The translations under genes were made by a program, and so were the position numbers. A stretch of DNA of 64,000 nucleotides from a candidate division WOR-1 bacterium RIFOXYB2_FULL_36_35 (GTDB taxonomy: Bacteria; Margulisbacteria; WOR-1; XYC2-FULL-46-14; XYC2-FULL-37-10): NCBI GenBank assembly GCA_001771505.1, contig MEUA01000005.1, forward strand, positions 10,808-74,807, in the 5' to 3' direction. Positions 1 to 64,000 of the stretch are shown here, in pieces. How positions within the stretch are numbered: the first letter of the stretch is position 1; the number at the start of each line of letters is the position of its first letter. The notes under the pieces were generated by a model. That model was given only the letters and a program-made list of their open reading frames with translations. It was not told where the DNA came from and did not search any database.

Positions 1-1046
1 ACAAAGAAAAAGTAAAAGGAACACTGGTATAGACGGTTAATATCGTCCAAATCAATATACGAAAAACCCAAGCGGCAGAATAATATTTATGACCGAAAAC
101 AAGCAAAACTATTGATTCACTTAAAATCATCCCTCCAATTGCAATAGGAATTCCCAAAAATAAATTGAAATTATATATTGCCGAAACTAATCTCTTCATT
201 TTTTCCATGTTGTTATTATATAAACGCGAGAGAACGGGAAAAATTGATTTACCCAGAACGGTCGAAAAGAGAAGCAAAGCAAATATAATTTTATAGGCGG
301 CATTATACAACCCCACACTTTCCACATTACGCATTATTCCTAACATAACAGTGTCTATAGTAAAATATACTTGGAGTAAAATGTAAGAAATCCCGAGAGG
401 CGCCGCTTCAATAAAATATTGTTTCCATTTGTGAACGTTAATTTCATTAACCTTAAAAGGAATAAAACGCAAAAAGAGCGCCAGAATCAAAATCAAGGCA
501 ACAGTTATACTGATTACAAATTCAAGAAAAGGGACTTTTATAAGATCGTTCGCACTTTTTACAAATAAAACAATAAATAACATAAGCAACAATCTATTTA
601 TGATCTTCTCCAATCCAACACACTCAAACTTTTCAATGCCTTGAAAAATCCATTCGGGCGATATATTCTTTGAAATAATAAGCAAAAACGTCACTACAAA
701 CAGCACTTTCAATTCAAACGGCATGGGAAGCAGCAAAACAATAATTATTGACAACAAATAAACCACTATTCCCCAAGTAATTCTTAACAATGCTATATTT
801 ATAGACAAGTGTTCAATCTTTATTTTATCTTTGGCCGTTTCTCTCGTGCCATATGTTGAAAATCCAGCATCGACAATTAATAAAAGATATATAAATATAG
901 CTTGAACAAAGTTGAGTAGACCAAAGGCTTTGACCCCTAAAACTCGGGCCAAATATATTACAATGATCAAGCTAAGGACTCCACTTGCAAGTTCACTAAA
1001 AAACAACCAAAAAAAATTTCTAGTAATCTGTCTGGCTATTCCCATC
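1..1046 (-). CDS. Wzx-like polysaccharide/O-antigen flippase (Polysacc_synt-type multi-TM protein). 3' end runs off the window edge (partial)
   Basis: The reverse complement from 1046 translates MGIARQITRNFFWLFFSELASGVLSLIIVIYLARVLG..., a run of hydrophobic helices typical of the Wzx/MATE-like flippase family. The ORF track shows no competing ORFs between 1 and 1050, which fits one long frame leaving the window. Confidence 0.55.
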
Positions 1047-1052
1047 TTATAA

Positions 1053-1739
1053 TTAATTATCCTTTTTAAGCAAAAACAGGAATTGATTCCCAAACATTTC
1101 CTTGAAAAATCGCTTAAATATTTTATCCATTTTTAAATAATAGACCAGTTTATTTAATCCTTTAGGCAAACTTATAAAAACATCGTATTTTTCTATCTTA
1201 TATCCCGCACTAATTATCATCCTCACCGCACTATTAAAAGTAAAGAACCTGATATGCCCGTCATCTAATAATCCTGATTCTTCATAGTTAAATCTTCCAA
1301 GCAACAACTTAAACCTTATAGACCAATGAGCAATATTCGGAAGAGAGACTATTAAGAGCCCATCATCTTTAATATATTTATGAAGTTTTTTTAATATCTT
1401 AATGGGCTGAAAAAGATGTTCCAAAACATCCGCACAAACAATTACATCAAATTGTTTTTCAGAATAAGGCAAAACAATATCTTCTATATTTCCAATAATG
1501 ACATGATCAAGAACCTTTTTTGCGCTTTGTGCCGCAACATCAGATATCTCTATGCCAAAAACTTTGTTGTTGTTTTTCTTAAGTTCTGCGCCCAAATATC
1601 CTGTCGCGCAACCAACATCCAAAACAGTCTTCTCTTTCCCCACAAAATCAATAATAGATTGATGTACCCCTCCCGGGCATAAAAACAACTTATAATTATT
1701 CGCTTTACTTTTATAATACTCTTGAGCTTGCGCTACCAT
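1053..1739 (-). CDS. class I SAM-dependent methyltransferase
   Basis: Motif I VLDVGCATGYLG plus an acidic motif II, in the Methyltransf_11/12-like layout. Confidence 0.7.
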   Translation of the reverse strand: MVAQAQEYYKSKANNYKLFLCPGGVHQSIIDFVGKEKTVLDVGCATGYLGAELKKNNNKVFGIEISDVAAQSAKKVLDHVIIGNIEDIVLPYSEKQFDVIVCADVLEHLFQPIKILKKLHKYIKDDGLLIVSLPNIAHWSIRFKLLLGRFNYEESGLLDDGHIRFFTFNSAVRMIISAGYKIEKYDVFISLPKGLNKLVYYLKMDKIFKRFFKEMFGNQFLFLLKKDN

Positions 1740-1743
1740 TAAC

Positions 1744-2664
1744 TTACTCCCAATCCTTTTTCCTCGAAAACAAAGAAAAAATCATCTTATATAAAACAGC
1801 CATCATAAAAAAAGAAACTTCTCTGAAAAAAGAAAGAAGAAACCGCTGATACAGAGGCATTTTTAAATAATTAATCTGAAAATATCTTTCACTCTCCAAA
1901 TAGCTCTTTTTTCTTTTATGAAGCGGTATCAATGCGCTATCCTTTGTAACTTTGTGAAAAATCACGCTTTTTGGAACTACATATGTAGCATATTGATATT
2001 TTAATAATTTTTCTGCAATAATACACTCTTCCCAGCCTAAAAATGTGTTTTCATCAAACATTCCTATTTTTGCAAGAATATCTGAACTAAACAACATACA
2101 ACAACCCGGAATAGCATATACTTTAAAAGGCTTTTCTCCTTTTTGCAAAACAGGTTCTACCGCCATTTTAGTCTTTACAAAAATCTCCCTTAAAGGAGTT
2201 AAAAAAGCAATGTATGAAAAAAAATTAATCCTTTTTAAAAAATATCCCTGCCAATGAAGGCGTTTATTATCTTCTATTATTTTAGGGCCAACCAATGCAA
2301 CATTTGAATTATTAAAGACTTCCAGCAATAAAGGGAGAAAATCAGGACTAACAAGCGTATCATTATTTAAGGCTAATATATATTTACTTTTATATTTTGA
2401 CAGAGCAAACCTTATTCCTATATTATTCCCGCGGGCAAAACCTAAATTCTCTTTATTTTCAATAATATCAACCCTATCCTCAAATTCGCTGTTCTGTTTG
2501 AGCCATTCTTTTATTTTTAAGATTGAATCATTAAAAGAGCCATTATCCACTAATACTATTTTATAATCACTAAAGTCCATTTTAAAAAGCGATTCCATGC
2601 AATAAATAGTATCTTGGTACCCGTTATAATTTAATATAATTATAGAAATATCTGAACTATTCAT
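1744..2664 (-). CDS. family 2 glycosyltransferase (GT-A fold)
   Basis: N-terminal SIIILNYNGYQDTIYCMESL ... VLVDNGSFNDS, the typical GT2 start with a DxD-type region. Confidence 0.7.
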   Translation of the reverse strand: MNSSDISIIILNYNGYQDTIYCMESLFKMDFSDYKIVLVDNGSFNDSILKIKEWLKQNSEFEDRVDIIENKENLGFARGNNIGIRFALSKYKSKYILALNNDTLVSPDFLPLLLEVFNNSNVALVGPKIIEDNKRLHWQGYFLKRINFFSYIAFLTPLREIFVKTKMAVEPVLQKGEKPFKVYAIPGCCMLFSSDILAKIGMFDENTFLGWEECIIAEKLLKYQYATYVVPKSVIFHKVTKDSALIPLHKRKKSYLESERYFQINYLKMPLYQRFLLSFFREVSFFMMAVLYKMIFSLFSRKKDWE

Positions 2665-3796
2665 TTTTATTTTTCAATATACGCTGATAAGCCTTTAGTG
2701 TAGAGGCTGCCGCCTTATCCCACGTATAATTTTTGAGGATATGTTCTTTAAGCTTTGGGTTTAAGGGGGCATTATAAGCTTTTAAAACAGCATCTCTTAT
2801 GGAAGATATATCAGAAGGATCACAATAATAAGCCATATCAAGAAAATATTCTTTCGTGTATCCACGATTGGTTATTACAACATTGCAATCAGCCAAAGCT
2901 CCTTCCAAACAAGACAGACCGGTTGTTTCTCCCCAACTCGGCAAAACAATTGTTTTTGCTCCCCAATAAATTGAAACAAGTTCTTCCTGAGTAGTTTTAT
3001 CAAGCAAAAACATTTTCCCTTTATTTTGATCACACATCTGTTTTAATCTTCTGTAATAACCTATATGAGTATTGGCAACACTGCCAATCATAATCAAAGG
3101 GATTTCGGTATCTTGAATTGCTTTTATAAGGTCATACTGATTTTTTCTGACAATATAGTTAGCAACACACAGAATATAATCTTTTACGCCAAACTTTTCA
3201 ACAAAAGAATCATCTCTTTTTGTAAAAATAAGATCTACGGCATTAGGCACTATTTCAAAATCTTTTATCTCTTCATACTTTTCTTTGATTTTTTCAAGTT
3301 CCATATAAGAATTGGGTAAAATGATATCTGCTCCCATAATTACACTCTTTTGCTGCTCAATAAATCCCATCGTCAACTGTTTCCACATAGCTTTTAATTG
3401 TCTAAAATCCATTATTGTTCTATATATACATTTTATTTTTTCCCTATTATCTTTATTGAATCTTTTTAAAATAACTCCCTTGATTCCATATGTAGCCTTG
3501 GTATCAAGTTCATTATAATCAGAATAAATAGTAGAAAGAGCAATCGGCTTATTTTGCCTTCTCGCGTTAATATATTGAAGATAGGTTTCATGCACTCTGG
3601 TAACATTAAAAAGATGGACAAGATCATATTTATCAAGATTAGGTTCAAGATCAAGAGAAATATCGACAGAAAGCTCAAGCTTCTCCAAAAATTCTTTTGT
3701 CTTTTTCATTTGGATGGTATCTCCACCAGGCGCGGAAAAAGCATCAACTCGATTTTGCATTAAGACTTTCATTTTATCTCTAATCACTCCAAGCAT
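2657..3796 (-). CDS. GT4-type (GT-B fold) glycosyltransferase
   Basis: C-terminal LPSWGETTGLSCLEGALADCNVVITNRG, the E-x7-E signature of the GT1/GT4 superfamily. Confidence 0.7.
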   Translation of the reverse strand: MLGVIRDKMKVLMQNRVDAFSAPGGDTIQMKKTKEFLEKLELSVDISLDLEPNLDKYDLVHLFNVTRVHETYLQYINARRQNKPIALSTIYSDYNELDTKATYGIKGVILKRFNKDNREKIKCIYRTIMDFRQLKAMWKQLTMGFIEQQKSVIMGADIILPNSYMELEKIKEKYEEIKDFEIVPNAVDLIFTKRDDSFVEKFGVKDYILCVANYIVRKNQYDLIKAIQDTEIPLIMIGSVANTHIGYYRRLKQMCDQNKGKMFLLDKTTQEELVSIYWGAKTIVLPSWGETTGLSCLEGALADCNVVITNRGYTKEYFLDMAYYCDPSDISSIRDAVLKAYNAPLNPKLKEHILKNYTWDKAAASTLKAYQRILKNKNE

Positions 3797-4613
3797 GTAG
3801 CATGACAGGCTTCCCCCATTTTTCTTCTATCCCTTTTGTCAATATTTTATATCCAGGATTTATTTTCAGGAGAAAGGATGAAATCATCTCTGCATCTTCT
3901 TTTTTATGATAAGTTGTAATTGCTATTTTTGGTCTGTTTTTCTCTATTGTACGAACAGCCCCTTCAAGCATTTGAAGCTCAAACCCTTCAAGATCCGCTT
4001 TTAAATAATTTACATCAATCTCCTTTTCAAAAAACAGACTATCAATAGTAGAAATAGATATTCGATTTGATAAGTTATTTTTATTATCTTTTGACAAAGT
4101 TATAGATGAAAAAATCCCATTATTTGATATTACCCCTTCCCCTGTTTTATTAGACACAGCAACAGGCAAAAGAACAATATTGTCAATATTTTTAAAGCTC
4201 AATCTCATGGATTCAATAAATTCAGGTAATGGTTCAATCGCATAAACTCTTTTGCATCTGTCAGCTATCAACATGCCAAATAATCCTTCGGCAGCTCCAC
4301 AATCCACAACTATATCTTCCTTAGAAACCTTTGTTTCATCAACCTCATAATAATGCCAATCATTTGGATAAAACAGTTCAGCAATTACCTGATATAACAT
4401 TTTAAGGCTTGCGTTTTTAGGGTAATAAAAAGGTTTTTCAAAATTATTAAAATATATTTCAATGTCATTTTCTCTAATGTTTAAGCTTTTAATGACCTTT
4501 TTTGCTTTTCTCACATATGGCAGACCAAAGATTCTTTCAAGTAATGCAAAAAACGAAACTCCATTTTTGTTACCATCAAGCCACTGTTTTAAGATTGTAA
4601 AGCGTCCGAACAT
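3780..4613 (-). CDS. FkbM-family methyltransferase
   Basis: VVDCGAAEGLFGMLIADRCKRVYAIEPLPEF, the characteristic FkbM MTase core. It overlaps its neighbours (coupled translation). Confidence 0.6.
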   Translation of the reverse strand: MFGRFTILKQWLDGNKNGVSFFALLERIFGLPYVRKAKKVIKSLNIRENDIEIYFNNFEKPFYYPKNASLKMLYQVIAELFYPNDWHYYEVDETKVSKEDIVVDCGAAEGLFGMLIADRCKRVYAIEPLPEFIESMRLSFKNIDNIVLLPVAVSNKTGEGVISNNGIFSSITLSKDNKNNLSNRISISTIDSLFFEKEIDVNYLKADLEGFELQMLEGAVRTIEKNRPKIAITTYHKKEDAEMISSFLLKINPGYKILTKGIEEKWGKPVMLHAWSD

Positions 4614-5959
4614 AATATTTTATCTCCCAATGAGTCATGACGTTTAGTTTCTTTATAAATTTTACCAGAAAAATAATATAAAAAGATAAAGAAAAACATT
4701 CCATCAACAAAATAATTACCATACCTAATAAGCCTTAATAGAATCAGGACAAAAATACCATTATTGATGATTGACATGCGATTATAATAATCAAAATTAT
4801 TATCTGTTTTTTTGCTACTGTTTTTTGGAAAAATAAAAAATTTAATCAAAAAATAAAGAAGAATGATTACTCCAAAAAGCCCTGTTTCTGTTAATAACCT
4901 TAAAAACATTGAATTTGCATCATTTTTTGATACAAACAAGCCCCAGCCATGCACCAAAAAATCCCTATTATTTTTAAAAATCTCAGGGCCGATAAATTGC
5001 TCAACATATTTATCAAAAGCCTCAGGATAAGTGCCAAGTCCTGTGCCAAATAATGGAGTATTTTTTAATGACTCTATGGTAACTCCAAAATTTGCATACC
5101 AAATAAAGACACTTGCATCAACCAACATATTTGATGATTGCAATAATGAAGTTACTCCGTCAACCCTATTCTTAAAATCGGGAATTTTTGAATAAAAATT
5201 AGAAGCCAATATTGAAATTAAGATCAACGCTATAGGCAAATAAAAAATCCGTTTATTTTTCAAGCTAAAAAATCGATTTCTATATAAAATAAGAATCAAC
5301 GCAAAAAACAACCCCATATAACCAGTTGATGAAAATGTCAAGACAAAAGTCGACAAAATAATTATACTTCTAAAGAAATTCATATAAATTGAACTCCGTG
5401 TAAGAATATTATTCAACGCAACAAACATTGCAGGTGACAGTATAATTGACAAAACTGAAGGCTCTTGCATAATTGAATCTATTCTTACAAGACCGGACAA
5501 TCCATAAATAACGCGCTTCCCAGGGATAAAAAAACTCCAGTCATATCCATAACGGAATTTGATTAAAAAAGAAAATTCCTGAATCAGACCTAAAAGACAA
5601 ACAAAAAAAACCACATTTAAATATATACGAAAGAGATAATCAACATCATAATCATTTATTTTAATAAGCAGATAATAAGCTGATGCAGAAAAAAGGATTC
5701 CTAGCTGCTTCAAAACAAGAAGAACGGAAAAACCGCTAAAAGAAATATTAATAATAGAAAGAAAAAAAACAACAGAAAACAAAACAAAAAAAGTTGTATT
5801 GATAATTTCTACTCTATTCAAAAAAGCAATAACTAAAAAAACAAAAAATATTATATAAAATAGATAAAAGTCAAAAGCCCCTCGCAATAGAACAAAACTC
5901 CCCAAAAACATTGTCAAAACCATAATATAATTAACAATCACCTTAAATTCTAAACGCAC
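4589..5959 (-). CDS. O-antigen ligase / Wzy-like polymerase family integral membrane protein
   Basis: About 10-12 predicted TM helices and a large loop containing PLFGTGLGTYPEAF, which resembles the Wzy_C/O-antigen ligase loop motif. Confidence 0.5.
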   Translation of the reverse strand: MRLEFKVIVNYIMVLTMFLGSFVLLRGAFDFYLFYIIFFVFLVIAFLNRVEIINTTFFVLFSVVFFLSIINISFSGFSVLLVLKQLGILFSASAYYLLIKINDYDVDYLFRIYLNVVFFVCLLGLIQEFSFLIKFRYGYDWSFFIPGKRVIYGLSGLVRIDSIMQEPSVLSIILSPAMFVALNNILTRSSIYMNFFRSIIILSTFVLTFSSTGYMGLFFALILILYRNRFFSLKNKRIFYLPIALILISILASNFYSKIPDFKNRVDGVTSLLQSSNMLVDASVFIWYANFGVTIESLKNTPLFGTGLGTYPEAFDKYVEQFIGPEIFKNNRDFLVHGWGLFVSKNDANSMFLRLLTETGLFGVIILLYFLIKFFIFPKNSSKKTDNNFDYYNRMSIINNGIFVLILLRLIRYGNYFVDGMFFFIFLYYFSGKIYKETKRHDSLGDKILCSDALQS

Positions 5960-6777
5960 AAAATATCCTTCATTCTAGAAAAATACACTTTTAAATTCAG
6001 CAGTTTAAACTTAAATAATATTAACAAAGAATAAAACAATCTATGGCCTTTTTTTTTAAAAAATCGATATTTCTCCTGAATCTGCTTCCTCTCTTCTATT
6101 GCCTGCTTTTCCTTAGATTCAGACAATCTTTTTTTATGAAATCTAAACTTTGTTATCGGATACTTTAATCTCTTAGCTTTATATCTATCCCCTAATCTCA
6201 AAAAAAAGTCATAGTCTGCAGATAGTTTATATCTATCATCAAGATGTCCCACCTGATTAAAAACTTCTTTCCTAAAGAATGTTGTTGGATGAGGAATATA
6301 ACAATAGTTAGAAAATAATAGCATTTTCCAGTTATAGTTAGGGATTCTATAAATATTTTTTATTTTGGAATTTTCATCAATAGAACAAAAATCACCATAA
6401 ACCCAATACAACTCATTGTCTTTCATAAACTCATCAACAACTCTTTTCACTACATTATTATAAAAATACAAATCATCAGAATGCAAAGAGGCAATTATTT
6501 CACCTTTCGCAACACTTATTCCTTTATTTATTGCATCATATAATCCGTGATCCGGTTCACTTACCCAATAATCAATATTTTTTTCATATTTTTTGATTAT
6601 ATCTAATGTACTATCTGTTGATCCTCCATCAATTATGATATATTCGATATTTGGATAATTTTGATTTATAACGCTTTGTATGGTTTCCTCGAAATATTTT
6701 TCACCGTTTAAGACAACTGTGATAATGCTTACAAATGGAGGTTTGTCTATTCTTTTGTATTTTTTATTACTAAACAT
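5950..6777 (-). CDS. family 2 glycosyltransferase
   Basis: VSIITVVLNGEKYFEETIQSVINQNYPNIEYIIIDGGSTDST. Confidence 0.7.
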   Translation of the reverse strand: MFSNKKYKRIDKPPFVSIITVVLNGEKYFEETIQSVINQNYPNIEYIIIDGGSTDSTLDIIKKYEKNIDYWVSEPDHGLYDAINKGISVAKGEIIASLHSDDLYFYNNVVKRVVDEFMKDNELYWVYGDFCSIDENSKIKNIYRIPNYNWKMLLFSNYCYIPHPTTFFRKEVFNQVGHLDDRYKLSADYDFFLRLGDRYKAKRLKYPITKFRFHKKRLSESKEKQAIEERKQIQEKYRFFKKKGHRLFYSLLILFKFKLLNLKVYFSRMKDILCV

Positions 6778-7882
6778 TATATTTAGTTTTTAATATTAAT
6801 TTTATGTTTTCACAAATATATTTGATTTCAGATTTTTTCAGGCCTGGATAAGAAGGAAGATTTATTCCTCTCTGATATATTTTATGGGTAATCGGGGTAT
6901 GTGCCTTATCATACATTGGCATATCAGAAACAGGATAAAAATAAGGTCTACTATCTATCCCATTCTTTCTTAATTCCAAAACAAGCTTATCTCTTTGATC
7001 TTTAACAAAACCTTCTATTTCAAGAGAAATCATCCAATAAACATTTTTTGCCCACTTAGAAGTATAATTCAATTTTAATTTATCATGACCGGATAATTGT
7101 GCATGGTACAGTTTAAATATTTCTCTTTTGTATTCCAACAACTCATCAATCCTCTCAAGCTGTGCAAAACCTAATGCTGCCTGAAGATTGGTAATGCGAT
7201 AATTATATCCGATCATACAATGCCAATATCTCTGCTTTTTGCTCATTGCATGATCTCTTAAGTTTTTTGACTTTTCATAAAAAACACTATCATTAGTGGT
7301 AATCATGCCACCTTCACCTGAAGTTATTATTTTATTACCATAAAAACTAAATATCGCAGCATCTCCAATGGATCCAACCTTTTTAGTATTGATTTCGGCG
7401 CCATGCGCTTCAGCCGCATCCTCAATCACTAAAAGATCATATTTCTTGGCAATTTTTATAACCTCAGACATATTTGCAGGATGACCATACAAGTGAACAG
7501 GAATGATAGCCTTAGTCTTTTTGTTTATAGCCCTTGTTATGCTTTTTGGATCAATACATAAGTTATTTTCATCTATATCAACAGTTACAACTTTTGCGCC
7601 AGTATAAGTTATAGCATTGGCTGTAGCAATAAAGGTTAGATCAGGAATTATCACTTCATCCCCAGGTTTAATCCCGTAAGCTATCAATGATAAATGCAAT
7701 GCAGTTGTACCATTAGATACAGCTAAAGCATGCTTTACCCCACAAAACTCAGCAAAATTATTTTCAAATTTATCTATAAATTCGCCACTTGAGGATACCC
7801 ATCCTGATTTTATCGCTTTGTTAACATATTCAATTTCTTTTTTTGTAATCGAGGGTCTAGAAATTGGTATAAACTTTTCCAT
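6770..7882 (-). CDS. DegT/DnrJ/EryC1/StrS-family PLP-dependent sugar aminotransferase
   Basis: ALAVSNGTTALHLSL ... EDAAEAHGA ... GDAAIFSFYGNKIITSGEGG, the typical fold-type I sugar aminotransferase motifs. Confidence 0.8.
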   Translation of the reverse strand: MEKFIPISRPSITKKEIEYVNKAIKSGWVSSSGEFIDKFENNFAEFCGVKHALAVSNGTTALHLSLIAYGIKPGDEVIIPDLTFIATANAITYTGAKVVTVDIDENNLCIDPKSITRAINKKTKAIIPVHLYGHPANMSEVIKIAKKYDLLVIEDAAEAHGAEINTKKVGSIGDAAIFSFYGNKIITSGEGGMITTNDSVFYEKSKNLRDHAMSKKQRYWHCMIGYNYRITNLQAALGFAQLERIDELLEYKREIFKLYHAQLSGHDKLKLNYTSKWAKNVYWMISLEIEGFVKDQRDKLVLELRKNGIDSRPYFYPVSDMPMYDKAHTPITHKIYQRGINLPSYPGLKKSEIKYICENIKLILKTKYNV

Positions 7883-7934
7883 TATTCACCTCCAAACAAA
7901 CTTAAACCGACTAATTTTCGATAAACTCTGTTAT

Positions 7935-8918
7935 CTACAAAATACTTTTATATACATCAAGATATGCCTGGCTAACTTCTTTCCATGTGGGTACTAGATA
8001 TTTTTTATTTATTCTATCAGGACAATTATAAAAAGATTGTATTTGGCATTGCAATTTACTCATATCTTTTAAATCCCCAAATTCAGCATATCCATCATAT
8101 AATCCCCTTGCCCATCCCAAATCAGGCAAAAAGACCGGACACCCTAATGCAAAAGCCTCCAAAGTTGCGTAATTAAAAGACTCTGTCTTGCTCAAGAGAA
8201 TAAAACCTCTCGCTCTTTTCAAATATTCAATTTTTTCTGCTTCTCCTACAAATCCTTTATAAATAACATTTTTATTATCAACAAGAGATAAAAATTCAAG
8301 ATAATAAGGATCATTCTTCCCATATGGTTTTCCAAGAAATATTATTGGTAAATTTAACTTCTTTGCTATTTTGCCTAAAAGAACGTTATTTTTCCTTTCA
8401 TGAATTGTACTAATACTGATTAAATAATTAGATCGTACAGGGAGGTTCTTTTCTATAAAATATTTATCATCAATTCCATGCGAAATAACATAAGACTTAT
8501 CTAACTCCGCATTAAAAAGATAATTTCCCATTAGTTTATCAGGGTTTGAAGGATAAATATAAGCGTCTGCAATAATGGGATACTTAAAGCCTAGACTGGT
8601 TGCATAGTTAGCAAATACTCTATTAAAAGCTTTTATGAACAATTTTCTGCCGAATAATTCTTTTTTCCCTTTAGAAGTATATCCATCAAGATAAACATAA
8701 CTAACAATTTTAATGCCTTTTATCTTTGCAAATTTAGCAGCATTACTTGGCAAATAAAACATATTTATTATATCTCCATGCTGCTTTTCATCCCACCATT
8801 TTAAAGGCTCCACTTCAACACCCAACTCAGGCAAATGCGTCATTAACCCCTCAACCAGAACCTGCTCTCCCCCATGCGCCCAAGCAAACGGATACTCAAC
8901 ATCAAATAATATTTTCAA
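7935..8918 (-). CDS. GT4-type (GT-B) glycosyltransferase
   Basis: C-terminal KTESFNYATLEAFALGCPV, the E-x7-E motif. Confidence 0.55.
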   Translation of the reverse strand: MKILFDVEYPFAWAHGGEQVLVEGLMTHLPELGVEVEPLKWWDEKQHGDIINMFYLPSNAAKFAKIKGIKIVSYVYLDGYTSKGKKELFGRKLFIKAFNRVFANYATSLGFKYPIIADAYIYPSNPDKLMGNYLFNAELDKSYVISHGIDDKYFIEKNLPVRSNYLISISTIHERKNNVLLGKIAKKLNLPIIFLGKPYGKNDPYYLEFLSLVDNKNVIYKGFVGEAEKIEYLKRARGFILLSKTESFNYATLEAFALGCPVFLPDLGWARGLYDGYAEFGDLKDMSKLQCQIQSFYNCPDRINKKYLVPTWKEVSQAYLDVYKSIL

Positions 8919-8945
8919 ATTAATCCCCTTTATAATATTTGCTAA

Positions 8946-9791
8946 CTAATCCATGCGTTTTTGGCAAACACAAACAATCATATGATAAAACAAATTAGGA
9001 AATAGTTTTAATAAGATTCTTGCAAGCAAACTTAACTCTGCACGACCATTTTCATAATCCCATTTACCACCAAAAGGAGTAATGTCATGAAAAACTGCAT
9101 CAGTCTTGAAGGCCGGAAAGATTTCAAGAACTTTAAAACCCGCATTTCTCACATATCTATCAAACGTTTTTAGTGGAATTCTATATTCAAAAAAATAATA
9201 ACCTTTGTCATTTATTCCGTGCATAAGCTGTAATCCATTTATCTGCTTTTTTAAGAGTGTTATCAAATCATTAAATTTATCTCCGTTTTTTCGCTTTAAC
9301 ATAAAAGATTTTATAAGCTGAAAAGGTTTTTTTATTGTGTAAACTAATTTCCGTACCGGGGTTACTATGGGAACAGTGATTATCAACGTTCCGTCATTTT
9401 TAAGTGTTCGATAAGCTTCTTTCAGCGCCAACTCCGGACCATCAACAGAATGTTCTACTGTTCCTAAGGATAAAATCATATCATATTCTTCATCGTTTAT
9501 TTTTGTGTCCCGAGCATCACCTTGAATTATTTTAATATTTCCATCGTATGTTTTAATTCTGTCAACAGTCTGTTGACTCCAATCTAATCCGGTAATATCA
9601 TATCCCTTTCTGTGGAAATAGAATACCCATTTGCCAGAACCGCAACCGGACTCCAGTATTTTCATTCCTTTTTTAATATATTTTTCAAATATTGAAAATA
9701 TTTCAGTAGATGGGCAATCTTTGATATGTTTTTCGATATCCTGGGATGCCCATTGAGTATCAAATTTTTCCTTAATTGGATTAATGTTCAT
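8946..9791 (-). CDS. class I SAM-dependent methyltransferase
   Basis: ILESGCGSGKWVFYF motif I. Confidence 0.65.
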   Translation of the reverse strand: MNINPIKEKFDTQWASQDIEKHIKDCPSTEIFSIFEKYIKKGMKILESGCGSGKWVFYFHRKGYDITGLDWSQQTVDRIKTYDGNIKIIQGDARDTKINDEEYDMILSLGTVEHSVDGPELALKEAYRTLKNDGTLIITVPIVTPVRKLVYTIKKPFQLIKSFMLKRKNGDKFNDLITLLKKQINGLQLMHGINDKGYYFFEYRIPLKTFDRYVRNAGFKVLEIFPAFKTDAVFHDITPFGGKWDYENGRAELSLLARILLKLFPNLFYHMIVCVCQKRMD

Positions 9792-11014
9792 GTAATTAGT
9801 AACTCCTTATTATTTAGTAAACTTTTATATATCTGTGCAATTTTTACCCCATATTCACTTATGTCACACATTGCACGTACTTTTAGATAACCTTGTTTAC
9901 CTAAATCATTTCTCAAACTTGAATCATTAATCAGATCAATAACTTTTTCTGCAATCTTCTCAGGATGCCCCGAAGGAATAAGATACCCGGACAAACCATC
10001 TTTGATAAAAAAATCTGATGTTCCTGTTGCAACAATTGGTTTAGAGCAAGCCATTGATTCAATGATATCCCGTCCCCAAGGGTCTCCTGCCAAAGAAGGT
10101 CTAACAATAATATCTATAGCTTCAAGAATATTAAATACTTCATATGAATAAGGTACCATCATTACATGTTCTCCAATATTATTATCTTTAATATATTTTA
10201 ACACTTCTTGTCTATAATTACTTCTAAAAACAAGCCTCTTTACAACTCTCTTCCATATTGGCAATTGAGGATAAATACCCAATAGTACAAATAAAAAAGG
10301 ATATTTTGTCTCTTTTCTATCAATTATTATTTTCAAAGCTTTTAAAAAATCAAAATGCCCTTTTGATTTATGAAATTGTCCCATCATACCAACAAGAACA
10401 GTTTCATTTTTAATCTGATTATCTTCCCTAAACGTACTTTGTATTTTATCGATCTTAGAAAAATCAAAGGGATTAGGAATAATATGAAGGTTCGGATGCC
10501 CGATAAAATTTTGGGCTTCATTATCACTAATTGTAATAATAGCATCGGAATATTTCATGATTTGATTTATCATATATTTCTGAACTATTCCAAAGCCATA
10601 TTTTGGAATCATTTCTCTAACATGTGTAACAATTTTTATATTGGAATGTTTCTTAATAAATTTATGAACATGAGGAAAAACACTGCTGTTAACATGTAAA
10701 ATATCTATTTCTTCTTTTTTTAAAAGCCCAACAAGAGCCTTAGGTTTGTACAATTTTTTAAGATAAAAACTCAAAAGAGAAGTTCTTCCTCCTGCCTGAT
10801 CGTTATATATATGAGGCATTTTAATCAGCTCTATCTTCTCACAATGTTTAAGAAAATCCTTTTTCATTTGTTCTGATTTACAGGAAGTAATATAAAGATT
10901 TTTTTCATATTCATTGTTATCTATAGATTTTATAAGAAGATACAAACTCGTGGTCGCACCCCCATAATATAGGCCATGTCCTAAGTATGCAATTTTCTTT
11001 CTGTTTTTTTTCAT
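9788..11014 (-). CDS. GT4-type (GT-B) glycosyltransferase
   Basis: RPSLAGDPWGRDIIESMACSKPIVATG, an E-x7-E-like C-terminal motif, and a length typical of GT4. Confidence 0.65.
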   Translation of the reverse strand: MKKNRKKIAYLGHGLYYGGATTSLYLLIKSIDNNEYEKNLYITSCKSEQMKKDFLKHCEKIELIKMPHIYNDQAGGRTSLLSFYLKKLYKPKALVGLLKKEEIDILHVNSSVFPHVHKFIKKHSNIKIVTHVREMIPKYGFGIVQKYMINQIMKYSDAIITISDNEAQNFIGHPNLHIIPNPFDFSKIDKIQSTFREDNQIKNETVLVGMMGQFHKSKGHFDFLKALKIIIDRKETKYPFLFVLLGIYPQLPIWKRVVKRLVFRSNYRQEVLKYIKDNNIGEHVMMVPYSYEVFNILEAIDIIVRPSLAGDPWGRDIIESMACSKPIVATGTSDFFIKDGLSGYLIPSGHPEKIAEKVIDLINDSSLRNDLGKQGYLKVRAMCDISEYGVKIAQIYKSLLNNKELLIT

Positions 11015-11048
11015 GTCTTATATCTTAAATATATCAAAAACAAAAAAC

Positions 11049-12182
11049 TTATTTACTGAACAAATTTATAATTTTTTTGCCAAATGCTACTATTTTTTTG
11101 TGCCAATAATCATAAGAAGGATAATCATAATGCGATTTTTTCTTGAGATCCATGATTTCTTCAAATACAGTTTCAGAAAACCCCATTTTTTTAAGAAAAA
11201 AATCCTTATCTTCTTTTAGTTTTTCGCGCGAATACAATTCTTTAGTTACTTTTTCTAGGGCTTCATCACGAGAAATTTGACCAGAAGAAATCAAGCAAGA
11301 AAGAAATGCACGTCGTTTATCCACATTATATTTAGTCGGTAAAATATAAGATTGATAAAACTGTGTTATTTTTGATTCACCATGTTTCCCTCCATAATCA
11401 CGCCAATCTAATTTATTTTTTAAAATATCAATAGCTTCTTCTTTTTTATAGGAAACATAATTTAAAATAGATATTACTTTGACACTATTAAAATATCTAT
11501 ATCTTATATATTCAAAAAAATTTAACAATGGAAACGTTTTAAGTTTCATACCACTTCCAAATCTTTTATATATTGATTTTATGTTTAAACTGTCATATTT
11601 TATATTAAAAAACCAACTTGGAGGCATTATAGATTCAGTTGCAAGATTAGTTCCAGCTAAAAAATATTTTATTTTCTCCCCTCTTGCTATCCTGTCAATT
11701 GCTACAACAATTGCATTATCTGAAAGCATTTCAAGATCAACGATAGATGCTCTTAAAAAAGAGATTTGTAAATCTTTAAATTCCTCCCAATCTATAACAT
11801 ACGTATACAAATCAATACCAAGTTTCCTCACGATGTTTTCTATGTTTTTAATTGCTAATTCTGAATTCCATCCATTATCAACATGTACGGCAAGAGGTCT
11901 AAGCCCCATATTTTTGACAAGGTAAGCAACATATGAACTATCAACCCCTCCACTTAAGCCAATGATACAATCATATTCTCTACCTTTTCCTGCCTTTTTC
12001 ATCTCAGAAAGCAGGTGTTTTAATGCTTCATCTTTAAGTTTCTCATCATTAAGGCCTATCTCTCTAAAAAGTTTTTGGTTGTTGTTGCAATAGTTACATA
12101 TGCCTCTCTCATCAAATTTTATATCAGGATCAGTTGTATCCATAATACACTTTTTGCAAATTTGATAATGACTAGTCTTCAT
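11049..12182 (-). CDS. N-acetyl sugar amidotransferase (WbpG/WbuX/PseA-like PP-loop enzyme, forms acetamidino groups)
   Basis: An N-terminal Cys-rich ribbon (CKKC ... CNYC) and a PP-loop GLSGGVDSS. It sits next to HisH/HisF paralogs, as in the WbuXYZ and Cj1314c-1316c arrangements. Confidence 0.75.
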   Translation of the reverse strand: MKTSHYQICKKCIMDTTDPDIKFDERGICNYCNNNQKLFREIGLNDEKLKDEALKHLLSEMKKAGKGREYDCIIGLSGGVDSSYVAYLVKNMGLRPLAVHVDNGWNSELAIKNIENIVRKLGIDLYTYVIDWEEFKDLQISFLRASIVDLEMLSDNAIVVAIDRIARGEKIKYFLAGTNLATESIMPPSWFFNIKYDSLNIKSIYKRFGSGMKLKTFPLLNFFEYIRYRYFNSVKVISILNYVSYKKEEAIDILKNKLDWRDYGGKHGESKITQFYQSYILPTKYNVDKRRAFLSCLISSGQISRDEALEKVTKELYSREKLKEDKDFFLKKMGFSETVFEEIMDLKKKSHYDYPSYDYWHKKIVAFGKKIINLFSK

Positions 12183-12191
12183 ATGTTTTAT

Positions 12192-12959
12192 TTATATATC
12201 CTTAAAAATATTTTCCAACTCATCTATTAATGGATAAGTAATTAATACCGCTCGATGCTTACCCTGAAAAACAAATATACTTCCAGCAGCAACAGCAGAA
12301 GCGCCCCCATCTTTAATAGCTAATTTAAAATCCTCAGTTTTTGAAGCTCCTCCACAAGCAACAACTGGAATTCGAACTACCTCACTAATAGATTTTATTA
12401 ATTTTATATCATAACCTTGTCCTGTCCCATCTCTATCTATGGAATTAATAAATAGTTCTCCAGCACCCAAACTTTCTACCTGTTTTGCATGTGTTACAGG
12501 ATCTAATCCTGTTTTCTGTTTCCCTCCCCTAATGTAGACTTCATGTTTTCCCCACAGATTACTTTTTACATCAATGGAAACAACAACACTTTGGCTTCCA
12601 AATATATTAGAAACGGATCTAATAAACTCTTGATTTTCTACTGCATAGCTATTTATAACAACTTTTTCAATGCCTAGATTAAATAATTTTCTTACGTCTT
12701 CAATGCTATTGACTCCCCCTCCATACCCTAAGGGCATAAAACATTCGCTTGCTATATCAGACAATAATGAATAATTTGGCTTTTTCCCTTCAATTGTAGC
12801 TGTAATATCAAGTATTATCAATTCATCAACTTCTTTGTCATTAAATATATTTACAGCATTTATGGGATCTCCAACATATTTAGGATTGGAAAATTTTATT
12901 GTTTTAACTAGTCCATTATTTTTTAATAACAGACAGGGAATAACCCGATTTTTCAACAT
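12192..12959 (-). CDS. HisF-like imidazole glycerol phosphate synthase cyclase-subunit paralog (WbuZ-like)
   Basis: NAVNIFNDKEVDELIILDITA ... GGASKTEDF, a HisF (beta/alpha)8 barrel signature. Confidence 0.8.
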   Translation of the reverse strand: MLKNRVIPCLLLKNNGLVKTIKFSNPKYVGDPINAVNIFNDKEVDELIILDITATIEGKKPNYSLLSDIASECFMPLGYGGGVNSIEDVRKLFNLGIEKVVINSYAVENQEFIRSVSNIFGSQSVVVSIDVKSNLWGKHEVYIRGGKQKTGLDPVTHAKQVESLGAGELFINSIDRDGTGQGYDIKLIKSISEVVRIPVVACGGASKTEDFKLAIKDGGASAVAAGSIFVFQGKHRAVLITYPLIDELENIFKDI

Positions 12960-13570
12960 AATTCAACAAAATTCCTTAATAATTTCATGCCAAACTTATG
13001 ACTCTTTTCCGGGTGAAATTGAACGCCATAAATATTTTCCTTTTGGACGCTTGAAACAAAATCATAGCCATAAAATGTTTTAGTTAATTCAGCACTAATA
13101 TCATTACATATAAGGTGATATGAATGCACAAAATAGAACTTGGGATCGCTAAACATTTCACTGAAAAGCAAACTTTTTTTCTGTGGAACAATCTGATTCC
13201 ATCCCATATGAGGAATTTTTAAGTTTTGGTCATGATCTTTTAAATTAAATCTAACTGTCTCAGCATCAATCCAGCCAAGTCCCGGCAATTCACCTTCTTC
13301 ACTTTTTTTGGTAAACAACTGCATGCCTAAACAGATGCCTAATATTGGACTTTTTTCTTTAAGAACTTTTTCTTCAAGAATCTCTATCAATCCTAATTGC
13401 TTAATCTTCCTCATCCCATTATCAAAAGAACCAACACCTGGAAATATAAACTTGCTCGCTTTTGCAATCACTGAAAGATCAGAAGATATTTGAGCCTCTA
13501 CCCCGATTTTTTTCAACATATTAAGGATTGAACCAAGATTTCCCATTCCATAATCAATAATAACTATCAT
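12953..13570 (-). CDS. HisH-like class I glutamine amidotransferase paralog (WbuY-like)
   Basis: MIVIIDYGMGNLGSILNMLKKIG ... GICLGMQLF ... FHPE, the Cys-His-Glu triad of a HisH-type GATase. Confidence 0.8.
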   Translation of the reverse strand: MIVIIDYGMGNLGSILNMLKKIGVEAQISSDLSVIAKASKFIFPGVGSFDNGMRKIKQLGLIEILEEKVLKEKSPILGICLGMQLFTKKSEEGELPGLGWIDAETVRFNLKDHDQNLKIPHMGWNQIVPQKKSLLFSEMFSDPKFYFVHSYHLICNDISAELTKTFYGYDFVSSVQKENIYGVQFHPEKSHKFGMKLLRNFVELC

Positions 13571-15051
13571 TCAATAATTCCTTTAACAGATAAACGTCCA
13601 TAATAATTCTTCATGAAGGTATTCATGGCTATTAATTTCAAAGGATTTTTAATTAATTTCAGTAAAAATCCTTTGAATAGTAAAAAGAACAGTTTAACCC
13701 ATAGAAACACTTTAAACATTCGTTTAAACTTATTTGACTCTAATTTTATTAAAGTATTAAAATTTAATGAATAGAAAAATAAAGATAACTTAGATAAATT
13801 TGGATGTTTTATTACAATATTTTCATAATAATTCGTATTTGGCTCCGCAATAATTAGTTTTTTGTCTTGATACCATTCAAATATTGGCGTTTTTTTAAAC
13901 GGCATAAAAATTGTACAAGCAGCAGAATCAACCTTTGCTTTGATATTTAAATCAATTCCTTCCCAAATAGTTTTTTCTGTATCCCCTGGCAAGCCAATCA
14001 TATTAAATGAATTAGTTCGAATATTATATTTTTTTAATATATGAAAAGCTTTTATAATTTGATCGTTTTTCATTTTACGATTCAGATATTTTTCTCTTAT
14101 ATACTCATTGCCAGATTCAATCCCTAAAGTAATGCTTTCACAACCAGAATTTGTTAATTCTTTAGCAATATCATCATTTATCGCTTCAACTCTTGTTTGA
14201 CATTCGAATGGAAGATTTACCTTGCTCTTATATAATTCTAAAAGTTTAAAAAGATTGTTTTTATTCATTGTAAAGGTTTCATCTGAAAAAATCACTTTTT
14301 TCAATTCAAACTTTGCCTTTACCTCTATAATCTCATCAATAACATTTCCCGGGCTTCTGAACCGCAGATATCCTTTATTTTGATTAAGCATAGCAGCATT
14401 ACAATAAAAACAATTATAAGGGCACCCTCTTCCAGTTATAAAATTAGCAGAATCCAAGACACCTTCTCTATAATAATATTTTAAAGGTTCTCTATCAGGA
14501 AAAGGATATTCATCTAAAGATAAAAAGACTTGTTCTTTCTTACTATTAATAATTTTGCCTTTTAACTTATAAGTTATATTTAGAGAATTTTCTTGAGTTA
14601 ATTTATTATTTAATATTAATTCAAGATACTGAGGCAACGAAAATTCTCCTTCACCAAGACAGACAGCATCAACATAATCCAACTTAATTATATTCTCCCC
14701 TTCTATCATAGAATGAATTCCGCCAAAGATTATGTGAGTTGTATTAAAGTTGGTTTTAATGTATTCTGCCCATGACTTAGATAAATTATAATTCGTACTT
14801 AATACCGAAAAGGTTACTACTTCTGGCCGAATTTGCTTCATAATATAATCTAGTTGATGCTGTATAAAATCATATTTTATCGGAAAGTGCATTATCAAAG
14901 ACAAATCAGGGAAAAAAACAACGCTATCAAATCCAGCTTTTTTGAGGGCTGATGAAATATACAAAGGCCCCAAACTAACCTCTCCACTACCTATTGATAT
15001 AGGAACAATGTTTAGTATTCTAGGCTTATTTGTTTTTTTGTAACTTTCCAT
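13567..15051 (-). CDS. B12-binding-domain radical SAM enzyme (class B radical SAM, probable methyltransferase/modifying enzyme)
   Basis: CxxxCxxC present as GRGCPYNCFYCNAAM. The N-terminal region matches the cobalamin-binding domain layout of this family. Confidence 0.65.
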   Translation of the reverse strand: MESYKKTNKPRILNIVPISIGSGEVSLGPLYISSALKKAGFDSVVFFPDLSLIMHFPIKYDFIQHQLDYIMKQIRPEVVTFSVLSTNYNLSKSWAEYIKTNFNTTHIIFGGIHSMIEGENIIKLDYVDAVCLGEGEFSLPQYLELILNNKLTQENSLNITYKLKGKIINSKKEQVFLSLDEYPFPDREPLKYYYREGVLDSANFITGRGCPYNCFYCNAAMLNQNKGYLRFRSPGNVIDEIIEVKAKFELKKVIFSDETFTMNKNNLFKLLELYKSKVNLPFECQTRVEAINDDIAKELTNSGCESITLGIESGNEYIREKYLNRKMKNDQIIKAFHILKKYNIRTNSFNMIGLPGDTEKTIWEGIDLNIKAKVDSAACTIFMPFKKTPIFEWYQDKKLIIAEPNTNYYENIVIKHPNLSKLSLFFYSLNFNTLIKLESNKFKRMFKVFLWVKLFFLLFKGFLLKLIKNPLKLIAMNTFMKNYYGRLSVKGIIE

Positions 15052-16180
15052 AAATTAATTCCAGTTTTCTATAATTAATATCCCAATTGGCTCTTTCTTG
15101 AGCAATTAAAAAATTTCTATGTCCCATTTTTATCCTAAGATTATGATTTGATAATAAATTTATCACTTTTGCAGAAATATCATTTGGACTTCTTGTCGGT
15201 ACAATGTATCCATTTTCACCATCATTTATCCACTCTAAATAAGAAGGAATATCTGTCGTAACAACAGGCAAAGAACAAGCCATTGCTTCTAAGAGAGATA
15301 AAGAAGTTCCATCGCTAAGAGAACAAGAAAGATATATATCTGCACTGTTGAAATACTCAGGCATTTTATCGTTAGGAATTGACTCCGCAAAATAAACATA
15401 GTCTCTTATGCCTAAATTAACCGTTAATTGTTCTAACTCCGAACGTAGTGGGCCATCCCCCACTAAAATAATACGAGTATTTGGATATGCTTTTATAATT
15501 TTTGGTATGGCTTTTATAAAATCATCCACAGCATAGATAGGGAAAAAAGATCTCGTCATTAATAAAATTTTTTTATCCTCCCAGCCTAAGGCTTTTCTTA
15601 TAAGGTTGTTTTTTTTATTTGGTTTAAATAAATCCAAATCTATTCCCCAAGGAAAAACTATTATTTTTTCGGAATCATAGTTTGAAAATTCAATAATTTT
15701 TTTCTTAACTATTTCACAATCACAAGTAATCATATCTGCTTTTGATAAAACATATTTTGTTTTACTCATCGTTCTTTTACTCTTCTCAGGAAAAACTAAT
15801 ATATCAGACCCCCAAGGCATTAATAAAAATGGATGAAAATCAGAAACTGCAGCTAAGAACCCATCTCCTTGCACCCAACCGGCATGAACAATATCAGGTT
15901 TTATTTTTTTTAGTTCTCTTTTAAACTTAATATAGCTTTGCATAAATGCTAACCAACATCTTATTTTTCTGGTAAAAATCGAATATTTTTCTGTCCCCAA
16001 TAAAACGGCATTAGGATTATAACGAATTATTTTTAGGCCTCTAAGGCCAGAAATATCTTGAGGCAAATCCTTTCCAGCAAAATGAGTAACAAGGTAAACA
16101 TCATGATCAAATTCACAAAGTTTTTTTAAGAATCTATAATCATGGACAATTAAATCTGAACTAATATAAAGAATACGCAT
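15026..16180 (-). CDS. GT4-type (GT-B) glycosyltransferase
   Basis: CSLSDGTSLSLLEAMACSLPVVTTD, the E-x7-E motif. Confidence 0.65.
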   Translation of the reverse strand: MRILYISSDLIVHDYRFLKKLCEFDHDVYLVTHFAGKDLPQDISGLRGLKIIRYNPNAVLLGTEKYSIFTRKIRCWLAFMQSYIKFKRELKKIKPDIVHAGWVQGDGFLAAVSDFHPFLLMPWGSDILVFPEKSKRTMSKTKYVLSKADMITCDCEIVKKKIIEFSNYDSEKIIVFPWGIDLDLFKPNKKNNLIRKALGWEDKKILLMTRSFFPIYAVDDFIKAIPKIIKAYPNTRIILVGDGPLRSELEQLTVNLGIRDYVYFAESIPNDKMPEYFNSADIYLSCSLSDGTSLSLLEAMACSLPVVTTDIPSYLEWINDGENGYIVPTRSPNDISAKVINLLSNHNLRIKMGHRNFLIAQERANWDINYRKLELIYGKLQKNK

Positions 16181-17280
16181 TAATAAAAATCCTTACCACT
16201 AACATTTTCCATGATTTCTTTAAACTTTGGAATAAAAATTTGAGAATATTTTTCCATTCCATCTGGAGACAAATGAGTTTCATCTATAAAAAATTCTCGA
16301 TCAAACTGAAAGTTTTTTTCGATGTCTATAATTGGAACATGACATTTATCTGCAGTTCTTCGAATATTTACATTTTCAATCAAAACACCTTTTTTAAGTT
16401 TTTTATATGTTGGTTTATTTTTTATTTCATCATAAACATAATATAAATAGGTAGTTAGTATGGGTAAAATGTTGTGTTCTTTGCATATTCCAATCATGGA
16501 TCTAATATTTTGATTTTCAACTGTAAGATTAAAATTATTAGAAAATAAGGGATAAGACTTTCTAATTAATCTGTTCAAGTCATAATTTATATTTCCAGTT
16601 CCCATATACTTATCTAACAAGTATTCATACAAATGCCAAAATTTAATTTTGGGTAATATATCTCTTGTTATCCTAATCAATTTAGATTCAGATAAATTTC
16701 GAAATAAATGGCTATAATCACTTTTAAACTCTGGCGCTAACGCAGGAATAAGATCATTAAGACCAAATCCAAATACAATAGCTTTAGGCTTAAGCTTAAC
16801 AAGAGTTGTGTAAAGATAAAATATAATATCCATGCTCGTCCATCCACCCCTTGCAACAGGTATAAAAGTATAATTGTCGCCAATCTTTTTATTTAAATAA
16901 TAAGGCAAAGAATAAAAAACTTCTTTATAATAATATCCTGTGCCAAAAGTGCAGTTACCTAAAAAAATAATTAAATTGTTTTTACTAACTAATTTCTCAT
17001 CAAACAATAAACCATATGAATTTGTTTTCATCGATGGATATATTAATTTATCATGAGTAATTGGTGATTCAACCTTTTCTTCTGGAATTGTACAATTTGT
17101 TTTATATGCGACTGGCAAGTATGGATGAGAAATAAAATGACTTTTATTAAATTCAATCTTATCAACCGGCTCATAAAATCTTCGATTTTTTAGTTTAAAA
17201 ACTATCCTAAAAACAATTTCACCTAAAACAATTAATAGTAAAATTATTGAAACCATTATATACAACACAATGTAAACCAA
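16180..17280 (-). CDS. membrane-anchored SGNH/GDSL-like hydrolase or O-acyltransferase-associated protein
   Basis: N-terminal TM helix. SGNH-like blocks FLGNCTFG (Cys where the Ser nucleophile sits), GFGLNDL (GxND) and DETHLSPDG (DxxH). Confidence 0.4.
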   Translation of the reverse strand: MVYIVLYIMVSIILLLIVLGEIVFRIVFKLKNRRFYEPVDKIEFNKSHFISHPYLPVAYKTNCTIPEEKVESPITHDKLIYPSMKTNSYGLLFDEKLVSKNNLIIFLGNCTFGTGYYYKEVFYSLPYYLNKKIGDNYTFIPVARGGWTSMDIIFYLYTTLVKLKPKAIVFGFGLNDLIPALAPEFKSDYSHLFRNLSESKLIRITRDILPKIKFWHLYEYLLDKYMGTGNINYDLNRLIRKSYPLFSNNFNLTVENQNIRSMIGICKEHNILPILTTYLYYVYDEIKNKPTYKKLKKGVLIENVNIRRTADKCHVPIIDIEKNFQFDREFFIDETHLSPDGMEKYSQIFIPKFKEIMENVSGKDFY

Positions 17281-17282
17281 TT

Positions 17283-18176
17283 TTATCTCCTTAACAATAA
17301 ATGTTCGCTTTTGTTTTTTAATTGTCTCAATATCAAGAGGATTAATTTTATTGGATTAAGCAATAATAAACTCCATGACTCCTTAATAACTTCTATTAGT
17401 CTACCATTTTTATAATATCCAAGCATAGTTGCTAAATGTATATTGTAAAAAGCTTCTTTTTTTAAGGTGGCAGGTAATAAGGGATTTCTTGCATATGCTT
17501 TTGCAATGACCGCTAAACTATCTTTTTTGTAATCTTCAGTGTGTGCCACTAAATAGTCTCTAACAATTCGATACTTTGATAATGTTTCGGCTATATGTTT
17601 TATTTGATAATGTTCTGAAATTCTAAGCCACATATCCCAATCAGCAGCACAAAACATTTTTTCATCAAAAAACCCAACAGAAGAAAAACACTCTTTTTTA
17701 ACAATAACAGTAGGGTTATTAATAAAATTCGATAATAACAATCTTTTAGAAACATATCCTGAGAAACCTGAACATTTATTTTCTGAAATTATTTCTCCTG
17801 CGAAATCTATTAAAAATATGTTTGTATAAACCAATCCAACATCCTCATCCATAAAACCTTTTAAACTTTCTTCCAATTTATTTGACAACCATAAATCATC
17901 ACAATCCAAAAAAGCAATGTATTTGCCCTTCGCTACTTTAATTCCTAAATTTCTTGCACTTGATACTCCACCATTTTCTTTATAAATGTAATAAATTTTA
18001 TCGCCAAAATTTCTCATGGCATCTCTTGTTCCATCAGTTGAGCCATCATCAACAACAATTATTTCAAAATCACAAAATGTCTGGGCTAAAACACTTTCTA
18101 CCGCCTGAGCTGTATAAGTTGCATAATTGTATGCAGGGATGACAACACTTACTTCAGACATTTCCTCTCCAATCAT
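17283..18176 (-). CDS. family 2 glycosyltransferase
   Basis: VSVVIPAYNYATYTAQAVESVLAQTFCDFEIIVVDDGSTDGT. Confidence 0.7.
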   Translation of the reverse strand: MIGEEMSEVSVVIPAYNYATYTAQAVESVLAQTFCDFEIIVVDDGSTDGTRDAMRNFGDKIYYIYKENGGVSSARNLGIKVAKGKYIAFLDCDDLWLSNKLEESLKGFMDEDVGLVYTNIFLIDFAGEIISENKCSGFSGYVSKRLLLSNFINNPTVIVKKECFSSVGFFDEKMFCAADWDMWLRISEHYQIKHIAETLSKYRIVRDYLVAHTEDYKKDSLAVIAKAYARNPLLPATLKKEAFYNIHLATMLGYYKNGRLIEVIKESWSLLLLNPIKLILLILRQLKNKSEHLLLRR

Positions 18177-19032
18177 TTATATACTCTTTTAAAGCTTCTT
18201 CCCAGTCTCTCATTATATTCATTTCCATAAGCTCCAATTTATAGTTTCTAATTCCTTCAGATTCAGCACGAGGAGCAGGCAATGGAAATTCTTCTGAAGA
18301 AACAGGTATTACTTTAATATTCTTTCCTATTATTTCTACAATTTTACAGGCAATATCATATCGACTGCAACAACCATTATTTCCAAGATGATATAATCCA
18401 TAACTACCTGTTTTAATAATTTTTTTAATACCTTCAACCAAATCTTTTGCGAAAGTTGGAGTACCATATTTATCATTTACCGCTTTAATTTCTTTTCTAC
18501 CTTCCAGGCAAAACTGGATAATTTTCCCAACAAATTTTTTATCCTTTTCTCTTCCGCCACCAATCATCCATCCAGCACGAAAAATATAATATCTGTTCAA
18601 TAAATTTTGAACAATTTTTTCCCCTTCATACTTCGATTTAGCATAAAAGCTTAGAGGCTCAGGAGAAGAAAATTCTGTCTGTATTTCCATTTTTTTGCCA
18701 TTAAAAACGCCACCTGTACTTACATAAACCATTTCACAATCAAATTTCTGACAGGCTAAAGCAATATTTTGAGTACCTAAAGTATTAGTTCGATAAGCAT
18801 GATCAATTTCTGTCTCACATTTATCAACATCTGTTTCTGCCGCAAGATGAAGAACAATATCCGGCTTATTCTTTTTAAAAAGACCAAAAACGTTATCTTT
18901 ATCTTTAATATCCATTTCAGGCAAATCAGTTAAAACCAAGGCTTCATCACTGAAAACTGCTCCAACATAACTTCCTACCATTCCATTTGCGCCGGTTACT
19001 AAAATCATGTATTCCCTCCAATAAATTATCAA
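18154..19032 (-). CDS. RmlD-like NAD(P)H-dependent 4-keto-6-deoxy-sugar reductase (dTDP-4-dehydrorhamnose reductase family)
   Basis: MILVTGANGMVGSYV ... LHLAAETDVDKCE. Length 292 aa, matching the RmlD substrate-binding fold. Confidence 0.6.
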   Translation of the reverse strand: MIIYWREYMILVTGANGMVGSYVGAVFSDEALVLTDLPEMDIKDKDNVFGLFKKNKPDIVLHLAAETDVDKCETEIDHAYRTNTLGTQNIALACQKFDCEMVYVSTGGVFNGKKMEIQTEFSSPEPLSFYAKSKYEGEKIVQNLLNRYYIFRAGWMIGGGREKDKKFVGKIIQFCLEGRKEIKAVNDKYGTPTFAKDLVEGIKKIIKTGSYGLYHLGNNGCCSRYDIACKIVEIIGKNIKVIPVSSEEFPLPAPRAESEGIRNYKLELMEMNIMRDWEEALKEYINDWRGNV

Positions 19033-20865
19033 TTAAGTATAAAAAGGCAATAAAGTTTGTTCTGTTAATGGCGAAAAAAAACTCTCCATCAACTGTCGTC
19101 CCCGAATTTTTATTTGATCAAGCTGCTTGTTAGTAAGCGTCAAAATCTTTTTTATTTCTCTTCCAATGTCTTCTGACGTTCGAGCTACAAACTGAGTTTC
19201 ATCCATTGAGATCCAATCCATAGGATCAAGAGTTAAATCAATATCGCTTCGCACTCTAATTACAGGCAATCCATAAGCGATAGCATCTAAAATTGTAGCT
19301 GAGGCTGTTGCAATCAACAACTTAGATTGTGCCATAAGATCATTAATATTTCCTTCTGTAATCTCAAATTTAAAAAAAGAATCAAACGTAACATTTAAAA
19401 TATCTTGCAATTCTTTCCTAGGCATCATTGGATGAGGCTTTATCAAGACTTTTAAATCCGAAATACTTTTTAATATTTTATAAGATTTTGATAATAATTC
19501 AAGAGCTGTAGATCGTAATAATGGAAGAGTTATCAAAATATAGAATTTCTCAATAGAATTACTAATATTTGCCTTTAATAAATATTGATAGCGCAAAGCT
19601 GGCCCCTCTGCCAAAACATTTGAAGGATATCCTTCTTTCAAAAGAATCTCTTTGAAAAACTTTCCTGAACAAATTACTTTATCCGGCAATGGTAGAACTT
19701 TCAGTTCATTAAATGAGGTATAGCAAGACAATAAAAGAGGAGGAATAGATGTATGTTGAAATCCAAGTAGCTTTGTTTTGGAATAATATTTTAATTTACC
19801 CATTATCAAGGGCTTCTCAGATATCATATTCTCAAAAGGTATAATGATTTTTTTTATTATAATTCCATTTTTTCTTAATTTCTCAACAAGAAAATAGTGC
19901 ATTATAAGACTTGACAAAGACCCTTCAAAAAAATCTCTTTTAAATGCTTGACGAAATATTAGCTTGAGGTTCCAGTCGTTGAATACAAAATCTTTTTTAA
20001 ACAAATGCCTTGATTTTAATATAATAAAAATAGTTTTTAAATAATCCGCTAAAGAATAAAAATCTTCAGGGATAATAAATTGAGCCTTTGCTTTTCTAAA
20101 CCACAAGATTGCTTCTTTATATGAACGTTTTATATTGTAAATTATTGGAATAATAGCAACAGTTTCTCCTTTTCTTTTTAAGTTTTCATGGAGGTCAACA
20201 AAATAAGAATCTTTAAATAGGCCCTCATCTCCCAAATTTCTTTCTCCTACCCAAGTTCTCAAAATTGTCAATGGTATATTTTTATTAATATGTTTTACAC
20301 CATAAATACGTGAATATATAACATATATTTTCTCTATAAAACTTCTTTTTGCAAAGCGGATTAAACTTATACAAGATTTCAAATAAAAACTCATCAATGC
20401 TTCTTTTTTATAGAATTTTGACACAGTATATTCTTTAAATAACTCAGATTCATAAATTGTCTCCAACAATTCAGGACTTTCAGAGAAAATACAAATGTTT
20501 TTATTTCTAATTTCATTTCCTTTTAATTGCTTAATAATATCCAAATAACAAACATACAGAAAAACGGGACTATCCATAACATTTTTTTCTGCTATTTTAG
20601 ATACCCACCAGTAAAAAGAAGAAAATCGACAGCTCAAATTGCCAATGAAATCAATATATTGTCTACGAAGTTTATATGATGTTGCGTATAAAAAGTCCCC
20701 TATGTCAATATAATGAAAATTTGAAGGCAAAGTTTTTTTTAGCTTTAATAATTTCTCATAGTCTCTACCCAAAAAAAAACAGTAAAAATCTCTATCCATA
20801 TCTTCTTTAGGAAAAGAAGCCTCCTCAGAAATTAATATTAACTTTTTTTTCTTTGAATTAGACAT
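19033..20865 (-). CDS. large (610 aa) GT-B-like transferase of uncertain specificity (capsule/teichoic-acid-type or CMP-sugar-dependent transferase)
   Basis: The C-terminal half, KVLIKPHPMM...LLIATASATILDAIAYGLPVIRV, matches the donor-binding half of GT-B enzymes. It lies directly upstream of a cytidylyltransferase. It is a paralog of the N-terminal region of the 32615-35122 ORF. Confidence 0.35.
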   Translation of the reverse strand: MSNSKKKKLILISEEASFPKEDMDRDFYCFFLGRDYEKLLKLKKTLPSNFHYIDIGDFLYATSYKLRRQYIDFIGNLSCRFSSFYWWVSKIAEKNVMDSPVFLYVCYLDIIKQLKGNEIRNKNICIFSESPELLETIYESELFKEYTVSKFYKKEALMSFYLKSCISLIRFAKRSFIEKIYVIYSRIYGVKHINKNIPLTILRTWVGERNLGDEGLFKDSYFVDLHENLKRKGETVAIIPIIYNIKRSYKEAILWFRKAKAQFIIPEDFYSLADYLKTIFIILKSRHLFKKDFVFNDWNLKLIFRQAFKRDFFEGSLSSLIMHYFLVEKLRKNGIIIKKIIIPFENMISEKPLIMGKLKYYSKTKLLGFQHTSIPPLLLSCYTSFNELKVLPLPDKVICSGKFFKEILLKEGYPSNVLAEGPALRYQYLLKANISNSIEKFYILITLPLLRSTALELLSKSYKILKSISDLKVLIKPHPMMPRKELQDILNVTFDSFFKFEITEGNINDLMAQSKLLIATASATILDAIAYGLPVIRVRSDIDLTLDPMDWISMDETQFVARTSEDIGREIKKILTLTNKQLDQIKIRGRQLMESFFSPLTEQTLLPFYT

Positions 20866-21595
20866 ACAGATTTTTTATTTTGTCTTTTTTCATAACATCT
20901 CTTACAATTGCCAGGTCTTCTGGTGTATCAACACTGATTTTTGCATCTTTAATTACAACTGCCCTTATTTTAATCCCGTGTTCCAAAATTCTTAAGTATT
21001 CATTATACTCTATAACTTCAAGAGGAGTTGGATCCCAAGAAGAATACTGCAACAAAAATTCTTTCCTAAATGGAACAATAAAACACATTTTCAACATTTC
21101 TCTTACATTTGTCCTGGCATTGCTTGGCAAATCTGCCCTAGAACAGTATAAAATATTTCCTTCCAAATCCAGTACTGCCTTTATATCAGAAGAACTTTCT
21201 TTTTTTGCATAAGATGTAACTCCTACTGAAATGTTAAGAGAAGAGTCTTCTATTAGTGGAGTAATAACCAAATCGATATGATCAGGGCTAACCAAAGGCT
21301 CATCACCCTGAACGTTAACAACAATATCACATTCTATTTGTTGACAAGCCTCGGCAAGACGATCAGATCCTGTTTTATGATGTTTTCCTGTCATGATAAC
21401 TTTAACACCATATTTCTCTCCTGCAACCTTTATCTCGTCACTATCTGTCACCAAATAAACTTCAGAAAGAAGTTTTGACCTTTGAGCTCGTTTGCAAGTA
21501 TGTATCACCATGGGAATTCCTTCTATGTCTATTAAAGCCTTCCTTGGCAACCTGCTTGATTCAAGCCTTGCCGGAACCATACCTACAATTTTCAT
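20858..21595 (-). CDS. KdsB/NeuA-family CMP-ulosonate cytidylyltransferase
   Basis: MKIVGMVPARLESSRLPRKAL, the signature N-terminal motif of the CMP-Kdo / CMP-NeuAc synthetase family. Confidence 0.75.
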   Translation of the reverse strand: MKIVGMVPARLESSRLPRKALIDIEGIPMVIHTCKRAQRSKLLSEVYLVTDSDEIKVAGEKYGVKVIMTGKHHKTGSDRLAEACQQIECDIVVNVQGDEPLVSPDHIDLVITPLIEDSSLNISVGVTSYAKKESSSDIKAVLDLEGNILYCSRADLPSNARTNVREMLKMCFIVPFRKEFLLQYSSWDPTPLEVIEYNEYLRILEHGIKIRAVVIKDAKISVDTPEDLAIVRDVMKKDKIKNLYV

Positions 21596-21602
21596 TTATC
21601 TC

Positions 21603-22373
21603 TTACACTCCCTTAAAATCTTGAATTATTTTTTTAAAAATCCTAAAAAGCTCGGTTACTTCCAAAGAATAAGTTATAAACTGTATTCCAATTTCCTTAA
21701 ACCATTTAAGCTGTTCTTGATTGTCAGTAAAAGCTCCAACAGAAATTCCTTTCTCTCTCACCTTAGCAACAGCTCTTAAAACGGCATCTTTTACTTTTGG
21801 GTGAGTTATTTGTCCTGGCAAACCAATTGATTGGGAAATATCACAAAGCCCTAAGTAAATAACATCAATATCTTTATCCTCAATAATAGAATCAAGGTTT
21901 TCTAGTCCATTTTTACCTTCTACAATAAAAATACTCATAGTCTCTTCATTGGCTTTTTTAGTATGAAGAGTAAGATCAGAGGGTGAATAACCTGCAGAAC
22001 GAGTGAAAGGAGAAAAGCCACGATTTCCTATGGGAAAATATTTAATAGACTGTAATGCCTTTTCTTTATCTGCCCTGTTTTCAATATGTGGAACCACAAC
22101 TCCATACGCCCCAATGTCTAAAGCTCGCAGTATATCTGATTCATCGTTTTTTGGGACACGAATAAAAGGTGTACAGCCCTCAACTTCAGATGCTCGAATC
22201 ATACCCTCTGCAGTTTCAAAACTAATAGGCCCATGTTCCATATCTATTATTACAAAATCCAAGCCCGAAGCTCCCAAAACATTAACAGAAGATTCTGAAG
22301 GTAAAATACACCAAGTACCTAAAAGAATTTCTCCTTTTTTTAATTTTTCCTTAATAATATTCTTTCTTATCAT
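21603..22373 (-). CDS. HpcH/HpaI-family class II (pyruvate-specific) aldolase
   Basis: A TIM-barrel pattern, EHGPISFETAEGMIRA ... PFIRVP ... VEGKNGLENLD, typical of 2-keto-3-deoxy-acid aldolases. Confidence 0.7.
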   Translation of the reverse strand: MIRKNIIKEKLKKGEILLGTWCILPSESSVNVLGASGLDFVIIDMEHGPISFETAEGMIRASEVEGCTPFIRVPKNDESDILRALDIGAYGVVVPHIENRADKEKALQSIKYFPIGNRGFSPFTRSAGYSPSDLTLHTKKANEETMSIFIVEGKNGLENLDSIIEDKDIDVIYLGLCDISQSIGLPGQITHPKVKDAVLRAVAKVREKGISVGAFTDNQEQLKWFKEIGIQFITYSLEVTELFRIFKKIIQDFKGV

Positions 22374-22388
22374 ATATTTATTTTCTCC

Positions 22389-23144
22389 TTAAAAAACTTC
22401 TATTTTAGAAACATCATCAATTAAGAATTTAGTTAAAGCGCCTAACTGTTCTTTTGGAGTTATCCCAGAAGAAACAGCAATAGATGCTTTTACTTTTGCA
22501 TTATCACCCATTTTTATATCTGTTATGGCATCCCCGATCATCACACTTTCTTCTTTTTTAATATTCAATTTCTTTGTAATATAATCAATCATGTCTGAAG
22601 CAGGCTTAGGATTGTCAACTGCATCACAACCAATAATACAGGCAAATTTATCAGTTAATTTTAAGTAATCCATAGACAACTCAGCCCTTGATGTTTTATC
22701 TGTAGTTGCAATGGCTAGTTTGCAAGATTTTGAATGTAAAGAATCAATTAAACTCAACATTCCATTTATTGGTTTTATCAAACCATCCAACTTGTTTTCT
22801 GTTTGAACATCAATATCTTTAAAACAATCCAAACAAACTTCATAAGCTTTTTTATACCCTTTTGCCTCTAAATAATCAACAGCCGCCTGCATAACTATTT
22901 CTCTCTTTTTGATCCCAACGGGTCCTTCTGGACGAAGACAATTATTTTCTTGGTCAACCCCCATCTCAAAAACAATCCGGTTTGTATCATCTTTTGATAA
23001 AAAAAACTTTTCTGATATAAGATAAGCCCGCATCTTTATCATTTGAGACCAATAATGATACAAATCAATTAATGTACCATCCCTGTCAAAAATGACTAAA
23101 TTAATATTATTAATAATTTCGTTATTAACTTTTAAATTAACCAC
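22389..23144 (-). CDS. HAD-superfamily hydrolase (phosphatase)
   Basis: Motif I VIFDRDGTLID (DxD), plus later K and DD motifs. Confidence 0.65.
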   Translation of the reverse strand: MVNLKVNNEIINNINLVIFDRDGTLIDLYHYWSQMIKMRAYLISEKFFLSKDDTNRIVFEMGVDQENNCLRPEGPVGIKKREIVMQAAVDYLEAKGYKKAYEVCLDCFKDIDVQTENKLDGLIKPINGMLSLIDSLHSKSCKLAIATTDKTSRAELSMDYLKLTDKFACIIGCDAVDNPKPASDMIDYITKKLNIKKEESVMIGDAITDIKMGDNAKVKASIAVSSGITPKEQLGALTKFLIDDVSKIEVF

Positions 23145-24141
23145 TAATTGCCTCCAAATTTTGATCGACTAATTTTTTTGCAATCACAAGCCCTTTTTTT
23201 AAAATCCTCAAATCACTGTCAAAATCTTTATGATTTATAAATTCAGCAACCAGTTTACGGGCATAAGTCCCAATGGAAACCCCATTAACTTTAACCCCAC
23301 AAAGATGACAAAGTTCACCTGTTCTACTATTAGTACCACCTGAAGCCAAAATAATAACCGGCAATTTACTTTTTCTTACAATATCAGAAATTGCAACTGC
23401 CTGAAGAGTAGTATTGTAATCATCGCTTCCCCCACTCATTGGAACGCCATCTGCTTGAATAATCATTCTATCAGGAGCAAAAGCCAAAGCATCCTTTATT
23501 CTCTTCAAAAGATGTATATCAGACAATTGTGAACGATCTAAACACATACTAATATAATTATTTTTTAAATACTTATTCACCAATTTCCAATCCTGCATGA
23601 CAGAATCATCATCGGAAATAATTGCATGCAATTCAAATGTTTCCACTCCATTTACTAAACAAGCAGGGAGTATTTTATCTAATTCTCTCCTTTTATCAAA
23701 AAACTGAACTGCGCTTGAAGGGCAAATTTTTGAACATTCACCACAACCGATACAACGTTTTTCTATTATTTGATGCTCATTACTAATTGCATTTTGAACA
23801 CACACAGACAAACAAGCCCCGCAATGGAGACACTTGGCCTGGGCAACATTCGCTTTCCTAATATGAGGATCACCACGCATACCAATGCTAACATTAATAA
23901 ATGGTCTTGTTCTAAGCTCTATTCCAAGTTTTGGCGCAATCTCGTAGGCTTGATTAACTCCAAGGACAGAACTTTTTACTACATCAAGATTTGCTGAAAT
24001 ATCAATACCAAGTGCGCCAGCTAAAGTATAAAGAAGAGACAACTTTCGAACCTCTTCTGCATCTTCATTTCCAGCTCCACACACAATTTTAAAGTATTGA
24101 CTCTTCTCAAAAATCGATTTTAACTCTTCAAATCTATTCAT
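23137..24141 (-). CDS. 4Fe-4S dicluster (ferredoxin-type) domain protein with an additional uncharacterised domain
   Basis: Two CxxCxxCxxxCP motifs, CLHCGACLSVC and CIGCGECSKICP. The flanking ~250 aa are unrecognised. Confidence 0.6.
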   Translation of the reverse strand: MNRFEELKSIFEKSQYFKIVCGAGNEDAEEVRKLSLLYTLAGALGIDISANLDVVKSSVLGVNQAYEIAPKLGIELRTRPFINVSIGMRGDPHIRKANVAQAKCLHCGACLSVCVQNAISNEHQIIEKRCIGCGECSKICPSSAVQFFDKRRELDKILPACLVNGVETFELHAIISDDDSVMQDWKLVNKYLKNNYISMCLDRSQLSDIHLLKRIKDALAFAPDRMIIQADGVPMSGGSDDYNTTLQAVAISDIVRKSKLPVIILASGGTNSRTGELCHLCGVKVNGVSIGTYARKLVAEFINHKDFDSDLRILKKGLVIAKKLVDQNLEAISG

Positions 24142-25853
24142 AAGTAATTATTTATCCCTTTGTAAAACTTCCTATAATTTGTAGGAGTAATAATGTGAAT
24201 CCCTTCCCCTCCCTTACCACACAGATATTCCTCAATTTCCTCCAAATGCTTTAAATTTCCAAAATGTTTATCCAAAATCACATCTCTATCCCCAGTTTCA
24301 TCATTTTCTTTATAAAAATGAACATCCCCATCAGCAGTAGCGCGCATATAACCATCAAGTCCTGCGACAAAAATACGTTTTGCTCCAAAAACCCATGATA
24401 AAGCAATTAAGAAGATAGAAACAGTTCTGCAATTTGAACTAATTAATCCATCTTTGATATCAAAGGCAACATCATCTAGATCATTATAATAAATAAGTTC
24501 ATACTCGCGTCTTACATAATCATCAATCATCTCCTTTGGAATATGTTGACCAATTAAAAGCTTAGATTTGAGAGAAACAGTATCCACATAGTCAACAAAC
24601 CGACGCTTATTGGTAAATAAGTGATAATCAGGAACAAAAAGCCCTCCTAAGTAATTAGCCCCTAAAACTATTGGTTTGTACTTTTCAATAAAAAGAGAAA
24701 TTAAGTCTTTATACTTTTTTAAACTTGGTCCATTTGCCAAAACCAAAAAATCTGACCCATTATGTCTATTAACATAAGAAATTTTGTCACTGTTTTCGTT
24801 TATCCCTTTTTGTTCATTTTCAGCAGGTTTTAAAGCCTTTTTCTTGCCAAATAGTCCATCACGAATAATTTGATCAACAATGTCTTTTTTAAAGCCTATT
24901 GGTTTCTTGGCTTTTATGACTTCAAAAATATTCCAGATATCTTCAATGTCATACTCTTTTCGCTCAACCAAATTTTTAGCATAGTTTGGATGACATTCAT
25001 TAATACCTGAAAGCATATAGGGTAAATTATATCCCCAAAAGTTTTTTTCTTTTAGTTCAACAAAAAATCGATCAATCAAATTTAATACTGGGATTACGTT
25101 ATACTTGCCTGGCATCATTTGATGAAAATAGGAAAGTAAAATTTCTGTTGGTAAATTACCAGCACCACGCCCCATACCAAAAACAGAAGAATCAACAATA
25201 TCTACTCCAGCATCAATTGCAGCAAAAGTATTAGCAAAAGACATTAGTAAATTATTATGTGGATGAAATCCTAATTTAAAGTTTCTATCCTTTAACAAAG
25301 GGGTAAACAACTCTTTTATTTCATGAGGAAACATGGACCCATAGCTATCAGCTATATATACGTAATCTATCCCCTCTTGATTAATTAAAAAAACTAATTC
25401 ATTTAACTCGTCAGTAGAATAACTAATGTATCCCATCAAATTTACAGACACTAAAAAGCCAAGTCTTTTTATTTGTCCCGCAATATTAACTGCTTCCTTT
25501 GCTTTATCTTTATGAAAGGCCAACCTAATTAATGAAACATTGGTACCAAGATATTGGTTTAAATCATTTAAATCAAACTTACCATAATCAACCATTAAAG
25601 CAATTTTTGCCCCATTTATTCCTCCTGTAACACTTTTTATATCTTCAAAAGAAGTAAAACGAAATCTCCCAAACTTTTTAGGATCAAAAAAATGTTCTAC
25701 TCCATGATAGCCCAATTCTATATAATCAATACCAGCTTTTGAGAGTGCTCGATAGGTTTCACGTACTAATTTGAGATCAAAATCCCAATTGTTAACATAT
25801 CCCCCATCACGAATGGTACAATCAAGAATTTCTATTTTATTCTTATCCTTCAC
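24138..25853 (-). CDS. fusion protein: N-terminal HMGL-like (DRE-TIM metallolyase / pyruvate carboxyltransferase) aldolase domain + C-terminal CstII/Maf (DUF115)-like sialyltransferase-like domain
   Basis: N-terminal ILDCTIRDGGY ... FHPHNN (DRE-TIM family). C-terminal VLANGPSLKKY ... VAGLDGY resembles the GNGPSL and SGIDFY regions of GT42 sialyltransferases and Maf proteins. Confidence 0.45.
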   Translation of the reverse strand: MKDKNKIEILDCTIRDGGYVNNWDFDLKLVRETYRALSKAGIDYIELGYHGVEHFFDPKKFGRFRFTSFEDIKSVTGGINGAKIALMVDYGKFDLNDLNQYLGTNVSLIRLAFHKDKAKEAVNIAGQIKRLGFLVSVNLMGYISYSTDELNELVFLINQEGIDYVYIADSYGSMFPHEIKELFTPLLKDRNFKLGFHPHNNLLMSFANTFAAIDAGVDIVDSSVFGMGRGAGNLPTEILLSYFHQMMPGKYNVIPVLNLIDRFFVELKEKNFWGYNLPYMLSGINECHPNYAKNLVERKEYDIEDIWNIFEVIKAKKPIGFKKDIVDQIIRDGLFGKKKALKPAENEQKGINENSDKISYVNRHNGSDFLVLANGPSLKKYKDLISLFIEKYKPIVLGANYLGGLFVPDYHLFTNKRRFVDYVDTVSLKSKLLIGQHIPKEMIDDYVRREYELIYYNDLDDVAFDIKDGLISSNCRTVSIFLIALSWVFGAKRIFVAGLDGYMRATADGDVHFYKENDETGDRDVILDKHFGNLKHLEEIEEYLCGKGGEGIHIITPTNYRKFYKGINNYL

Positions 25854-27681
25854 AGGCTACCTCTTTTCGAACAAACTGGTTCGACAAACTACTTCTTTCT
25901 TTATTATATATTGCCCAATAAAACCCTTTCATTGAAAGAAGCTCTTCATGTTTTCCCTCCTCAACAACCTCTCCCTTTTCAAGCACAATAATTTTGTCAG
26001 AATCAATCACTGTAGAAAGCCGATGAGCTATAACAATAACAGTTCTATTTCTAGAAATATTATTTATTGCTTTTTGAACTATTGCTTCTGAAATGTTGTC
26101 TAAAGAACTTGTAGCTTCATCTAAAATAAGTATTTCAGGTTTATGAACCAAAGCTCTAGCAATTGCAATACGCTGCCTCTGCCCTCCAGATAATTTCATT
26201 CCCCTATCTCCAACAACAGTTTCATATCCGTCAGCAAGAGATGCTACAAAGTCATGAACATTCGCATCTTTTGCAGCTTGAATAATCTCATTCATATCAA
26301 CATTTAGACCAAAAGCAATATTCTCTGCAAGTGACGCATTAAATATAAAGGTATCTTGAGTAACAAATCCTATTTTTGAAAGCCAGGAACTTATTTTACA
26401 ATCTTTAATATCTATGCCATCAATTAAAATTCTGCCATAATTAACATCAAAAAGCCTTATAATTAAATCTGCAATCGTAGACTTGCCCGCGCCAGAATGA
26501 CCAACAATAGCAGTCATTTTCCCCTTTTCAAAAGAAAGCTTCAATCCCTTCAACACTCCTTTACGCCCAGGATAAGAAAAACTTACATCCTCAAATTTTA
26601 TCTCTTTCTTAAATTCTTTTATCTCCTCGGGCCCATCCTTAATTTGCTTAATATTCTTATTTAAAAGTGAGTAAAGAATTTCTACAATAGGCAAAGTTCC
26701 CATAATTTGAATTCTCAAATTCCCAAGTTGTGAAAGAGAAGGCATTATTTTTTGAAAAGCATACGCAAATGTCCCAAGTATTGGCAAAATAACTGCAAAA
26801 TCAGCAGAATATAAAACTTTGGCTAAAATCAGCAATAACGATAAAAGCACGATAGTCATCGTATCCAATAAATACCCTGGTATAAGTGAGAACTCCCTAT
26901 CTTTTTTTGCCAATTTAAAATAGTCCTGCATAGCTGCAAAAAAGTTCTTTATCCAACGATTTTCAGAAGAAAACACTTTTATTTGTCTTATCCCGCTTAT
27001 TGTTTCACCAAGTAAAACATTTTGTTTCTCACAAGCCACCACTCGCCCCTTCCCCATGTTGTAAGAAATATTACTTGCTATATACTTAGTTAAATAATAA
27101 TATAAAACACCGACCAAAATTATCGCGCCTGATGCATAAGGTGAAATCCCGATCAAAATAAACCCAACTGCCAATAATTTAGCAAACTCTGAAAGAGCTT
27201 GAGGTAAATAAGTAAGAATACTGCCAAGGGACGATGGCGCAGAATAAACCCGATATATAATTTCTCCTTGTTTATGATCAAGGAAATACTGATAATCTGC
27301 AGAAATACATTTTACAAATACTTTTTCTTGAATGTCCTGCCAAACTTTAAAGCCAGCAACAGAACTAACAATGCTCTGTAAATATCCAAACCCATTCTTA
27401 AAAATTACTGAAAAAATAAGCAATAGACAAGAGCTAATAAGTTTGTCTTTTATAGGAAAAAAATTTAAAATAAAAGTTATTATCTTGGCAATTCCTCCTG
27501 CATCAGCATTAATTCCAACCGCAGAATTTAATATTGAGAATAATATCAATACATTGATACCATCAAAAAAAGAACTCGCAAAAGTTAATATAGTAATTCC
27601 AAAAATATAATGCGGATACGGCTTTAAAAAATACCAACATATTTTCAAGCGAGGATTATTTATAAAATTTAAGAATTTCAT
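25843..27681 (-). CDS. ABC exporter, fused TMD-NBD (MsbA/PglK-like lipid-linked glycan or lipid flippase type)
   Basis: Six predicted N-terminal TM helices. Walker A GHSGAGKST, signature LSGGQRQRIAIARAL, Walker B ILILDEATSSLD. Confidence 0.85.
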   Translation of the reverse strand: MKFLNFINNPRLKICWYFLKPYPHYIFGITILTFASSFFDGINVLILFSILNSAVGINADAGGIAKIITFILNFFPIKDKLISSCLLLIFSVIFKNGFGYLQSIVSSVAGFKVWQDIQEKVFVKCISADYQYFLDHKQGEIIYRVYSAPSSLGSILTYLPQALSEFAKLLAVGFILIGISPYASGAIILVGVLYYYLTKYIASNISYNMGKGRVVACEKQNVLLGETISGIRQIKVFSSENRWIKNFFAAMQDYFKLAKKDREFSLIPGYLLDTMTIVLLSLLLILAKVLYSADFAVILPILGTFAYAFQKIMPSLSQLGNLRIQIMGTLPIVEILYSLLNKNIKQIKDGPEEIKEFKKEIKFEDVSFSYPGRKGVLKGLKLSFEKGKMTAIVGHSGAGKSTIADLIIRLFDVNYGRILIDGIDIKDCKISSWLSKIGFVTQDTFIFNASLAENIAFGLNVDMNEIIQAAKDANVHDFVASLADGYETVVGDRGMKLSGGQRQRIAIARALVHKPEILILDEATSSLDNISEAIVQKAINNISRNRTVIVIAHRLSTVIDSDKIIVLEKGEVVEEGKHEELLSMKGFYWAIYNKERSSLSNQFVRKEVACEG

Positions 27682-27691
27682 TATTTAATTG

Positions 27692-28702
27692 CTAATTCCT
27701 TTTCCTGGCTAACATTGTCATATTGCTACTAAGGTTGTTATCAGATAAAAATTCCTGAAATTTTTTCTTAATATTATCTTTAGCATTCAAAATAAATTCC
27801 GTAAATTTATCAATATTAAGACCAATTTTCTCTTTGTACTTATTTTCCAAAATATTAACATCCAACTGTCCAGGAGTTTGAACTTCTATCACATCAAAAC
27901 CACACGCATTTAATAATATAGACAAAGAAAAAATATTAAAATAATTCAAATGATTTGGAGCATTAATATTATCAGACAACCTTCCTAAAAGTAATAGATC
28001 AAATCCCAAAATATTAGGAGTTGTAAGATAAAGCAATCCATTTGGCCTTAAATGACTATAAGCCTTTAAAATAAATTCTTTAGGCGAAAACAGGTGTTCT
28101 ATTAATTCAAAGGCCACAATAACATCCGCCTCAGCTTCATATCCAGAAAATTCCTCAAAGACACCTTCGTAAACATCTATTCCGCGATTTACACACAATT
28201 TACAAGCTTGAGTAGACGGCTCAATGTTTAAATGTTTTTTAAAATTACCACTTTTTTCTTTAAGTTTTTCTAAAAAAAGCCCGTTTCCGCCTCCAATCTC
28301 AATAATCATTTCTCTATTATCACAATATCTATCCAATAAATTTAAAAACATATTGACCCGGGGTAGGAAAATTTTTTCTTTTCTAATTTCCGCTGTTTTT
28401 TCTAGAACTTCTGACATGAATAAACTTATAGATTCTGCTTCAGAATAAAATTTGGCCAAAACTTCTTTTTTGGGCCTTGGGTTCACAAATAATGTATTGC
28501 AATCACATCTAAAAAAACTAAAAGATTCTTTTTTAAATTCAATCGTTGCTTTTGTTTCCCCGCATGCAGGACAATCAATATAAACCATTCTATCAATATC
28601 AAGTTCATTAGAGTCATTCATAAAGAACTTTTTGATATCTAAATTATGTTTTTCTGTAATCATTTTAAGTGTATCTTTAGGTCTTATTTCTTCTTCTTTC
28701 AT
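27692..28702 (-). CDS. class I SAM-dependent methyltransferase with N-terminal zinc-ribbon
   Basis: CPACGE ... CDCN ribbon, then IIEIGGGNGLFLEKL motif I. Confidence 0.6.
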   Translation of the reverse strand: MKEEEIRPKDTLKMITEKHNLDIKKFFMNDSNELDIDRMVYIDCPACGETKATIEFKKESFSFFRCDCNTLFVNPRPKKEVLAKFYSEAESISLFMSEVLEKTAEIRKEKIFLPRVNMFLNLLDRYCDNREMIIEIGGGNGLFLEKLKEKSGNFKKHLNIEPSTQACKLCVNRGIDVYEGVFEEFSGYEAEADVIVAFELIEHLFSPKEFILKAYSHLRPNGLLYLTTPNILGFDLLLLGRLSDNINAPNHLNYFNIFSLSILLNACGFDVIEVQTPGQLDVNILENKYKEKIGLNIDKFTEFILNAKDNIKKKFQEFLSDNNLSSNMTMLARKRN

Positions 28703-28763
28703 TCATTTCTTCCTTTGATTTTTATATAGTAAACATTAATATAAAATAATTTATTTTTTTGTT

Positions 28764-29813
28764 TTACTCAATTACAAGATCCCAAGTTATCGGGGTTCCT
28801 TTCTTTGTATTTTTAGAAATTTTTTTACCCAATAAATCATTTATATGTTTTGGAGAAATTCCGCCAGCAGGTCTAATAGATTTTAAATTATCTAAAGTGA
28901 ATAGATCTCCTGCTTTCATATCATTTACAACATAAAGTGAACGCCTAAATCTCATTGTTTTTTTCTCTTCGGCAGTAGGGATATAATTAACCGTCCCCAA
29001 TGCTTGCCATGCACGTTCAGACTCAATCACTAAATCATGCATCTCTTGTGGCTCCATTGAAAAGGCTGAATCAATTCCTCCATCAACTCGTGATAACGTA
29101 AAGTGCTTCTCAATAACTGTTGCACCTAAAGCAACACTAGCAACAGAAACACCTAGGCCTAAAGTGTGATCAGATATTCCAACAGAACAATTAAATCTAG
29201 CCATCATGTCTGGAATTGTTAATAAATTAGAGCTAGATGGAATTGCAGGATAAGAACTTGTACATTTAAGAAGAACAATCTTGTCATTCCCTTCATTTTT
29301 ACAAGCATCAATAGCTTCTTGAATTTCTTCTATTGTTGCCATCCCTGTAGACATAATTATAGGCTTTCCTGTTGAAGCTATTTTTTTAATTAATGGAATA
29401 TCAACAATTTCAAAAGAAGCTATTTTATAACAAGGAACATTTAAAGATTCCAAAAAGTTAACTGCAGGTTCATCAAACGGAGTGCTAAACCCAATAATTC
29501 CTAATTCTTTACATTTATCAAAAATAGGCTTATGCCATTCCCATGGGGTATAAGCTTCTTTGTATAAATCGTAAAGTTTTTTTCCCTTCCACAGACTATT
29601 AGAGTCATTAATAATAAACCCTTCCGCATTTGAATCAAGTGTCATTAAATCTAACGAAAATGTTTGAAGTTTAAGCGCATCTACTTTACACTTTGCGGCT
29701 GCTTCAACAATATGCAAAGCTCTTTCAATCGACTGATTGTGATTGCCAGACATTTCAGCAATAATGAAAGGTTTAATTTTTTCCCCAATCTTTATATTAA
29801 TACGTTCTTTCAT
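28764..29813 (-). CDS. NeuB-family nonulosonic acid synthase (PseI/LegI/NeuB-like, PEP-dependent), copy 1
   Basis: PFIIAEMSGNHNQSIERALHIVEAAAKCKVDALKLQTF (NeuB N-terminal TIM-barrel motif) and a C-terminal SAF/antifreeze-like domain. Confidence 0.8.
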   Translation of the reverse strand: MKERINIKIGEKIKPFIIAEMSGNHNQSIERALHIVEAAAKCKVDALKLQTFSLDLMTLDSNAEGFIINDSNSLWKGKKLYDLYKEAYTPWEWHKPIFDKCKELGIIGFSTPFDEPAVNFLESLNVPCYKIASFEIVDIPLIKKIASTGKPIIMSTGMATIEEIQEAIDACKNEGNDKIVLLKCTSSYPAIPSSSNLLTIPDMMARFNCSVGISDHTLGLGVSVASVALGATVIEKHFTLSRVDGGIDSAFSMEPQEMHDLVIESERAWQALGTVNYIPTAEEKKTMRFRRSLYVVNDMKAGDLFTLDNLKSIRPAGGISPKHINDLLGKKISKNTKKGTPITWDLVIE

Positions 29814-30520
29814 AGATTAATGCTCCTCACTAGCTCAAAGGCTTCTGCATATGCCAAGCCAACTTCACACCCACGTTTTTCAGCAAGGATTTCAATCCCT
29901 TTAATTGATCTAGGATGTGGCCATTCTTTCAATTCATTTTTATAGGCTTTCATAGCGTCTATTTTTTTCTCAATAGTTTTAGAAATATCCACATAAACAT
30001 TTGGCTTAAATGTATTAGGCCAGCTCCACTCAGTTGAAGATAATGTTTCAAAACAGTATATTTGCTTCACCATTTCTCCTGCAATTGCTCTACAAGCGGT
30101 CAAAACAGCATTAAAGGTTATCTGATGATCTATATTCAAATCCTCCCCGTGATGAGTAAAAATGACATCGGGGATAAACTTGTTTTTTACATTTTCTATA
30201 ACTTTTACTAAATCTAAAAGTGGAACGGAATCAAAACGATTATCAGGAAAATTTAAAACAAAATTCTTTTTAACTTTTAATATCTTTGCCGCATCATTAA
30301 TATGATTTTTTAACTCTTTCATTTGTTCAATATCCATGGCCTTTTCTCTGTTTTCATATCTCGAAGTAATTCCTTCTCCTAAAATTAATATGGCAACGTC
30401 TATTCCTTTTTTCAGTAATTTTGAAATTGTTCCCCCACAACCTAAAACCTCATCATCAGGGTGTGCAGCTACAACTAAAACATTCTTCATATTAGAAAAC
30501 ATCATTATCCCCCAATTCAA
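29810..30520 (-). CDS. PIG-L/LmbE-family N-acetylglucosaminyl deacetylase-like protein
   Basis: VLVVAAHPDDEVLGCGG ... HQITF (a Zn-dependent PIG-L motif). Confidence 0.75.
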   Translation of the reverse strand: MNWGIMMFSNMKNVLVVAAHPDDEVLGCGGTISKLLKKGIDVAILILGEGITSRYENREKAMDIEQMKELKNHINDAAKILKVKKNFVLNFPDNRFDSVPLLDLVKVIENVKNKFIPDVIFTHHGEDLNIDHQITFNAVLTACRAIAGEMVKQIYCFETLSSTEWSWPNTFKPNVYVDISKTIEKKIDAMKAYKNELKEWPHPRSIKGIEILAEKRGCEVGLAYAEAFELVRSINL

Positions 30521-31343
30521 ATTTATAATTATTTACATTTTCTAGTAATTGCATATTTGTGTATAGAATAAATTCATTAAACAATATAGGAGAAAATCCC
30601 TTTGACCGGAGTTTTTCATTATTTTCTGAGTTTTTGAATGCCCATACATCAACAACACCATTAAATCCTTCCAATAAATTACAATCTGACAACTCAAGAA
30701 TCTGCTTTTTATTATTATATTCTTTCCAAATAATATAATTATATTCATCAATAATACTTTGATAATAAATTGTTTGAGGCTTAGAGTATCTCCATTTAAT
30801 AAAATCCAAATTCTTTTGTATCTTAAAATAAATATCTTTTTTAGATTCAATATATTTAAACTGATTAATATCTAATTTTTCATATCCTTCACCTGAAACA
30901 AAGCCACTTAATAATTCTAAGCCTCCATAGCTTTTCCACCCTATCCTCTTATGCCCTTTTACAGCTTTAGAATTAGGAACACCAATAACTAAAGGGAACT
31001 TAGAATCATTAAGAGAAAATTCTCCCATAGCTTGGAACAAACCTGTCCCTTGAAATCGAGGAATAACTCCCACGTTATTACATAAGGCGCCTTTTATAAT
31101 TACTCCATCAACTTTTATCAAAATAGGAAGCAATCCATACATAGCAACAGGTTCATCATTTTTGAAAGCTGCATACCATAAATTCGCCCCTATCGGACAG
31201 GAAGAGAACCAATCAATCAAATCTTTTTTAAATTCTCTGTTAAAAATCAACTTAAACAGAAGCAATATGTCTGAGCTTTTATTTAATTTTCCAAATTTCA
31301 TTTTTGATTTATCAAATAAAATAGGGTATTTGTTTTGATTCAT
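30492..31343 (-). CDS. putative acyl-CoA N-acyltransferase (GNAT-like) protein, 283 aa
   Basis: VGVIPRFQGTGLFQAMG resembles GNAT motif A. Otherwise unrecognised. Confidence 0.3.
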   Translation of the reverse strand: MNQNKYPILFDKSKMKFGKLNKSSDILLLFKLIFNREFKKDLIDWFSSCPIGANLWYAAFKNDEPVAMYGLLPILIKVDGVIIKGALCNNVGVIPRFQGTGLFQAMGEFSLNDSKFPLVIGVPNSKAVKGHKRIGWKSYGGLELLSGFVSGEGYEKLDINQFKYIESKKDIYFKIQKNLDFIKWRYSKPQTIYYQSIIDEYNYIIWKEYNNKKQILELSDCNLLEGFNGVVDVWAFKNSENNEKLRSKGFSPILFNEFILYTNMQLLENVNNYKFELGDNDVF

Positions 31344-31858
31344 AAATTTATCTCTCTTGATTTACGCATAAACTTCTTACAATTCATTGCCATTTTAACA
31401 AATGCAACTATTTCTCCATGTTTTACATCAACACAATTAAATAATTCAAAGAAACCAGCATTTCTAAATGATTTAATAGAAGCTAAATTACTACTTTTTA
31501 TCCTTGCAATAAAAATATCCACATTATTTTCTTCTAAAAATATTTCACAAGACAATTCAATCATCTGTCTTGCATACCCATTTCCTCTCATTTTTGGGAC
31601 TACATTAATATCAAATTCAGCAACATGATTATTTAATTTATCAAGTCTAACTATTCCAATTTTATTTTTTTCCCCATCTTCTGCAATATAAATAAATCTA
31701 TTAGGATTTTTCAATGAATCATTAAACCAAATCTTATGATCTTCATAAGATATTATCCCTGAGCAAAAATTAGCGTTTCTTGTTTTTTCGTCGTTTCGCC
31801 AAGAAAAAACATCATTACAATCTTCATCTAATACAGTTCTTAAATAAATTTTATTCAT
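31340..31858 (-). CDS. GNAT-family N-acetyltransferase (PseH-like aminosugar N-acetyltransferase)
   Basis: 172 aa. IGIVRLDKLNNHVAEFDINVVPKMRGNGYARQMIEL (GNAT motif A). It lies inside the pse-like gene set. Confidence 0.6.
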   Translation of the reverse strand: MNKIYLRTVLDEDCNDVFSWRNDEKTRNANFCSGIISYEDHKIWFNDSLKNPNRFIYIAEDGEKNKIGIVRLDKLNNHVAEFDINVVPKMRGNGYARQMIELSCEIFLEENNVDIFIARIKSSNLASIKSFRNAGFFELFNCVDVKHGEIVAFVKMAMNCKKFMRKSREINL

Positions 31859-32618
31859 AAATATTCTTCAAATTTCTGATATCTCCTACAAAATCATTTA
31901 AATTCTTCATTGATGATTTCAATGTTTCTATTGTTAGCATAGATCCATTTTGTATAAAAGACAAAGTAAATTTCATATCGAAGCTCCCCTCTCCGATATG
32001 CAAATGTTTATCATAAATTCCTTGAATATCTCCATCTGTTAAATGGTACATTGTAGGTTTTAAAGAAATAAAATTTTTAATGTAGTGGGAGCTATCAATA
32101 TTATGCGCATTTGCAGAACAGATAGCATGGCCAATATCCAAACAAAATCCAATTTGAACCTCTTTGATTAAAAACTCGATTTCTTCAGGTGTGGTTCCAT
32201 TGCAGATTAATCCATTATCTAAAGCATAATAAGGCTTATTCTCTATTAATATCCTAGAATCATTAATATATTTCAATTGACTAGCCGTTTCTTTAATATT
32301 TCCATCAATTCCAGGATGGAATATTATCCAATGAGCATTTAATTTATCTGCAAAATGCTGAGCTTCATGAGCTAATTCCATGTTTTTATAAAACTTATTT
32401 TTTTCAGCTAAATTAAGCCCATCTCTAAAATGAGGAGCATGAATAATAAATGGTATATTTAATTCCTGCCAAACTTTTATATAATTTTCATAAGAATCAG
32501 GAATTACATAAAGTTCAATGTAATCATATGTGCTATTCTTATAAAGCTTTATTGCTTCTTCTATATAATTATTATTCGTCGACCATAGTTTCAAACCAAA
32601 CTTAAATTTCTTCATCAT
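31851..32618 (-). CDS. xylose-isomerase-like TIM-barrel protein (sugar phosphate isomerase/epimerase family)
   Basis: IELYV ... IIHAPH ... IIFHPG ... LIENKP ... CLDIGH, a metal-binding pattern of the AP-endonuclease-2/xylose-isomerase TIM barrel. Confidence 0.45.
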   Translation of the reverse strand: MMKKFKFGLKLWSTNNNYIEEAIKLYKNSTYDYIELYVIPDSYENYIKVWQELNIPFIIHAPHFRDGLNLAEKNKFYKNMELAHEAQHFADKLNAHWIIFHPGIDGNIKETASQLKYINDSRILIENKPYYALDNGLICNGTTPEEIEFLIKEVQIGFCLDIGHAICSANAHNIDSSHYIKNFISLKPTMYHLTDGDIQGIYDKHLHIGEGSFDMKFTLSFIQNGSMLTIETLKSSMKNLNDFVGDIRNLKNIYE

Positions 32619-35122
32619 ATTGCTAGTCCCTTCTGAACTATATGTGAATTTAACATGGTAAGATGATCATGTTGTTTTAAAAACCTCAACACATCATTTA
32701 GTGTAAAATAATTATTTACTGGATAAATCCCATCATATATTTCCCTAATCAACTCAAAATCCTCTTGTGTATCTAACGTAAGCCTATATTTTGAATCGTC
32801 TCCATTTCCTATAAATTGTTTTATCTTGAATTTTTCTTCATTCTGATAAATATATGGAGTAACATGCTCTCGCTGGCAGTTCTCTTTGGCAAAATTAAAA
32901 GCTTTTTTAAGAGAAGAAAAATTCATGATTTCAACATCAAGGCCTCTTGGAAAAGTACGCTTTATGGTATTAGATAAATAATCTACGGATGGATCCTTTA
33001 AAAAGGTTGCTACCATGCTATCAATTATATCCGCATCTACAAAAGGACAATCTGAAGTAATCCGAATTATCACATCAAGATTGTTTTCTTTTGCTGCATA
33101 ATAGTATCTCGAAAGAACGTCTTCCTCGCTTCCTCTAAAATATTTCAGATTATTTGATTTAGCCAGAGAAACGATAAGATCATCTCTTGCATCAATAGTA
33201 GTTGCAATGATTATTTCATGGACATTTTTACAGCCTTTTAATCTGTCAATAATATGTTCAAGAACAGGTTTATTTTGAACAGGAAGCATAATTTTACCCG
33301 GCAATCTAGTAGATCCCATTCTTGCCTGAATTATTATTCCAACTTTTCTCTGATTTATATAACCATTAATTAAAAATTCTTGCAATAACTCTATGGAACG
33401 ATCATCAGGACATTCATCGTATTCTCTTAATAAGTAATAAGGAATATCTTTTAAAGGAGATACTTCACCCAAAATAATCTTATGAGTCATTTCAATTAAC
33501 TTATCGGGATCATCAAACACTAGTTTATCTTTAAAGATTTTAGAAAAAGGATGATTATAGTGTACTTGATCAAAATAAAGTCCTTCGACACCAGAAATAA
33601 TGGCAATTGTGGAAGAACTGGTCATACCCTGTGTAACAACAATATCTGAAATGCCTATTACCTTTACATAAGACCAGTCCTTTGGATTTAAGATATAAAC
33701 ATTATTGAGATTATTTAGCTGTGCTATTATTTTATCAAGTTTCTCTCTACAACCATCAGAAAAGCTATGGGTTTGAATTGGAACCTTAGGTTTTAACAAA
33801 ATTGTAAGATCATTATTCAATAAAGCCATTTTTAATGCTATTTCATAAAAAATGACAAAATGATCTTCTGTCATTTTGCATTCTATCCCAAATGACTCAT
33901 CAAAAAAACTAACTACTTTTCTTGATACGTCAATCCCTGCATCTGCAAGTATTTTATGCCTAAAAGCCCTTGATTCTTTAATATATCTTTTATTGAAAAA
34001 TCCTATAGGCAACAACATCTCCTCAGGGCCTTCAACGCCCTTTACATGCGCTTTTCCCCATAAAAAATATTTATCACATCCTAAGAAAGAAAGAACTGAT
34101 TTATTCAAATCAACAGATAAATCAGACCAGTGAAACAAATAATACTTAGATCCGTAATTCTGGCAAACAATAGACTCTGCAATATGACTAAAACTATAAA
34201 AAGAATATCCGAGTTCAGAAGTAATTTTATAATTAGAAAATATTTTTTCATATTGTAAAGCAGAAGCTTTGAAATGATAAAAAACACTGTAAAACAACGT
34301 ATAGTAGTTAGAATTTATTAAATTAATTAAAATTCTAACGCCAGAAAACACATATTTGGGCAAAACCCTAAAAATAAATTGTTTTAACCCCATTGGCAAC
34401 GAATTAAACACAAAATGTTCATAATCAGAGTTTATAGCATCATTATATCCGACCAACCTACATCCCTCCAAATAAATACCTCTTGAATAAAGCAATAAAT
34501 CTTCTTTTTTTATATTTTTATCATCTACAAAAAAATCATCTCCACAACAATGATCTATTCCTGTGTGCAAACCACTAACAGCTTCAGTCATAACCTTAAA
34601 TTTTTTAACTTTCAAAAAAAGTTTTATTCCGCGAAACAAACTAACACAAAATACAGAATAAACAATTATTAACAAATTAAGAAGTTTTATTACTGTTGAT
34701 GGTTGATTTTTCCATTTAATTGGCGGTATCGTTTTAAATTTAATTAAGTATTTCTCTGCTGCAAAACGATTTAGAGGATTATCTTCTAAGACTATAACAT
34801 TATTAATATTATTTTTATATGACATTTCATCTAAACACCTAAGAGCAATAGATAAATATTCAACTATCCATTTTTTCAGCAATGGATTAAAACGGTCAGT
34901 ATCAAATAATTTATTCATTGATTTTGTAAAATATGAATCTAATAAGGCATTTTTTTCAACAAACTCATTTGTCAATTCTACTAGATCTGAATAAATCCAA
35001 TTTAAATATTCAATTCTTCGTTTCCCATTAAAACTTCCCAACAAATTTACTTCTGCAAGCAAATCAATTTGAATGGCTTTCCTTATATTTCTAATTTTTC
35101 CTCTTATAGTTTCAAGCATCAA
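32615..35122 (-). CDS. bifunctional fusion: N-terminal ~600-aa GT-B-like domain + C-terminal CMP-nonulosonate cytidylyltransferase (PseF/NeuA-like)
   Basis: C-terminal VGIIIQARMGSTRLPGKIMLPV (cytidylyltransferase). Upstream of it, LLKPKVP...ISDIVVTQGMTSSSTIAIISGVEGLYFDQ (the GT-B donor half). Immediately downstream of the PseB/PseC homologs. Confidence 0.55.
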   Translation of the reverse strand: MMLETIRGKIRNIRKAIQIDLLAEVNLLGSFNGKRRIEYLNWIYSDLVELTNEFVEKNALLDSYFTKSMNKLFDTDRFNPLLKKWIVEYLSIALRCLDEMSYKNNINNVIVLEDNPLNRFAAEKYLIKFKTIPPIKWKNQPSTVIKLLNLLIIVYSVFCVSLFRGIKLFLKVKKFKVMTEAVSGLHTGIDHCCGDDFFVDDKNIKKEDLLLYSRGIYLEGCRLVGYNDAINSDYEHFVFNSLPMGLKQFIFRVLPKYVFSGVRILINLINSNYYTLFYSVFYHFKASALQYEKIFSNYKITSELGYSFYSFSHIAESIVCQNYGSKYYLFHWSDLSVDLNKSVLSFLGCDKYFLWGKAHVKGVEGPEEMLLPIGFFNKRYIKESRAFRHKILADAGIDVSRKVVSFFDESFGIECKMTEDHFVIFYEIALKMALLNNDLTILLKPKVPIQTHSFSDGCREKLDKIIAQLNNLNNVYILNPKDWSYVKVIGISDIVVTQGMTSSSTIAIISGVEGLYFDQVHYNHPFSKIFKDKLVFDDPDKLIEMTHKIILGEVSPLKDIPYYLLREYDECPDDRSIELLQEFLINGYINQRKVGIIIQARMGSTRLPGKIMLPVQNKPVLEHIIDRLKGCKNVHEIIIATTIDARDDLIVSLAKSNNLKYFRGSEEDVLSRYYYAAKENNLDVIIRITSDCPFVDADIIDSMVATFLKDPSVDYLSNTIKRTFPRGLDVEIMNFSSLKKAFNFAKENCQREHVTPYIYQNEEKFKIKQFIGNGDDSKYRLTLDTQEDFELIREIYDGIYPVNNYFTLNDVLRFLKQHDHLTMLNSHIVQKGLAI

Positions 35123-36288
35123 AATATCTCTCTTATTTTAAATTTTTCAACAATTTTTTTTGTAACTTTAACAACTCTTTTGATGTCACAATCAGACATT
35201 TTAGGATAAAGAGGCAAAGTTATCGAGCACTCATAATATTTTTCCGCATTAAGACAAAGTCCCTTTTTATAACCTATTTTTTTGTAATAAGGCTGATAAT
35301 ATACAGGAATATAATGGACATTTACGCAAATCCCATACTTGAGATACTCATTAAATATTTCTCTTCTAGTAGCGGATAATTTATCAAGATTAAATTTCAA
35401 AATATAAAGATGATGTACATGGTCAATATAAGGTTTAATGCTTAAAGGCTGAAGCTCTTCATATCTACAAAAAACCTTATCATACTCATTTGTTATTTGT
35501 TTTCTGCGTTTAATAAAAACTGAAAGTCTTTTAAATTGACTAATCCCCAAAGCACTTTGAATATCTGTCAATCTATAATTAAAACCTAGAGCCTGCATCT
35601 CATAAAACCATGGTTCTGGATTTATTTTTAATAAATTTGGATCTCTTATTATTCCGTGACTTCTGAACAATTTCAATTTTTTATAAAAATCTTTATTATT
35701 AGTTAATACCATTCCCCCTTCACCGGTGGTAATATGTTTTACAGCATGAAAGCTTAAAATCGTAAAATCAGCATATTTCCCTGAGCCAACAATTTCCCCT
35801 TTATATTTAGCCCCCAAAGCATGTGCAGCATCTTCAATAATTATAATATTTTTTCTATTTGCAATGCTTCGTATTTCTGACAAATCAGCAGGCTGTCCTG
35901 CAAAATCTATAGGTATAATTGCTTTAGTCTTTTTTGATATTTTTTTTTCTATCTCTTTTGGATTTATATTAATAGTATCTTCAAGCACATCAGCAAATAT
36001 AGGCTTAGCCCCACAATACAATATACAATTAGCAGAAGCAACAAAAGTAATCGGAGACGTTATAACTTCATCTCCCCTTTTGATACCTGCAGCTAAACAA
36101 GCAATATGAAGGGCAGATGTCCCGCTATTTACGGCTACAACATATTTTGCTCCGCAATGTTCAGCAACTATTTTTTCAAATTTTTCAATTAAAGGGCCTT
36201 GAGTCAAATAAGAAGACTCTAAAGCCAACTTAACAGCTTCAATATCTTGAGCATCTATCCATTGTGTTGCATAAGGAATTTTTTTCAC
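35119..36288 (-). CDS. pseC: DegT-family aminotransferase, PseC-like (UDP-4-keto-6-deoxy-sugar 4-aminotransferase)
   Basis: AVNSGTSALHIACLAAGI ... EDAAHALGA ... FHAVKHITTGEGG. Directly follows the PseB homolog. Symbol assigned from gene context only. Confidence 0.65.
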   Translation of the reverse strand: MKKIPYATQWIDAQDIEAVKLALESSYLTQGPLIEKFEKIVAEHCGAKYVVAVNSGTSALHIACLAAGIKRGDEVITSPITFVASANCILYCGAKPIFADVLEDTININPKEIEKKISKKTKAIIPIDFAGQPADLSEIRSIANRKNIIIIEDAAHALGAKYKGEIVGSGKYADFTILSFHAVKHITTGEGGMVLTNNKDFYKKLKLFRSHGIIRDPNLLKINPEPWFYEMQALGFNYRLTDIQSALGISQFKRLSVFIKRRKQITNEYDKVFCRYEELQPLSIKPYIDHVHHLYILKFNLDKLSATRREIFNEYLKYGICVNVHYIPVYYQPYYKKIGYKKGLCLNAEKYYECSITLPLYPKMSDCDIKRVVKVTKKIVEKFKIREIF

Positions 36289-37266
36289 TTAAATATTCGC
36301 CATCTCCTGAACTTCTTGAATGCTTAACCACCTATCATTTTTATCACTTGAATACCTAAATCCGTCTGAAACATTTCTGCCTAAAATATGATTATCTTTA
36401 TCCCACCAATTAAATGCCGGCTGAATAACATAGCAATCATCCAATTCTTTAGTATTTCTAGAATCATCTTCAGAAATCATCACCTCATGCAATTTTTCTC
36501 CAGGACGAATTCCAACTATTTTTGTCTTGCAATCTGGAGCAATAGCTTTTGCTATATCTAAAATTTTTACACTTGGAATTTTTGGAATGAAAATTTCTCC
36601 ACCGCTCATCCGCTCAAATCCACTTACAACAAATCGAACTCCCTGTTCCAAGGTTATAAAAAATCGTGTCATTTCCGCATGAGTAATTGGCAAAACGCCT
36701 TCTTCTCTCTTCTTTTTGAAAAAAGGGATAACACTGCCACGACTTCCCACAACATTTCCATAACGAACAACCGCAAATTTTGTACCATCTTTCCCAGCAT
36801 ATGAATTAGCAGCAACAAACAGCTTATCAGAACATAATTTGGTAGCACCATATAAATTAATTGGATTGCAAGCTTTGTCAGTACTTAGAGCTATTACTTT
36901 TTTTACCTTTGAATCAAGGGAAGCTTCAATTACATTCATTGCCCCTAAAATATTTGTTTTTATTGCTTCTGTAGGATTGTATTCCATGGCAGGGACCTGC
37001 TTTAAAGCTGCTGCATGCACAATATAATCAACTCCATGTAAAGCACGCATTAAACGTTCTCTATCGCGAACGTCTCCAATAAAAAACCTGATATTCTCAT
37101 ATTTATCATATTCCTGTTGCATCTCAAATTGTTTTAGCTCATCACGGCTATAAATTATCAATTTTGCCGGGTCAAATTCATCCAAAACAATTTTTGCAAA
37201 TTTTTTACCAAAAGAACCTGTTCCTCCCGTAATTAATATGACCTTATCTTTAAATATATTCATCAT
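36289..37266 (-). CDS. pseB: UDP-GlcNAc 4,6-dehydratase (inverting), PseB/FlaA1-like short CapD-family SDR
   Basis: MNIFKDKVILITGGTGSFGKKF ... YSRDELKQFEM ... FFIGDVRDRERL ... ALSTDKACNPINLYGATKLCSDKLF. This is very close to Helicobacter/Campylobacter PseB as I recall it. Confidence 0.7.
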   Translation of the reverse strand: MMNIFKDKVILITGGTGSFGKKFAKIVLDEFDPAKLIIYSRDELKQFEMQQEYDKYENIRFFIGDVRDRERLMRALHGVDYIVHAAALKQVPAMEYNPTEAIKTNILGAMNVIEASLDSKVKKVIALSTDKACNPINLYGATKLCSDKLFVAANSYAGKDGTKFAVVRYGNVVGSRGSVIPFFKKKREEGVLPITHAEMTRFFITLEQGVRFVVSGFERMSGGEIFIPKIPSVKILDIAKAIAPDCKTKIVGIRPGEKLHEVMISEDDSRNTKELDDCYVIQPAFNWWDKDNHILGRNVSDGFRYSSDKNDRWLSIQEVQEMANI

Positions 37267-37296
37267 TTTTCTCCTTATATTAAACTATTTGTTTAA

Positions 37297-39066
37297 TCAA
37301 TTTTTAATTAAACGCTCAAATTCTTCAATCCATTTCTCATCAGATTCTGATGATACACGTGCAAAATAATTGCAAAATTTTTTGCGCGCGGCTTGTCTTT
37401 TTGAATCATTCCACCAGGTTTCAACATCAATATAAATAGAATTAATAGCCATAGCCGCATCTTTCGGCGAATCATAAAGTATTCCTACATTACGCAATTC
37501 ATCAAAAATAACCCGTGCTTCAGATTTCAACTGATAAGTTTTCGCAAATGAAATTACTGGTTTATTTAAAGCCATTACTTCCATAAAAGAAGTAAAAAGA
37601 TGATCAAGCACAACAAGACGACAATTATTAATTCTTTCTAAAAATGGAACCGTCATATCTTCTAAAATTATTTCAGGGAACATATCTTTCAAGCGATCAG
37701 AACACCCCCAATCAAAATCAATAAAATATAAACGAACACGTAAGTTATGTTTCCTATTTGAATCAAGCATATCCACAAAGCTAAATTGTTCATTTATATA
37801 ATTTATAAAAGCATCACTATTGAAATATTGAAATCTAAAAAAATATCTGGGCATACTTGTTACCATAAAAAGAATATCTTCTTTTTTATTATTAGCGGAC
37901 ATTTCTTTTACACCTGCCATCTTATTGGCAAAAAAAGGTATGACTTTAGCAGCACAGTCCAATTGCTCCCAACCCCAAGAATAATATTGATCTGTTATTG
38001 CTAATTCATGCTTCTCAACTGCCATATAGTTATGAATTCCATATATTCCTCCATGTTGAGTGCCTATTAAAATAGTTTCTTTTTCAGAAGATATAGCGGC
38101 CAACTGCTTAAAATATTCATTAGAATACCAGGCGTTTGCACTAAATATCGCTTTCGGATTCACAGGATAATCTTTCTCGACTTCCTTTTTAAGCTTTGGA
38201 TAACCTTCAAGATAAATTAATGGCAAATCAAATGGAAGCATACCATTAAAAATCGGCTCAAATCCTTCCAAGTTGCAATCAAAAGTTTTTAATTTTTTCC
38301 GCATTTCCAGATCAATTAAAATTGATTTACAATCAACTTTCTTATCAACCAAAAGCCTAACATTCTCTCTTTCTTTTTCAAGAATTTTTTTCCCGAAATC
38401 AGAAGTAAAATATGGATTAAAGATAAGAAGTGTTTTTTTATTGACGAAAAATTCATGGAAAAACTTTTTTATAAATTGATAAAGGTAAGATTTAAAAGAT
38501 CTTTTATCCTCTTTTTCAGATTCAATGTATTTTTGGGTTACTTTATAACTTTTTTTTTGGGATTTTTCACCCAATAAATCAAGAATTTTTGTATATAATT
38601 GAAGATTATAGGAATCATCACTAATTAATTTAATAAATTCATTGTAATCTTGAGGAATAACAAAAGATTCTTCAGATAATCCAATAGTTACAAGATTTGG
38701 ATATTTATTTAAGGCTCCCTTTAAAGAAAGGTAACGGTCATAAAGCACATGTACATAATGAAAAAGCCATGGGCCGATTAGAATCCTCCAATATTTTTTA
38801 CCAAAATTCACCCCATGAATAGTATTTAATTTATCAGCTAGGATTGGAAGCATACACTCATAAAAATCATCAACATATTTAAAAGCAGCATAAAGTCGCT
38901 CTTTATCTTCCCAAGGACTTGGCAAAACAACCCCTTTAAGAGGCTCCCAAAAGGATCGACGACGATACAATCGGCATCTCTCCCCCAAAAACACAATTGG
39001 TTTTGAAGTATCCCAAAATTCTTCAATTGCTGTAGTTGCTAAAAATTTTTTTTCTTCTGAATTCAT
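37297..39066 (-). CDS. 589-aa putative transferase of unknown specificity (GT-B-like C-terminal half)
   Basis: WRILIGPWLFHYV near the N-terminus. The C-terminal CRLVVLDHLFTSFMEVMALNKPVISF is GT-B donor-half-like. No confident family assignment. Confidence 0.3.
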   Translation of the reverse strand: MNSEEKKFLATTAIEEFWDTSKPIVFLGERCRLYRRRSFWEPLKGVVLPSPWEDKERLYAAFKYVDDFYECMLPILADKLNTIHGVNFGKKYWRILIGPWLFHYVHVLYDRYLSLKGALNKYPNLVTIGLSEESFVIPQDYNEFIKLISDDSYNLQLYTKILDLLGEKSQKKSYKVTQKYIESEKEDKRSFKSYLYQFIKKFFHEFFVNKKTLLIFNPYFTSDFGKKILEKERENVRLLVDKKVDCKSILIDLEMRKKLKTFDCNLEGFEPIFNGMLPFDLPLIYLEGYPKLKKEVEKDYPVNPKAIFSANAWYSNEYFKQLAAISSEKETILIGTQHGGIYGIHNYMAVEKHELAITDQYYSWGWEQLDCAAKVIPFFANKMAGVKEMSANNKKEDILFMVTSMPRYFFRFQYFNSDAFINYINEQFSFVDMLDSNRKHNLRVRLYFIDFDWGCSDRLKDMFPEIILEDMTVPFLERINNCRLVVLDHLFTSFMEVMALNKPVISFAKTYQLKSEARVIFDELRNVGILYDSPKDAAMAINSIYIDVETWWNDSKRQAARKKFCNYFARVSSESDEKWIEEFERLIKN

Positions 39067-39074
39067 TATATTAT

Positions 39075-39824
39075 CTAATTAATAATTAACTGTATTAATT
39101 TCCAATTCAATATTACGTTTCCGTTTATTTCTAAACGATCTCCTGATTTGGTTGAAACTGTATATGTTTGAAGATCATTCATATTATTGGATTCAGGCAG
39201 ATCAAAATCCAACTTCATATTAATTGAATTTATTTCTTTTACATCTATAGATTCACAATATTTTTTAAACTTAGGAAAAGAATAAGTGTTTAAATAGGTA
39301 TAATTATCAGCCGTCCCTTTAGATGCATTTGAGTAAATTTTAGTTATAAAATCAACATCCCCATCATAAAAAAGTGAAGTTATATAAATTTTATTTTTTG
39401 TTGCTTTAATCAATTCAGTAAGAATAGTTTTATAATAAGGCAACCAAGATAATGTTTTGTAATTAATTGTTATATCAAATGCCTTATGATATTTATCGGA
39501 AAGCTTCATAATGTCATAAACCTCAAAGTCAATATTTTTATTATTAGTAAAATGCTTTTTCCCTTGATTAATTAGCTCGTCAACATAATCAACACCTGTA
39601 TAAAATTGATTAGTGTCAAATTCATTAAGAAAATGTATTAATCTTCCATATCCACAACATGCATCCAAAATTTTTTGATTTTTCTTCTCGAAATCTTCCT
39701 TAAGCAGAGAGAATAAATAATCCATTTGTTTCTCTTTTCTTAAAGGACAAAAATCATCTTTGTTGTCATACAAAGTTGCTTTAATTACATCTTTATAAAT
39801 CAGATTTTCAGATCTTTCGTTCAT
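39075..39824 (-). CDS. class I SAM-dependent methyltransferase
   Basis: ILDACCGYGRLIHFL motif I. Confidence 0.6.
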   Translation of the reverse strand: MNERSENLIYKDVIKATLYDNKDDFCPLRKEKQMDYLFSLLKEDFEKKNQKILDACCGYGRLIHFLNEFDTNQFYTGVDYVDELINQGKKHFTNNKNIDFEVYDIMKLSDKYHKAFDITINYKTLSWLPYYKTILTELIKATKNKIYITSLFYDGDVDFITKIYSNASKGTADNYTYLNTYSFPKFKKYCESIDVKEINSINMKLDFDLPESNNMNDLQTYTVSTKSGDRLEINGNVILNWKLIQLIIN

Positions 39825-39839
39825 ATTAAATACTAAACA

Positions 39840-41138
39840 TCACTTTGCGATACATTTTTTAATTGCCTCAGCTATATCATAAACATCATTAATACTATGA
39901 GGGAAACGAACGTGTTCATTGATCAACATTTCATTAAAATAAAGCCTTTCCGCATTTGGACATGTTCCAGAAGAATAATGCATAAAACATTCTTTATTTT
40001 CTGTGGCACTAAAAGGATAGCCATTCTTAAATAAATGCTTATTTTGATAAACCGGTTGAAGGTATAATGGCTTTGTATACCCTTGATAAAAGTTGATTCC
40101 TTCAGCATTAACTACTTTCACAAACTCACTTCGAGAAACTTTGGCAACTTCTGGCAAGAATCTTACTGGATAAACATAATATGTGCTCTTGCAATCTTTT
40201 CGACCTTGAAAAGGAGATAAAAAATCAATCTCTTTTAATTCATTAGTCAAATACTCGACCATTTCTAATCTTTTATCATTTAAATCATCAAGTTTTTTAA
40301 GCTGTTCTTTAGCGATTGCAGCTTGAATTTCAGTTAGACGATAATTGAATCCAGCAATATTTGTAATCTTTGCATATTGAGCCGGTCCAACAACCGCTTC
40401 ACCATGGTTTCTAATTAAGGCTAATCTGTATCTTAATTCTTCACTGTTTGTTACACAAACCCCTCCTTCACCAGTTTGAATGGTCTTATTAACATTCAGG
40501 CTAAATACACCAATATCCCCTATCGTTCCCACAAATTTATCTTTGTATTTTGCTCCGTGAGCTTGGGCGCAATCCTCTATTACGCGAAAATCATTTTCTT
40601 TTGCTATATTCATTATTTTATCCATATTCGCAGGTATACCAAATTGATGAACCACAAGAATCGCTTTTGTTCTCTTAGTTATAAGCTTTTCTATAGACTT
40701 AGGATCAAGAGATCCTGTATCTAATTCAACATCAGCAAAAACAGGAATTGCACCATAAATCATCGGAGCCATTGCACAGGCAGACATAGTATATGGAGAA
40801 ACAATAACTTCATCACCATAGCCAAGTTCTAAGGCTCCGACAGCTGCATAGAGTCCAGACGTTGCACTGTTAACTGCTACTGCGTAACCACACTTATAAT
40901 AATCACACCACATTTTTTCCAAAGATTGAACTTCCGTACCACCGTAAAAAGAAAAAGGAGGATCAGGAACATGTGATCCCTCAAAAAGTGATAAATAACC
41001 ACTATCTAACACTCTTAAAACTGCTTGTTTTTCTTCATTCCCAACCGTAAAGTTATCCATCCATGGTTTGGTTCTAACAGGCGTACCCCCATTAATTGCT
41101 AACTCTTCATTTTTTAAATCTAGATGCATATTTTTCAC
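39840..41138 (-). CDS. DegT/DnrJ/EryC1-family sugar aminotransferase
   Basis: AVNSATSGLYAAVGALEL ... EDCAQAHGA ... FSLNVNKTIQTGEGG. Confidence 0.75.
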   Translation of the reverse strand: MKNMHLDLKNEELAINGGTPVRTKPWMDNFTVGNEEKQAVLRVLDSGYLSLFEGSHVPDPPFSFYGGTEVQSLEKMWCDYYKCGYAVAVNSATSGLYAAVGALELGYGDEVIVSPYTMSACAMAPMIYGAIPVFADVELDTGSLDPKSIEKLITKRTKAILVVHQFGIPANMDKIMNIAKENDFRVIEDCAQAHGAKYKDKFVGTIGDIGVFSLNVNKTIQTGEGGVCVTNSEELRYRLALIRNHGEAVVGPAQYAKITNIAGFNYRLTEIQAAIAKEQLKKLDDLNDKRLEMVEYLTNELKEIDFLSPFQGRKDCKSTYYVYPVRFLPEVAKVSRSEFVKVVNAEGINFYQGYTKPLYLQPVYQNKHLFKNGYPFSATENKECFMHYSSGTCPNAERLYFNEMLINEHVRFPHSINDVYDIAEAIKKCIAK

Positions 41139-42096
41139 CTTTCCAAATAATATTCATCACTGTCTTTGCTTCATCGATAGAATAATCCTTGATCAAATTA
41201 GCTTTTTTCAATTTCAAATACCTGCTTATTACATTTATAGCATTTTGGATGCAAGATGAATTCTTTTTACCTAAGTTTAACCGTCGTGGAATCAACTCAC
41301 TTTCCATTTTAGAATTTGTAAATTTTTCATCAAAAATATACCTATTCTCGAAATTTTCAATTTTCAATCTTGCTTTCTCAAACTTAAAATCAAAATCAAA
41401 TAGCTGATAGTACTTTTCATCAAAAGCATGCAAATATATTTTTGCCTTGTTTTTATCAAATAATAGTTCTACGTCTAAAGTTAAATCATTTTGATATTGG
41501 GTAGTCATATATCCATAAATTTTTCTGATAAAAAGATTTTCATTAAACAAAAACAAAAGTGTATCTATTACATGTACGCCATTATGTTTCCACCCTCCAT
41601 AATAAAAGACATCAGCTCTTATCAACTTTCCGAAAACATTCCTTTGAATCATTTTTTTTAAATTGATATATTTTGGATTAAAACGTCTTGAATGATTTAT
41701 TAAAATAGCAACATTTTTACGTTTAGACAAAAGTTTAATTTTATTAAATTCGTTACTATTAGAACAAATAGGCTTTTCAACAAAAATCACTGAAGGAGTA
41801 ACCTTATTTATCAGCATCCTATTTATAATTTCAAAATGAGTATTATCAGGAGTACATACGGAAACTACATCAGGTCGATGTTTATTGATGAATGAAATAT
41901 AATCATTTCCATAACTATCACAATTATAAATTTTTGCCAGCTTTTGGGCTTTATCTAAATCTGTATCAATAAAAGCCACAACGTCAATGTTTGGCACATT
42001 ATCATAAGCACGGGCATGACTAGATACAGAAGAATCTAAGTCACTATCAAAATATCCAGCAATCTTGCCACAACCAATTATTATTGCTTTAAACAT
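41107..42096 (-). CDS. Gfo/Idh/MocA-family NAD(P)-dependent oxidoreductase
   Basis: MFKAIIIGCGKIAGYF Rossmann N-terminus ... EKP motif. Confidence 0.65.
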   Translation of the reverse strand: MFKAIIIGCGKIAGYFDSDLDSSVSSHARAYDNVPNIDVVAFIDTDLDKAQKLAKIYNCDSYGNDYISFINKHRPDVVSVCTPDNTHFEIINRMLINKVTPSVIFVEKPICSNSNEFNKIKLLSKRKNVAILINHSRRFNPKYINLKKMIQRNVFGKLIRADVFYYGGWKHNGVHVIDTLLFLFNENLFIRKIYGYMTTQYQNDLTLDVELLFDKNKAKIYLHAFDEKYYQLFDFDFKFEKARLKIENFENRYIFDEKFTNSKMESELIPRRLNLGKKNSSCIQNAINVISRYLKLKKANLIKDYSIDEAKTVMNIIWKGEKYASRFKK

Positions 42097-42859
42097 TTTC
42101 TCTAAACCTCTTCCATCTTCTCACTACTTTTTGATTTATTTTCTTCAATGCCTCATTCTGATCTAAATAATCCAAAATTTCAGCTAAAGAAAAATAATCC
42201 TTTCCTATACTGTTAAAATGTTTAAATATCCTAGATATAAGTTCAAAATCTTCACACGTATCGACTTCCAAATAAATATCTGGATGATAATAATGAGAAG
42301 GGGCTTCCAAATTACAAATTCTATATTTATGCTTATTTTGCGTAATGTGTATACTAACGTGCTCCCTTAATGGATCATTTCTTAAAACAAATTCATCGGC
42401 TTTTATTAATGCTTTTCCATTATATACTATTACTTCTTGCCCAGGAGGGTAAGTTGTTTTTAGTGAATTTGATACAAAATCATACACATTTTTATATTTT
42501 AGATAATAACCAATGAATTCATCAACGATTTGCGGATCTGGAAGAGGAGAATCCCCAAAAAACTCAACATGTACATCTACTTTAAATTTTTTTATTAAAG
42601 AAGCAATTCTATTTAAAACATCATTTTCGCTACCTCGGAAATATTTAATGTTATGATTATAACAAAGACTAACAATTTCATCATCGCTTGAACTAGTAGT
42701 TGTAGCAACTACTATATCATCTAATAATCTAGACTTTTTTATTCTCTCTATTTGCTGCAAAAGCATGGGTTTACCGGAAATTTCTTTTAAGACTTTTCCT
42801 GGCAAACGAGTCGAACCCATCCTTGCTTGAATAGAACCAATTATTCTTAATTTTTTCAA
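42089..42859 (-). CDS. NeuA/PseF/LegF-family CMP-nonulosonate cytidylyltransferase
   Basis: LRIIGSIQARMGSTRLPGKVL. Confidence 0.75.
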   Translation of the reverse strand: MKKLRIIGSIQARMGSTRLPGKVLKEISGKPMLLQQIERIKKSRLLDDIVVATTTSSSDDEIVSLCYNHNIKYFRGSENDVLNRIASLIKKFKVDVHVEFFGDSPLPDPQIVDEFIGYYLKYKNVYDFVSNSLKTTYPPGQEVIVYNGKALIKADEFVLRNDPLREHVSIHITQNKHKYRICNLEAPSHYYHPDIYLEVDTCEDFELISRIFKHFNSIGKDYFSLAEILDYLDQNEALKKINQKVVRRWKRFRENV

Positions 42860-43878
42860 TCTAAATATCCTTTTACAAAGTCAACAATTCTTTCTGTAGA
42901 CCCTTTAAATTTTTCTGCAAAGTTAGATTTGTCGAATTTTATTCCCTTTTCAAATATTTCATTTAAAGATTGTTTATCTTGGACAAGAATTGTAGCCCCT
43001 ATCCTATTTCCTATAAAACCTTTTTTATCATTAGGACGATAACTTATAACAACATCCCTAAGGACTGCGGCCTCCATAAGCAACATTGACCCCATTCCTA
43101 TAAAGATATCAGAATATATTATCAATGGATTTAAATCTATTCCGTAAAGTATTGATACATTTTTCCTCTTATATTTATCATACTTATCCATTTTTTCTGA
43201 AGGATGCAGTTTTATTAAGAGGTGTTCTTTTTCTCCTATTAGGTCAAGGATATCTTCCAATACTTGGTATTCATCAAAACCTTGGTAATAACTACTGTCC
43301 ATAGGAAAATCTTTTGCGTATTCTTCTGAAATAAATGTTATTATTTTTTTGTCAGCTAAATTCAAATTCTTCAGCCACTGGTCTTTTCCAATAATATTTG
43401 TTGCTTTTGTAACCTTATTTTCTAAAACCGGATTGCCTATTGCATAGATGATATTTCCATCCAAGCCTTCTTTTTTTGCTTCATCTCTGGCATATTCATC
43501 GTTTACTAATATAAAATTTGGCAAAACTAAAGCATTTTTTAGTAAAAATCTTTCTTTATACCATGACCAATGATCTATTATAGAAATAACATTAATATTT
43601 TTTTCTATTCCAAATTTAATAAAAGCTTTATCGATAGAATTTCCCCAACTTGTGCCGGTAATAATGAGTTTTATGGGTATTTCTTTAAAATTGGCTTCTA
43701 CAAACTTACCATATTCTTCTTGCGTACTAAAATCGATAACAGTACTTTTTATATTATTTACATCAAATATTTTTTGAGCAAAAGAAGAAGCAACACAGAT
43801 ATAAGGTTCATTTAAAACCTTTATAATTTCGCTTAAATAAGCTGCTGGCCCTGCATCCTTAGTTGAGAAAATTATCAC
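42856..43878 (-). CDS. 340-aa GT-B-like protein (possible PseG-type UDP-sugar hydrolase or glycosyl/glycerophospho-transferase)
   Basis: C-terminal SDIFIGMGSMLLMEAAVLRDVVIS, a GT-B donor-half pattern. It sits between a methyltransferase and a cytidylyltransferase. Confidence 0.3.
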   Translation of the reverse strand: MIIFSTKDAGPAAYLSEIIKVLNEPYICVASSFAQKIFDVNNIKSTVIDFSTQEEYGKFVEANFKEIPIKLIITGTSWGNSIDKAFIKFGIEKNINVISIIDHWSWYKERFLLKNALVLPNFILVNDEYARDEAKKEGLDGNIIYAIGNPVLENKVTKATNIIGKDQWLKNLNLADKKIITFISEEYAKDFPMDSSYYQGFDEYQVLEDILDLIGEKEHLLIKLHPSEKMDKYDKYKRKNVSILYGIDLNPLIIYSDIFIGMGSMLLMEAAVLRDVVISYRPNDKKGFIGNRIGATILVQDKQSLNEIFEKGIKFDKSNFAEKFKGSTERIVDFVKGYLD

Positions 43879-43879
43879 T

Positions 43880-44485
43880 TTATTTACGTTTGCTCCTTGC
43901 TAGTATCAATATGTTCTCATTGTTAAGTAATATTTCATGTTCAATTATATAATTATCTTTTACTTCATTTATCAGCTCATTTCGGCTCCTCACATAGCCA
44001 ATTGGGTTTTGCGGCAAAAACAAAGATATATATATTTTTTTTGTTTTTTTACGCGTTTTCCTCAAAATATCTTTCCAGTTTTTAATATAAGAAAGTATTT
44101 CCATCATTACAATTAAATCCCATTTTCTTTTTGTTTTAACAACTTCATCTACTGTTAATTGCAAAAATTCAATGTCAGGGTGTTTTTGCTTTGTCTTCAT
44201 TATCGCTGTTTTTGAAATATCAATTCCAACAACTTTATTTCTACCTCTTTTTAAAAATGAAGTAAATGTTCCTTTCCCACAACCAACATCAAGAATAGGA
44301 TTAAATTCATATTTATTGTTATTAATAATTAATAACGAAATTTGCTTATCTAAATGATTCATTTTCTCCTGAAACCAACTATCGTATCCAAATATATCTT
44401 CATTTTTATACATTTCTTCAAACTTGCCAATAAATTTTCTCTTTTTTGAATCAAATATATATTTATGATAAGGTTGACTATTCAT
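43880..44485 (-). CDS. class I SAM-dependent methyltransferase
   Basis: ILDVGCGKGTFTSFL motif I. Confidence 0.65.
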   Translation of the reverse strand: MNSQPYHKYIFDSKKRKFIGKFEEMYKNEDIFGYDSWFQEKMNHLDKQISLLIINNNKYEFNPILDVGCGKGTFTSFLKRGRNKVVGIDISKTAIMKTKQKHPDIEFLQLTVDEVVKTKRKWDLIVMMEILSYIKNWKDILRKTRKKTKKIYISLFLPQNPIGYVRSRNELINEVKDNYIIEHEILLNNENILILARSKRK

Positions 44486-44488
44486 AGG

Positions 44489-45568
44489 TTATTTACCTCC
44501 AAGCATTCCCCATGTAATTACTGTATCCTCATTGATATCAAGTTTAACTTTTTTATTCAATGCATCTACTAAGAACTTAGGTGAAATACCCGTTCCTGGC
44601 CTTTTACATACTATCATCTCTCTAGTTAAGACTGTCCCTTTTTTTATATCTCTGCTTGCAACCAAACTTCGACGTGCATAACTAACAGCATCATGTTCAG
44701 CAGCAACTGGGATTTTATCCGCTCTTCCTTTTGATAATTCTGCATTTCTTATATCTTGGACCATTCGCTTCAATTCAGGAGGATCAACTGACATAAAATG
44801 ATCTGTCGACATAGAAAGAGATTTATCAATAGTAAAATGCTTTTCAATAACTTTTGCACCAAGCATTACGGATAATGACGGGACTAATGTACCAAGCGAA
44901 TGATCTGATAATCCAATTGCAATATCAGGAAATTCTTTTTGTAAGGTTTGCATCATATTAAGATTTGCATCTTCATATTTTGTAGGATAACTCAAAATAC
45001 AATGCAAAATAATTATTTGTTTATTTCCTGTCTCTTCGATAATTTCAACAGCTTCTTTAACTTCATTAAGAGTTGATGCCCCTGTAGAAAGAATTATTGA
45101 TCTATTTTTTTTTGCAACATATCTTAAAAATTCATGATAAGTTATATCTGCAGAAGCTATTTTATACGCAGGAACATTCAATTCCTCCAGAAAATCAACA
45201 TTTTCTTTATCGAAAGGAGTTGACAAAAATATAATATTTAATTCTTTTGCTAATTTAACTAAGTTAAAATAAACCGATTTAGGAAGAGAATCAAGTTGCT
45301 TAAATTCATCTATTTGAAAACCTTTAGGCCTTGCATTGTTTAAAAACTCATCCATATTATCAACATAGTATTTTGGGGCTGTCTTTGTAACTAAGTTCTC
45401 AGCACTATAACTTTGAAATTTAATTGCATCTGCGCCTGATTCAGCAGCTTTGATTATAAGGTTTTCAGCTAATATTGGATCTGAGTTAGCATTTGCTCCA
45501 GCCTCAGCAATAATAAAACAAGGATCATTAGGACCAACCCATTTATTCCCGATATTAATTCTTCTCAT
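44489..45568 (-). CDS. NeuB-family nonulosonic acid synthase, copy 2
   Basis: CFIIAEAGANANSDPILAENLIIKAAESGADAIKFQSY, plus a C-terminal SAF domain. Confidence 0.8.
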   Translation of the reverse strand: MRRINIGNKWVGPNDPCFIIAEAGANANSDPILAENLIIKAAESGADAIKFQSYSAENLVTKTAPKYYVDNMDEFLNNARPKGFQIDEFKQLDSLPKSVYFNLVKLAKELNIIFLSTPFDKENVDFLEELNVPAYKIASADITYHEFLRYVAKKNRSIILSTGASTLNEVKEAVEIIEETGNKQIIILHCILSYPTKYEDANLNMMQTLQKEFPDIAIGLSDHSLGTLVPSLSVMLGAKVIEKHFTIDKSLSMSTDHFMSVDPPELKRMVQDIRNAELSKGRADKIPVAAEHDAVSYARRSLVASRDIKKGTVLTREMIVCKRPGTGISPKFLVDALNKKVKLDINEDTVITWGMLGGK

Positions 45569-46289
45569 AAATCCACTCTATATCAAAAGGAAAGGAGTAT
45601 TGTGGAAACTGTTTCTTTACATTGCCTAAAATAGCTGGACCATACTTATTAATAAGTTGTTTCAATCCGTTTTTCCATTCTTTCTCTTTATCAGTAAGAC
45701 TTTTGCCATGCTTGTAATATTTAAAAAGTGATTTATTTACATAAAGCCCTTTATACTTTTTAAATAACCTAAAATACAGATCATACTCTTCAAAATACAT
45801 ATCTTCATAATATCCGATTTTTTCAAAGCATTCTTTTCTAATTAAAATGTTAGTTCCTACCATCTTGAACAAATTGAAATCTTCTAAACTTATTCTGACT
45901 TGTTTATCAGATTTCTCATAAACAATCGCATAATCAAAATAAACATATCCTATTTGATTGTTTTTATCCAATAAAGGAACAGTTTCATACAATGCTTTAT
46001 CATCTAAAACATCATCTGCATCTAAACGCATAATATATTTGCCCTTTGAATTTTTTATGGCAATATTTATAGCCGATGACAAGCCTTTATGCTCTTGATG
46101 TATTAAATTAATGTGCTTTGAATGCTTTTTTAATAATTCCAAACTTTTATCGGTTGATCCATCATCGACAACTATTACTTCCATCAAATTCAAATCATAA
46201 GCTTGAGATATCGCGCTATTTACAGCACGTTCAATATAATTCTCATAATTGTAGTTAGTAATAATTATAGACGCATCAATCTCGCTCAC
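45555..46289 (-). CDS. family 2 glycosyltransferase
   Basis: ASIIITNYNYENYIERAVNSAISQ ... VVDDGSTDKS. Confidence 0.7.
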   Translation of the reverse strand: MSEIDASIIITNYNYENYIERAVNSAISQAYDLNLMEVIVVDDGSTDKSLELLKKHSKHINLIHQEHKGLSSAINIAIKNSKGKYIMRLDADDVLDDKALYETVPLLDKNNQIGYVYFDYAIVYEKSDKQVRISLEDFNLFKMVGTNILIRKECFEKIGYYEDMYFEEYDLYFRLFKKYKGLYVNKSLFKYYKHGKSLTDKEKEWKNGLKQLINKYGPAILGNVKKQFPQYSFPFDIEWIYEKN

Positions 46290-46291
46290 AC

Positions 46292-47686
46292 TTAATTCTC
46301 CCCAACATTATAATATCTCGGTTGTTTAACATCTTTTATTAAGCCACTATCTAAAGTTTTTTTGATCTCTTTTACTGCAAAAGGAATGGTTACATTTGTT
46401 GCAAAACCTAATTGTTTATTTATCTTTTTAAAAGAAACCAAATAATCTCGAGGATCTGACGAATCTTCATTAATTATAAGTTCAGCATCTTTAACAATAC
46501 TTTTAACTTTTTTTCCTATTTCAGAAATTCGATAATTCTGATCATCTGATCCCACATTAAATATTTGTCCTTTAATTTTATCTATTGGAGCTTTGAGGCA
46601 TTTTATATATGCATCTGCAGCATCAGAAGTATGTAATAATGGTCGAAATTGTTTTCCTCCAAAGACAGTTATCTTCCCTTCGGTTACTGCTTTCATAGTC
46701 ATGGTGTTAACCACCAAATCAAAACGCATTCTGGGAGATAAACCATATAATGTGCTCATTCTTAATATACAAGGAGAAAAATTTTCATCCATTAATGATA
46801 AAATAGCCTCTTCAGATTTAATTTTGGACCGCGCATATAATGAAACTGGGTTTAAAGCTGAATTTTCATCTAATTTACCATTACCTATGCCATAAACACT
46901 ACAAGTTGAAGCATAAACAAAGCGATTAATTTGGTGATATTTACATGCTTCAGCTAATAATTTATTAGCAAGATAATTGGTTTCTATCGCACTTTCAGGA
47001 TATTTTTGGCATGCTGGATCACCAACAATTGCCGCTAAATTTACAACAGCATTTATCCCCTTTAATGCGCTAACAACTGTCGTAATATTTCTCATATCTC
47101 CTTCTACCAATTCAAAACTCGGATGGCTTAAAAGCTCTTTAAGAGACTCCTTGCCAAACAATAATAAATCAAGGACTCGTACTTTATATCCAGCTTTAAT
47201 AAGCTTTCTACATAATATAGATCCAAGATATCCAGCTCCTCCTACAATTAATATACTTTTTGGCAAAGAATTTTTCAAACTATTACCTTTTTCAAATTTT
47301 ATCAGTTTGGAGCATAATATTAATTTAATTAAAACTTTGTCTTTATTTACTACAGGCATATAAAGGTTTGCTTCGGATCTATTCAATAGCTTACTTACTG
47401 CTTCAAAGACAATATGCGTACGCGATAAAGAATCCTCATATAAAAATACCGGATCAACATTCATAACACTTGAAATTTTGCTATTTATATCGGCACCCTT
47501 AAGAATTGCTTGACGAATATCTCCGTCTGTTACCGAACCAATTAATATGCTCTTTTCATTTATTACAAATGCAGTCCCTATTCCACCACGATCAATCACA
47601 CGCATTACATGTTTAATTGAATCTTCTTTCTTAACTAAAGTTGAATCTACTTCTGGTTTAAACATAAAATATTCTCCTTGAACCAT
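46292..47686 (-). CDS. CBS-pair domain fused to NAD-dependent epimerase/dehydratase (extended SDR)
   Basis: N-terminal tandem CBS-like segments (IGSVTDGDIRQA..., GTAFVINEKS...). C-terminal ILIVGGAGYLGSILCRKL Rossmann motif and a YxxxK region. Confidence 0.6.
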   Translation of the reverse strand: MVQGEYFMFKPEVDSTLVKKEDSIKHVMRVIDRGGIGTAFVINEKSILIGSVTDGDIRQAILKGADINSKISSVMNVDPVFLYEDSLSRTHIVFEAVSKLLNRSEANLYMPVVNKDKVLIKLILCSKLIKFEKGNSLKNSLPKSILIVGGAGYLGSILCRKLIKAGYKVRVLDLLLFGKESLKELLSHPSFELVEGDMRNITTVVSALKGINAVVNLAAIVGDPACQKYPESAIETNYLANKLLAEACKYHQINRFVYASTCSVYGIGNGKLDENSALNPVSLYARSKIKSEEAILSLMDENFSPCILRMSTLYGLSPRMRFDLVVNTMTMKAVTEGKITVFGGKQFRPLLHTSDAADAYIKCLKAPIDKIKGQIFNVGSDDQNYRISEIGKKVKSIVKDAELIINEDSSDPRDYLVSFKKINKQLGFATNVTIPFAVKEIKKTLDSGLIKDVKQPRYYNVGEN

Positions 47687-48573
47687 GGTATATATTTTTT
47701 CATAGCCTCTTCATAACTATGTTTCGGCTTCCAATTTAAAAGATTCAAAGCCTTAGATGAATCAACTAATCTACCTTTAAAATCACCTTCCCTGGCATCT
47801 AAGAAGTTTATTTTCACCTCTTTTTCAGGCAAAAGTTTTTTAATTGTTTCAGCAATTCTTTTTACGGAGACCTTTTCCGGTCCATTTAAATTAAATATCT
47901 CGTTTCGAGCATTATTATGCAAACAAGAAACACATCCTTCAGCAAGATCCTCAACATAAATAAATTGCCTAAATTGTTCGCCACTCCCATGGATCGTAAT
48001 GGGTTCTAAGTTAAAAGCTTTTGATAAAAATATATAAGTAACAGTAGCTGCTCGAGCACGAGGCCCAAATGGAATTCCAAAACGCATAACCGTAGAATCA
48101 ACGCCATAAAGTTTTTGGTAATTTGCTAAATACATTTCAGACGCAATTTTGCCTGCCATGTAAATATGATCAGGAGAAGGGGGATATAAAGATGTTTTCT
48201 CGTCAACATTCAAATCTTTTGTCCCACCATAAACCCAATCTGTAGAAGCAAATATTACTCTTTTACATTTATTTTTTCGCGCAGCTTCCAGAACATTAAT
48301 AGTCCCTATCGTATTAACCTGAGTAGAATATACCGGATTTTTTAAAATTATATCAACATTGGCTTCTGCAGCAAGATGATATATAACATCAATTCCTTGT
48401 GTAGCGTCAATTAATCTCCCCAAATCAAGAATATTTCCTTTTATATAGATGGCTTTACTTTTATAAATAGGATCATCTTTATCAAAGATTACAACCTCAT
48501 GTCCAGATAAAAACAATTTATCAACAAGATGGCTGCCTATAAAACCCGATCCCCCTGTAACCATTATCTTCAT
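47647..48573 (-). CDS. NAD-dependent nucleotide-sugar epimerase/dehydratase (extended SDR)
   Basis: MKIMVTGGSGFIGSHLVDKL ... YMAGKIASE (YxxxK). Confidence 0.75.
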   Translation of the reverse strand: MKIMVTGGSGFIGSHLVDKLFLSGHEVVIFDKDDPIYKSKAIYIKGNILDLGRLIDATQGIDVIYHLAAEANVDIILKNPVYSTQVNTIGTINVLEAARKNKCKRVIFASTDWVYGGTKDLNVDEKTSLYPPSPDHIYMAGKIASEMYLANYQKLYGVDSTVMRFGIPFGPRARAATVTYIFLSKAFNLEPITIHGSGEQFRQFIYVEDLAEGCVSCLHNNARNEIFNLNGPEKVSVKRIAETIKKLLPEKEVKINFLDAREGDFKGRLVDSSKALNLLNWKPKHSYEEAMKKYIPWFKENILCLNQK

Positions 48574-48582
48574 ATTTAGCTC

Positions 48583-49554
48583 CTATTCTCCCTTATAATA
48601 TAAAGGTAAACACCAATGATTTTTCGCAATCCAGTCAGTATTTGGAAGCTCATAATCTTTATTCAATATTTTGTGACATGGCTGATCATAAACTTTACCA
48701 GTTGATTTTTCAATTGGATCAAAAATTATATATTTATAGTATCCTGAAATCATCCCCTCGGGCAATTTAACTCGATTTTGATATTTGGGATCAAGATGTT
48801 TCTTTGCATAATCATTCTTCCATGCAACAATTTCATCAAGTCTATCTACCTGCAAACAGCCAATTGCGGCTCCAAACTCATTTATTCTAAAGTTTATTCC
48901 ATGTACATTATAATCAAATTTACCATAATTTCTATATTTTACTGCATATTCATAAATAGCTTTATCGCTTGAGACCAGCATACCCCCTTCACCAGTTGAA
49001 ATGGTCTTTGTAGAATAAAAGGAATAAGTACCTACATCTCCCCAAGTTCCAGCCTTTTTACCATTCCATGACGCACCGTGAGCATGAGCACAATCTTCTA
49101 AAAGAATTATTCCCTTATCTTTACAAAATCGAGAAATTTCATTTATTTGAAAAGCAATATGTCCTCCAATATGCACAACAAAAACAGCTTTAGGCTTGTA
49201 TTTTTCAACTTTTATTTTAAGATCATCAAAACTCATACAGAGATCACTTTTATTACAATCAACAAATTCAACTTTTCCTCCCGCTTTGATAACACTTAAG
49301 GGTGTAGCCATAAAAGTATTTGAAGGACATAAGACTGTTTCATCTTTTACATTATAATATTCCAAAGCAGCTATTGCTGCCCCTGCCCAGCTTGAAAAAG
49401 ATAAAGAATAATTCACCTTATTATATTGCATCCATTTTTCTTCAAACATTTTAGTAAACTTGCCCTCTGCCCACTTTTGTGTCTCTATAATTTCATCCCA
49501 ATAACCATGAAGCTTCTTAGTATCTTCTTTCTCAAATCCAATAGTAAATTTCAC
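48583..49554 (-). CDS. DegT-like PLP-dependent aminotransferase (short form)
   Basis: EDCAHAHGASWNGKKAGTWGDVGTYSFYSTKTISTGEGGMLVS. Confidence 0.55.
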   Translation of the reverse strand: MKFTIGFEKEDTKKLHGYWDEIIETQKWAEGKFTKMFEEKWMQYNKVNYSLSFSSWAGAAIAALEYYNVKDETVLCPSNTFMATPLSVIKAGGKVEFVDCNKSDLCMSFDDLKIKVEKYKPKAVFVVHIGGHIAFQINEISRFCKDKGIILLEDCAHAHGASWNGKKAGTWGDVGTYSFYSTKTISTGEGGMLVSSDKAIYEYAVKYRNYGKFDYNVHGINFRINEFGAAIGCLQVDRLDEIVAWKNDYAKKHLDPKYQNRVKLPEGMISGYYKYIIFDPIEKSTGKVYDQPCHKILNKDYELPNTDWIAKNHWCLPLYYKGE

Positions 49555-49566
49555 TGTTGCCCTCCT

Positions 49567-50664
49567 TTAAATAGTATTCAATATAGATACAATAAACTCA
49601 ACTTGTCCGGAAGTAAGCTCCGGATACATCGGCAGAGATAAAACCTCCTCCTGAGCCTTTTCAGCTTCCGGAAAATCACCTTTCTTATATCCTAAATTTT
49701 TATAAACCTCCTGCAAATGCAAACAAAGCGGATAATAAACCATATTGCCAATTCCGGCTTTATTTAGTCCCTCAATAATTGAAACCCTATTTTTTACGCG
49801 CACAGTATAATAATTAAAAGAATGTTTTATTCTATCTTCAACAACAGGAGTAAGAACTTCCTTATAATTTCCAAATAATTCAGCGTACAATTTTGCATTT
49901 TTTCTTCTCATTTCATTCCATTTATCAAGATATTTAAGCTTCACCCTCAAAATAGCGGCCTGAATAGTATCTAATCTGCTATTAAATCCATTTATAGAAT
50001 GATAATATTTCTTTTTTGAACCATGTTGCCTTAGCATTTTTGACATTTCATAAACTTTTTCATCATTCGTAACAACCATCCCACCATCCCCAAAACAGCC
50101 AAGATTTTTTCCCGGAAAAAAACTCAAACAGCCAACATCGCCGATTGCGCCAACCTTTTTCATATCATATTCTGCTCCAAGTGATTGGGCACAGTCCTCA
50201 ATTATTTTTAAATTATGTTTTTTCGCTAATGAAGCAATTTGATCCATTTCTACCGGATGACCGTAAAGATGAACAGGCAAAATAACCTTAGTTTTTTTAG
50301 TAATCGTGTCTTCAATTAAGCCAGGATTTATACAATATGTTTTTGGATCAATATCAACAAAGACAGGCTTTGCTCCAACATTAACAATAGCTTCCGTTGT
50401 TGCAATAAAAGTAAAAGGGGTTGTAATTACTTCATCTCCCGTTCCAATCCCTAAAGCCAAAAGAGCAATCTCCAAAGCATCTGTCCCTGACGCAACCCCC
50501 ACCGCGTATTTAACTCCCAGATAAGAACATACCTCATCTTCAAATAGTTTAACATCGGGACCAAGAATAAATTTGCCTTCTTTAATAACCCGCATTATAG
50601 CTTCATCTATTTCATTTTTAATAGATTCATATTGAATCCCAAGATCAATTAAAGGAACATTCAT
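49567..50664 (-). CDS. DegT-family aminotransferase, WbpE-like (UDP-3-keto-sugar 3-aminotransferase)
   Basis: [20 protein letters not shown] ... EDCAQSLGA. Adjacent to WbpD/WbpB/WbpA-like genes. Confidence 0.7.
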
Positions 50665-51236
50665 AAAGTTTTCTCAACCTTTTCCAGATTTTTTAAGTAT
50701 TTAAGTCCGCACTTGCCACATTTGGCAGAATTTTCCTGAAATTCAAGTTTTTGCCCACATTCACACATCCATCCCATAATTTTAGCAGGATTTCCATAAA
50801 CTAAAGCATAAGCAGGGATATCTTTTGTCACAACAGCGCCTGCTCCCACAAAAGCATTAATCCCTATTGTAACACCGCAAACAACAGTACAGTTTGCTCC
50901 TAAAGAAGCTCCTTCTTTTATTAGTGTTTTATAATATTTATCAGAAGTCTCTTGAGGATATTTGCAACGGGGATTTACAATATTTGTAAAAACCATCGAT
51001 GGACCACAAAAAACATAATCTTCAAGCTCAACCCCTCCATAAATTGAAACATTGTTTTGAATCTTGCAATTATTCCCGATTTTAACATTATTCTGGACAA
51101 ACACATTCTGGCCAAGTTTGCAATTTTTTCCAATTTTTACCCCCGAAGATATATGTGAAAAATGCCAGATCTTGGTCCCATCCCCTATTTCAACAGGAGT
51201 ATCAATAATTACTGTTTCATGTTTAAAATAATTCAT
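50661..51236 (-). CDS. left-handed beta-helix (hexapeptide-repeat) N-acetyltransferase, WbpD-like, with C-terminal Cys4 zinc-ribbon
   Basis: Hexapeptide repeats [32 protein letters not shown]-terminal CECGQK...CGKCG. Confidence 0.65.
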
Positions 51237-52227
51237 TTACTTTTCCATTTTCCAAAGATTTTTGAGCAGAAGTCAACACTTTTAATACATCTAAACCATT
51301 TTTTCCGTTACTCAAAGGTTCGCTGCCATTTTTTATTGATTCAATAAAATGTTCACATTCTAATTTTAACGGAGTCTCTTTATCTACCTCAATTACAAAC
51401 TTTCCAGAATCCCTTAAAGTAAGTTTGTTGTTTAATTCCACTCCTTTATCAAACAGAACCAATGTCTCCTTTTCTGAAACCTCATCAAAAACAGCCATTT
51501 TTCTGCTGCCAACAACCACTGTTTGCCTTTTCTTATTAGGATCAAGCCAGCTTACATGAACATGCCCAATTTTACCGGAAGAAAATTTCATACTCAGATA
51601 AACAACATCCTCTATCCCAGACTGAATAAAAGATGATCCCAAAGCAAAAACCGTTTGTGGATGTTCATCTAACAAGTGCAAAATAATTGATATGTCATGC
51701 GGAGCCAAACTCCACATGGCATTTTCTGCTTTTCTTATTGTGCCAAGATTTAGGCGATGAGTATATATGCAATAAATATCACCCAATTCACCGGTTTTTA
51801 TCAACTGTTTCAGCTTTATAATGGCAGGATGATAAAGCATAAGGTGCCCAACCATTATTTTTTTATTCACTTTTTGCGCTAATTCAACCAGCTCCTGCGC
51901 TTCAGAAAACTTTAAAGTTATAGGTTTTTCTATGAAAACATGTTTATTTCGCTCAAGAACCTTTTTAGCAACAGAATAGTGATCAACTGCCGGAATCGCA
52001 ACAACAATGGCAGAAACCTCTTTGTCCTCAAGAATTTCATCATAATTATCTGTAAAAATCACATCAGGATATATCTTTGAAAATTTTTCTGTTTTTGATC
52101 GGTCAAAATCACAAGCATATTTAAGCTTACAATCAGGCAACAAATAAAAGTTCTTTAAAAGATTCTGCCCCCAATTCCCAAGACCTATCTGACCAATTAT
52201 CGTTTTTTTATCGGCATCTTTTTTCAT
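51223..52227 (-). CDS. Gfo/Idh/MocA oxidoreductase, WbpB-like (UDP-GlcNAcA 3-dehydrogenase type)
   Basis: [17 protein letters not shown] ... EKP. Gene context. Confidence 0.65.
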
Positions 52228-53534
52228 AATTTTATTATATTTGCCCCAGATTTTTTTGAAACGCAGCTCATAGCATTGCGAGTATCAACTATCAAGACAG
52301 CTTTATTAAGTATCAATTTATAATCATAACTTGAATGAGCAGTTGCTATGACAACGCAATCATAATCCGAAATGGTTTTTCCATCCAGCTTTAAAGAAGA
52401 ATAATCTTTTCCGCAAATCTTAATTTTAGGAATAAAGGGGTCATTATAATCAACTTTTGCCCCTTTTTTATCAAGTATTTCTATGATTTTTAAAGAAGGC
52501 GACTCTCTGTAATCATCAATATCTTTTTTATAAGCAACACCCAAAACTAAAATTTTTGAGTTTTTTAAGCTCTTTTTGTCCTGATTTAGTCCATCTTGCA
52601 CAAGCTGCACAACATAATATGGCATTTGATCATTTAACTCACCTGCTAATTCGATGAAACGAGTATTCATATGATATTCTTTAGCTTTCCAAGAAAGATA
52701 AAACGGATCAAGCGGAATACAATGCCCTCCAAGACCTGGCCCGGGATAGAAAGGCATAAAACCATAAGGCTTTGTTTTGGCGGCATCTATTACTTCCCAT
52801 ATATCTATATCCATTTTTTTACAGAGAATAGCCAACTCATTAACTAATGCAATATTTACGCTTCTAAAAATATTTTCCAAAAGCTTTTCCATCTCCGCAA
52901 CTCTTGGAGTCGACACCAAATAAGTCTCCTTGATTATTTGAGAATAAAGTTTTCTTGTAAGCTCGCTGCATACAGGTGTCACTCCACCTATAACTTTGGT
53001 AATATTTTGGGTCCTAAATTTTTTATTGCCGGGATCTACTCTTTCAGGAGAAAAAGCCAAATAAAAATCTTTACCGACCTTCAATCCTGATTTCTCTAGC
53101 TTGGGAAGGACTACTTCTTCTGTTGTCCCAGGATAAGTTGTGCTTTCTAAAACCACAAGCTGGCCTTTTTTTAGTGTTTTTGAAATGTGAAAAGTCACTG
53201 ATTTAACATAAGATATATCCGGTTGTTTGTTCTTATCAAGGGGAGTAGGAACACAGATAATAATCGCATCAACAGCCTTAAGCTCGAAAAAATCATCTGT
53301 TATTTTTATTTTCTTATTTCTAACAGCTTTAAGCAAATCTTTTGAAGAGACATCAGAAATGTAGTTTTGCCCTCTATCAAGCATCTCCCTTCTTTTTGGG
53401 TTCTGCTCTATCCCAACAACACAAAAACCAGCTTTGCAAAACTCAACAGCTAAAGGAAGACCAACATAACCCAACCCAACAATGCCTATTTTTGCTTTTT
53501 TAGATCCTATTTTATCTAGTAAAACTTTATCCAT
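52224..53534 (-). CDS. UDP-N-acetyl-D-hexosamine 6-dehydrogenase (WbpA/WecC/Ugd-family nucleotide-sugar dehydrogenase)
   Basis: KIGIVGLGYVGLPLAVEF ... catalytic GGHCIPLDP (a Cys-containing motif). Confidence 0.8.
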   Translation of the reverse strand: MDKVLLDKIGSKKAKIGIVGLGYVGLPLAVEFCKAGFCVVGIEQNPKRREMLDRGQNYISDVSSKDLLKAVRNKKIKITDDFFELKAVDAIIICVPTPLDKNKQPDISYVKSVTFHISKTLKKGQLVVLESTTYPGTTEEVVLPKLEKSGLKVGKDFYLAFSPERVDPGNKKFRTQNITKVIGGVTPVCSELTRKLYSQIIKETYLVSTPRVAEMEKLLENIFRSVNIALVNELAILCKKMDIDIWEVIDAAKTKPYGFMPFYPGPGLGGHCIPLDPFYLSWKAKEYHMNTRFIELAGELNDQMPYYVVQLVQDGLNQDKKSLKNSKILVLGVAYKKDIDDYRESPSLKIIEILDKKGAKVDYNDPFIPKIKICGKDYSSLKLDGKTISDYDCVVIATAHSSYDYKLILNKAVLIVDTRNAMSCVSKKSGANIIKL

Positions 53535-53604
53535 TTTTAGATACTAAAAGATTTATTTATCGCCTATATATAACTTAAAATTAAGTATACCACTTACGAA
53601 AATT

Positions 53605-53641
53605 TTGTCTATAACTAATCAAGACCAGTCAACACCAGTCA
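53605..53641. repeat. ~37-nt direct repeat copy A, built from three 10-bp iterons (TGACTGGTNT-like)
   Basis: ttgtctataactaatcaagaccagtcaacaccagtca. Near-identical to 54759-54795. It overlaps the stop codon of the FAD oxidoreductase gene and sits ~70 nt upstream of the next gene start. Confidence 0.7.
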
Positions 53642-54748
53642 CAAGGAGATTATGCCGCCAACATGCTTCCCAATTGCCAAACAAGCTGTTAACCCTGGAG
53701 ATTCAATTCCTATCAAATTTACAAAGCCAGGAAACCCATTTTCAGTCTCCTCTTTTATCATAAAATCTCTAACCCCATCATTTAATCCTTGTAATTTTGG
53801 TCTCATTCCGGATGTATCCGGCATAAGTTGTTCCTCTCTTAAAAATGGCAAATAATGCTTTGCGGCTTTATAAAAAGCCTCTCTTTTACTGGAATCAACA
53901 TCATAATAAATATGATCAACATAAGTTGCATCAGGACCCAATTTTACACATCCTTCAAGATCAAGTGTCGCATGAACACCAAGCCCATATCCTTTTTCAT
54001 GAGGAACCGGATATACAAGATGATGCAGCATACCCGAGGCTCTAGATATCGAAAAATAGTCGCCTTTGCAATAATGGAGCCTGTACCCAAGCAAATCAAC
54101 ATCAAATCCCGTAATTTTAGCTATTTTATCCGAATAAAGACCCGCGGCATTCACAACTATTTCTGAAAGAATTTTTTCTCCTCTTAAAGTTTCAATAATA
54201 TATCCCTCAAAAGTTTTTACAATCTTTACAACCTCATTCTCAAAGGCAAACATTGTCCCATTATTTTGAGCTTCTTCATGCAAAATTTTCATTAAACCAT
54301 GAGAATCAATTATTCCAGTGGTAGAAGAAAATACGCCATTTAACGCGTAAACTTGGGGCTCTATCTTAAAGATTTCATCTTTGGTTAAAAGTGTAAGACC
54401 TGGAACACCAATTGAAGTTGATTTTTCATAAATAGATCTTATTTGTATTGCCTCTTGTTCATTTGTAGAAACTATAATTTTACCGCAATTTTTATGTCTA
54501 ATTCCTTTTAATTTACAAAACTCGTATAAGAGTTTATTGCCGAAAAGGCAAAGATTACTCTTTAAGGAATTTTTGGGATAATAAATACCAGCATGGATAA
54601 CCTCACTATTACGGCTGCTTATTTCCTGACCAAAATGCGCATTTTTTTCAAAAACAACAATATCTCCGCATATTTTCTCTGACAGTTCTCTTGCAATTGC
54701 AAGCCCAACAACTCCCGCACCAATTATTGAAACTTTAATTTTATCCAT
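53639..54748 (-). CDS. FAD-dependent oxidoreductase (DAO/LhgO-like)
   Basis: KVSIIGAGVVGLAIAREL (GxGxxG dinucleotide fold). Length 369 aa. Confidence 0.7.
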   Translation of the reverse strand: MDKIKVSIIGAGVVGLAIARELSEKICGDIVVFEKNAHFGQEISSRNSEVIHAGIYYPKNSLKSNLCLFGNKLLYEFCKLKGIRHKNCGKIIVSTNEQEAIQIRSIYEKSTSIGVPGLTLLTKDEIFKIEPQVYALNGVFSSTTGIIDSHGLMKILHEEAQNNGTMFAFENEVVKIVKTFEGYIIETLRGEKILSEIVVNAAGLYSDKIAKITGFDVDLLGYRLHYCKGDYFSISRASGMLHHLVYPVPHEKGYGLGVHATLDLEGCVKLGPDATYVDHIYYDVDSSKREAFYKAAKHYLPFLREEQLMPDTSGMRPKLQGLNDGVRDFMIKEETENGFPGFVNLIGIESPGLTACLAIGKHVGGIISL

Positions 54749-54758
54749 TTAAATTTTT

Positions 54759-54795
54759 TTGTCTACAACTAATCAAGACCAGTCAAAATTAGTCA
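54759..54795. repeat. ~37-nt direct repeat copy B (three 10-bp iterons)
   Basis: ttgtctacaactaatcaagaccagtcaaaattagtca. It lies in the 55-nt intergenic gap immediately upstream of the FAD oxidoreductase start codon. Confidence 0.7.
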
Positions 54796-54803
54796 TATCT
54801 TCT

Positions 54804-56369
54804 CTAATATTTCACTTTTTCCGTTACATTTATAAATTTATAAGGCCTAAAATAACTTGAAAAATAGCTTTTATCTTCCAATATCTGGAAATTACCTCCA
54901 AAATACCAATTAAATATTAGACGAAAAGTATTCACAGGACTTATGCTCGTATTTACAAACTCCACATCTGGCAAATAGTATGCATTTAAAATACGCATTT
55001 GACCTTTTAAGTTAGCATCGGAAAAGAGTTTTCCCATATGTTTTGGCTTATTTCTTATATCCGTAGGTTTGTTTTTTATATCCTGTTCAAATAAATAACC
55101 GGCGCCATGGTCACCCTGTATTATAATAATAGGTTTTACTTTTGACTTTGATAACAAAGAGTCAACCAACTGCATCACCTTTTTATTGATAAATCGAAGC
55201 TGAGGAACATATAAACTGTGATCAAACCACCCAGCAACCCCTTTAGGCAACTTTAACTTTGAACCATTCGAATTAAAAATAAAAGGAGGATGAGGGGATA
55301 ATATATGGGCAAATACAAATGTTGGATTTTTATTATTTGAAACCTCTTCTATCTCTTTAAACTGATCAATGACCCTACACCTTAAAACCGGAAAAGTAAT
55401 CTGTATGCTAAAAGGATGAAATATGCTACTTTCTAATAAAAGCATATTAAATTCATCAAGTAAGATCTTATCCATGAAAGAAGCTGTACTCGGAGTTGAA
55501 GAAGTAGCCTTCCACCACGAACCTATATTTATAATTTCATATCCGTTTTGTGCAAAAGTTTTTTCCACGACAGCATTTTTCATCATCTCTTGTAAATACG
55601 AAATATCATTAGATTCTTGCCCCATTATCCTTCCAACAAAATCCAAGTAAGTCATATTTAAAGACGAGGAAAGAGAGGCTAGAGTAAAAGCATAATTACT
55701 AAAACTTTTATCCGCGACATAAAAACCTCTTTTTTTTAAGGAGTTTGTAAAACTCGAATTATCATAACCAAATAAACCTTTTAAAACACTGTCAGACGAA
55801 TAAGCATCAAGAATTATATAATAAACATCTCTTTTCTTTGATTTTTCAGAAAAAATAAAACCCAAAGAATTCATCTTTTTAACACTTTTTAGGGCATTAA
55901 CATCAACCCTTTTATGAATATTATTTAATTTATAAGACAAAAAGTTAAACACTAATCCCAAAACCAAAACAAAAGCAACTACATTAAAAAAATAATTAAT
56001 CTTCTCCAATTGCTTATTTCTCCTAAAATAAATCATCAACGCAACAAACAAGCAAACTAGCACAAAAACCCAAAATGCCAATAAAAACCTTTCCCTAATA
56101 AATATATATTCAATTAAAAGATTTGAAAATAAAAAACAAAAACTCCCGTATAAAAAAATCCATAAAAAGAGAACAGAAGAAATTACAGAAGCTAGGTTTA
56201 AGTTCCTTAAAACAATAAATAAAACAACCCATAACAGAAAATAGATAAATATAAAAAATAATAATTTTGGAAAAACATCAAAAAAACCAAGTTCACCTAA
56301 ATTATTAAAAAACAAAAACAGAACAGGATATACGGCAAAAACAAAAGGATATATTATGATTTTTTTCAT
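54804..56369 (-). CDS. membrane-anchored sulfatase / alkaline-phosphatase-superfamily protein (LtaS / phosphoethanolamine- or phosphoglycerol-transferase-like)
   Basis: Five N-terminal TM helices. C-terminal domain with YYIILDAYSSD ... IIIIQGDHGAG (the GDHG motif of the sulfatase family). Confidence 0.6.
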   Translation of the reverse strand: MKKIIIYPFVFAVYPVLFLFFNNLGELGFFDVFPKLLFFIFIYFLLWVVLFIVLRNLNLASVISSVLFLWIFLYGSFCFLFSNLLIEYIFIRERFLLAFWVFVLVCLFVALMIYFRRNKQLEKINYFFNVVAFVLVLGLVFNFLSYKLNNIHKRVDVNALKSVKKMNSLGFIFSEKSKKRDVYYIILDAYSSDSVLKGLFGYDNSSFTNSLKKRGFYVADKSFSNYAFTLASLSSSLNMTYLDFVGRIMGQESNDISYLQEMMKNAVVEKTFAQNGYEIINIGSWWKATSSTPSTASFMDKILLDEFNMLLLESSIFHPFSIQITFPVLRCRVIDQFKEIEEVSNNKNPTFVFAHILSPHPPFIFNSNGSKLKLPKGVAGWFDHSLYVPQLRFINKKVMQLVDSLLSKSKVKPIIIIQGDHGAGYLFEQDIKNKPTDIRNKPKHMGKLFSDANLKGQMRILNAYYLPDVEFVNTSISPVNTFRLIFNWYFGGNFQILEDKSYFSSYFRPYKFINVTEKVKY

Positions 56370-57739
56370 TTTTTCGCTCTCATAAGATATAGTGTTCTAT
56401 GAGAACCGGGTATTTCAACCGTTTTCTCAGTAATAAATTTTTTTTCAAATGTCGCCTTAAAATTTTCAGAATTATAATGAGGAAATATATCCTTTCTTGA
56501 ATTGAAAAGTTTCTGTGCCATAGAATCCTCTTTTTCCACAAATTCTATTATAAGCCAATTACAAATTTTGCTAAAAAAATCGGCAATCTTTATAAAAGGG
56601 ATATTGCAACTTATCGCTAAATGATGAATCAACGCCAAAGCCATAACCAAATCAGCAGGTCCCCTCTTTATTAAAGAATCTCTCTCTAAATTTGCCCAAC
56701 CTAAAGAGGGAGTAGGATTTAACAAATCCAAAAACAATGGCAATATCTTTTCAAACTTAGATTTATTGTAAATATCTTCAATACAAAAAAAATCATTGTC
56801 AAAGGCTATTGTTTCTATGTTTTTACTGGCTGCTATTTCAGAAAAACCACCTGTATTACAACCCAAATCCCAAACATTAAAAGGCTTCAGAATATCAATA
56901 AAATCTAAAATTACACTTTTTTTAAATTCAAAAGAGTGTGGAGAATAATTATTACTAACATAGTAATCTTTCCAATGACTATGTTTTTTGTTTAACTTTA
57001 ATTTTTCAACAACCGATTGAAGATTATCTATAAGCGCGTAAAAATGGGTTTTACTAAAAAACACCTTCTTTGAAAATATTCTTCTCTCCTCATATTTTTT
57101 TTGAGCTTTTGAATGCAAATGAATATGAATAAAAATACCAGGATTCAACCAACTTGTCTTTGGCAAAACAGAGCTAACCAAATCAAGGGGAATCCCATTT
57201 ATAAAAACCTTAAAAAGCTGAGAAAGCCTATAATCCTTAAAAGCCATTAACACTAAAGGCCCTAAAAAATGTTCGCAAAACTGCTTATACGCAATCCAAG
57301 GTTCACCTTCATCGTATTTTTCAAAAGATAGAGTATCTATTAATTTAGGATTCCCCTTCACAAACTGAATATTAAAAGCGCTAGCATCTTTAAGCGTCAT
57401 ATCAAAATCAAGCGCTGTTTTTTGTAAATTTAAAGTGAGCAATGCAGCATCTTTTAGTTGTCCAAAACACCACTCATATGGATAAGAAATAAAAGAAATA
57501 CGTTCCGGTTTAATTATCTTATATGCTATATTTGAATTTTGAGCTTCAACTGAAACTTCTTTGTGAGAAATTAGAGTGTTTGCCTCCACAAGCTTATCAT
57601 AAAGCCCGCAGCGCATAAACATTTCATAATTATTTTTATAGGTAAAATTTATCTGTCTATAAATCTCTCCGTCTTTACTGAAAACAAAACCTGAAGGGTC
57701 TTTAAAGGAACCACCTATTAACGAACTATCACTTTGCAT
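56366..57739 (-). CDS. hypothetical 457-aa protein with C-terminal SAM-methyltransferase-like motif
   Basis: VWDLGCNTGGFSEIAASKN resembles MTase motif I. The N-terminal ~280 aa are unrecognised. Confidence 0.35.
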   Translation of the reverse strand: MQSDSSLIGGSFKDPSGFVFSKDGEIYRQINFTYKNNYEMFMRCGLYDKLVEANTLISHKEVSVEAQNSNIAYKIIKPERISFISYPYEWCFGQLKDAALLTLNLQKTALDFDMTLKDASAFNIQFVKGNPKLIDTLSFEKYDEGEPWIAYKQFCEHFLGPLVLMAFKDYRLSQLFKVFINGIPLDLVSSVLPKTSWLNPGIFIHIHLHSKAQKKYEERRIFSKKVFFSKTHFYALIDNLQSVVEKLKLNKKHSHWKDYYVSNNYSPHSFEFKKSVILDFIDILKPFNVWDLGCNTGGFSEIAASKNIETIAFDNDFFCIEDIYNKSKFEKILPLFLDLLNPTPSLGWANLERDSLIKRGPADLVMALALIHHLAISCNIPFIKIADFFSKICNWLIIEFVEKEDSMAQKLFNSRKDIFPHYNSENFKATFEKKFITEKTVEIPGSHRTLYLMRAKK

Positions 57740-57944
57740 CTTTTTTTTCTTTAAAACGGGGGATTTTTTTTGATGCTTTAGAGATAAAAACTTTTATAGA
57801 ATAAATAGAGCCTATAAAAAAAGCTAGTAATATTTGAAAAATATAGCTCCCTGCTCCTGGATCAAGATAAGCAAAAGCTTGATTGGAAAATGAAGAACAA
57901 AAAAATAAAACTAAACAAAAAAAACAACTTGTATAAAGAAACAT
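57729..57944 (-). CDS. small (71 aa) hydrophobic protein, possible single-pass membrane peptide
   Basis: The ORF fits the 17-nt gap after the Wzz-like gene. It has a strongly hydrophobic core, LAFFIGSIYSIKVFI. No homology recognised. Confidence 0.3.
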   Translation of the reverse strand: MFLYTSCFFCLVLFFCSSFSNQAFAYLDPGAGSYIFQILLAFFIGSIYSIKVFISKASKKIPRFKEKKDAK

Positions 57945-57961
57945 CAGCTACTCCTTTTAAA

Positions 57962-58855
57962 TTAAATATTGCTCTTCTTCCAATACTCTCTAAAGAAAAC
58001 AACAAAAACACCCGTAAACAAACCAACAACAAAACCTATCATCAAATTCAGTTTGATTTTAGGTTTGCTGCGCCCCAAAGGCTTTTCCGCAGGATCTAAA
58101 ACAGAAAATGGGGAGAGCTCTTTTGAAGCTTCAAGTTTTGTGGCTTCAAGCTCTTTTTTAAGCATTGTGTAAACCGAATTATAAATCTCATAATCGCGTT
58201 GAATTCCACTCTGTCCTGAGAAAGAAAAACCAGTAGCGCCCCTTGGCACAAGCTTTAACTTATCTTCTATATTTTTTAATTCCTCTTCAACTCTAGGCAA
58301 TTCAGCTTTTATATAATCAAGCTTTTTATGCGCTTCTGTATAATTTAGCTCATTCCAATAATAGGACAAAGCATTAACAAATCCATTTGCGACATCTGCC
58401 GCAAGCTGAGGATCAAAAGCTGCTGCTTTTATCTGCAGAACATTTCCTGAAGAGTCAGGAGGTAACAACATCCCACTTACTGAAGAGATTAAAGTCCTCG
58501 TTTCTATTCCAGGGTCATCCCAACCCTTTATTCTGTGAACCAAGTCAAGATCCTTAAGCACTTTTGCCGCAACAGCTTTACTCTTTAATAATTCCTGTAA
58601 TTCTGCAATATTCCCTCCTCCACTTAAATTAATGCCTAATGCGCCAGCAATTCCGGCATACTGAGAAACAGAAGACTGGCTTCCACGAAGCAAGACAGTA
58701 GCTGAAGCTTCGTATACAGGCTTTTGCCTTACGCTTAAAAAGAAAGCAAATAAAACAAAAACAAAAGCTGTAAAAACAACTAACACCCAACGCTTCAGCA
58801 AAACATCTAAATATTCTCTCAAATTTATTTCATCGTCATCATAATTTTGATCCAC
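57962..58855 (-). CDS. Wzz-like polysaccharide co-polymerase (PCP, chain-length determinant), without kinase domain
   Basis: LREYLDVLLKRWVLVVFTAFVFVLF (N-terminal TM), a coiled periplasmic region, and a C-terminal TM LMIGFVVGLFTGVFVVFF. Confidence 0.6.
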   Translation of the reverse strand: MDQNYDDDEINLREYLDVLLKRWVLVVFTAFVFVLFAFFLSVRQKPVYEASATVLLRGSQSSVSQYAGIAGALGINLSGGGNIAELQELLKSKAVAAKVLKDLDLVHRIKGWDDPGIETRTLISSVSGMLLPPDSSGNVLQIKAAAFDPQLAADVANGFVNALSYYWNELNYTEAHKKLDYIKAELPRVEEELKNIEDKLKLVPRGATGFSFSGQSGIQRDYEIYNSVYTMLKKELEATKLEASKELSPFSVLDPAEKPLGRSKPKIKLNLMIGFVVGLFTGVFVVFFREYWKKSNI

Positions 58856-58901
58856 AGCTAAACTCCTATTAAAGCAACAACCTTTCTATGTCTGATTCTC
58901 C

Positions 58902-60002
58902 TCATTTAACCAACGAGCTATACAATGTCAAAGTAAGTAAAATTGTATTAGCAAAACTGGCAAAGTCTGAAAAATAGAAGAAATTCCCCGGAACATTTAT
59001 AACATCCCCGCCTAAAACCTCCATATCTTTCTGTGTATCACCGTTATATATAACGTCACCGACGCTAACAGAATATTTTTCTGATCTGTCACTTATTTTT
59101 CTTGTCAGTTGAACAGAGTTAAGAAGAGCTTTATCTTTAGGGCCTCCAGCATAACTTATATAATCAGAAACACTTTTGCCAGGAACATACTCAAACCTAC
59201 CGCTTCTTGATACCTCCCCATATACATAAACAAAAACCTCTTTTCCTTCAAAGATAAGTTTGTCCTTGGATTCGTCTATCTTAGTCTGACTTATACGAAT
59301 ATTGTCGACACTTGGAACTTCAATAATATCCCCCGAACGAACATAAATATCTTTTGACAAATCTTTGCCTCGATAAGCATCAAAAAGATCGGCTTTTATA
59401 ACCTTGCTCTCACTTCCATCAAAAGACCTACGTTTTATATAAATATATCGATTAGACCCGCCACTGGCAATTCCACCTGCCTGAGCAATTACTTCTGAAA
59501 CTCTTAATCCGTCATAAATAGCCAAAGGTCCTGGATTTTTAACCATCCCAATCAAATAAATCTTAACTTTTTTGGGCTGAGTCAGCAATACAAAAATCTC
59601 AAATTTCTCCTGATACATGTTTTTTATAGTAGAATTTATCTTGTTTTTTGCTTGGCTTAAACTCAAACCGGAAAGATATATAGCTCCTATATTGGGGAAA
59701 AACACATTGCCGTCCGCACCGACAAAAAGATTATGGTTAATTGACAACTCTTCATCACCGACAATAATATGAACAGAAATATTATCCCCCGGCCCCAAAA
59801 TATAGGATTTGGCATCTATAGGACCCTCCATCGCCATATCTCCAAAACTTTTCGGAGCGGAATGTTCAGACGCCGGAACCTCTTGAATAGCAGGAACAGT
59901 CAATCCAAGAGAATTGATATCTACCGCGTAAACAAGTGTTATAGCGCCGAATATGCTAAAAAGCAAAAAAAGCGGAATTATTTTAAAAATCTTTTTCATC
60001 AA
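58902..60002 (-). CDS. Wza-like outer-membrane polysaccharide export protein (OPX; Poly_export + SLBB domains)
   Basis: N-terminal signal peptide. YILGPGDNISVHI (Poly_export motif). Repeated soluble-ligand-binding beta-grasp-like segments. Confidence 0.65.
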   Translation of the reverse strand: MMKKIFKIIPLFLLFSIFGAITLVYAVDINSLGLTVPAIQEVPASEHSAPKSFGDMAMEGPIDAKSYILGPGDNISVHIIVGDEELSINHNLFVGADGNVFFPNIGAIYLSGLSLSQAKNKINSTIKNMYQEKFEIFVLLTQPKKVKIYLIGMVKNPGPLAIYDGLRVSEVIAQAGGIASGGSNRYIYIKRRSFDGSESKVIKADLFDAYRGKDLSKDIYVRSGDIIEVPSVDNIRISQTKIDESKDKLIFEGKEVFVYVYGEVSRSGRFEYVPGKSVSDYISYAGGPKDKALLNSVQLTRKISDRSEKYSVSVGDVIYNGDTQKDMEVLGGDVINVPGNFFYFSDFASFANTILLTLTLYSSLVK

Positions 60003-60027
60003 AAAACACTTAGTTGTTATTATAACA

Positions 60028-61467
60028 TCAATTTAATAAAAACGCTTTTACAACTTCCCTGTCATCCAAATAAACTTTTTCCCCATTAAAATCCTGATAT
60101 TTTTCATGTCCGCGACCCGCGATAACAACAATATCTCCCTTATTTGCTAATTCCAAGGCTTTTTGGATGGCCATTTTTCTGTCAATAATAAAGTAATTAG
60201 CTTTTTGAAATTCGATATTAGAAATCGGACATTGGTCATTGATCATTCCGCCCTTTATGTCATTTATTATGTTTTGAGGATCTTCAGCATGAGGATCATC
60301 AGTTGTTACAAAAACAAGATCAGCTGCTTCCGAGGCTATTCTCCCCATAATAGGCCTTTTAGTTTTATCTCGATCCCCCGGACAACCAAAAACCAAAATC
60401 AACCGCCCCTCAACAAAAGGCTTAACAGTCTTTAAAAGTTTCTTAAGCGCATCAGGAGAATGAGCAAAATCCACAATAACATAAAAACCATTCTTACTCT
60501 TAAAAAGCTCGAAACGACCCGGGACTTTGGCTTTTTCCAAACCATGCTTAATAATTTTCGGACTTAAATTAAAATAGAGTCCACACTGATAAGCAGCTAA
60601 AATATTATATACATTAAATTCTCCTATCAAACTTGTTTTAATCTCTTCTGAATCTATTTTAACTTGCATAGAATTAATATTATCGACTTTAAAGTCTTTT
60701 AATGTTCCGTCTAAATCACTGTGTTTAGCCGATCTAAGTTCATGCCTCCCCTCTTTAAAACCATAAAAAACAACCTCGGTTTCAACAACCGAGGCTATAT
60801 CCTTTGAATAAGGGTCATCAACGTTTATTATCGCCGCGCCACTTGGCTTTAACATTTTAAAAAGCTTCTTCTTCTCCTCTAAATAGCTATTCATATCTTT
60901 GTGAAAATCAAGATGGTCATGTGTCAAATTAGTATATATCGCAACATCAAAATCACAACCGTAAACTCTATACTGGGCTAAAGCGTGAGAAGAGACCTCC
61001 ATTACAACGTGGGTTACCCCAGCTCGTAACATTTCTGCAAGAAGTTCCTGAAGCTCAAGAGATTCCGGAGTTGTAAGCTTTGAGTCAATCGACTTCCCGC
61101 CTATTTTATTTTCAACCGTCCCTATTAATCCTACCCTAAACCCGGCTGCAGAAAGAATTGATTCTATAAGATAAGCTGTAGTAGTTTTTCCATTAGTCCC
61201 TGTAATTCCTATGATTTTTAACTTTTTAGAAGGACAATCATAGAATCTGTTTGAAAGTTCCGCCAAAGCTTTTCGGCTGTTATCAACAATAACTTTCTTC
61301 ACACTTGGGGGAGCGTCAAAATCTTTTTCCGCGACAATAGTAGATGCCCCAGCTTTAATCGCATGAGCTATAAAATCGTGGCCATCAACCTTTAATCCGG
61401 GGATTGCAACAAAGAGATCTCCGCTTTTTACTTTGCGGGAATCGTAGGCGATATTGTTTGTCTTCAT
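60028..61467 (-). CDS. murE: Mur ligase, MurE-like (UDP-MurNAc-L-Ala-D-Glu : diamino-acid ligase)
   Basis: YDSRKVKSGDLFVAIPG ... IIGITGTNGKTTTAYL (P-loop) ... VVMEVSSH ... GCPGDRDKTKRP ... VTTDDPHAEDP (the DNPR-equivalent position reads DDPH). Confidence 0.65.
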   Translation of the reverse strand: MKTNNIAYDSRKVKSGDLFVAIPGLKVDGHDFIAHAIKAGASTIVAEKDFDAPPSVKKVIVDNSRKALAELSNRFYDCPSKKLKIIGITGTNGKTTTAYLIESILSAAGFRVGLIGTVENKIGGKSIDSKLTTPESLELQELLAEMLRAGVTHVVMEVSSHALAQYRVYGCDFDVAIYTNLTHDHLDFHKDMNSYLEEKKKLFKMLKPSGAAIINVDDPYSKDIASVVETEVVFYGFKEGRHELRSAKHSDLDGTLKDFKVDNINSMQVKIDSEEIKTSLIGEFNVYNILAAYQCGLYFNLSPKIIKHGLEKAKVPGRFELFKSKNGFYVIVDFAHSPDALKKLLKTVKPFVEGRLILVFGCPGDRDKTKRPIMGRIASEAADLVFVTTDDPHAEDPQNIINDIKGGMINDQCPISNIEFQKANYFIIDRKMAIQKALELANKGDIVVIAGRGHEKYQDFNGEKVYLDDREVVKAFLLN

Positions 61468-61568
61468 CTCAAAAGTTCAAGATATTTTTTAAATTCTTTA
61501 GGCAGTTTTATATCTTTTATTTTCTTCTTCATAATCGTTATTTAACCAAATATTGGTTATTCCTATAA

Positions 61569-61582
61569 ATATGATATCATAT
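61569..61582. promoter_or_regulatory. perfect 14-bp palindrome ATATGATATCATAT in the divergent promoter region between murE-like and the plus-strand GT2 gene
   Basis: The sequence is its own reverse complement. It ends 12 nt before the ATG at 61594. Confidence 0.3.
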
Positions 61583-61593
61583 AAAATAATCAG

Positions 61594-62274
61594 ATGAAAT
61601 TATCAATTATTATTCCAGTTTTTAATGAGAAAAAAACATTAGAAGAGATTTTAAATCGCGTTTTGGCAGTTAACATTGAAAAAGAGATTTTAATAGTAGA
61701 TGATTTTTCCACAGACGGAACACGAGATCTTTATCCTTTATTTCAATCCGACGAGATAAAAGTAATCCTGCAAAAAAAAAATCAAGGAAAAGGATCCGCA
61801 GTTAAAACAGGCATTGCCGCCGCAAATGGCGATTATATTATTATCCAGGATGCAGACTTAGAATATGATCCTCAAGACTATAAAAAACTTTTAAATCCGA
61901 TAATTCAAGGCAAAGCTAAAGTGGTCTACGGTTCAAGGTTTTTAGGCGAACATAAGTTTTCTTCTTTTGCTCATTTTATAGGGAATAAAGTTCTTACCGT
62001 TATCACAAACATTTTATATGGGATTAAAATAACCGATATGGAAACCTGTTATAAACTGATACCTACAGATTTGGCAAAAACATTGGATATAAAATCAAAA
62101 AAATTTGACATGGAACCGGAAATAACAGCAAAAATATCAAAAAAGGGATACAAAATTCTAGAAGTCCCGATATCTTACAAAGGAAGAGCATTTGATGAAG
62201 GAAAAAAGATATCATGGAAAGACGCTTTTTCTGCAATTTGGACGTTGGTCAAATACAAGTTTACAAAGATATAA
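61594..62274 (+). CDS. family 2 glycosyltransferase (polyprenyl-phosphate sugar synthase, DPM1/ArnC-like)
   Basis: [18 protein letters not shown] ... [11 protein letters not shown] ... [11 protein letters not shown], the pattern of dolichyl-P-mannose synthase-like GT2 enzymes. Confidence 0.75.
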
Positions 62275-62297
62275 ACCCCGATTAGGATAATCGGGGT
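62275..62297. terminator. perfect stem-loop (8-9 bp GC-rich stem ccccgatt / aatcgggg) immediately after the GT2 stop codon
   Basis: accccgattaggataatcggggt. The same stem sequence recurs at 63193-63220. Confidence 0.5.
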
Positions 62298-62347
62298 AAA
62301 GAGCCATAAAGAGATAAAAAGGTAAAGAGAGTTAAGGATTCAAAAAC

Positions 62348-63196
62348 ATGAAACTTAGTGTCGTTATAGGAACTTATAATCAAAAAGAGAAGTTAAAAAA
62401 GGTTTTGGATTCTTTACTTAACCAAACGCTCTCAAAAGACCTTTATGAAATTATTGTTGTTGATAGCTCCTCAACAGACGGCACAGAACAAATGATAAAA
62501 GAATTAAAGATTAAAGGAGTAAGGTACATTAAACAAGAAAACCTCGGAAGGCCTGGAGCACGTAACCGCGGAATTAATGAAGCAGAAGGAGAGATTGTTT
62601 TTCTAACAGATGCCGATATGCTTGCCGACCCAAAACTGCTAGAAGAGCATTTAAAGGCGCACGAAGCAAAAACACATTCCTCTTTTGAAGGTTTAACTAT
62701 CAATCCTGACGGAAACCCATATATAAAAAAAGAGTTTAAAGACGGACAAAAACTTAAGTGGGCCTATTTTCTGACAGGAAATTTATCCATTTCAAAAAAT
62801 ATCATACAAAAGTCAGGTATGTTTGACATGGCATTCACAGGTTATGGCTGGGAAGATATAGAACTCGGATATCGTCTGTCAAAAATAAAAATCCCCTTAT
62901 TCTATCTGCCAAGCGCGATTAACCACCATTTACACCCCATAACACAAGAAGATATGCTCAAAAGAAAATACAATATGGGAATGTCCGCCAAAATTTTCCT
63001 TAATAAACATCCAAACTTTGAAATAAAGATGTTTTTAGGTTTTAATCCAATTGCCTATGGGATATATTTTTTAATAAAAAGAATATATCCTCTCAAAAAA
63101 ATCATAGAAGCAAAATCAAAGACTTCTAGATTCTTTCAATATCTATGGGAAGAATTCTTGTATAGGCAGGGTTTTGAAGAAAATATCAAAAATTAA
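62348..63196 (+). CDS. family 2 glycosyltransferase
   Basis: LSVVIGTYNQKEKLKKVLDSLLNQT ... VVDSSSTDGT ... DAD. Confidence 0.7.
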   Translation: MKLSVVIGTYNQKEKLKKVLDSLLNQTLSKDLYEIIVVDSSSTDGTEQMIKELKIKGVRYIKQENLGRPGARNRGINEAEGEIVFLTDADMLADPKLLEEHLKAHEAKTHSSFEGLTINPDGNPYIKKEFKDGQKLKWAYFLTGNLSISKNIIQKSGMFDMAFTGYGWEDIELGYRLSKIKIPLFYLPSAINHHLHPITQEDMLKRKYNMGMSAKIFLNKHPNFEIKMFLGFNPIAYGIYFLIKRIYPLKKIIEAKSKTSRFFQYLWEEFLYRQGFEENIKN

Positions 63197-63220
63197 CCCC
63201 GATTAGGAAATCGGGGTTAA
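63193..63220. terminator. bidirectional rho-independent-type terminator hairpin (12-bp stem ttaaccccgatt / aatcggggttaa) shared by convergent genes
   Basis: On the minus strand a T-rich tract follows the hairpin (TTAATTTTTGATATTTTC). It overlaps the stop codons of both the 62348-63196 (+) and 63203-63946 (-) ORFs. Confidence 0.6.
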
Positions 63221-63946
63221 TTGGTTGTCATATATATCGTCTACTAAAACATTTTTCTCGGAAGAAGCAAACAAAAGAATTTTTTCCCCGGCAAAACAAA
63301 ACTGCAGGCAATTTCTTGCATCCACATCCAACCCTTTGAGGAAGAAAGTCCGTCTTCTGAAATAAAATGATCCAAAAGGGATATCTTCGATCATAACAAA
63401 ATCAACATCATATTTGCCATTTCGAAGATTTTCACAAAAAATCTGAAAGCCTAATCCCGCAATTCCAAAGCTAAAAACTCCGCCCTTAGCCTCAAAAGAA
63501 GAGGCAATCCTCTTAGAAAAATAACCTGATTTATCACCGTGCACCCCAAAAATAAAAAAAGGTTCTTCTGTCTCAGGAGGAGGAGCTATTTTATATAAAC
63601 CTTCTATATAACAGGGCGTAACACTAAAAAAAGAATTCTCTTCATTCGTTGAATATTCAGAATATAATGACGATAAAGAAAATAGTATCTCTCCAATTTT
63701 TAAACGATAAGATTTATTTTCATCCAAATAACTTTCCAGCAATACTTTTCCTTCAATGCCGTAAGCTATCAATTTAGCTTCCCCTTTTTTAATAATAACC
63801 TTTAAAACAATTCTTTCATTACCAACATAAAGTTCGCTAAAATAATGACGCTCAATCCTGCCTGGGAGGCCGACAAAGGTTGCAAAATTCATGGGTCTTT
63901 CTATGCCATCTCTAACTAAAGACGGACAATATGAATCTGAAACCAT
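63203..63946 (-). CDS. hypothetical protein. The true start may lie upstream of the annotated Met, beyond 63946 or the window edge
   Basis: The ORF in the track has no recognisable family. The 54 nt upstream of the Met (to position 64000) contain no in-frame stop, so the gene may be 5'-extended or partial. Confidence 0.4.
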   Translation of the reverse strand: MVSDSYCPSLVRDGIERPMNFATFVGLPGRIERHYFSELYVGNERIVLKVIIKKGEAKLIAYGIEGKVLLESYLDENKSYRLKIGEILFSLSSLYSEYSTNEENSFFSVTPCYIEGLYKIAPPPETEEPFFIFGVHGDKSGYFSKRIASSFEAKGGVFSFGIAGLGFQIFCENLRNGKYDVDFVMIEDIPFGSFYFRRRTFFLKGLDVDARNCLQFCFAGEKILLFASSEKNVLVDDIYDNQLTPIS

Positions 63947-64000
63947 AAAATTATTTACAGAGGAAGATCCTTTCTGAGACTCAAGTAAAACCTTTTTTCT

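Follow-up and report, generated by a model that had tools for sequence, protein, structure and literature searches.

Candidate CMP-ulosonic acid transferases, one fused to its putative CMP-sugar synthetase, in a surface-polysaccharide cluster of an uncultivated bacterium

Sialyltransferases, Kdo transferases and TagF-like enzymes release CMP from CMP- or CDP-linked donors, and HP0326 of Helicobacter pylori is a fusion of PseF with PseG. Known transferases for nonulosonic acids (NulO) and Kdo are few, and deeply divergent new families are still emerging (PMC5420450, PMC12887879). Few enzymes are available that attach pseudaminic, legionaminic and related acids to bacterial surfaces, and no new family so far (Tannerella TagB-like, GT118, GT140) could be recognized from its predecessors by sequence (PMC5420450, PMC12887879); ulosonic-acid transferase families are mutually unrecognizable at this level and were discovered singly (PMC12887879). 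The Tannerella forsythia proteins Tanf_01245, TFUB4_00887 and BFO_1060 are TagB-like GT-B proteins that carry an HP motif and are genetically required for adding a CMP-activated NulO (Pse/Leg derivatives) to the glycan (PMC5420450). For bacterial sialyltransferases, the CMP-sugar site is given as an HP motif with an upstream D/E-D/E-G motif (Freiberger motifs, as cited in PMC5420450). In Bacillus subtilis, SpsG and SpsF act within one pathway (PMC7439481).

The window, i.e., the whole 64,000-nt stretch of DNA analyzed here, represents a surface-polysaccharide gene cluster of the Wzy/Wzz/Wza type from an uncultivated bacterium, and its unusual genes have their nearest relatives in MAGs of Margulisiibacteriota, WOR-1 and Omnitrophota. 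Three modules serve CMP-activated acidic sugars: a genuine pathway for pseudaminic acid (Pse), with PseB, PseC, PseH-like and PseI proteins; a further, NeuB-based NulO pathway; and a conserved cassette for a putative Kdo-like keto-deoxy acid, in which a HAD phosphatase and a KdsB-like activator accompany two proteins of the pyruvate-aldolase type. The seven open reading frames considered were all recovered at their stated coordinates on the minus strand, which is the strand of every feature described below. The three cytidylyltransferases counted in an earlier note on this DNA are exactly those present in the window, all of the CTP_transf_3 family. The note's description of each GT-B-like protein as adjoining a cytidylyltransferase was borne out for protein A (8 nt overlap), protein D (4 nt overlap) and protein B (fused), but not for protein C, which is separated from one by three genes.

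In the Pse module, PseB (inverting UDP-GlcNAc 4,6-dehydratase; 36289..37266; TIGR03589, 537.3 bits, cut-off 407.75), the aminotransferase PseC (35119..36288; TIGR03588, 494.2 bits, cut-off 423.5) and the pseudaminic acid synthase PseI (28764..29813; TIGR03586, 492.7 bits, cut-off 340.25) all exceed their equivalog cut-offs. The PseH-like GNAT acetyltransferase (31340..31858; Pfam GNAT) is sub-threshold, with 44 bits to TIGR03585 (cut-off 93.1). An ABC exporter that combines transmembrane and ATPase domains in one chain (25843..27681; Pfam ABC_membrane and ABC_tran) has homologues adjoining B-N, the N-terminal domain of B, or PseI in six other loci (L005–L009, L021). Protein B itself, delimited by ORF and domain searches, is an 835-aa fusion protein (32615..35122); judging by the start context, its probable initiation codon is the ATG at 35119, in overlap with the stop codon of PseC (TGATG).

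The C-terminal domain of B (32615..33352) is an SpsF/6oew-type cytidylyltransferase. Pfam places CTP_transf_3 at residues 596–796 (PF02348, 115 bits, E 5.8e-33), its solved relative is the cytidylyltransferase 6oew (6oew_A, E 1.8e-57), and homologues carry the name SpsF in the sources. The earlier description of this domain as PseF-type had to be replaced, since the PseF model (TIGR03584, cut-off 205.7 bits) gave no match at E<=0.01. The domain is 39% identical to the stand-alone cytidylyltransferase of the second NulO module. It is the only cytidylyltransferase of the Pse module and, from its genomic context, the only candidate CMP-pseudaminic acid synthetase there.

B-N (33353..35122, residues 1 to ~590) returned no match in a Pfam search. 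Structure comparison revealed a GT-B fold, with two Rossmann-like domains and an inter-domain cleft; its nearest fold matches are the CMP-releasing TagF/TarL/Bcs3 enzymes, but the best of them also include 2-epimerases and hydrolysing NeuC. To TIGR04417 (PFTS-motif polysaccharide biosynthesis protein) B-N scores 36.7 bits over residues 401–518 only, where membership takes 100 bits, a sequence match that indicates distant relatedness to the PFTS family. Conserved in the B-N family are K444-P-K446, G499-M-T-S-S503 and H524-P, the G-M-T-S-S stretch being the counterpart of the PFTS motif of TIGR04417. A hydrophobic helix at residues 144–162 (Kyte-Doolittle 2.33) was considered as a membrane anchor and rejected, the segment scoring below 1.6 and carrying charged residues in 27 of 44 homologues.

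We propose, with a probability of roughly 0.55, that B couples a CMP-pseudaminic acid synthetase to its cognate Pse transferase domain. The C-terminal domain would form CMP-Pse from CTP and Pse; B-N would then take this labile donor and move Pse onto the growing glycan as the predicted acceptor, with release of CMP, and the co-conserved ABC exporter would perhaps carry the product out of the cell. The genome scan for B-N yielded 27 loci, every one in MAGs. Elsewhere, the gene order is that of PseB–PseC–[B-N]–cytidylyltransferase–...–PseI operons, with an activator of SpsF or PseF type, and synteny with PseB, PseC and PseI is maintained over several candidate phyla. Of 99 B-N homologue clusters, 27 show fusion to a PF02348 cytidylyltransferase, 24 of them full-length and 3 partial, and the fused state requires at least 12 fusion/fission changes on a neighbor-joining tree; the coupling has thus been repeatedly made or broken. 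Some features speak against Pse transfer by B-N. Where A and D have an invariant HP (H478-P479 and H225-P226, respectively), of the kind known from bacterial sialyltransferases and the Tannerella Pse/Leg transferases, B-N reads K-P-K at the aligned site, with a separate HP at 524–525, and the gene sits inside a biosynthetic operon, between PseC and the activator, away from other glycosyltransferases.

The same data bear on two other explanations. B-N could be a TagF-like phosphotransferase or polymerase that uses a CDP-activated donor to attach a phosphate-linked unit to the polysaccharide, its link to Pse being mere operon packing. We consider this improbable: the Pfam Glyphos_transf model, a family the earlier note had wanted searched, matched neither B-N nor any of the other three proteins at E<=0.01, the window yielded no recognizable genes for CDP-glycerol or CDP-ribitol synthesis, the fused activator is of the CTP_transf_3 (CMP-keto-acid sugar) family, and synteny with the Pse genes crosses phylum boundaries. 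Asp1 and Gap1 are accessory proteins of GT-B fold, and the large GT-B-like proteins could likewise be non-catalytic scaffolds, chaperones or chain-length regulators. This is very improbable in view of the invariant or near-invariant polar and charged residues in cleft-type positions of B-N (E180, D195, E292, H313, E316, D408, K444, K446, S502, H524) and A (where E345, H371, R425, H478 and P479 are so conserved), and of the repeated fusion of B-N to an enzyme.

A more serious alternative arises from the absence of any PseG-like ORF in the window, as a result of which B-N or D might supply the PseG step here. Both proteins would then be biosynthetic analogues of PseG/SpsG/LegG/NeuC that remove NDP before the NeuB-type condensation, and protein B would be a pathway fusion like PseF–PseG. 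The 2-epimerases and NeuC among the fold matches of B-N are consistent with this, as is a comparable enzyme set in B. subtilis, in which SpsG is needed for legionaminic acid and SpsF is the activator (PMC7439481). One B-N locus (L013) encodes a cytidylyltransferase–PseG fusion, so fusion alone proves neither a transferase nor consecutive steps. For B-N we nevertheless regard this alternative as unlikely. A canonical PseG-like protein is also encoded in 15 of the 27 B-N loci, including two (L015, L017) with a PseG–PseH fusion immediately after the activator; these 15 have a full Pse pathway even with B-N left aside, which makes B-N an extra step and led us to reject it as a PseG substitute in general. 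With 590 aa, B-N is about twice the length of PseG or NeuC, and the PseG model (TIGR03590, cut-off 153.55 bits), likewise proposed earlier as a check, matched none of the four proteins at E<=0.01.

For D, the balance is different. This 340-aa DUF354-type GT-B protein (42856..43878) is encoded between a second NeuB-family synthase upstream (44489..45568; Neu/Leg-like but sub-threshold, TIGR03569 335.1 bits, cut-off 399.65) and the stand-alone SpsF-type cytidylyltransferase downstream (42089..42859; PF02348, 92.1 bits), an order conserved in other D loci. D passes DUF354 marginally (PF04007, 25.5 bits, cut-off 22; residues 86–323 on profile positions 97–327 of 349). It scores 26.1 bits (E 4.3e-6) to NF046086, the BFO_1060 family, over its C-terminal 117 residues only, membership taking 200 bits, and a sub-threshold 24.2 bits to TIGR04396. 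Judged by these profile matches, it is distantly related to DUF354 and BFO_1060 and may be either an NDP-sugar hydrolase or a TagB-like NulO transferase. As D occupies the place of a PseG/SpsG/LegG-type NDP-sugar hydrolase, its role may lie in biosynthesis instead of transfer, and we give an NDP-removing role about even odds. No canonical NeuC/LegG/PseG-type hydrolase was recognized in the D module of the window or in two of three other D contexts, PF02350 is present in one D homologue, and the best meaningful PDB match of the D family profile is the UDP-GlcNAc 2-epimerase 4neq (E 0.12, not significant). On the other hand, the only named sub-threshold NCBIfam matches of D are the transferase family BFO_1060 and TIGR04396, and a D homologue occurs together with a true PseG in L059, though this locus has two NulO sets. 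Two Pfam-less proteins of ~566 and 483 aa beside D homologues were evaluated as relatives of A, B-N or C and proved unrelated; one is an FkbH-domain protein.

The third module is built around A, a 610-aa GT-B-fold protein (19033..20865; fold by structure comparison) distantly related to TIGR04326 (LIC13510). A scores 58.7 bits to this model (residues 316–550 on model positions 316–556), where membership takes 250 bits, while its remote homologue P0149 reaches 467 bits; the A family and TIGR04326 are therefore linked but distinct. Directly upstream lies the KdsB-like cytidylyltransferase (20858..21595; NF009905, 256.5 bits, cut-off 255), and the remaining cassette (21603..25853; Pfam, NCBIfam) encodes an HpcH-type aldolase, a HAD phosphatase, an LdpA-like Fe-S protein and an HMGL-like aldolase domain followed by a tail that weakly resembles MptE. 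The cassette is a conserved eight-gene unit, identical in gene set and order in L032, L037, L038, L040, L041, L051, L052 and L057, and the KdsB-like gene is kept upstream of A down to 27% identity. Of the loci with an A homologue, 8 have a KdsB-like homologue immediately upstream of it and 15 have one within 7 kb; closer A sequences served as the query in the metagenome scan. The A profile matched KpsC chains very weakly (E 0.95–1.1). A would play the same role as B-N for the product of the KdsB-like activator.

Protein C (37297..39066, 589 aa) has the second NeuB module on one side and the Pse module on the other. The earlier guess of a LIC12162-family transferase was exactly right for it: C is a full member of TIGR04331 (525.7 bits, cut-off 225; residues 9–583 on model positions 1–585 of 585), with an invariant R445. 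This family comprises 5664 representatives at E<=0.001, and a tblastn search of C against plasmids returned no match. In Herbaspirillum, a LIC12162-family gene is located downstream of neu genes (PMC6679464). C would probably serve the second NulO. D would be either a fourth such transferase or the missing NDP-sugar hydrolase of that module.

The four proteins had been described as paralogous, which comparison among them did not support. All-vs-all BLASTP detected no similarity (best E 0.3), and profile–profile alignment linked only D with the C-terminal half of A (hhalign 95.4%, E 1.6e-8), the other pairs giving 2.6–41%. With AF2-derived secondary structure, hhalign produced a collinear A/B-N alignment of ~410 columns that is not significant (P 3.6e-4 to 1e-3; probability 16–37%). 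At the level of sequence, A, B-N, C and D are four separate families, of which only D and the C-terminal half of A are clearly related by profile. The matches of A, B-N and D to TIGR04326, TIGR04417 and TIGR04396, respectively, are collinear but well below the cut-offs, which makes them sister families of those NCBIfam families. The Pfam Capsule_synth model (GT107, KpsC/KpsS), also suggested earlier, gave no match. PDB profile searches with all four families yielded no significant match (best E 0.034, an unrelated ribosomal protein), and a full-text literature search for the four related NCBIfam families returned one passing mention; the view that these families are under-characterized is thus well founded. 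In unrelated genomes, too, B-N, A and D are linked to cytidylyltransferases, whereas no such linkage was demonstrated for C. The idea of dedicated couples of CMP-sugar synthetase and transferase is partly supported, with the qualification that D is possibly biosynthetic.

A tidier scheme would assign one ~600-aa GT-B-like protein (A, B-N, C) to each acid-sugar module. Our broader reading, which we put forward only tentatively, is that A, B-N, C and possibly D represent three or four new families of glycosyltransferases, very distant from one another, for CMP-activated ulosonic acids, one per module; that B is a natural CMP-Pse synthetase–pseudaminyltransferase fusion channelling a labile donor; and that A is the transferase for a novel CMP-activated keto-deoxy acid made by the aldolase/Fe-S/phosphatase cassette. 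Three or four candidate families, with structural models of high confidence, can be drawn from this locus, and for each the conserved genomic partner predicts the donor. The B-N family, repeatedly fused to the activator, would be a handy one-polypeptide tool for chemo-enzymatic pseudaminylation. A testable function also emerges for LIC12162 and LIC13510, two large, little-studied families from the O-antigen loci of Leptospira, and the A cassette flags a possible new CMP-activated acid sugar pathway.

Compared with the Tannerella transferases (NF046086), D matches the C-terminal, HP-containing part of the model and shares the invariant HP motif with A; however, D scores 26 against a cut-off of 200, B-N and C do not match the model, and the Tannerella proteins are not described as cytidylyltransferase fusions, unlike B. 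To TagF/TarL, the TagF-like Bcs3 and Cps3D, B-N shows a fold resemblance only, at ~10% identity, and it is ~260 residues longer; these enzymes use CDP-alditol donors from a different cytidylyltransferase family, whereas B-N is linked to CTP_transf_3 and Pse genes. PseG/SpsG and PseF/SpsF pairs or fusions resemble the present arrangement in that a GT-B protein adjoins, or is fused to, a CMP-NulO synthetase, but the PseG model fails to match any of the four proteins, and B-N is twice as long, with the GT-B domain N-terminal, i.e., in the opposite domain order. With the "surface carbohydrate biosynthesis" NCBIfam families of Leptospira O-antigen loci (TIGR04331, TIGR04326, TIGR04417, TIGR04396) the ~600-aa size is held in common, and C is a full member. 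GT99 (WbbB), GT107 (KpsC/KpsS), GT118 (the KpsS1 pseudaminyltransferase) and GT140 (KrkA) have a modified GT-B fold and use CMP-Kdo or CMP-Pse as donors.

The window carries a polysaccharide cluster of the Wzz/Wza/Wzy type, rich in GT2 and GT4 genes, at a G+C content of 31% and with every gene from 1053 to 61467 on the minus strand; three acid-sugar modules (I, II and III) lie within it. Each of the seven ORFs named in the earlier note was found at precisely the coordinates it gave, and a search of the whole window with three cytidylyltransferase sequences returned its three cytidylyltransferases and no more. The fusion protein B (835 aa, 32615-35122, minus strand) matches CTP_transf_3 at residues 596-796 (E 5.8e-33), and Pfam recognized nothing in its first ~590 residues (B-N). 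Neither protein A (610 aa, 19033-20865) nor protein C (589 aa, 37297-39066) matched Pfam, and protein D (340 aa, 42856-43878) narrowly cleared DUF354. The overlap of A with a KdsB-like gene measures 8 nt and that of D with its cytidylyltransferase 4 nt; the start of B is translationally coupled to PseC, whose stop codon shares the sequence TGATG with the ATG at 35119. The claim that each of the four large proteins adjoins a cytidylyltransferase fails for C, which three genes separate from the nearest one.

Two ORFs of 521 and 457 aa without a Pfam family lie next to the Wzz/Wza genes (54804-57739); the first has five or more strongly hydrophobic stretches at its start and may be a flippase or polymerase partner of these neighbors. 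Two DegT-family aminotransferase genes stand side by side (48583-49554 and 49567-50664); the former, whose product (323 aa) aligns to the profile over positions 7-249 of 360 only, may be an incomplete duplicate.

Module II encodes a true pseudaminic acid (Pse) pathway, in which PseB, PseC and PseI score 537, 494 and 493 against cut-offs of 408, 423.5 and 340. It also encodes a PseH-like GNAT, a second GNAT, a PIG-L deacetylase, a sugar-isomerase-like TIM barrel, a methyltransferase and an ABC exporter, and its sole cytidylyltransferase is the C-terminal domain of B. Previously described as PseF-type, this domain has no match to the PseF model; it is 6oew-like (1.8e-57), its homologs are named SpsF in their sources, and it shares 39% identity with the stand-alone cytidylyltransferase at 42089-42859. 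The best-supported reading of the sequence is that B is a CMP-Pse synthetase joined to a CMP-Pse-using enzyme: the C-terminal domain would activate Pse as CMP-Pse and B-N would use it, by analogy most likely as a CMP-releasing GT-B-type pseudaminyltransferase. TagF-like enzymes, sialyltransferases and Kdo transferases likewise release CMP. Here, as for A, C and D, we infer donor, acceptor and all activities.

Homologs of B-N formed 99 clusters, the best 48-50% identical when one fragment of B itself is set aside; some are tagged PF27878, and all named ones come from Omnitrophota, Margulisiibacteriota, WOR-1, Thermoanaerobaculaceae or similar MAGs. A C-terminal cytidylyltransferase is present in 24 full-length and 3 partial clusters, and a neighbor-joining tree built from the N-domains calls for at least 12 changes in fusion state, the window's B being nested among unfused proteins. 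Scanning one genome per GTDB species yielded 27 B-N loci, all in MAGs, with the operon order PseB-PseC-[B-N]-cytidylyltransferase-...-PseI. The activator, i.e., the CMP-sugar-making cytidylyltransferase of the module, is of the SpsF type or the PseF type (L011) and is fused to B-N (L004-L006, L020), directly downstream (L015, L017, L018) or a few genes off, so the proposed linkage recurs in Pse operons elsewhere. A PseG-like protein is also encoded in 15 of the 27 loci, and L017 has a PseG-PseH fusion right behind the activator (TIGR03590, 134.9 bits); the Pse pathway is thus complete without B-N, which points to an extra Pse-linked step. The main rival reading gives B-N a biosynthetic task, that of a nucleotide-sugar hydrolase or an epimerase-like enzyme; the same co-occurrence of PseG makes this a weak alternative. 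Fusion alone is indecisive for a transferase, since locus L013 joins the activator to PseG in a 573-aa protein (12280-14001). In L018, the gene directly after the B-N homolog (9708-11486) encodes 592 aa, part of which is cytidylyltransferase-like; in B-N-type operons the activator is often fused to another protein.

No PseG-like ORF was found in the window or L011. Both have instead an AP_endonuc_2/xylose-isomerase-like TIM-barrel gene (31851-32618 and 14312-15073, respectively) just upstream of the PseH-like GNAT, where PseG stands in most other B-N loci; it could be a non-orthologous PseG replacement or the sign of a different Pse derivative. The single-chain, two-domain ABC exporter (612 aa, 25843-27681) has homologs in six loci (L005-L009 and L021); it travels with the B-N/Pse cassette, overlapping the end of the B-N gene in L007 and following it within ~230 nt in L009, which hints at flipping or export of a Pse-bearing product. 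The region 11049-15051 encodes a set for acetamidino modification (a WbuX-like amidotransferase with HisF-like and HisH-like proteins) and, in addition, a B12-binding radical SAM protein, homologs of which directly follow B-N in L011 and L016 and lie a few genes away in L013, L020, L021 and L024.

AlphaFold2 models built with family alignments (B-N: pLDDT 90.7, pTM 0.91; A: pLDDT 93.8, pTM 0.93) identify both as GT-B proteins, in line with the original GT-B-like call; both have ~10% identity to anything solved and extend ~260 residues past the canonical GT-B core. A GT-B assignment for D is indirect. A hydrophobic helix of B was ruled out as a membrane anchor, not being conserved.

The suggestion that the four proteins are paralogs was not borne out. 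All-against-all BLASTP detected no similarity among A, B-N, C and D (best E 0.3), and in profile-profile comparison, based on alignments of database homologs (A1 for B-N, A2 for A, A3 for D, A4 for C), only D and A paired with high probability (95.4%, E 1.6e-8; D 115-319 on A 389-577), with K-x-H-P and G/A-S motifs in common. The other pairs were weaker: D/B-N (41%, E 2.8e-4), C/A (13.6%, E 0.002), A/B-N (11.6%, E 0.0026), C/B-N (2.7%, E 0.017) and C/D (2.6%, E 0.017). The weak alignments among A, B-N and C and between D and B-N all fall in the C-terminal domain, and A, B-N and C are similar in motif spacing; adding AlphaFold2 secondary structure extended the A/B-N alignment to ~410 columns, still non-significant. 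By sequence, the BLASTP result and weak profile pairs thus separate four families, for which shared ancestry over and above the generic fold is plausible.

None of the four matched the suggested PseG, Glyphos_transf or Capsule_synth models. The proposed LIC12162-family analogy proved right for C, a full-length TIGR04331 match (525.7 bits, cut-off 225) within a large family (5664 representatives at E<=0.001). A is collinear with TIGR04326 (LIC13510) below threshold (58.7 against 250), and P0149, its most remote homolog, does belong to that family (467 bits). B-N scored 36.7 bits against TIGR04417 (PFTS motif; cut-off 100), and D weakly matches TIGR04396 and the BFO_1060 glycosyltransferase family. 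Proteins of 376-645 aa in L011 (1041-2978), L042 (1351-3288) and L050 (8899-10029) gave only weak TIGR04396, LIC12162-profile or TarB-like matches; further unclassified GT-B-like families may surround nonulosonic acid (NulO) genes in these lineages.

Module III comprises an HMGL-like aldolase domain with a weak MptE-like tail, an LdpA-like Fe-S protein, a HAD phosphatase, an HpcH aldolase, the KdsB-like activator and A. The order HMGL/MptE-Fe-S-HAD-HpcH-KdsB-like-A-GT2-RmlD-like recurs down to 27% A identity, and among 28 loci of the metagenome scan the KdsB-like gene is directly upstream of the A homolog in 8 and within 7 kb in 15, extending the cytidylyltransferase linkage to A. By the same logic as for B, A would transfer what the KdsB-like enzyme makes. 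Neither KdsA nor KdsD occurs in the cassette, so the gene content suggests that its product is probably a CMP-activated keto-deoxy acid other than Kdo. The cassette (19033-25853), with its 4Fe-4S LdpA-like protein and HpcH/HpaI aldolase, is also present in L032, L037, L038, L040, L041, L051, L052 and L057, from marine and other metagenomes, sometimes with the GT2 and RmlD-like genes added. In its C-terminal half, the HMGL-like protein (24138-25853) weakly matches MptE-like (DUF115; E 0.0022), a domain also known from Maf flagellin NulO transferases; this half could be a further CMP-sugar-using domain.

Module I contains a second NeuB, D, an SpsF-type activator, a GFO/IDH/MocA oxidoreductase, an aminotransferase, methyltransferases and C. 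Elsewhere, D homologs (34-45% identity) occur in three independent contexts, all with a CTP_transf_3 gene directly after or close to D, as the linkage claim anticipated; two keep the order NeuB-D-CTP_transf_3-GFO/IDH/MocA, and one (L059) also has a true PseG, part of a second NulO gene set. D is about as likely a nucleotide-sugar hydrolase or epimerase-like enzyme as a transferase: no canonical NDP-sugar hydrolase was recognized in its module in the window, an SpsF-type activator adjoins it, comparable to the enzyme set of B. subtilis, where legionaminic acid synthesis requires SpsG and SpsF is the activator (PMC7439481), and it has a non-significant 2-epimerase resemblance. The best candidate transferase for the module I NulO, judging from sequence, is C; in one outside context, a Herbaspirillum island, a LIC12162-family gene comes after neu genes (PMC6679464).

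A GT-B enzyme for CMP- or CDP-linked donors adjoining its activating cytidylyltransferase is already known, and current understanding is not overturned by these findings. The novelty lies in three families that are uncatalogued or nearly so, in a natural synthetase-GT-B fusion that recurs but so far only in uncultivated lineages, and in a conserved cassette predicted to make a novel CMP-activated acid. A full-text literature search for names of the TIGR04331, TIGR04326, TIGR04417 and TIGR04396 type gave one passing mention. Since ulosonic-acid transferase families are still emerging singly, GT118 in 2024 and GT140 in 2026 (PMC12887879), the candidates are worth testing. Supporting context for the transferase reading is that, in Tannerella, Pse or Leg transfer depends genetically on TagB-like GT-B proteins carrying HP motifs (PMC5420450); A and D have an HP motif that is invariant in their family alignments.

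Follow-up and report, generated by a model that had tools for sequence, protein, structure and literature searches.

Phased TGAC boxes at a predicted internal promoter, with a putative duplicate copy, in a surface-glycan cluster of WOR-1 (Saganbacteria)

Small winged-helix proteins of the excisionase family, such as lambda Xis, bind head-to-tail on three tandem sites spaced about one turn apart. JUMPstart/ops exerts its effect in the transcribed leader by way of the 8-nt ops sequence GGCGGTAG. Integron attC sites are imperfect palindromes of 57–141 nt with R''/R' boxes (RYYYAAC ... GTTRRRY); they follow unrelated cassettes and have an integrase nearby. The consensus of HLR1, the element of RpaB in cyanobacteria, is (G/T)TTACA(T/A)(T/A)-N2-(G/T)TTACA(T/A)(T/A). 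HLR1 consists of paired imperfect 8-bp direct repeats lying 2 nt apart, which gives a 10-bp phasing; centred ~50 nt upstream of the start it activates, and near the start it represses (PMC6525291; bioRxiv 10.1101/443713). WOR-1, also named Saganbacteria, is a sibling lineage of Cyanobacteria (PMC6349859). Here we describe two direct repeats, copies A and B, that bracket a FAD-dependent oxidoreductase gene in a WOR-1 surface-glycan cluster. Our preferred reading, to which we assign a probability of about 0.55, is that copy A makes up the upstream half of an internal promoter that is conserved and that copy B is a duplicate of this module beside a foreign three-gene insertion.

The window, which is the whole 64-kb stretch of DNA that was analysed, holds a cluster whose genes all lie on the minus strand, co-directional and nearly gapless (Table 1). 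In the direction of transcription, the order is murE, wza, wzz, genes for proteins of 71, 457, and 521 aa, copy B, the oxidoreductase, copy A, and an NDP-sugar dehydrogenase. The sugar-nucleotide genes continue downstream of the dehydrogenase, with GFO/MocA, hexapeptide acetyltransferase, and DegT aminotransferase genes following it. In Saganbacteria, the oxidoreductase belongs to the wza-wzz block as one of its conserved genes. A 74-aa HTH_17 protein accompanies it in many Saganbacteria and Margulisbacteria. The identical locus is present in many Rifle groundwater metagenome assemblies, and the repeats are identical in every population contig. Annotation of candidate division WOR-1 bacterium RIFOXYA2_FULL_36_21 includes the 521-aa protein. 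The oxidoreductase stop codon doubles as the first TGA of copy A; copy B starts 8 nt past the stop of the upstream 521-aa gene and ends 8 nt before the oxidoreductase ATG. Among the intergenic gaps of the co-directional cluster, the two that contain repeats rank largest (104 nt, copy A) and third largest (55 nt, copy B).

Table 1. Features of the repeat pair and its surroundings, in positions of the window; units are read in the coding direction.
Feature	Position	Strand	Description
NDP-sugar dehydrogenase (WbpA/TviB/UDP-ManNAc-DH-like)	52224..53534	-	First gene behind the predicted promoter
Predicted sigma-70-type promoter	53584..53611	-	Consensus scan, 10/12 match, TG present
Parts of the predicted promoter	-35 TAGACA 53606-53611; 16-nt spacer; TGg 53590-53592; -10 TATACT 53584-53589	-	Extended -10
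Copy A	53603..53641	-	Three 10-bp phased units, then TAGACAAAA
Units of copy A	53632-53641 TGACTGGTGT; 53622-53631 TGACTGGTCT; 53612-53621 TGATTAGTTA	-	
FAD-dependent oxidoreductase, 369 aa	53639..54748	-	Pfam DAO; LhgO / glycerol-3-phosphate-oxidase-like, under equivalog cut-offs
-10-like TAAAAT	54738-54743	-	16 nt past the TAGACA of copy B; within oxidoreductase codons 2-4 (ATG GAT AAA ATT)
Copy B	54757..54795	-	Three 10-bp units, then TAGACAAAA; -35-like hexamer 54760-54765
Units of copy B	54786-54795 TGACTAATTT; 54776-54785 TGACTGGTCT; 54766-54775 TGATTAGTTG	-	
Three-gene block (71/457/521 aa)	54804..57944	-	Between wzz and oxidoreductase; lineage-specific; GC 0.26-0.31 vs 0.35-0.38 in the flanks

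A repeat search of the window returned the pair as direct repeats of 39 nt each that are 35/39 identical (90%) at a spacing of 1154. Their longest identical run is 20 bases and their cores match at 28/29 positions. With up to three mismatches allowed, the 28-nt core TTGTCTAYAACTAATCAAGACCAGTCAA has exactly two sites in the window and was found 0 times in 100 shuffles. The original prediction of a near-identical repeat pair was thus confirmed, as was its description of three tandem 10-bp units per copy, which lie on the minus (coding) strand; the 10-nt period was picked up by TRF in copy A. The array TGAC-N6-TGAC-N6-TGAT occurs in the window at copies A and B only (expected 0), whereas the degenerate 10-mer TGAYTRRTNT taken alone is not enriched (7 observed vs 11 expected). 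The signal is therefore the phased array and not the lone unit. There was no third copy in the 10 kb past the left end of the window. A single metagenome collection was scanned with a degenerate three-unit pattern that proved too permissive: among the matches listed, ~118 were simple tandem repeats and the true relatives were L088 and L118 only, both from the same population as L143 (WOR-1 RIFOXYB2_FULL_37_13, the nearest species). Viral contigs gave tandem-repeat noise only with this pattern. Searching the GTDB representative genomes for an exact 20-mer gave zero matches because the species representative does not contain the sequence.

Copy A leads into a predicted promoter. The string TAGACA-N16-TGgTATACT begins inside the repeat and sits in the cluster's largest gap, and the sequence features of a sigma-70 extended -10 promoter are represented in it (a -35-like hexamer, a 16–18-nt spacer, TGn, and TAnnnT). 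Operators can be recognized by two or more direct repeats at 10–11-bp phase beside or upstream of the -35, and copy A has this arrangement as well. By a count from the -10, the box centres fall at about -45, -55, and -60 from the predicted start, and this start is as much a prediction as the promoter itself. An alternative -35 inside the array (TTGACT or TTGATT) was set aside on reading the sequence, which offers no acceptable -10 for it. The 10-bp phase of the boxes is kept in L143, L235, L238, L239, and L244.

Comparison with the nearest species separates the constrained from the variable parts of this region. L143 and the window share GT2, murE, wza, wzz, and oxidoreductase genes in the same order (66–85% protein identity; 84% for the oxidoreductase of L143/L118), and the genes downstream are unrelated. 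The gap from wzz to the oxidoreductase in L143 is 11 nt and holds no upstream copy. The L143 element opens with the oxidoreductase stop and reads TGACTGGTTT TGACTGGTCT TGATTAG(C/T)TG TAGACAAAA, then a 13-nt spacer and TGGTATACT. Nucleotide homology between the window and L143 extends from oxidoreductase codon 5 to the last base of the -10 (53584) and ends there. The boxes and -35 of copy A are identical to L143 at 36/39 positions, compared with 63% of the 4-fold degenerate sites in the neighbouring gene (P = 2.7e-5), which places their conservation above the neutral rate, as is expected of an operator. By our own count, the spacer is identical at 7/13 positions and the -10 at 6/6. Constrained boxes, -35, and -10 around a loose spacer are the footprint of a putative promoter with upstream protein-binding sites.

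The same architecture, in which a -35 and a -10 follow two or three TGAC boxes phased at 10 bp, was found in six other Saganbacteria/Margulisbacteria loci, although the comparison comprises about six independent relatives in which the promoter may be common by descent. In five of these loci, the element separates the oxidoreductase from the operon that follows, and in four it would drive a small HTH_17 regulator gene. L235 reads TGATTAGTAT TGACAAGTTT TAGCAAGCTC TGGACA-N16-TATAAT followed by a SIS gene, L238 reads TGACACCTTT TGACACCAAT AAATACCCCT TGACA...TAGAAT followed by an HTH_17 gene, and L239 reads ...TTGACTAAAT AGAATACCCC TTGACA-N16-TGcTATAAT followed by a MarR-like gene. L244 reads TGACTAATAA TGACTAGAAT ATAATGCCAC TTGACA-N17-TATGAT followed by HTH_17, behind which lie an NDP-sugar dehydrogenase and a GFO gene, as is also the case behind copy A in the window. 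The element of L236 is upstream of an HTH_17 gene. A position directly after the oxidoreductase is not occupied by the element in L236, L237, and L240. A seven-region alignment (A1) has invariant columns at fixed distances, namely TGA in box 1, TGAC in box 2, TnGACA at the -35, and TAnAnT at the -10, together with an invariant T three columns upstream of the box 2 TGAC. Despite divergence elsewhere, L235, L238, L239, L236, and L244 all keep TGA/TTGAC/TnGACA/TAnAnT at fixed spacing. The distance from the -10 to the ATG is 6–10 nt in five loci (L235, L236, L144, L244, and L238), which suggests leaderless or very short-leader mRNAs.

These alignments show that phased TGAC boxes, a -35, and a putative extended -10 form a module under constraint, which is conserved where the constant glycan genes give way to the variable ones. 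They agree with the part of the original prediction that saw a helically phased site for protein binding, or an internal promoter, ahead of the WbpA-like gene: a predicted extended -10 follows copy A, and the position and spacing of array and promoter are conserved in related species, well above the neutral rate. In the mechanism that we propose, the module comprises two or three TGAC-type boxes at 10-bp spacing directly upstream of the TAGACA -35 and the extended -10 TGgTATACT. The predicted promoter would mark the divide between the export block (murE-wza-wzz-oxidoreductase), which is conserved, and the glycan-synthesis genes, which vary. The boxes would bind a transcription factor as a helically phased, head-to-tail oligomer, and this regulator would activate or gate transcription of the glycan genes. 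Candidate binders are a regulator of the OmpR/PhoB/RpaB type and the 74-aa HTH_17 protein of the excisionase family.

The repeats bracket the oxidoreductase exactly, and the original prediction offered a cassette-like insertion of this gene as one explanation. The oxidoreductase adjoins wzz in L143, L144, L239, and L244 and is the best-conserved protein of its block; it is therefore ancestral and not a cassette. Relatives carry the downstream copy only, and the DNA that appears to have been inserted is the low-GC block of three genes instead. The 71-aa ORF after wzz encodes a small membrane protein, for which reason it was rejected as a candidate HTH regulator. The 457-aa protein has a SAM-methyltransferase-like motif, the 521-aa protein combines an N-terminal TM domain with a sulfatase-like domain, and no Pfam or NCBIfam match was obtained for the proteins of the block. 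The best homologues of the 521-aa protein are ≤38% identical and so too distant for tracing the source of copy B, which lies at the 3' edge of the block. We propose that this species alone received a horizontally acquired block, which landed between wzz and the oxidoreductase. With copy B at the edge of such a block, the repeats would bracket the oxidoreductase as a by-product of the insertion.

Copy B is identical to copy A at 35/39 positions, to L143 at 36/39, and to L118 at 37/39 (the last by our own count). By the same count, the L118 version is two differences away from copy A and two from copy B, and four separate the copies themselves, so copy B belongs to the clade's own promoter module as a paralogue. 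It probably represents the box-plus-(-35) part of that module, and it may have come with the three-gene block from a close relative or have been copied from copy A when the block was inserted; its origin is inferred from position and composition. All invariant columns of the family are kept in copy B, including TAAAAT at the correct register. The oxidoreductase ATG (54746-54748) precedes this hexamer, and from the hexamer to the GxGxxG motif the reading frame has no further start codon. Transcription from here would begin within the ORF and could not yield an oxidoreductase message fit for translation; copy B is therefore not a re-initiation promoter for the oxidoreductase. The original suggestion of re-initiation before this gene fails on the same point, as the only -10-like hexamer of copy B is downstream of the ATG. 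MDKI is a common N-terminus in homologues of the oxidoreductase, so the hexamer may be coincidental. The exact register of the TAnAnT could also mean that copy B works as a full promoter and fires into the oxidoreductase ORF. Copy B may otherwise be inert, or still a putative binding site.

Several other explanations for the repeats were weighed against a conserved promoter with a duplicated module. Exactly one gene is bracketed and the repeats have modest inverted-repeat potential, as could be the case if they were site-specific recombination sites (attL/attR or attC-like) left by an oxidoreductase cassette. However, no integrase or recombinase was found among the window genes with the families examined, the oxidoreductase is ancestral with a single element copy at a fixed position in relatives, and the repeats do not have the features of integron attC sites or cassette boundaries, being shorter (39 nt) than an attC and carrying GTTATAG/GTTGTAG, which misfits the GTTRRRY R' box. 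We give this explanation hardly any credence. Plasmid or replicon iterons, arrays that sit beside a rep gene or origin together with an AT-rich region and DnaA boxes, were also considered and rejected, since the element is inside a chromosomal glycan operon whose neighbours are glycan, cell-wall, and export genes, with no rep gene. Recombination of a homologous or slipped kind between the repeats might instead delete or reinstate the oxidoreductase and so vary glycan modification, given that 20 identical bases (28/29 in the core) flank a single 1.1-kb gene in direct orientation. A length of 28 nt is nevertheless a poor RecA substrate, and no deletion variant was seen in the population contigs. 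Contigs from many samples that carry the oxidoreductase (n = 24), the 521-aa gene (n = 23), or the dehydrogenase (n = 24) were compared, and all have the same gene order. The oxidoreductase is kept in all 23–24 contigs that have either flanking gene, and none of them (23–24 per protein) joins the 521-aa gene directly to the dehydrogenase, although consensus assemblies would hide rare variants and the power of this comparison is therefore limited. Two apparent upstream variants (L005 and L006) were rejected as the same sequence with indel errors, and L003 is a low-coverage contig that diverges elsewhere. On/off or variable presence of the gene, another of the original proposals, is not supported by these contigs, and recombinational loss appears improbable.

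The element might also act in mRNA, as an 11-bp hairpin (UGACUGGU.../...AUUAGUUAUAG) placed after the 521-aa and oxidoreductase genes and serving as an intercistronic signal for processing or stability. Copies A and B fold into the same 11-pair stem, which includes several G-U pairs that work on the transcribed strand only. Pairing is kept by all four differences between A and B and by the differing 5' flanks; the changes are G-U to A-U twice, U-A to U-G once, and one extra pair. Yet the fold energies are no better than those of shuffled sequences (z = -0.38 and -1.02), the L118 version folds differently, a T-to-C change in L143 breaks a stem pair, and L235, L238, and L239 have no comparable hairpin (z = -0.19 to +1.22). 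The best Rfam scores were 16–21 bits against gathering thresholds of 78–88, with none on the repeats. The unit is itself a near-palindrome (ACTAGT-like), so that pairing arises automatically. The hairpin does not have a T-tract and is thus not a terminator, and no terminator-like site was identified on either repeat. An RNA function is accordingly unlikely. Closer to the preferred reading, copies A and B could both be active operator arrays of one regulator, with the proteins bound at each cooperating by looping over 1154 bp or as a roadblock, so that expression of the oxidoreductase is insulated or tuned separately from the flanking genes. Retention of every invariant promoter-family column in copy B is consistent with this, as is a 29-nt core that differs from copy A at one position. 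Copy B also differs from the L118 copy at only 2/39 positions, fewer than would be expected of a neutral copy dating from the species split. On the other hand, this similarity may mean merely that copy B is recent, one copy suffices in relatives, and tblastn found no HTH_17 or MarR regulator gene in the 64-kb window, 13 kb of L143, or 6 kb of L235. Joint operator function is conceivable and we hold it doubtful.

A specific regulator is suggested by the genes behind the module in relatives. The box-bearing promoter precedes an HTH_17 gene of 63–81 aa in L144, L236, L238, and L244, and TGAC boxes are upstream of 4/4 HTH_17 genes compared. The family is highly conserved across the phylum, and in RIFOXYA12_FULL_52_29 an HTH_17 gene and an oxidoreductase gene have consecutive locus tags. 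An HTH_17 gene behind its own box-bearing promoter fits autoregulation; the link between protein and boxes is one of association. We tentatively raise a bolder idea, with the odds well against it, in which the TGAC array is the operator of the 74-aa HTH_17 protein and the pair constitutes a phylum-wide, previously undescribed master switch for surface glycans that acts in trans on copies A and B here. If such a switch does operate on the two arrays, a glycan-modifying step would be uncoupled from the rest of the pathway.

To our knowledge, experiments have yet to reveal anything about transcription signals in Saganbacteria. This locus supplies a promoter architecture for the lineage that is backed by comparison (phased TGAC boxes, a -35, an extended -10, and often a leaderless start) and a candidate regulator family (HTH_17) for its very large surface-glycan clusters. 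It also illustrates how a glycan locus may grow, with a foreign block entering next to wzz, ahead of a conserved oxidoreductase, and leaving the promoter module in duplicate. For annotation, the lesson is that repeats around a gene need not mean that the gene is mobile. The scope is narrow, covering one subclade and a mechanism of a familiar kind.

Among described systems, HLR1 of RpaB, and boxes of the OmpR/PhoB family in general, are among the closest in architecture. The element here is built of 8-bp TGACWRRT-type units 2 nt apart, with a conserved pair near -55. It differs in its core, which is TGAC(T/A) as opposed to TTACA in the HLR1 consensus, and in having three or four units rather than two; binding here is inferred from sequence. 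The element was not accepted as an HLR1 motif, since TTGACTGG and TTGATTAG match the consensus at 5/8 positions per unit. The X1-X1.5-X2 sites of lambda Xis offer a second likeness, in that the box-bearing promoter of relatives drives a gene of the excisionase-family HTH_17 type. The array here differs in being at a promoter, with no integrase, and is not a recombination site; the window also has no HTH_17 gene. JUMPstart/ops-RfaH of Enterobacteria and the UpxY 5' leaders of Bacteroides resemble this locus as short conserved non-coding modules between export and serotype-variable genes. No ops sequence was seen in the element or leader, and the conserved part is upstream of the -10 and so is not transcribed from the copy A promoter, unlike JUMPstart/ops. 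The element is a lineage-specific but familiar kind of regulatory DNA in an instance that is new for an uncultivated phylum, and, as with JUMPstart and UpxY, the module stays fixed while the genes downstream vary between species.

In five related loci, the predicted -10 hexamers lie only 6–10 nt from a start codon. This short distance suggests that mRNAs with no leader, or almost none, occur commonly in the Saganbacteria lineage. In the window, no Shine-Dalgarno sequence is recognizable before the oxidoreductase gene (54749–54756) or before the NDP-sugar dehydrogenase gene (53535–53583), and both leaders are A/T-rich. Shine-Dalgarno sequences (GGAGG, AAGGAG) are present at most other genes of the cluster that follow a gap. 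The wza, wzz, and oxidoreductase genes are accompanied in four related loci (L144, L236, L238, and L244) by an excisionase-family HTH_17 protein of 63–81 aa. This protein has ~394 relatives (E <= 1e-6), with identities of 70%–95% for most of the 120 listed.

Coordinates of features in the window and in related loci
Locus	Feature	Position	Remark
L235	Start codon near predicted -10	5168	
L236	Start codon near predicted -10	8574	
L144	Start codon near predicted -10	4028	
L244	Start codon near predicted -10	5222	
L238	Start codon near predicted -10	1747	
L144	HTH_17 gene	4028–4219	
L236	HTH_17 gene	8574–8795	
L238	HTH_17 gene	1747–1992	
L244	HTH_17 gene	5222–5443	Left uncalled in gene calls
L244	AbiEii-type toxin gene	4394–5038	
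L245	AbiEii-type toxin genes	4352–4996, 6304–6972	
L236	AbiEii-type toxin gene	1884–2561	
Window	Three-gene block, low GC	54804–57944	
Window	Block gene 1		71-aa hydrophobic peptide
Window	Block gene 2		457-aa protein; VWDLGCNTGG motif, SAM-methyltransferase-like
Window	Block gene 3		521-aa protein; N-terminal TM domain and sulfatase-like domain (PF00884 in homologues)

The glycan cluster extends at least 10 kb beyond window position 1 (10695–20687 in contigs L241–L243), making the co-directional cluster >70 kb in total. Genes in this continuation include a flippase, GT2 genes, a PMT_2 gene, and four radical-SAM genes, three of which have a B12-binding domain. A metagenome contig of low coverage (2.85 per its record name; L003/L224, ENA ERZ4902888 NODE_1157) is identical to the window as far as 53050, a breakpoint within the NDP-sugar dehydrogenase gene. 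Past the breakpoint are genes for thioredoxin and Asn/Asp-tRNA synthetase, which are absent from the window and the adjoining 10 kb. Either this contig is chimeric or it represents a strain without the entire variable glycan region.

AbiEii-type toxin genes have inserted immediately 3' of, or close to, the oxidoreductase in three Saganbacteria loci, and the junction 3' of the oxidoreductase appears to be an insertion hotspot. Another Saganbacteria genome (L237) has short TCCAAT-rich repeats (aatgtccaatttccaatgtctaatgtccaat and similar) at about 3440–3570 and 5117–5240, which bracket a 23S_rRNA_IVP-family gene and also come after the oxidoreductase.

The low-GC block in the window had no match in Pfam or NCBIfam, and is probably a glycan-decoration module gained horizontally.
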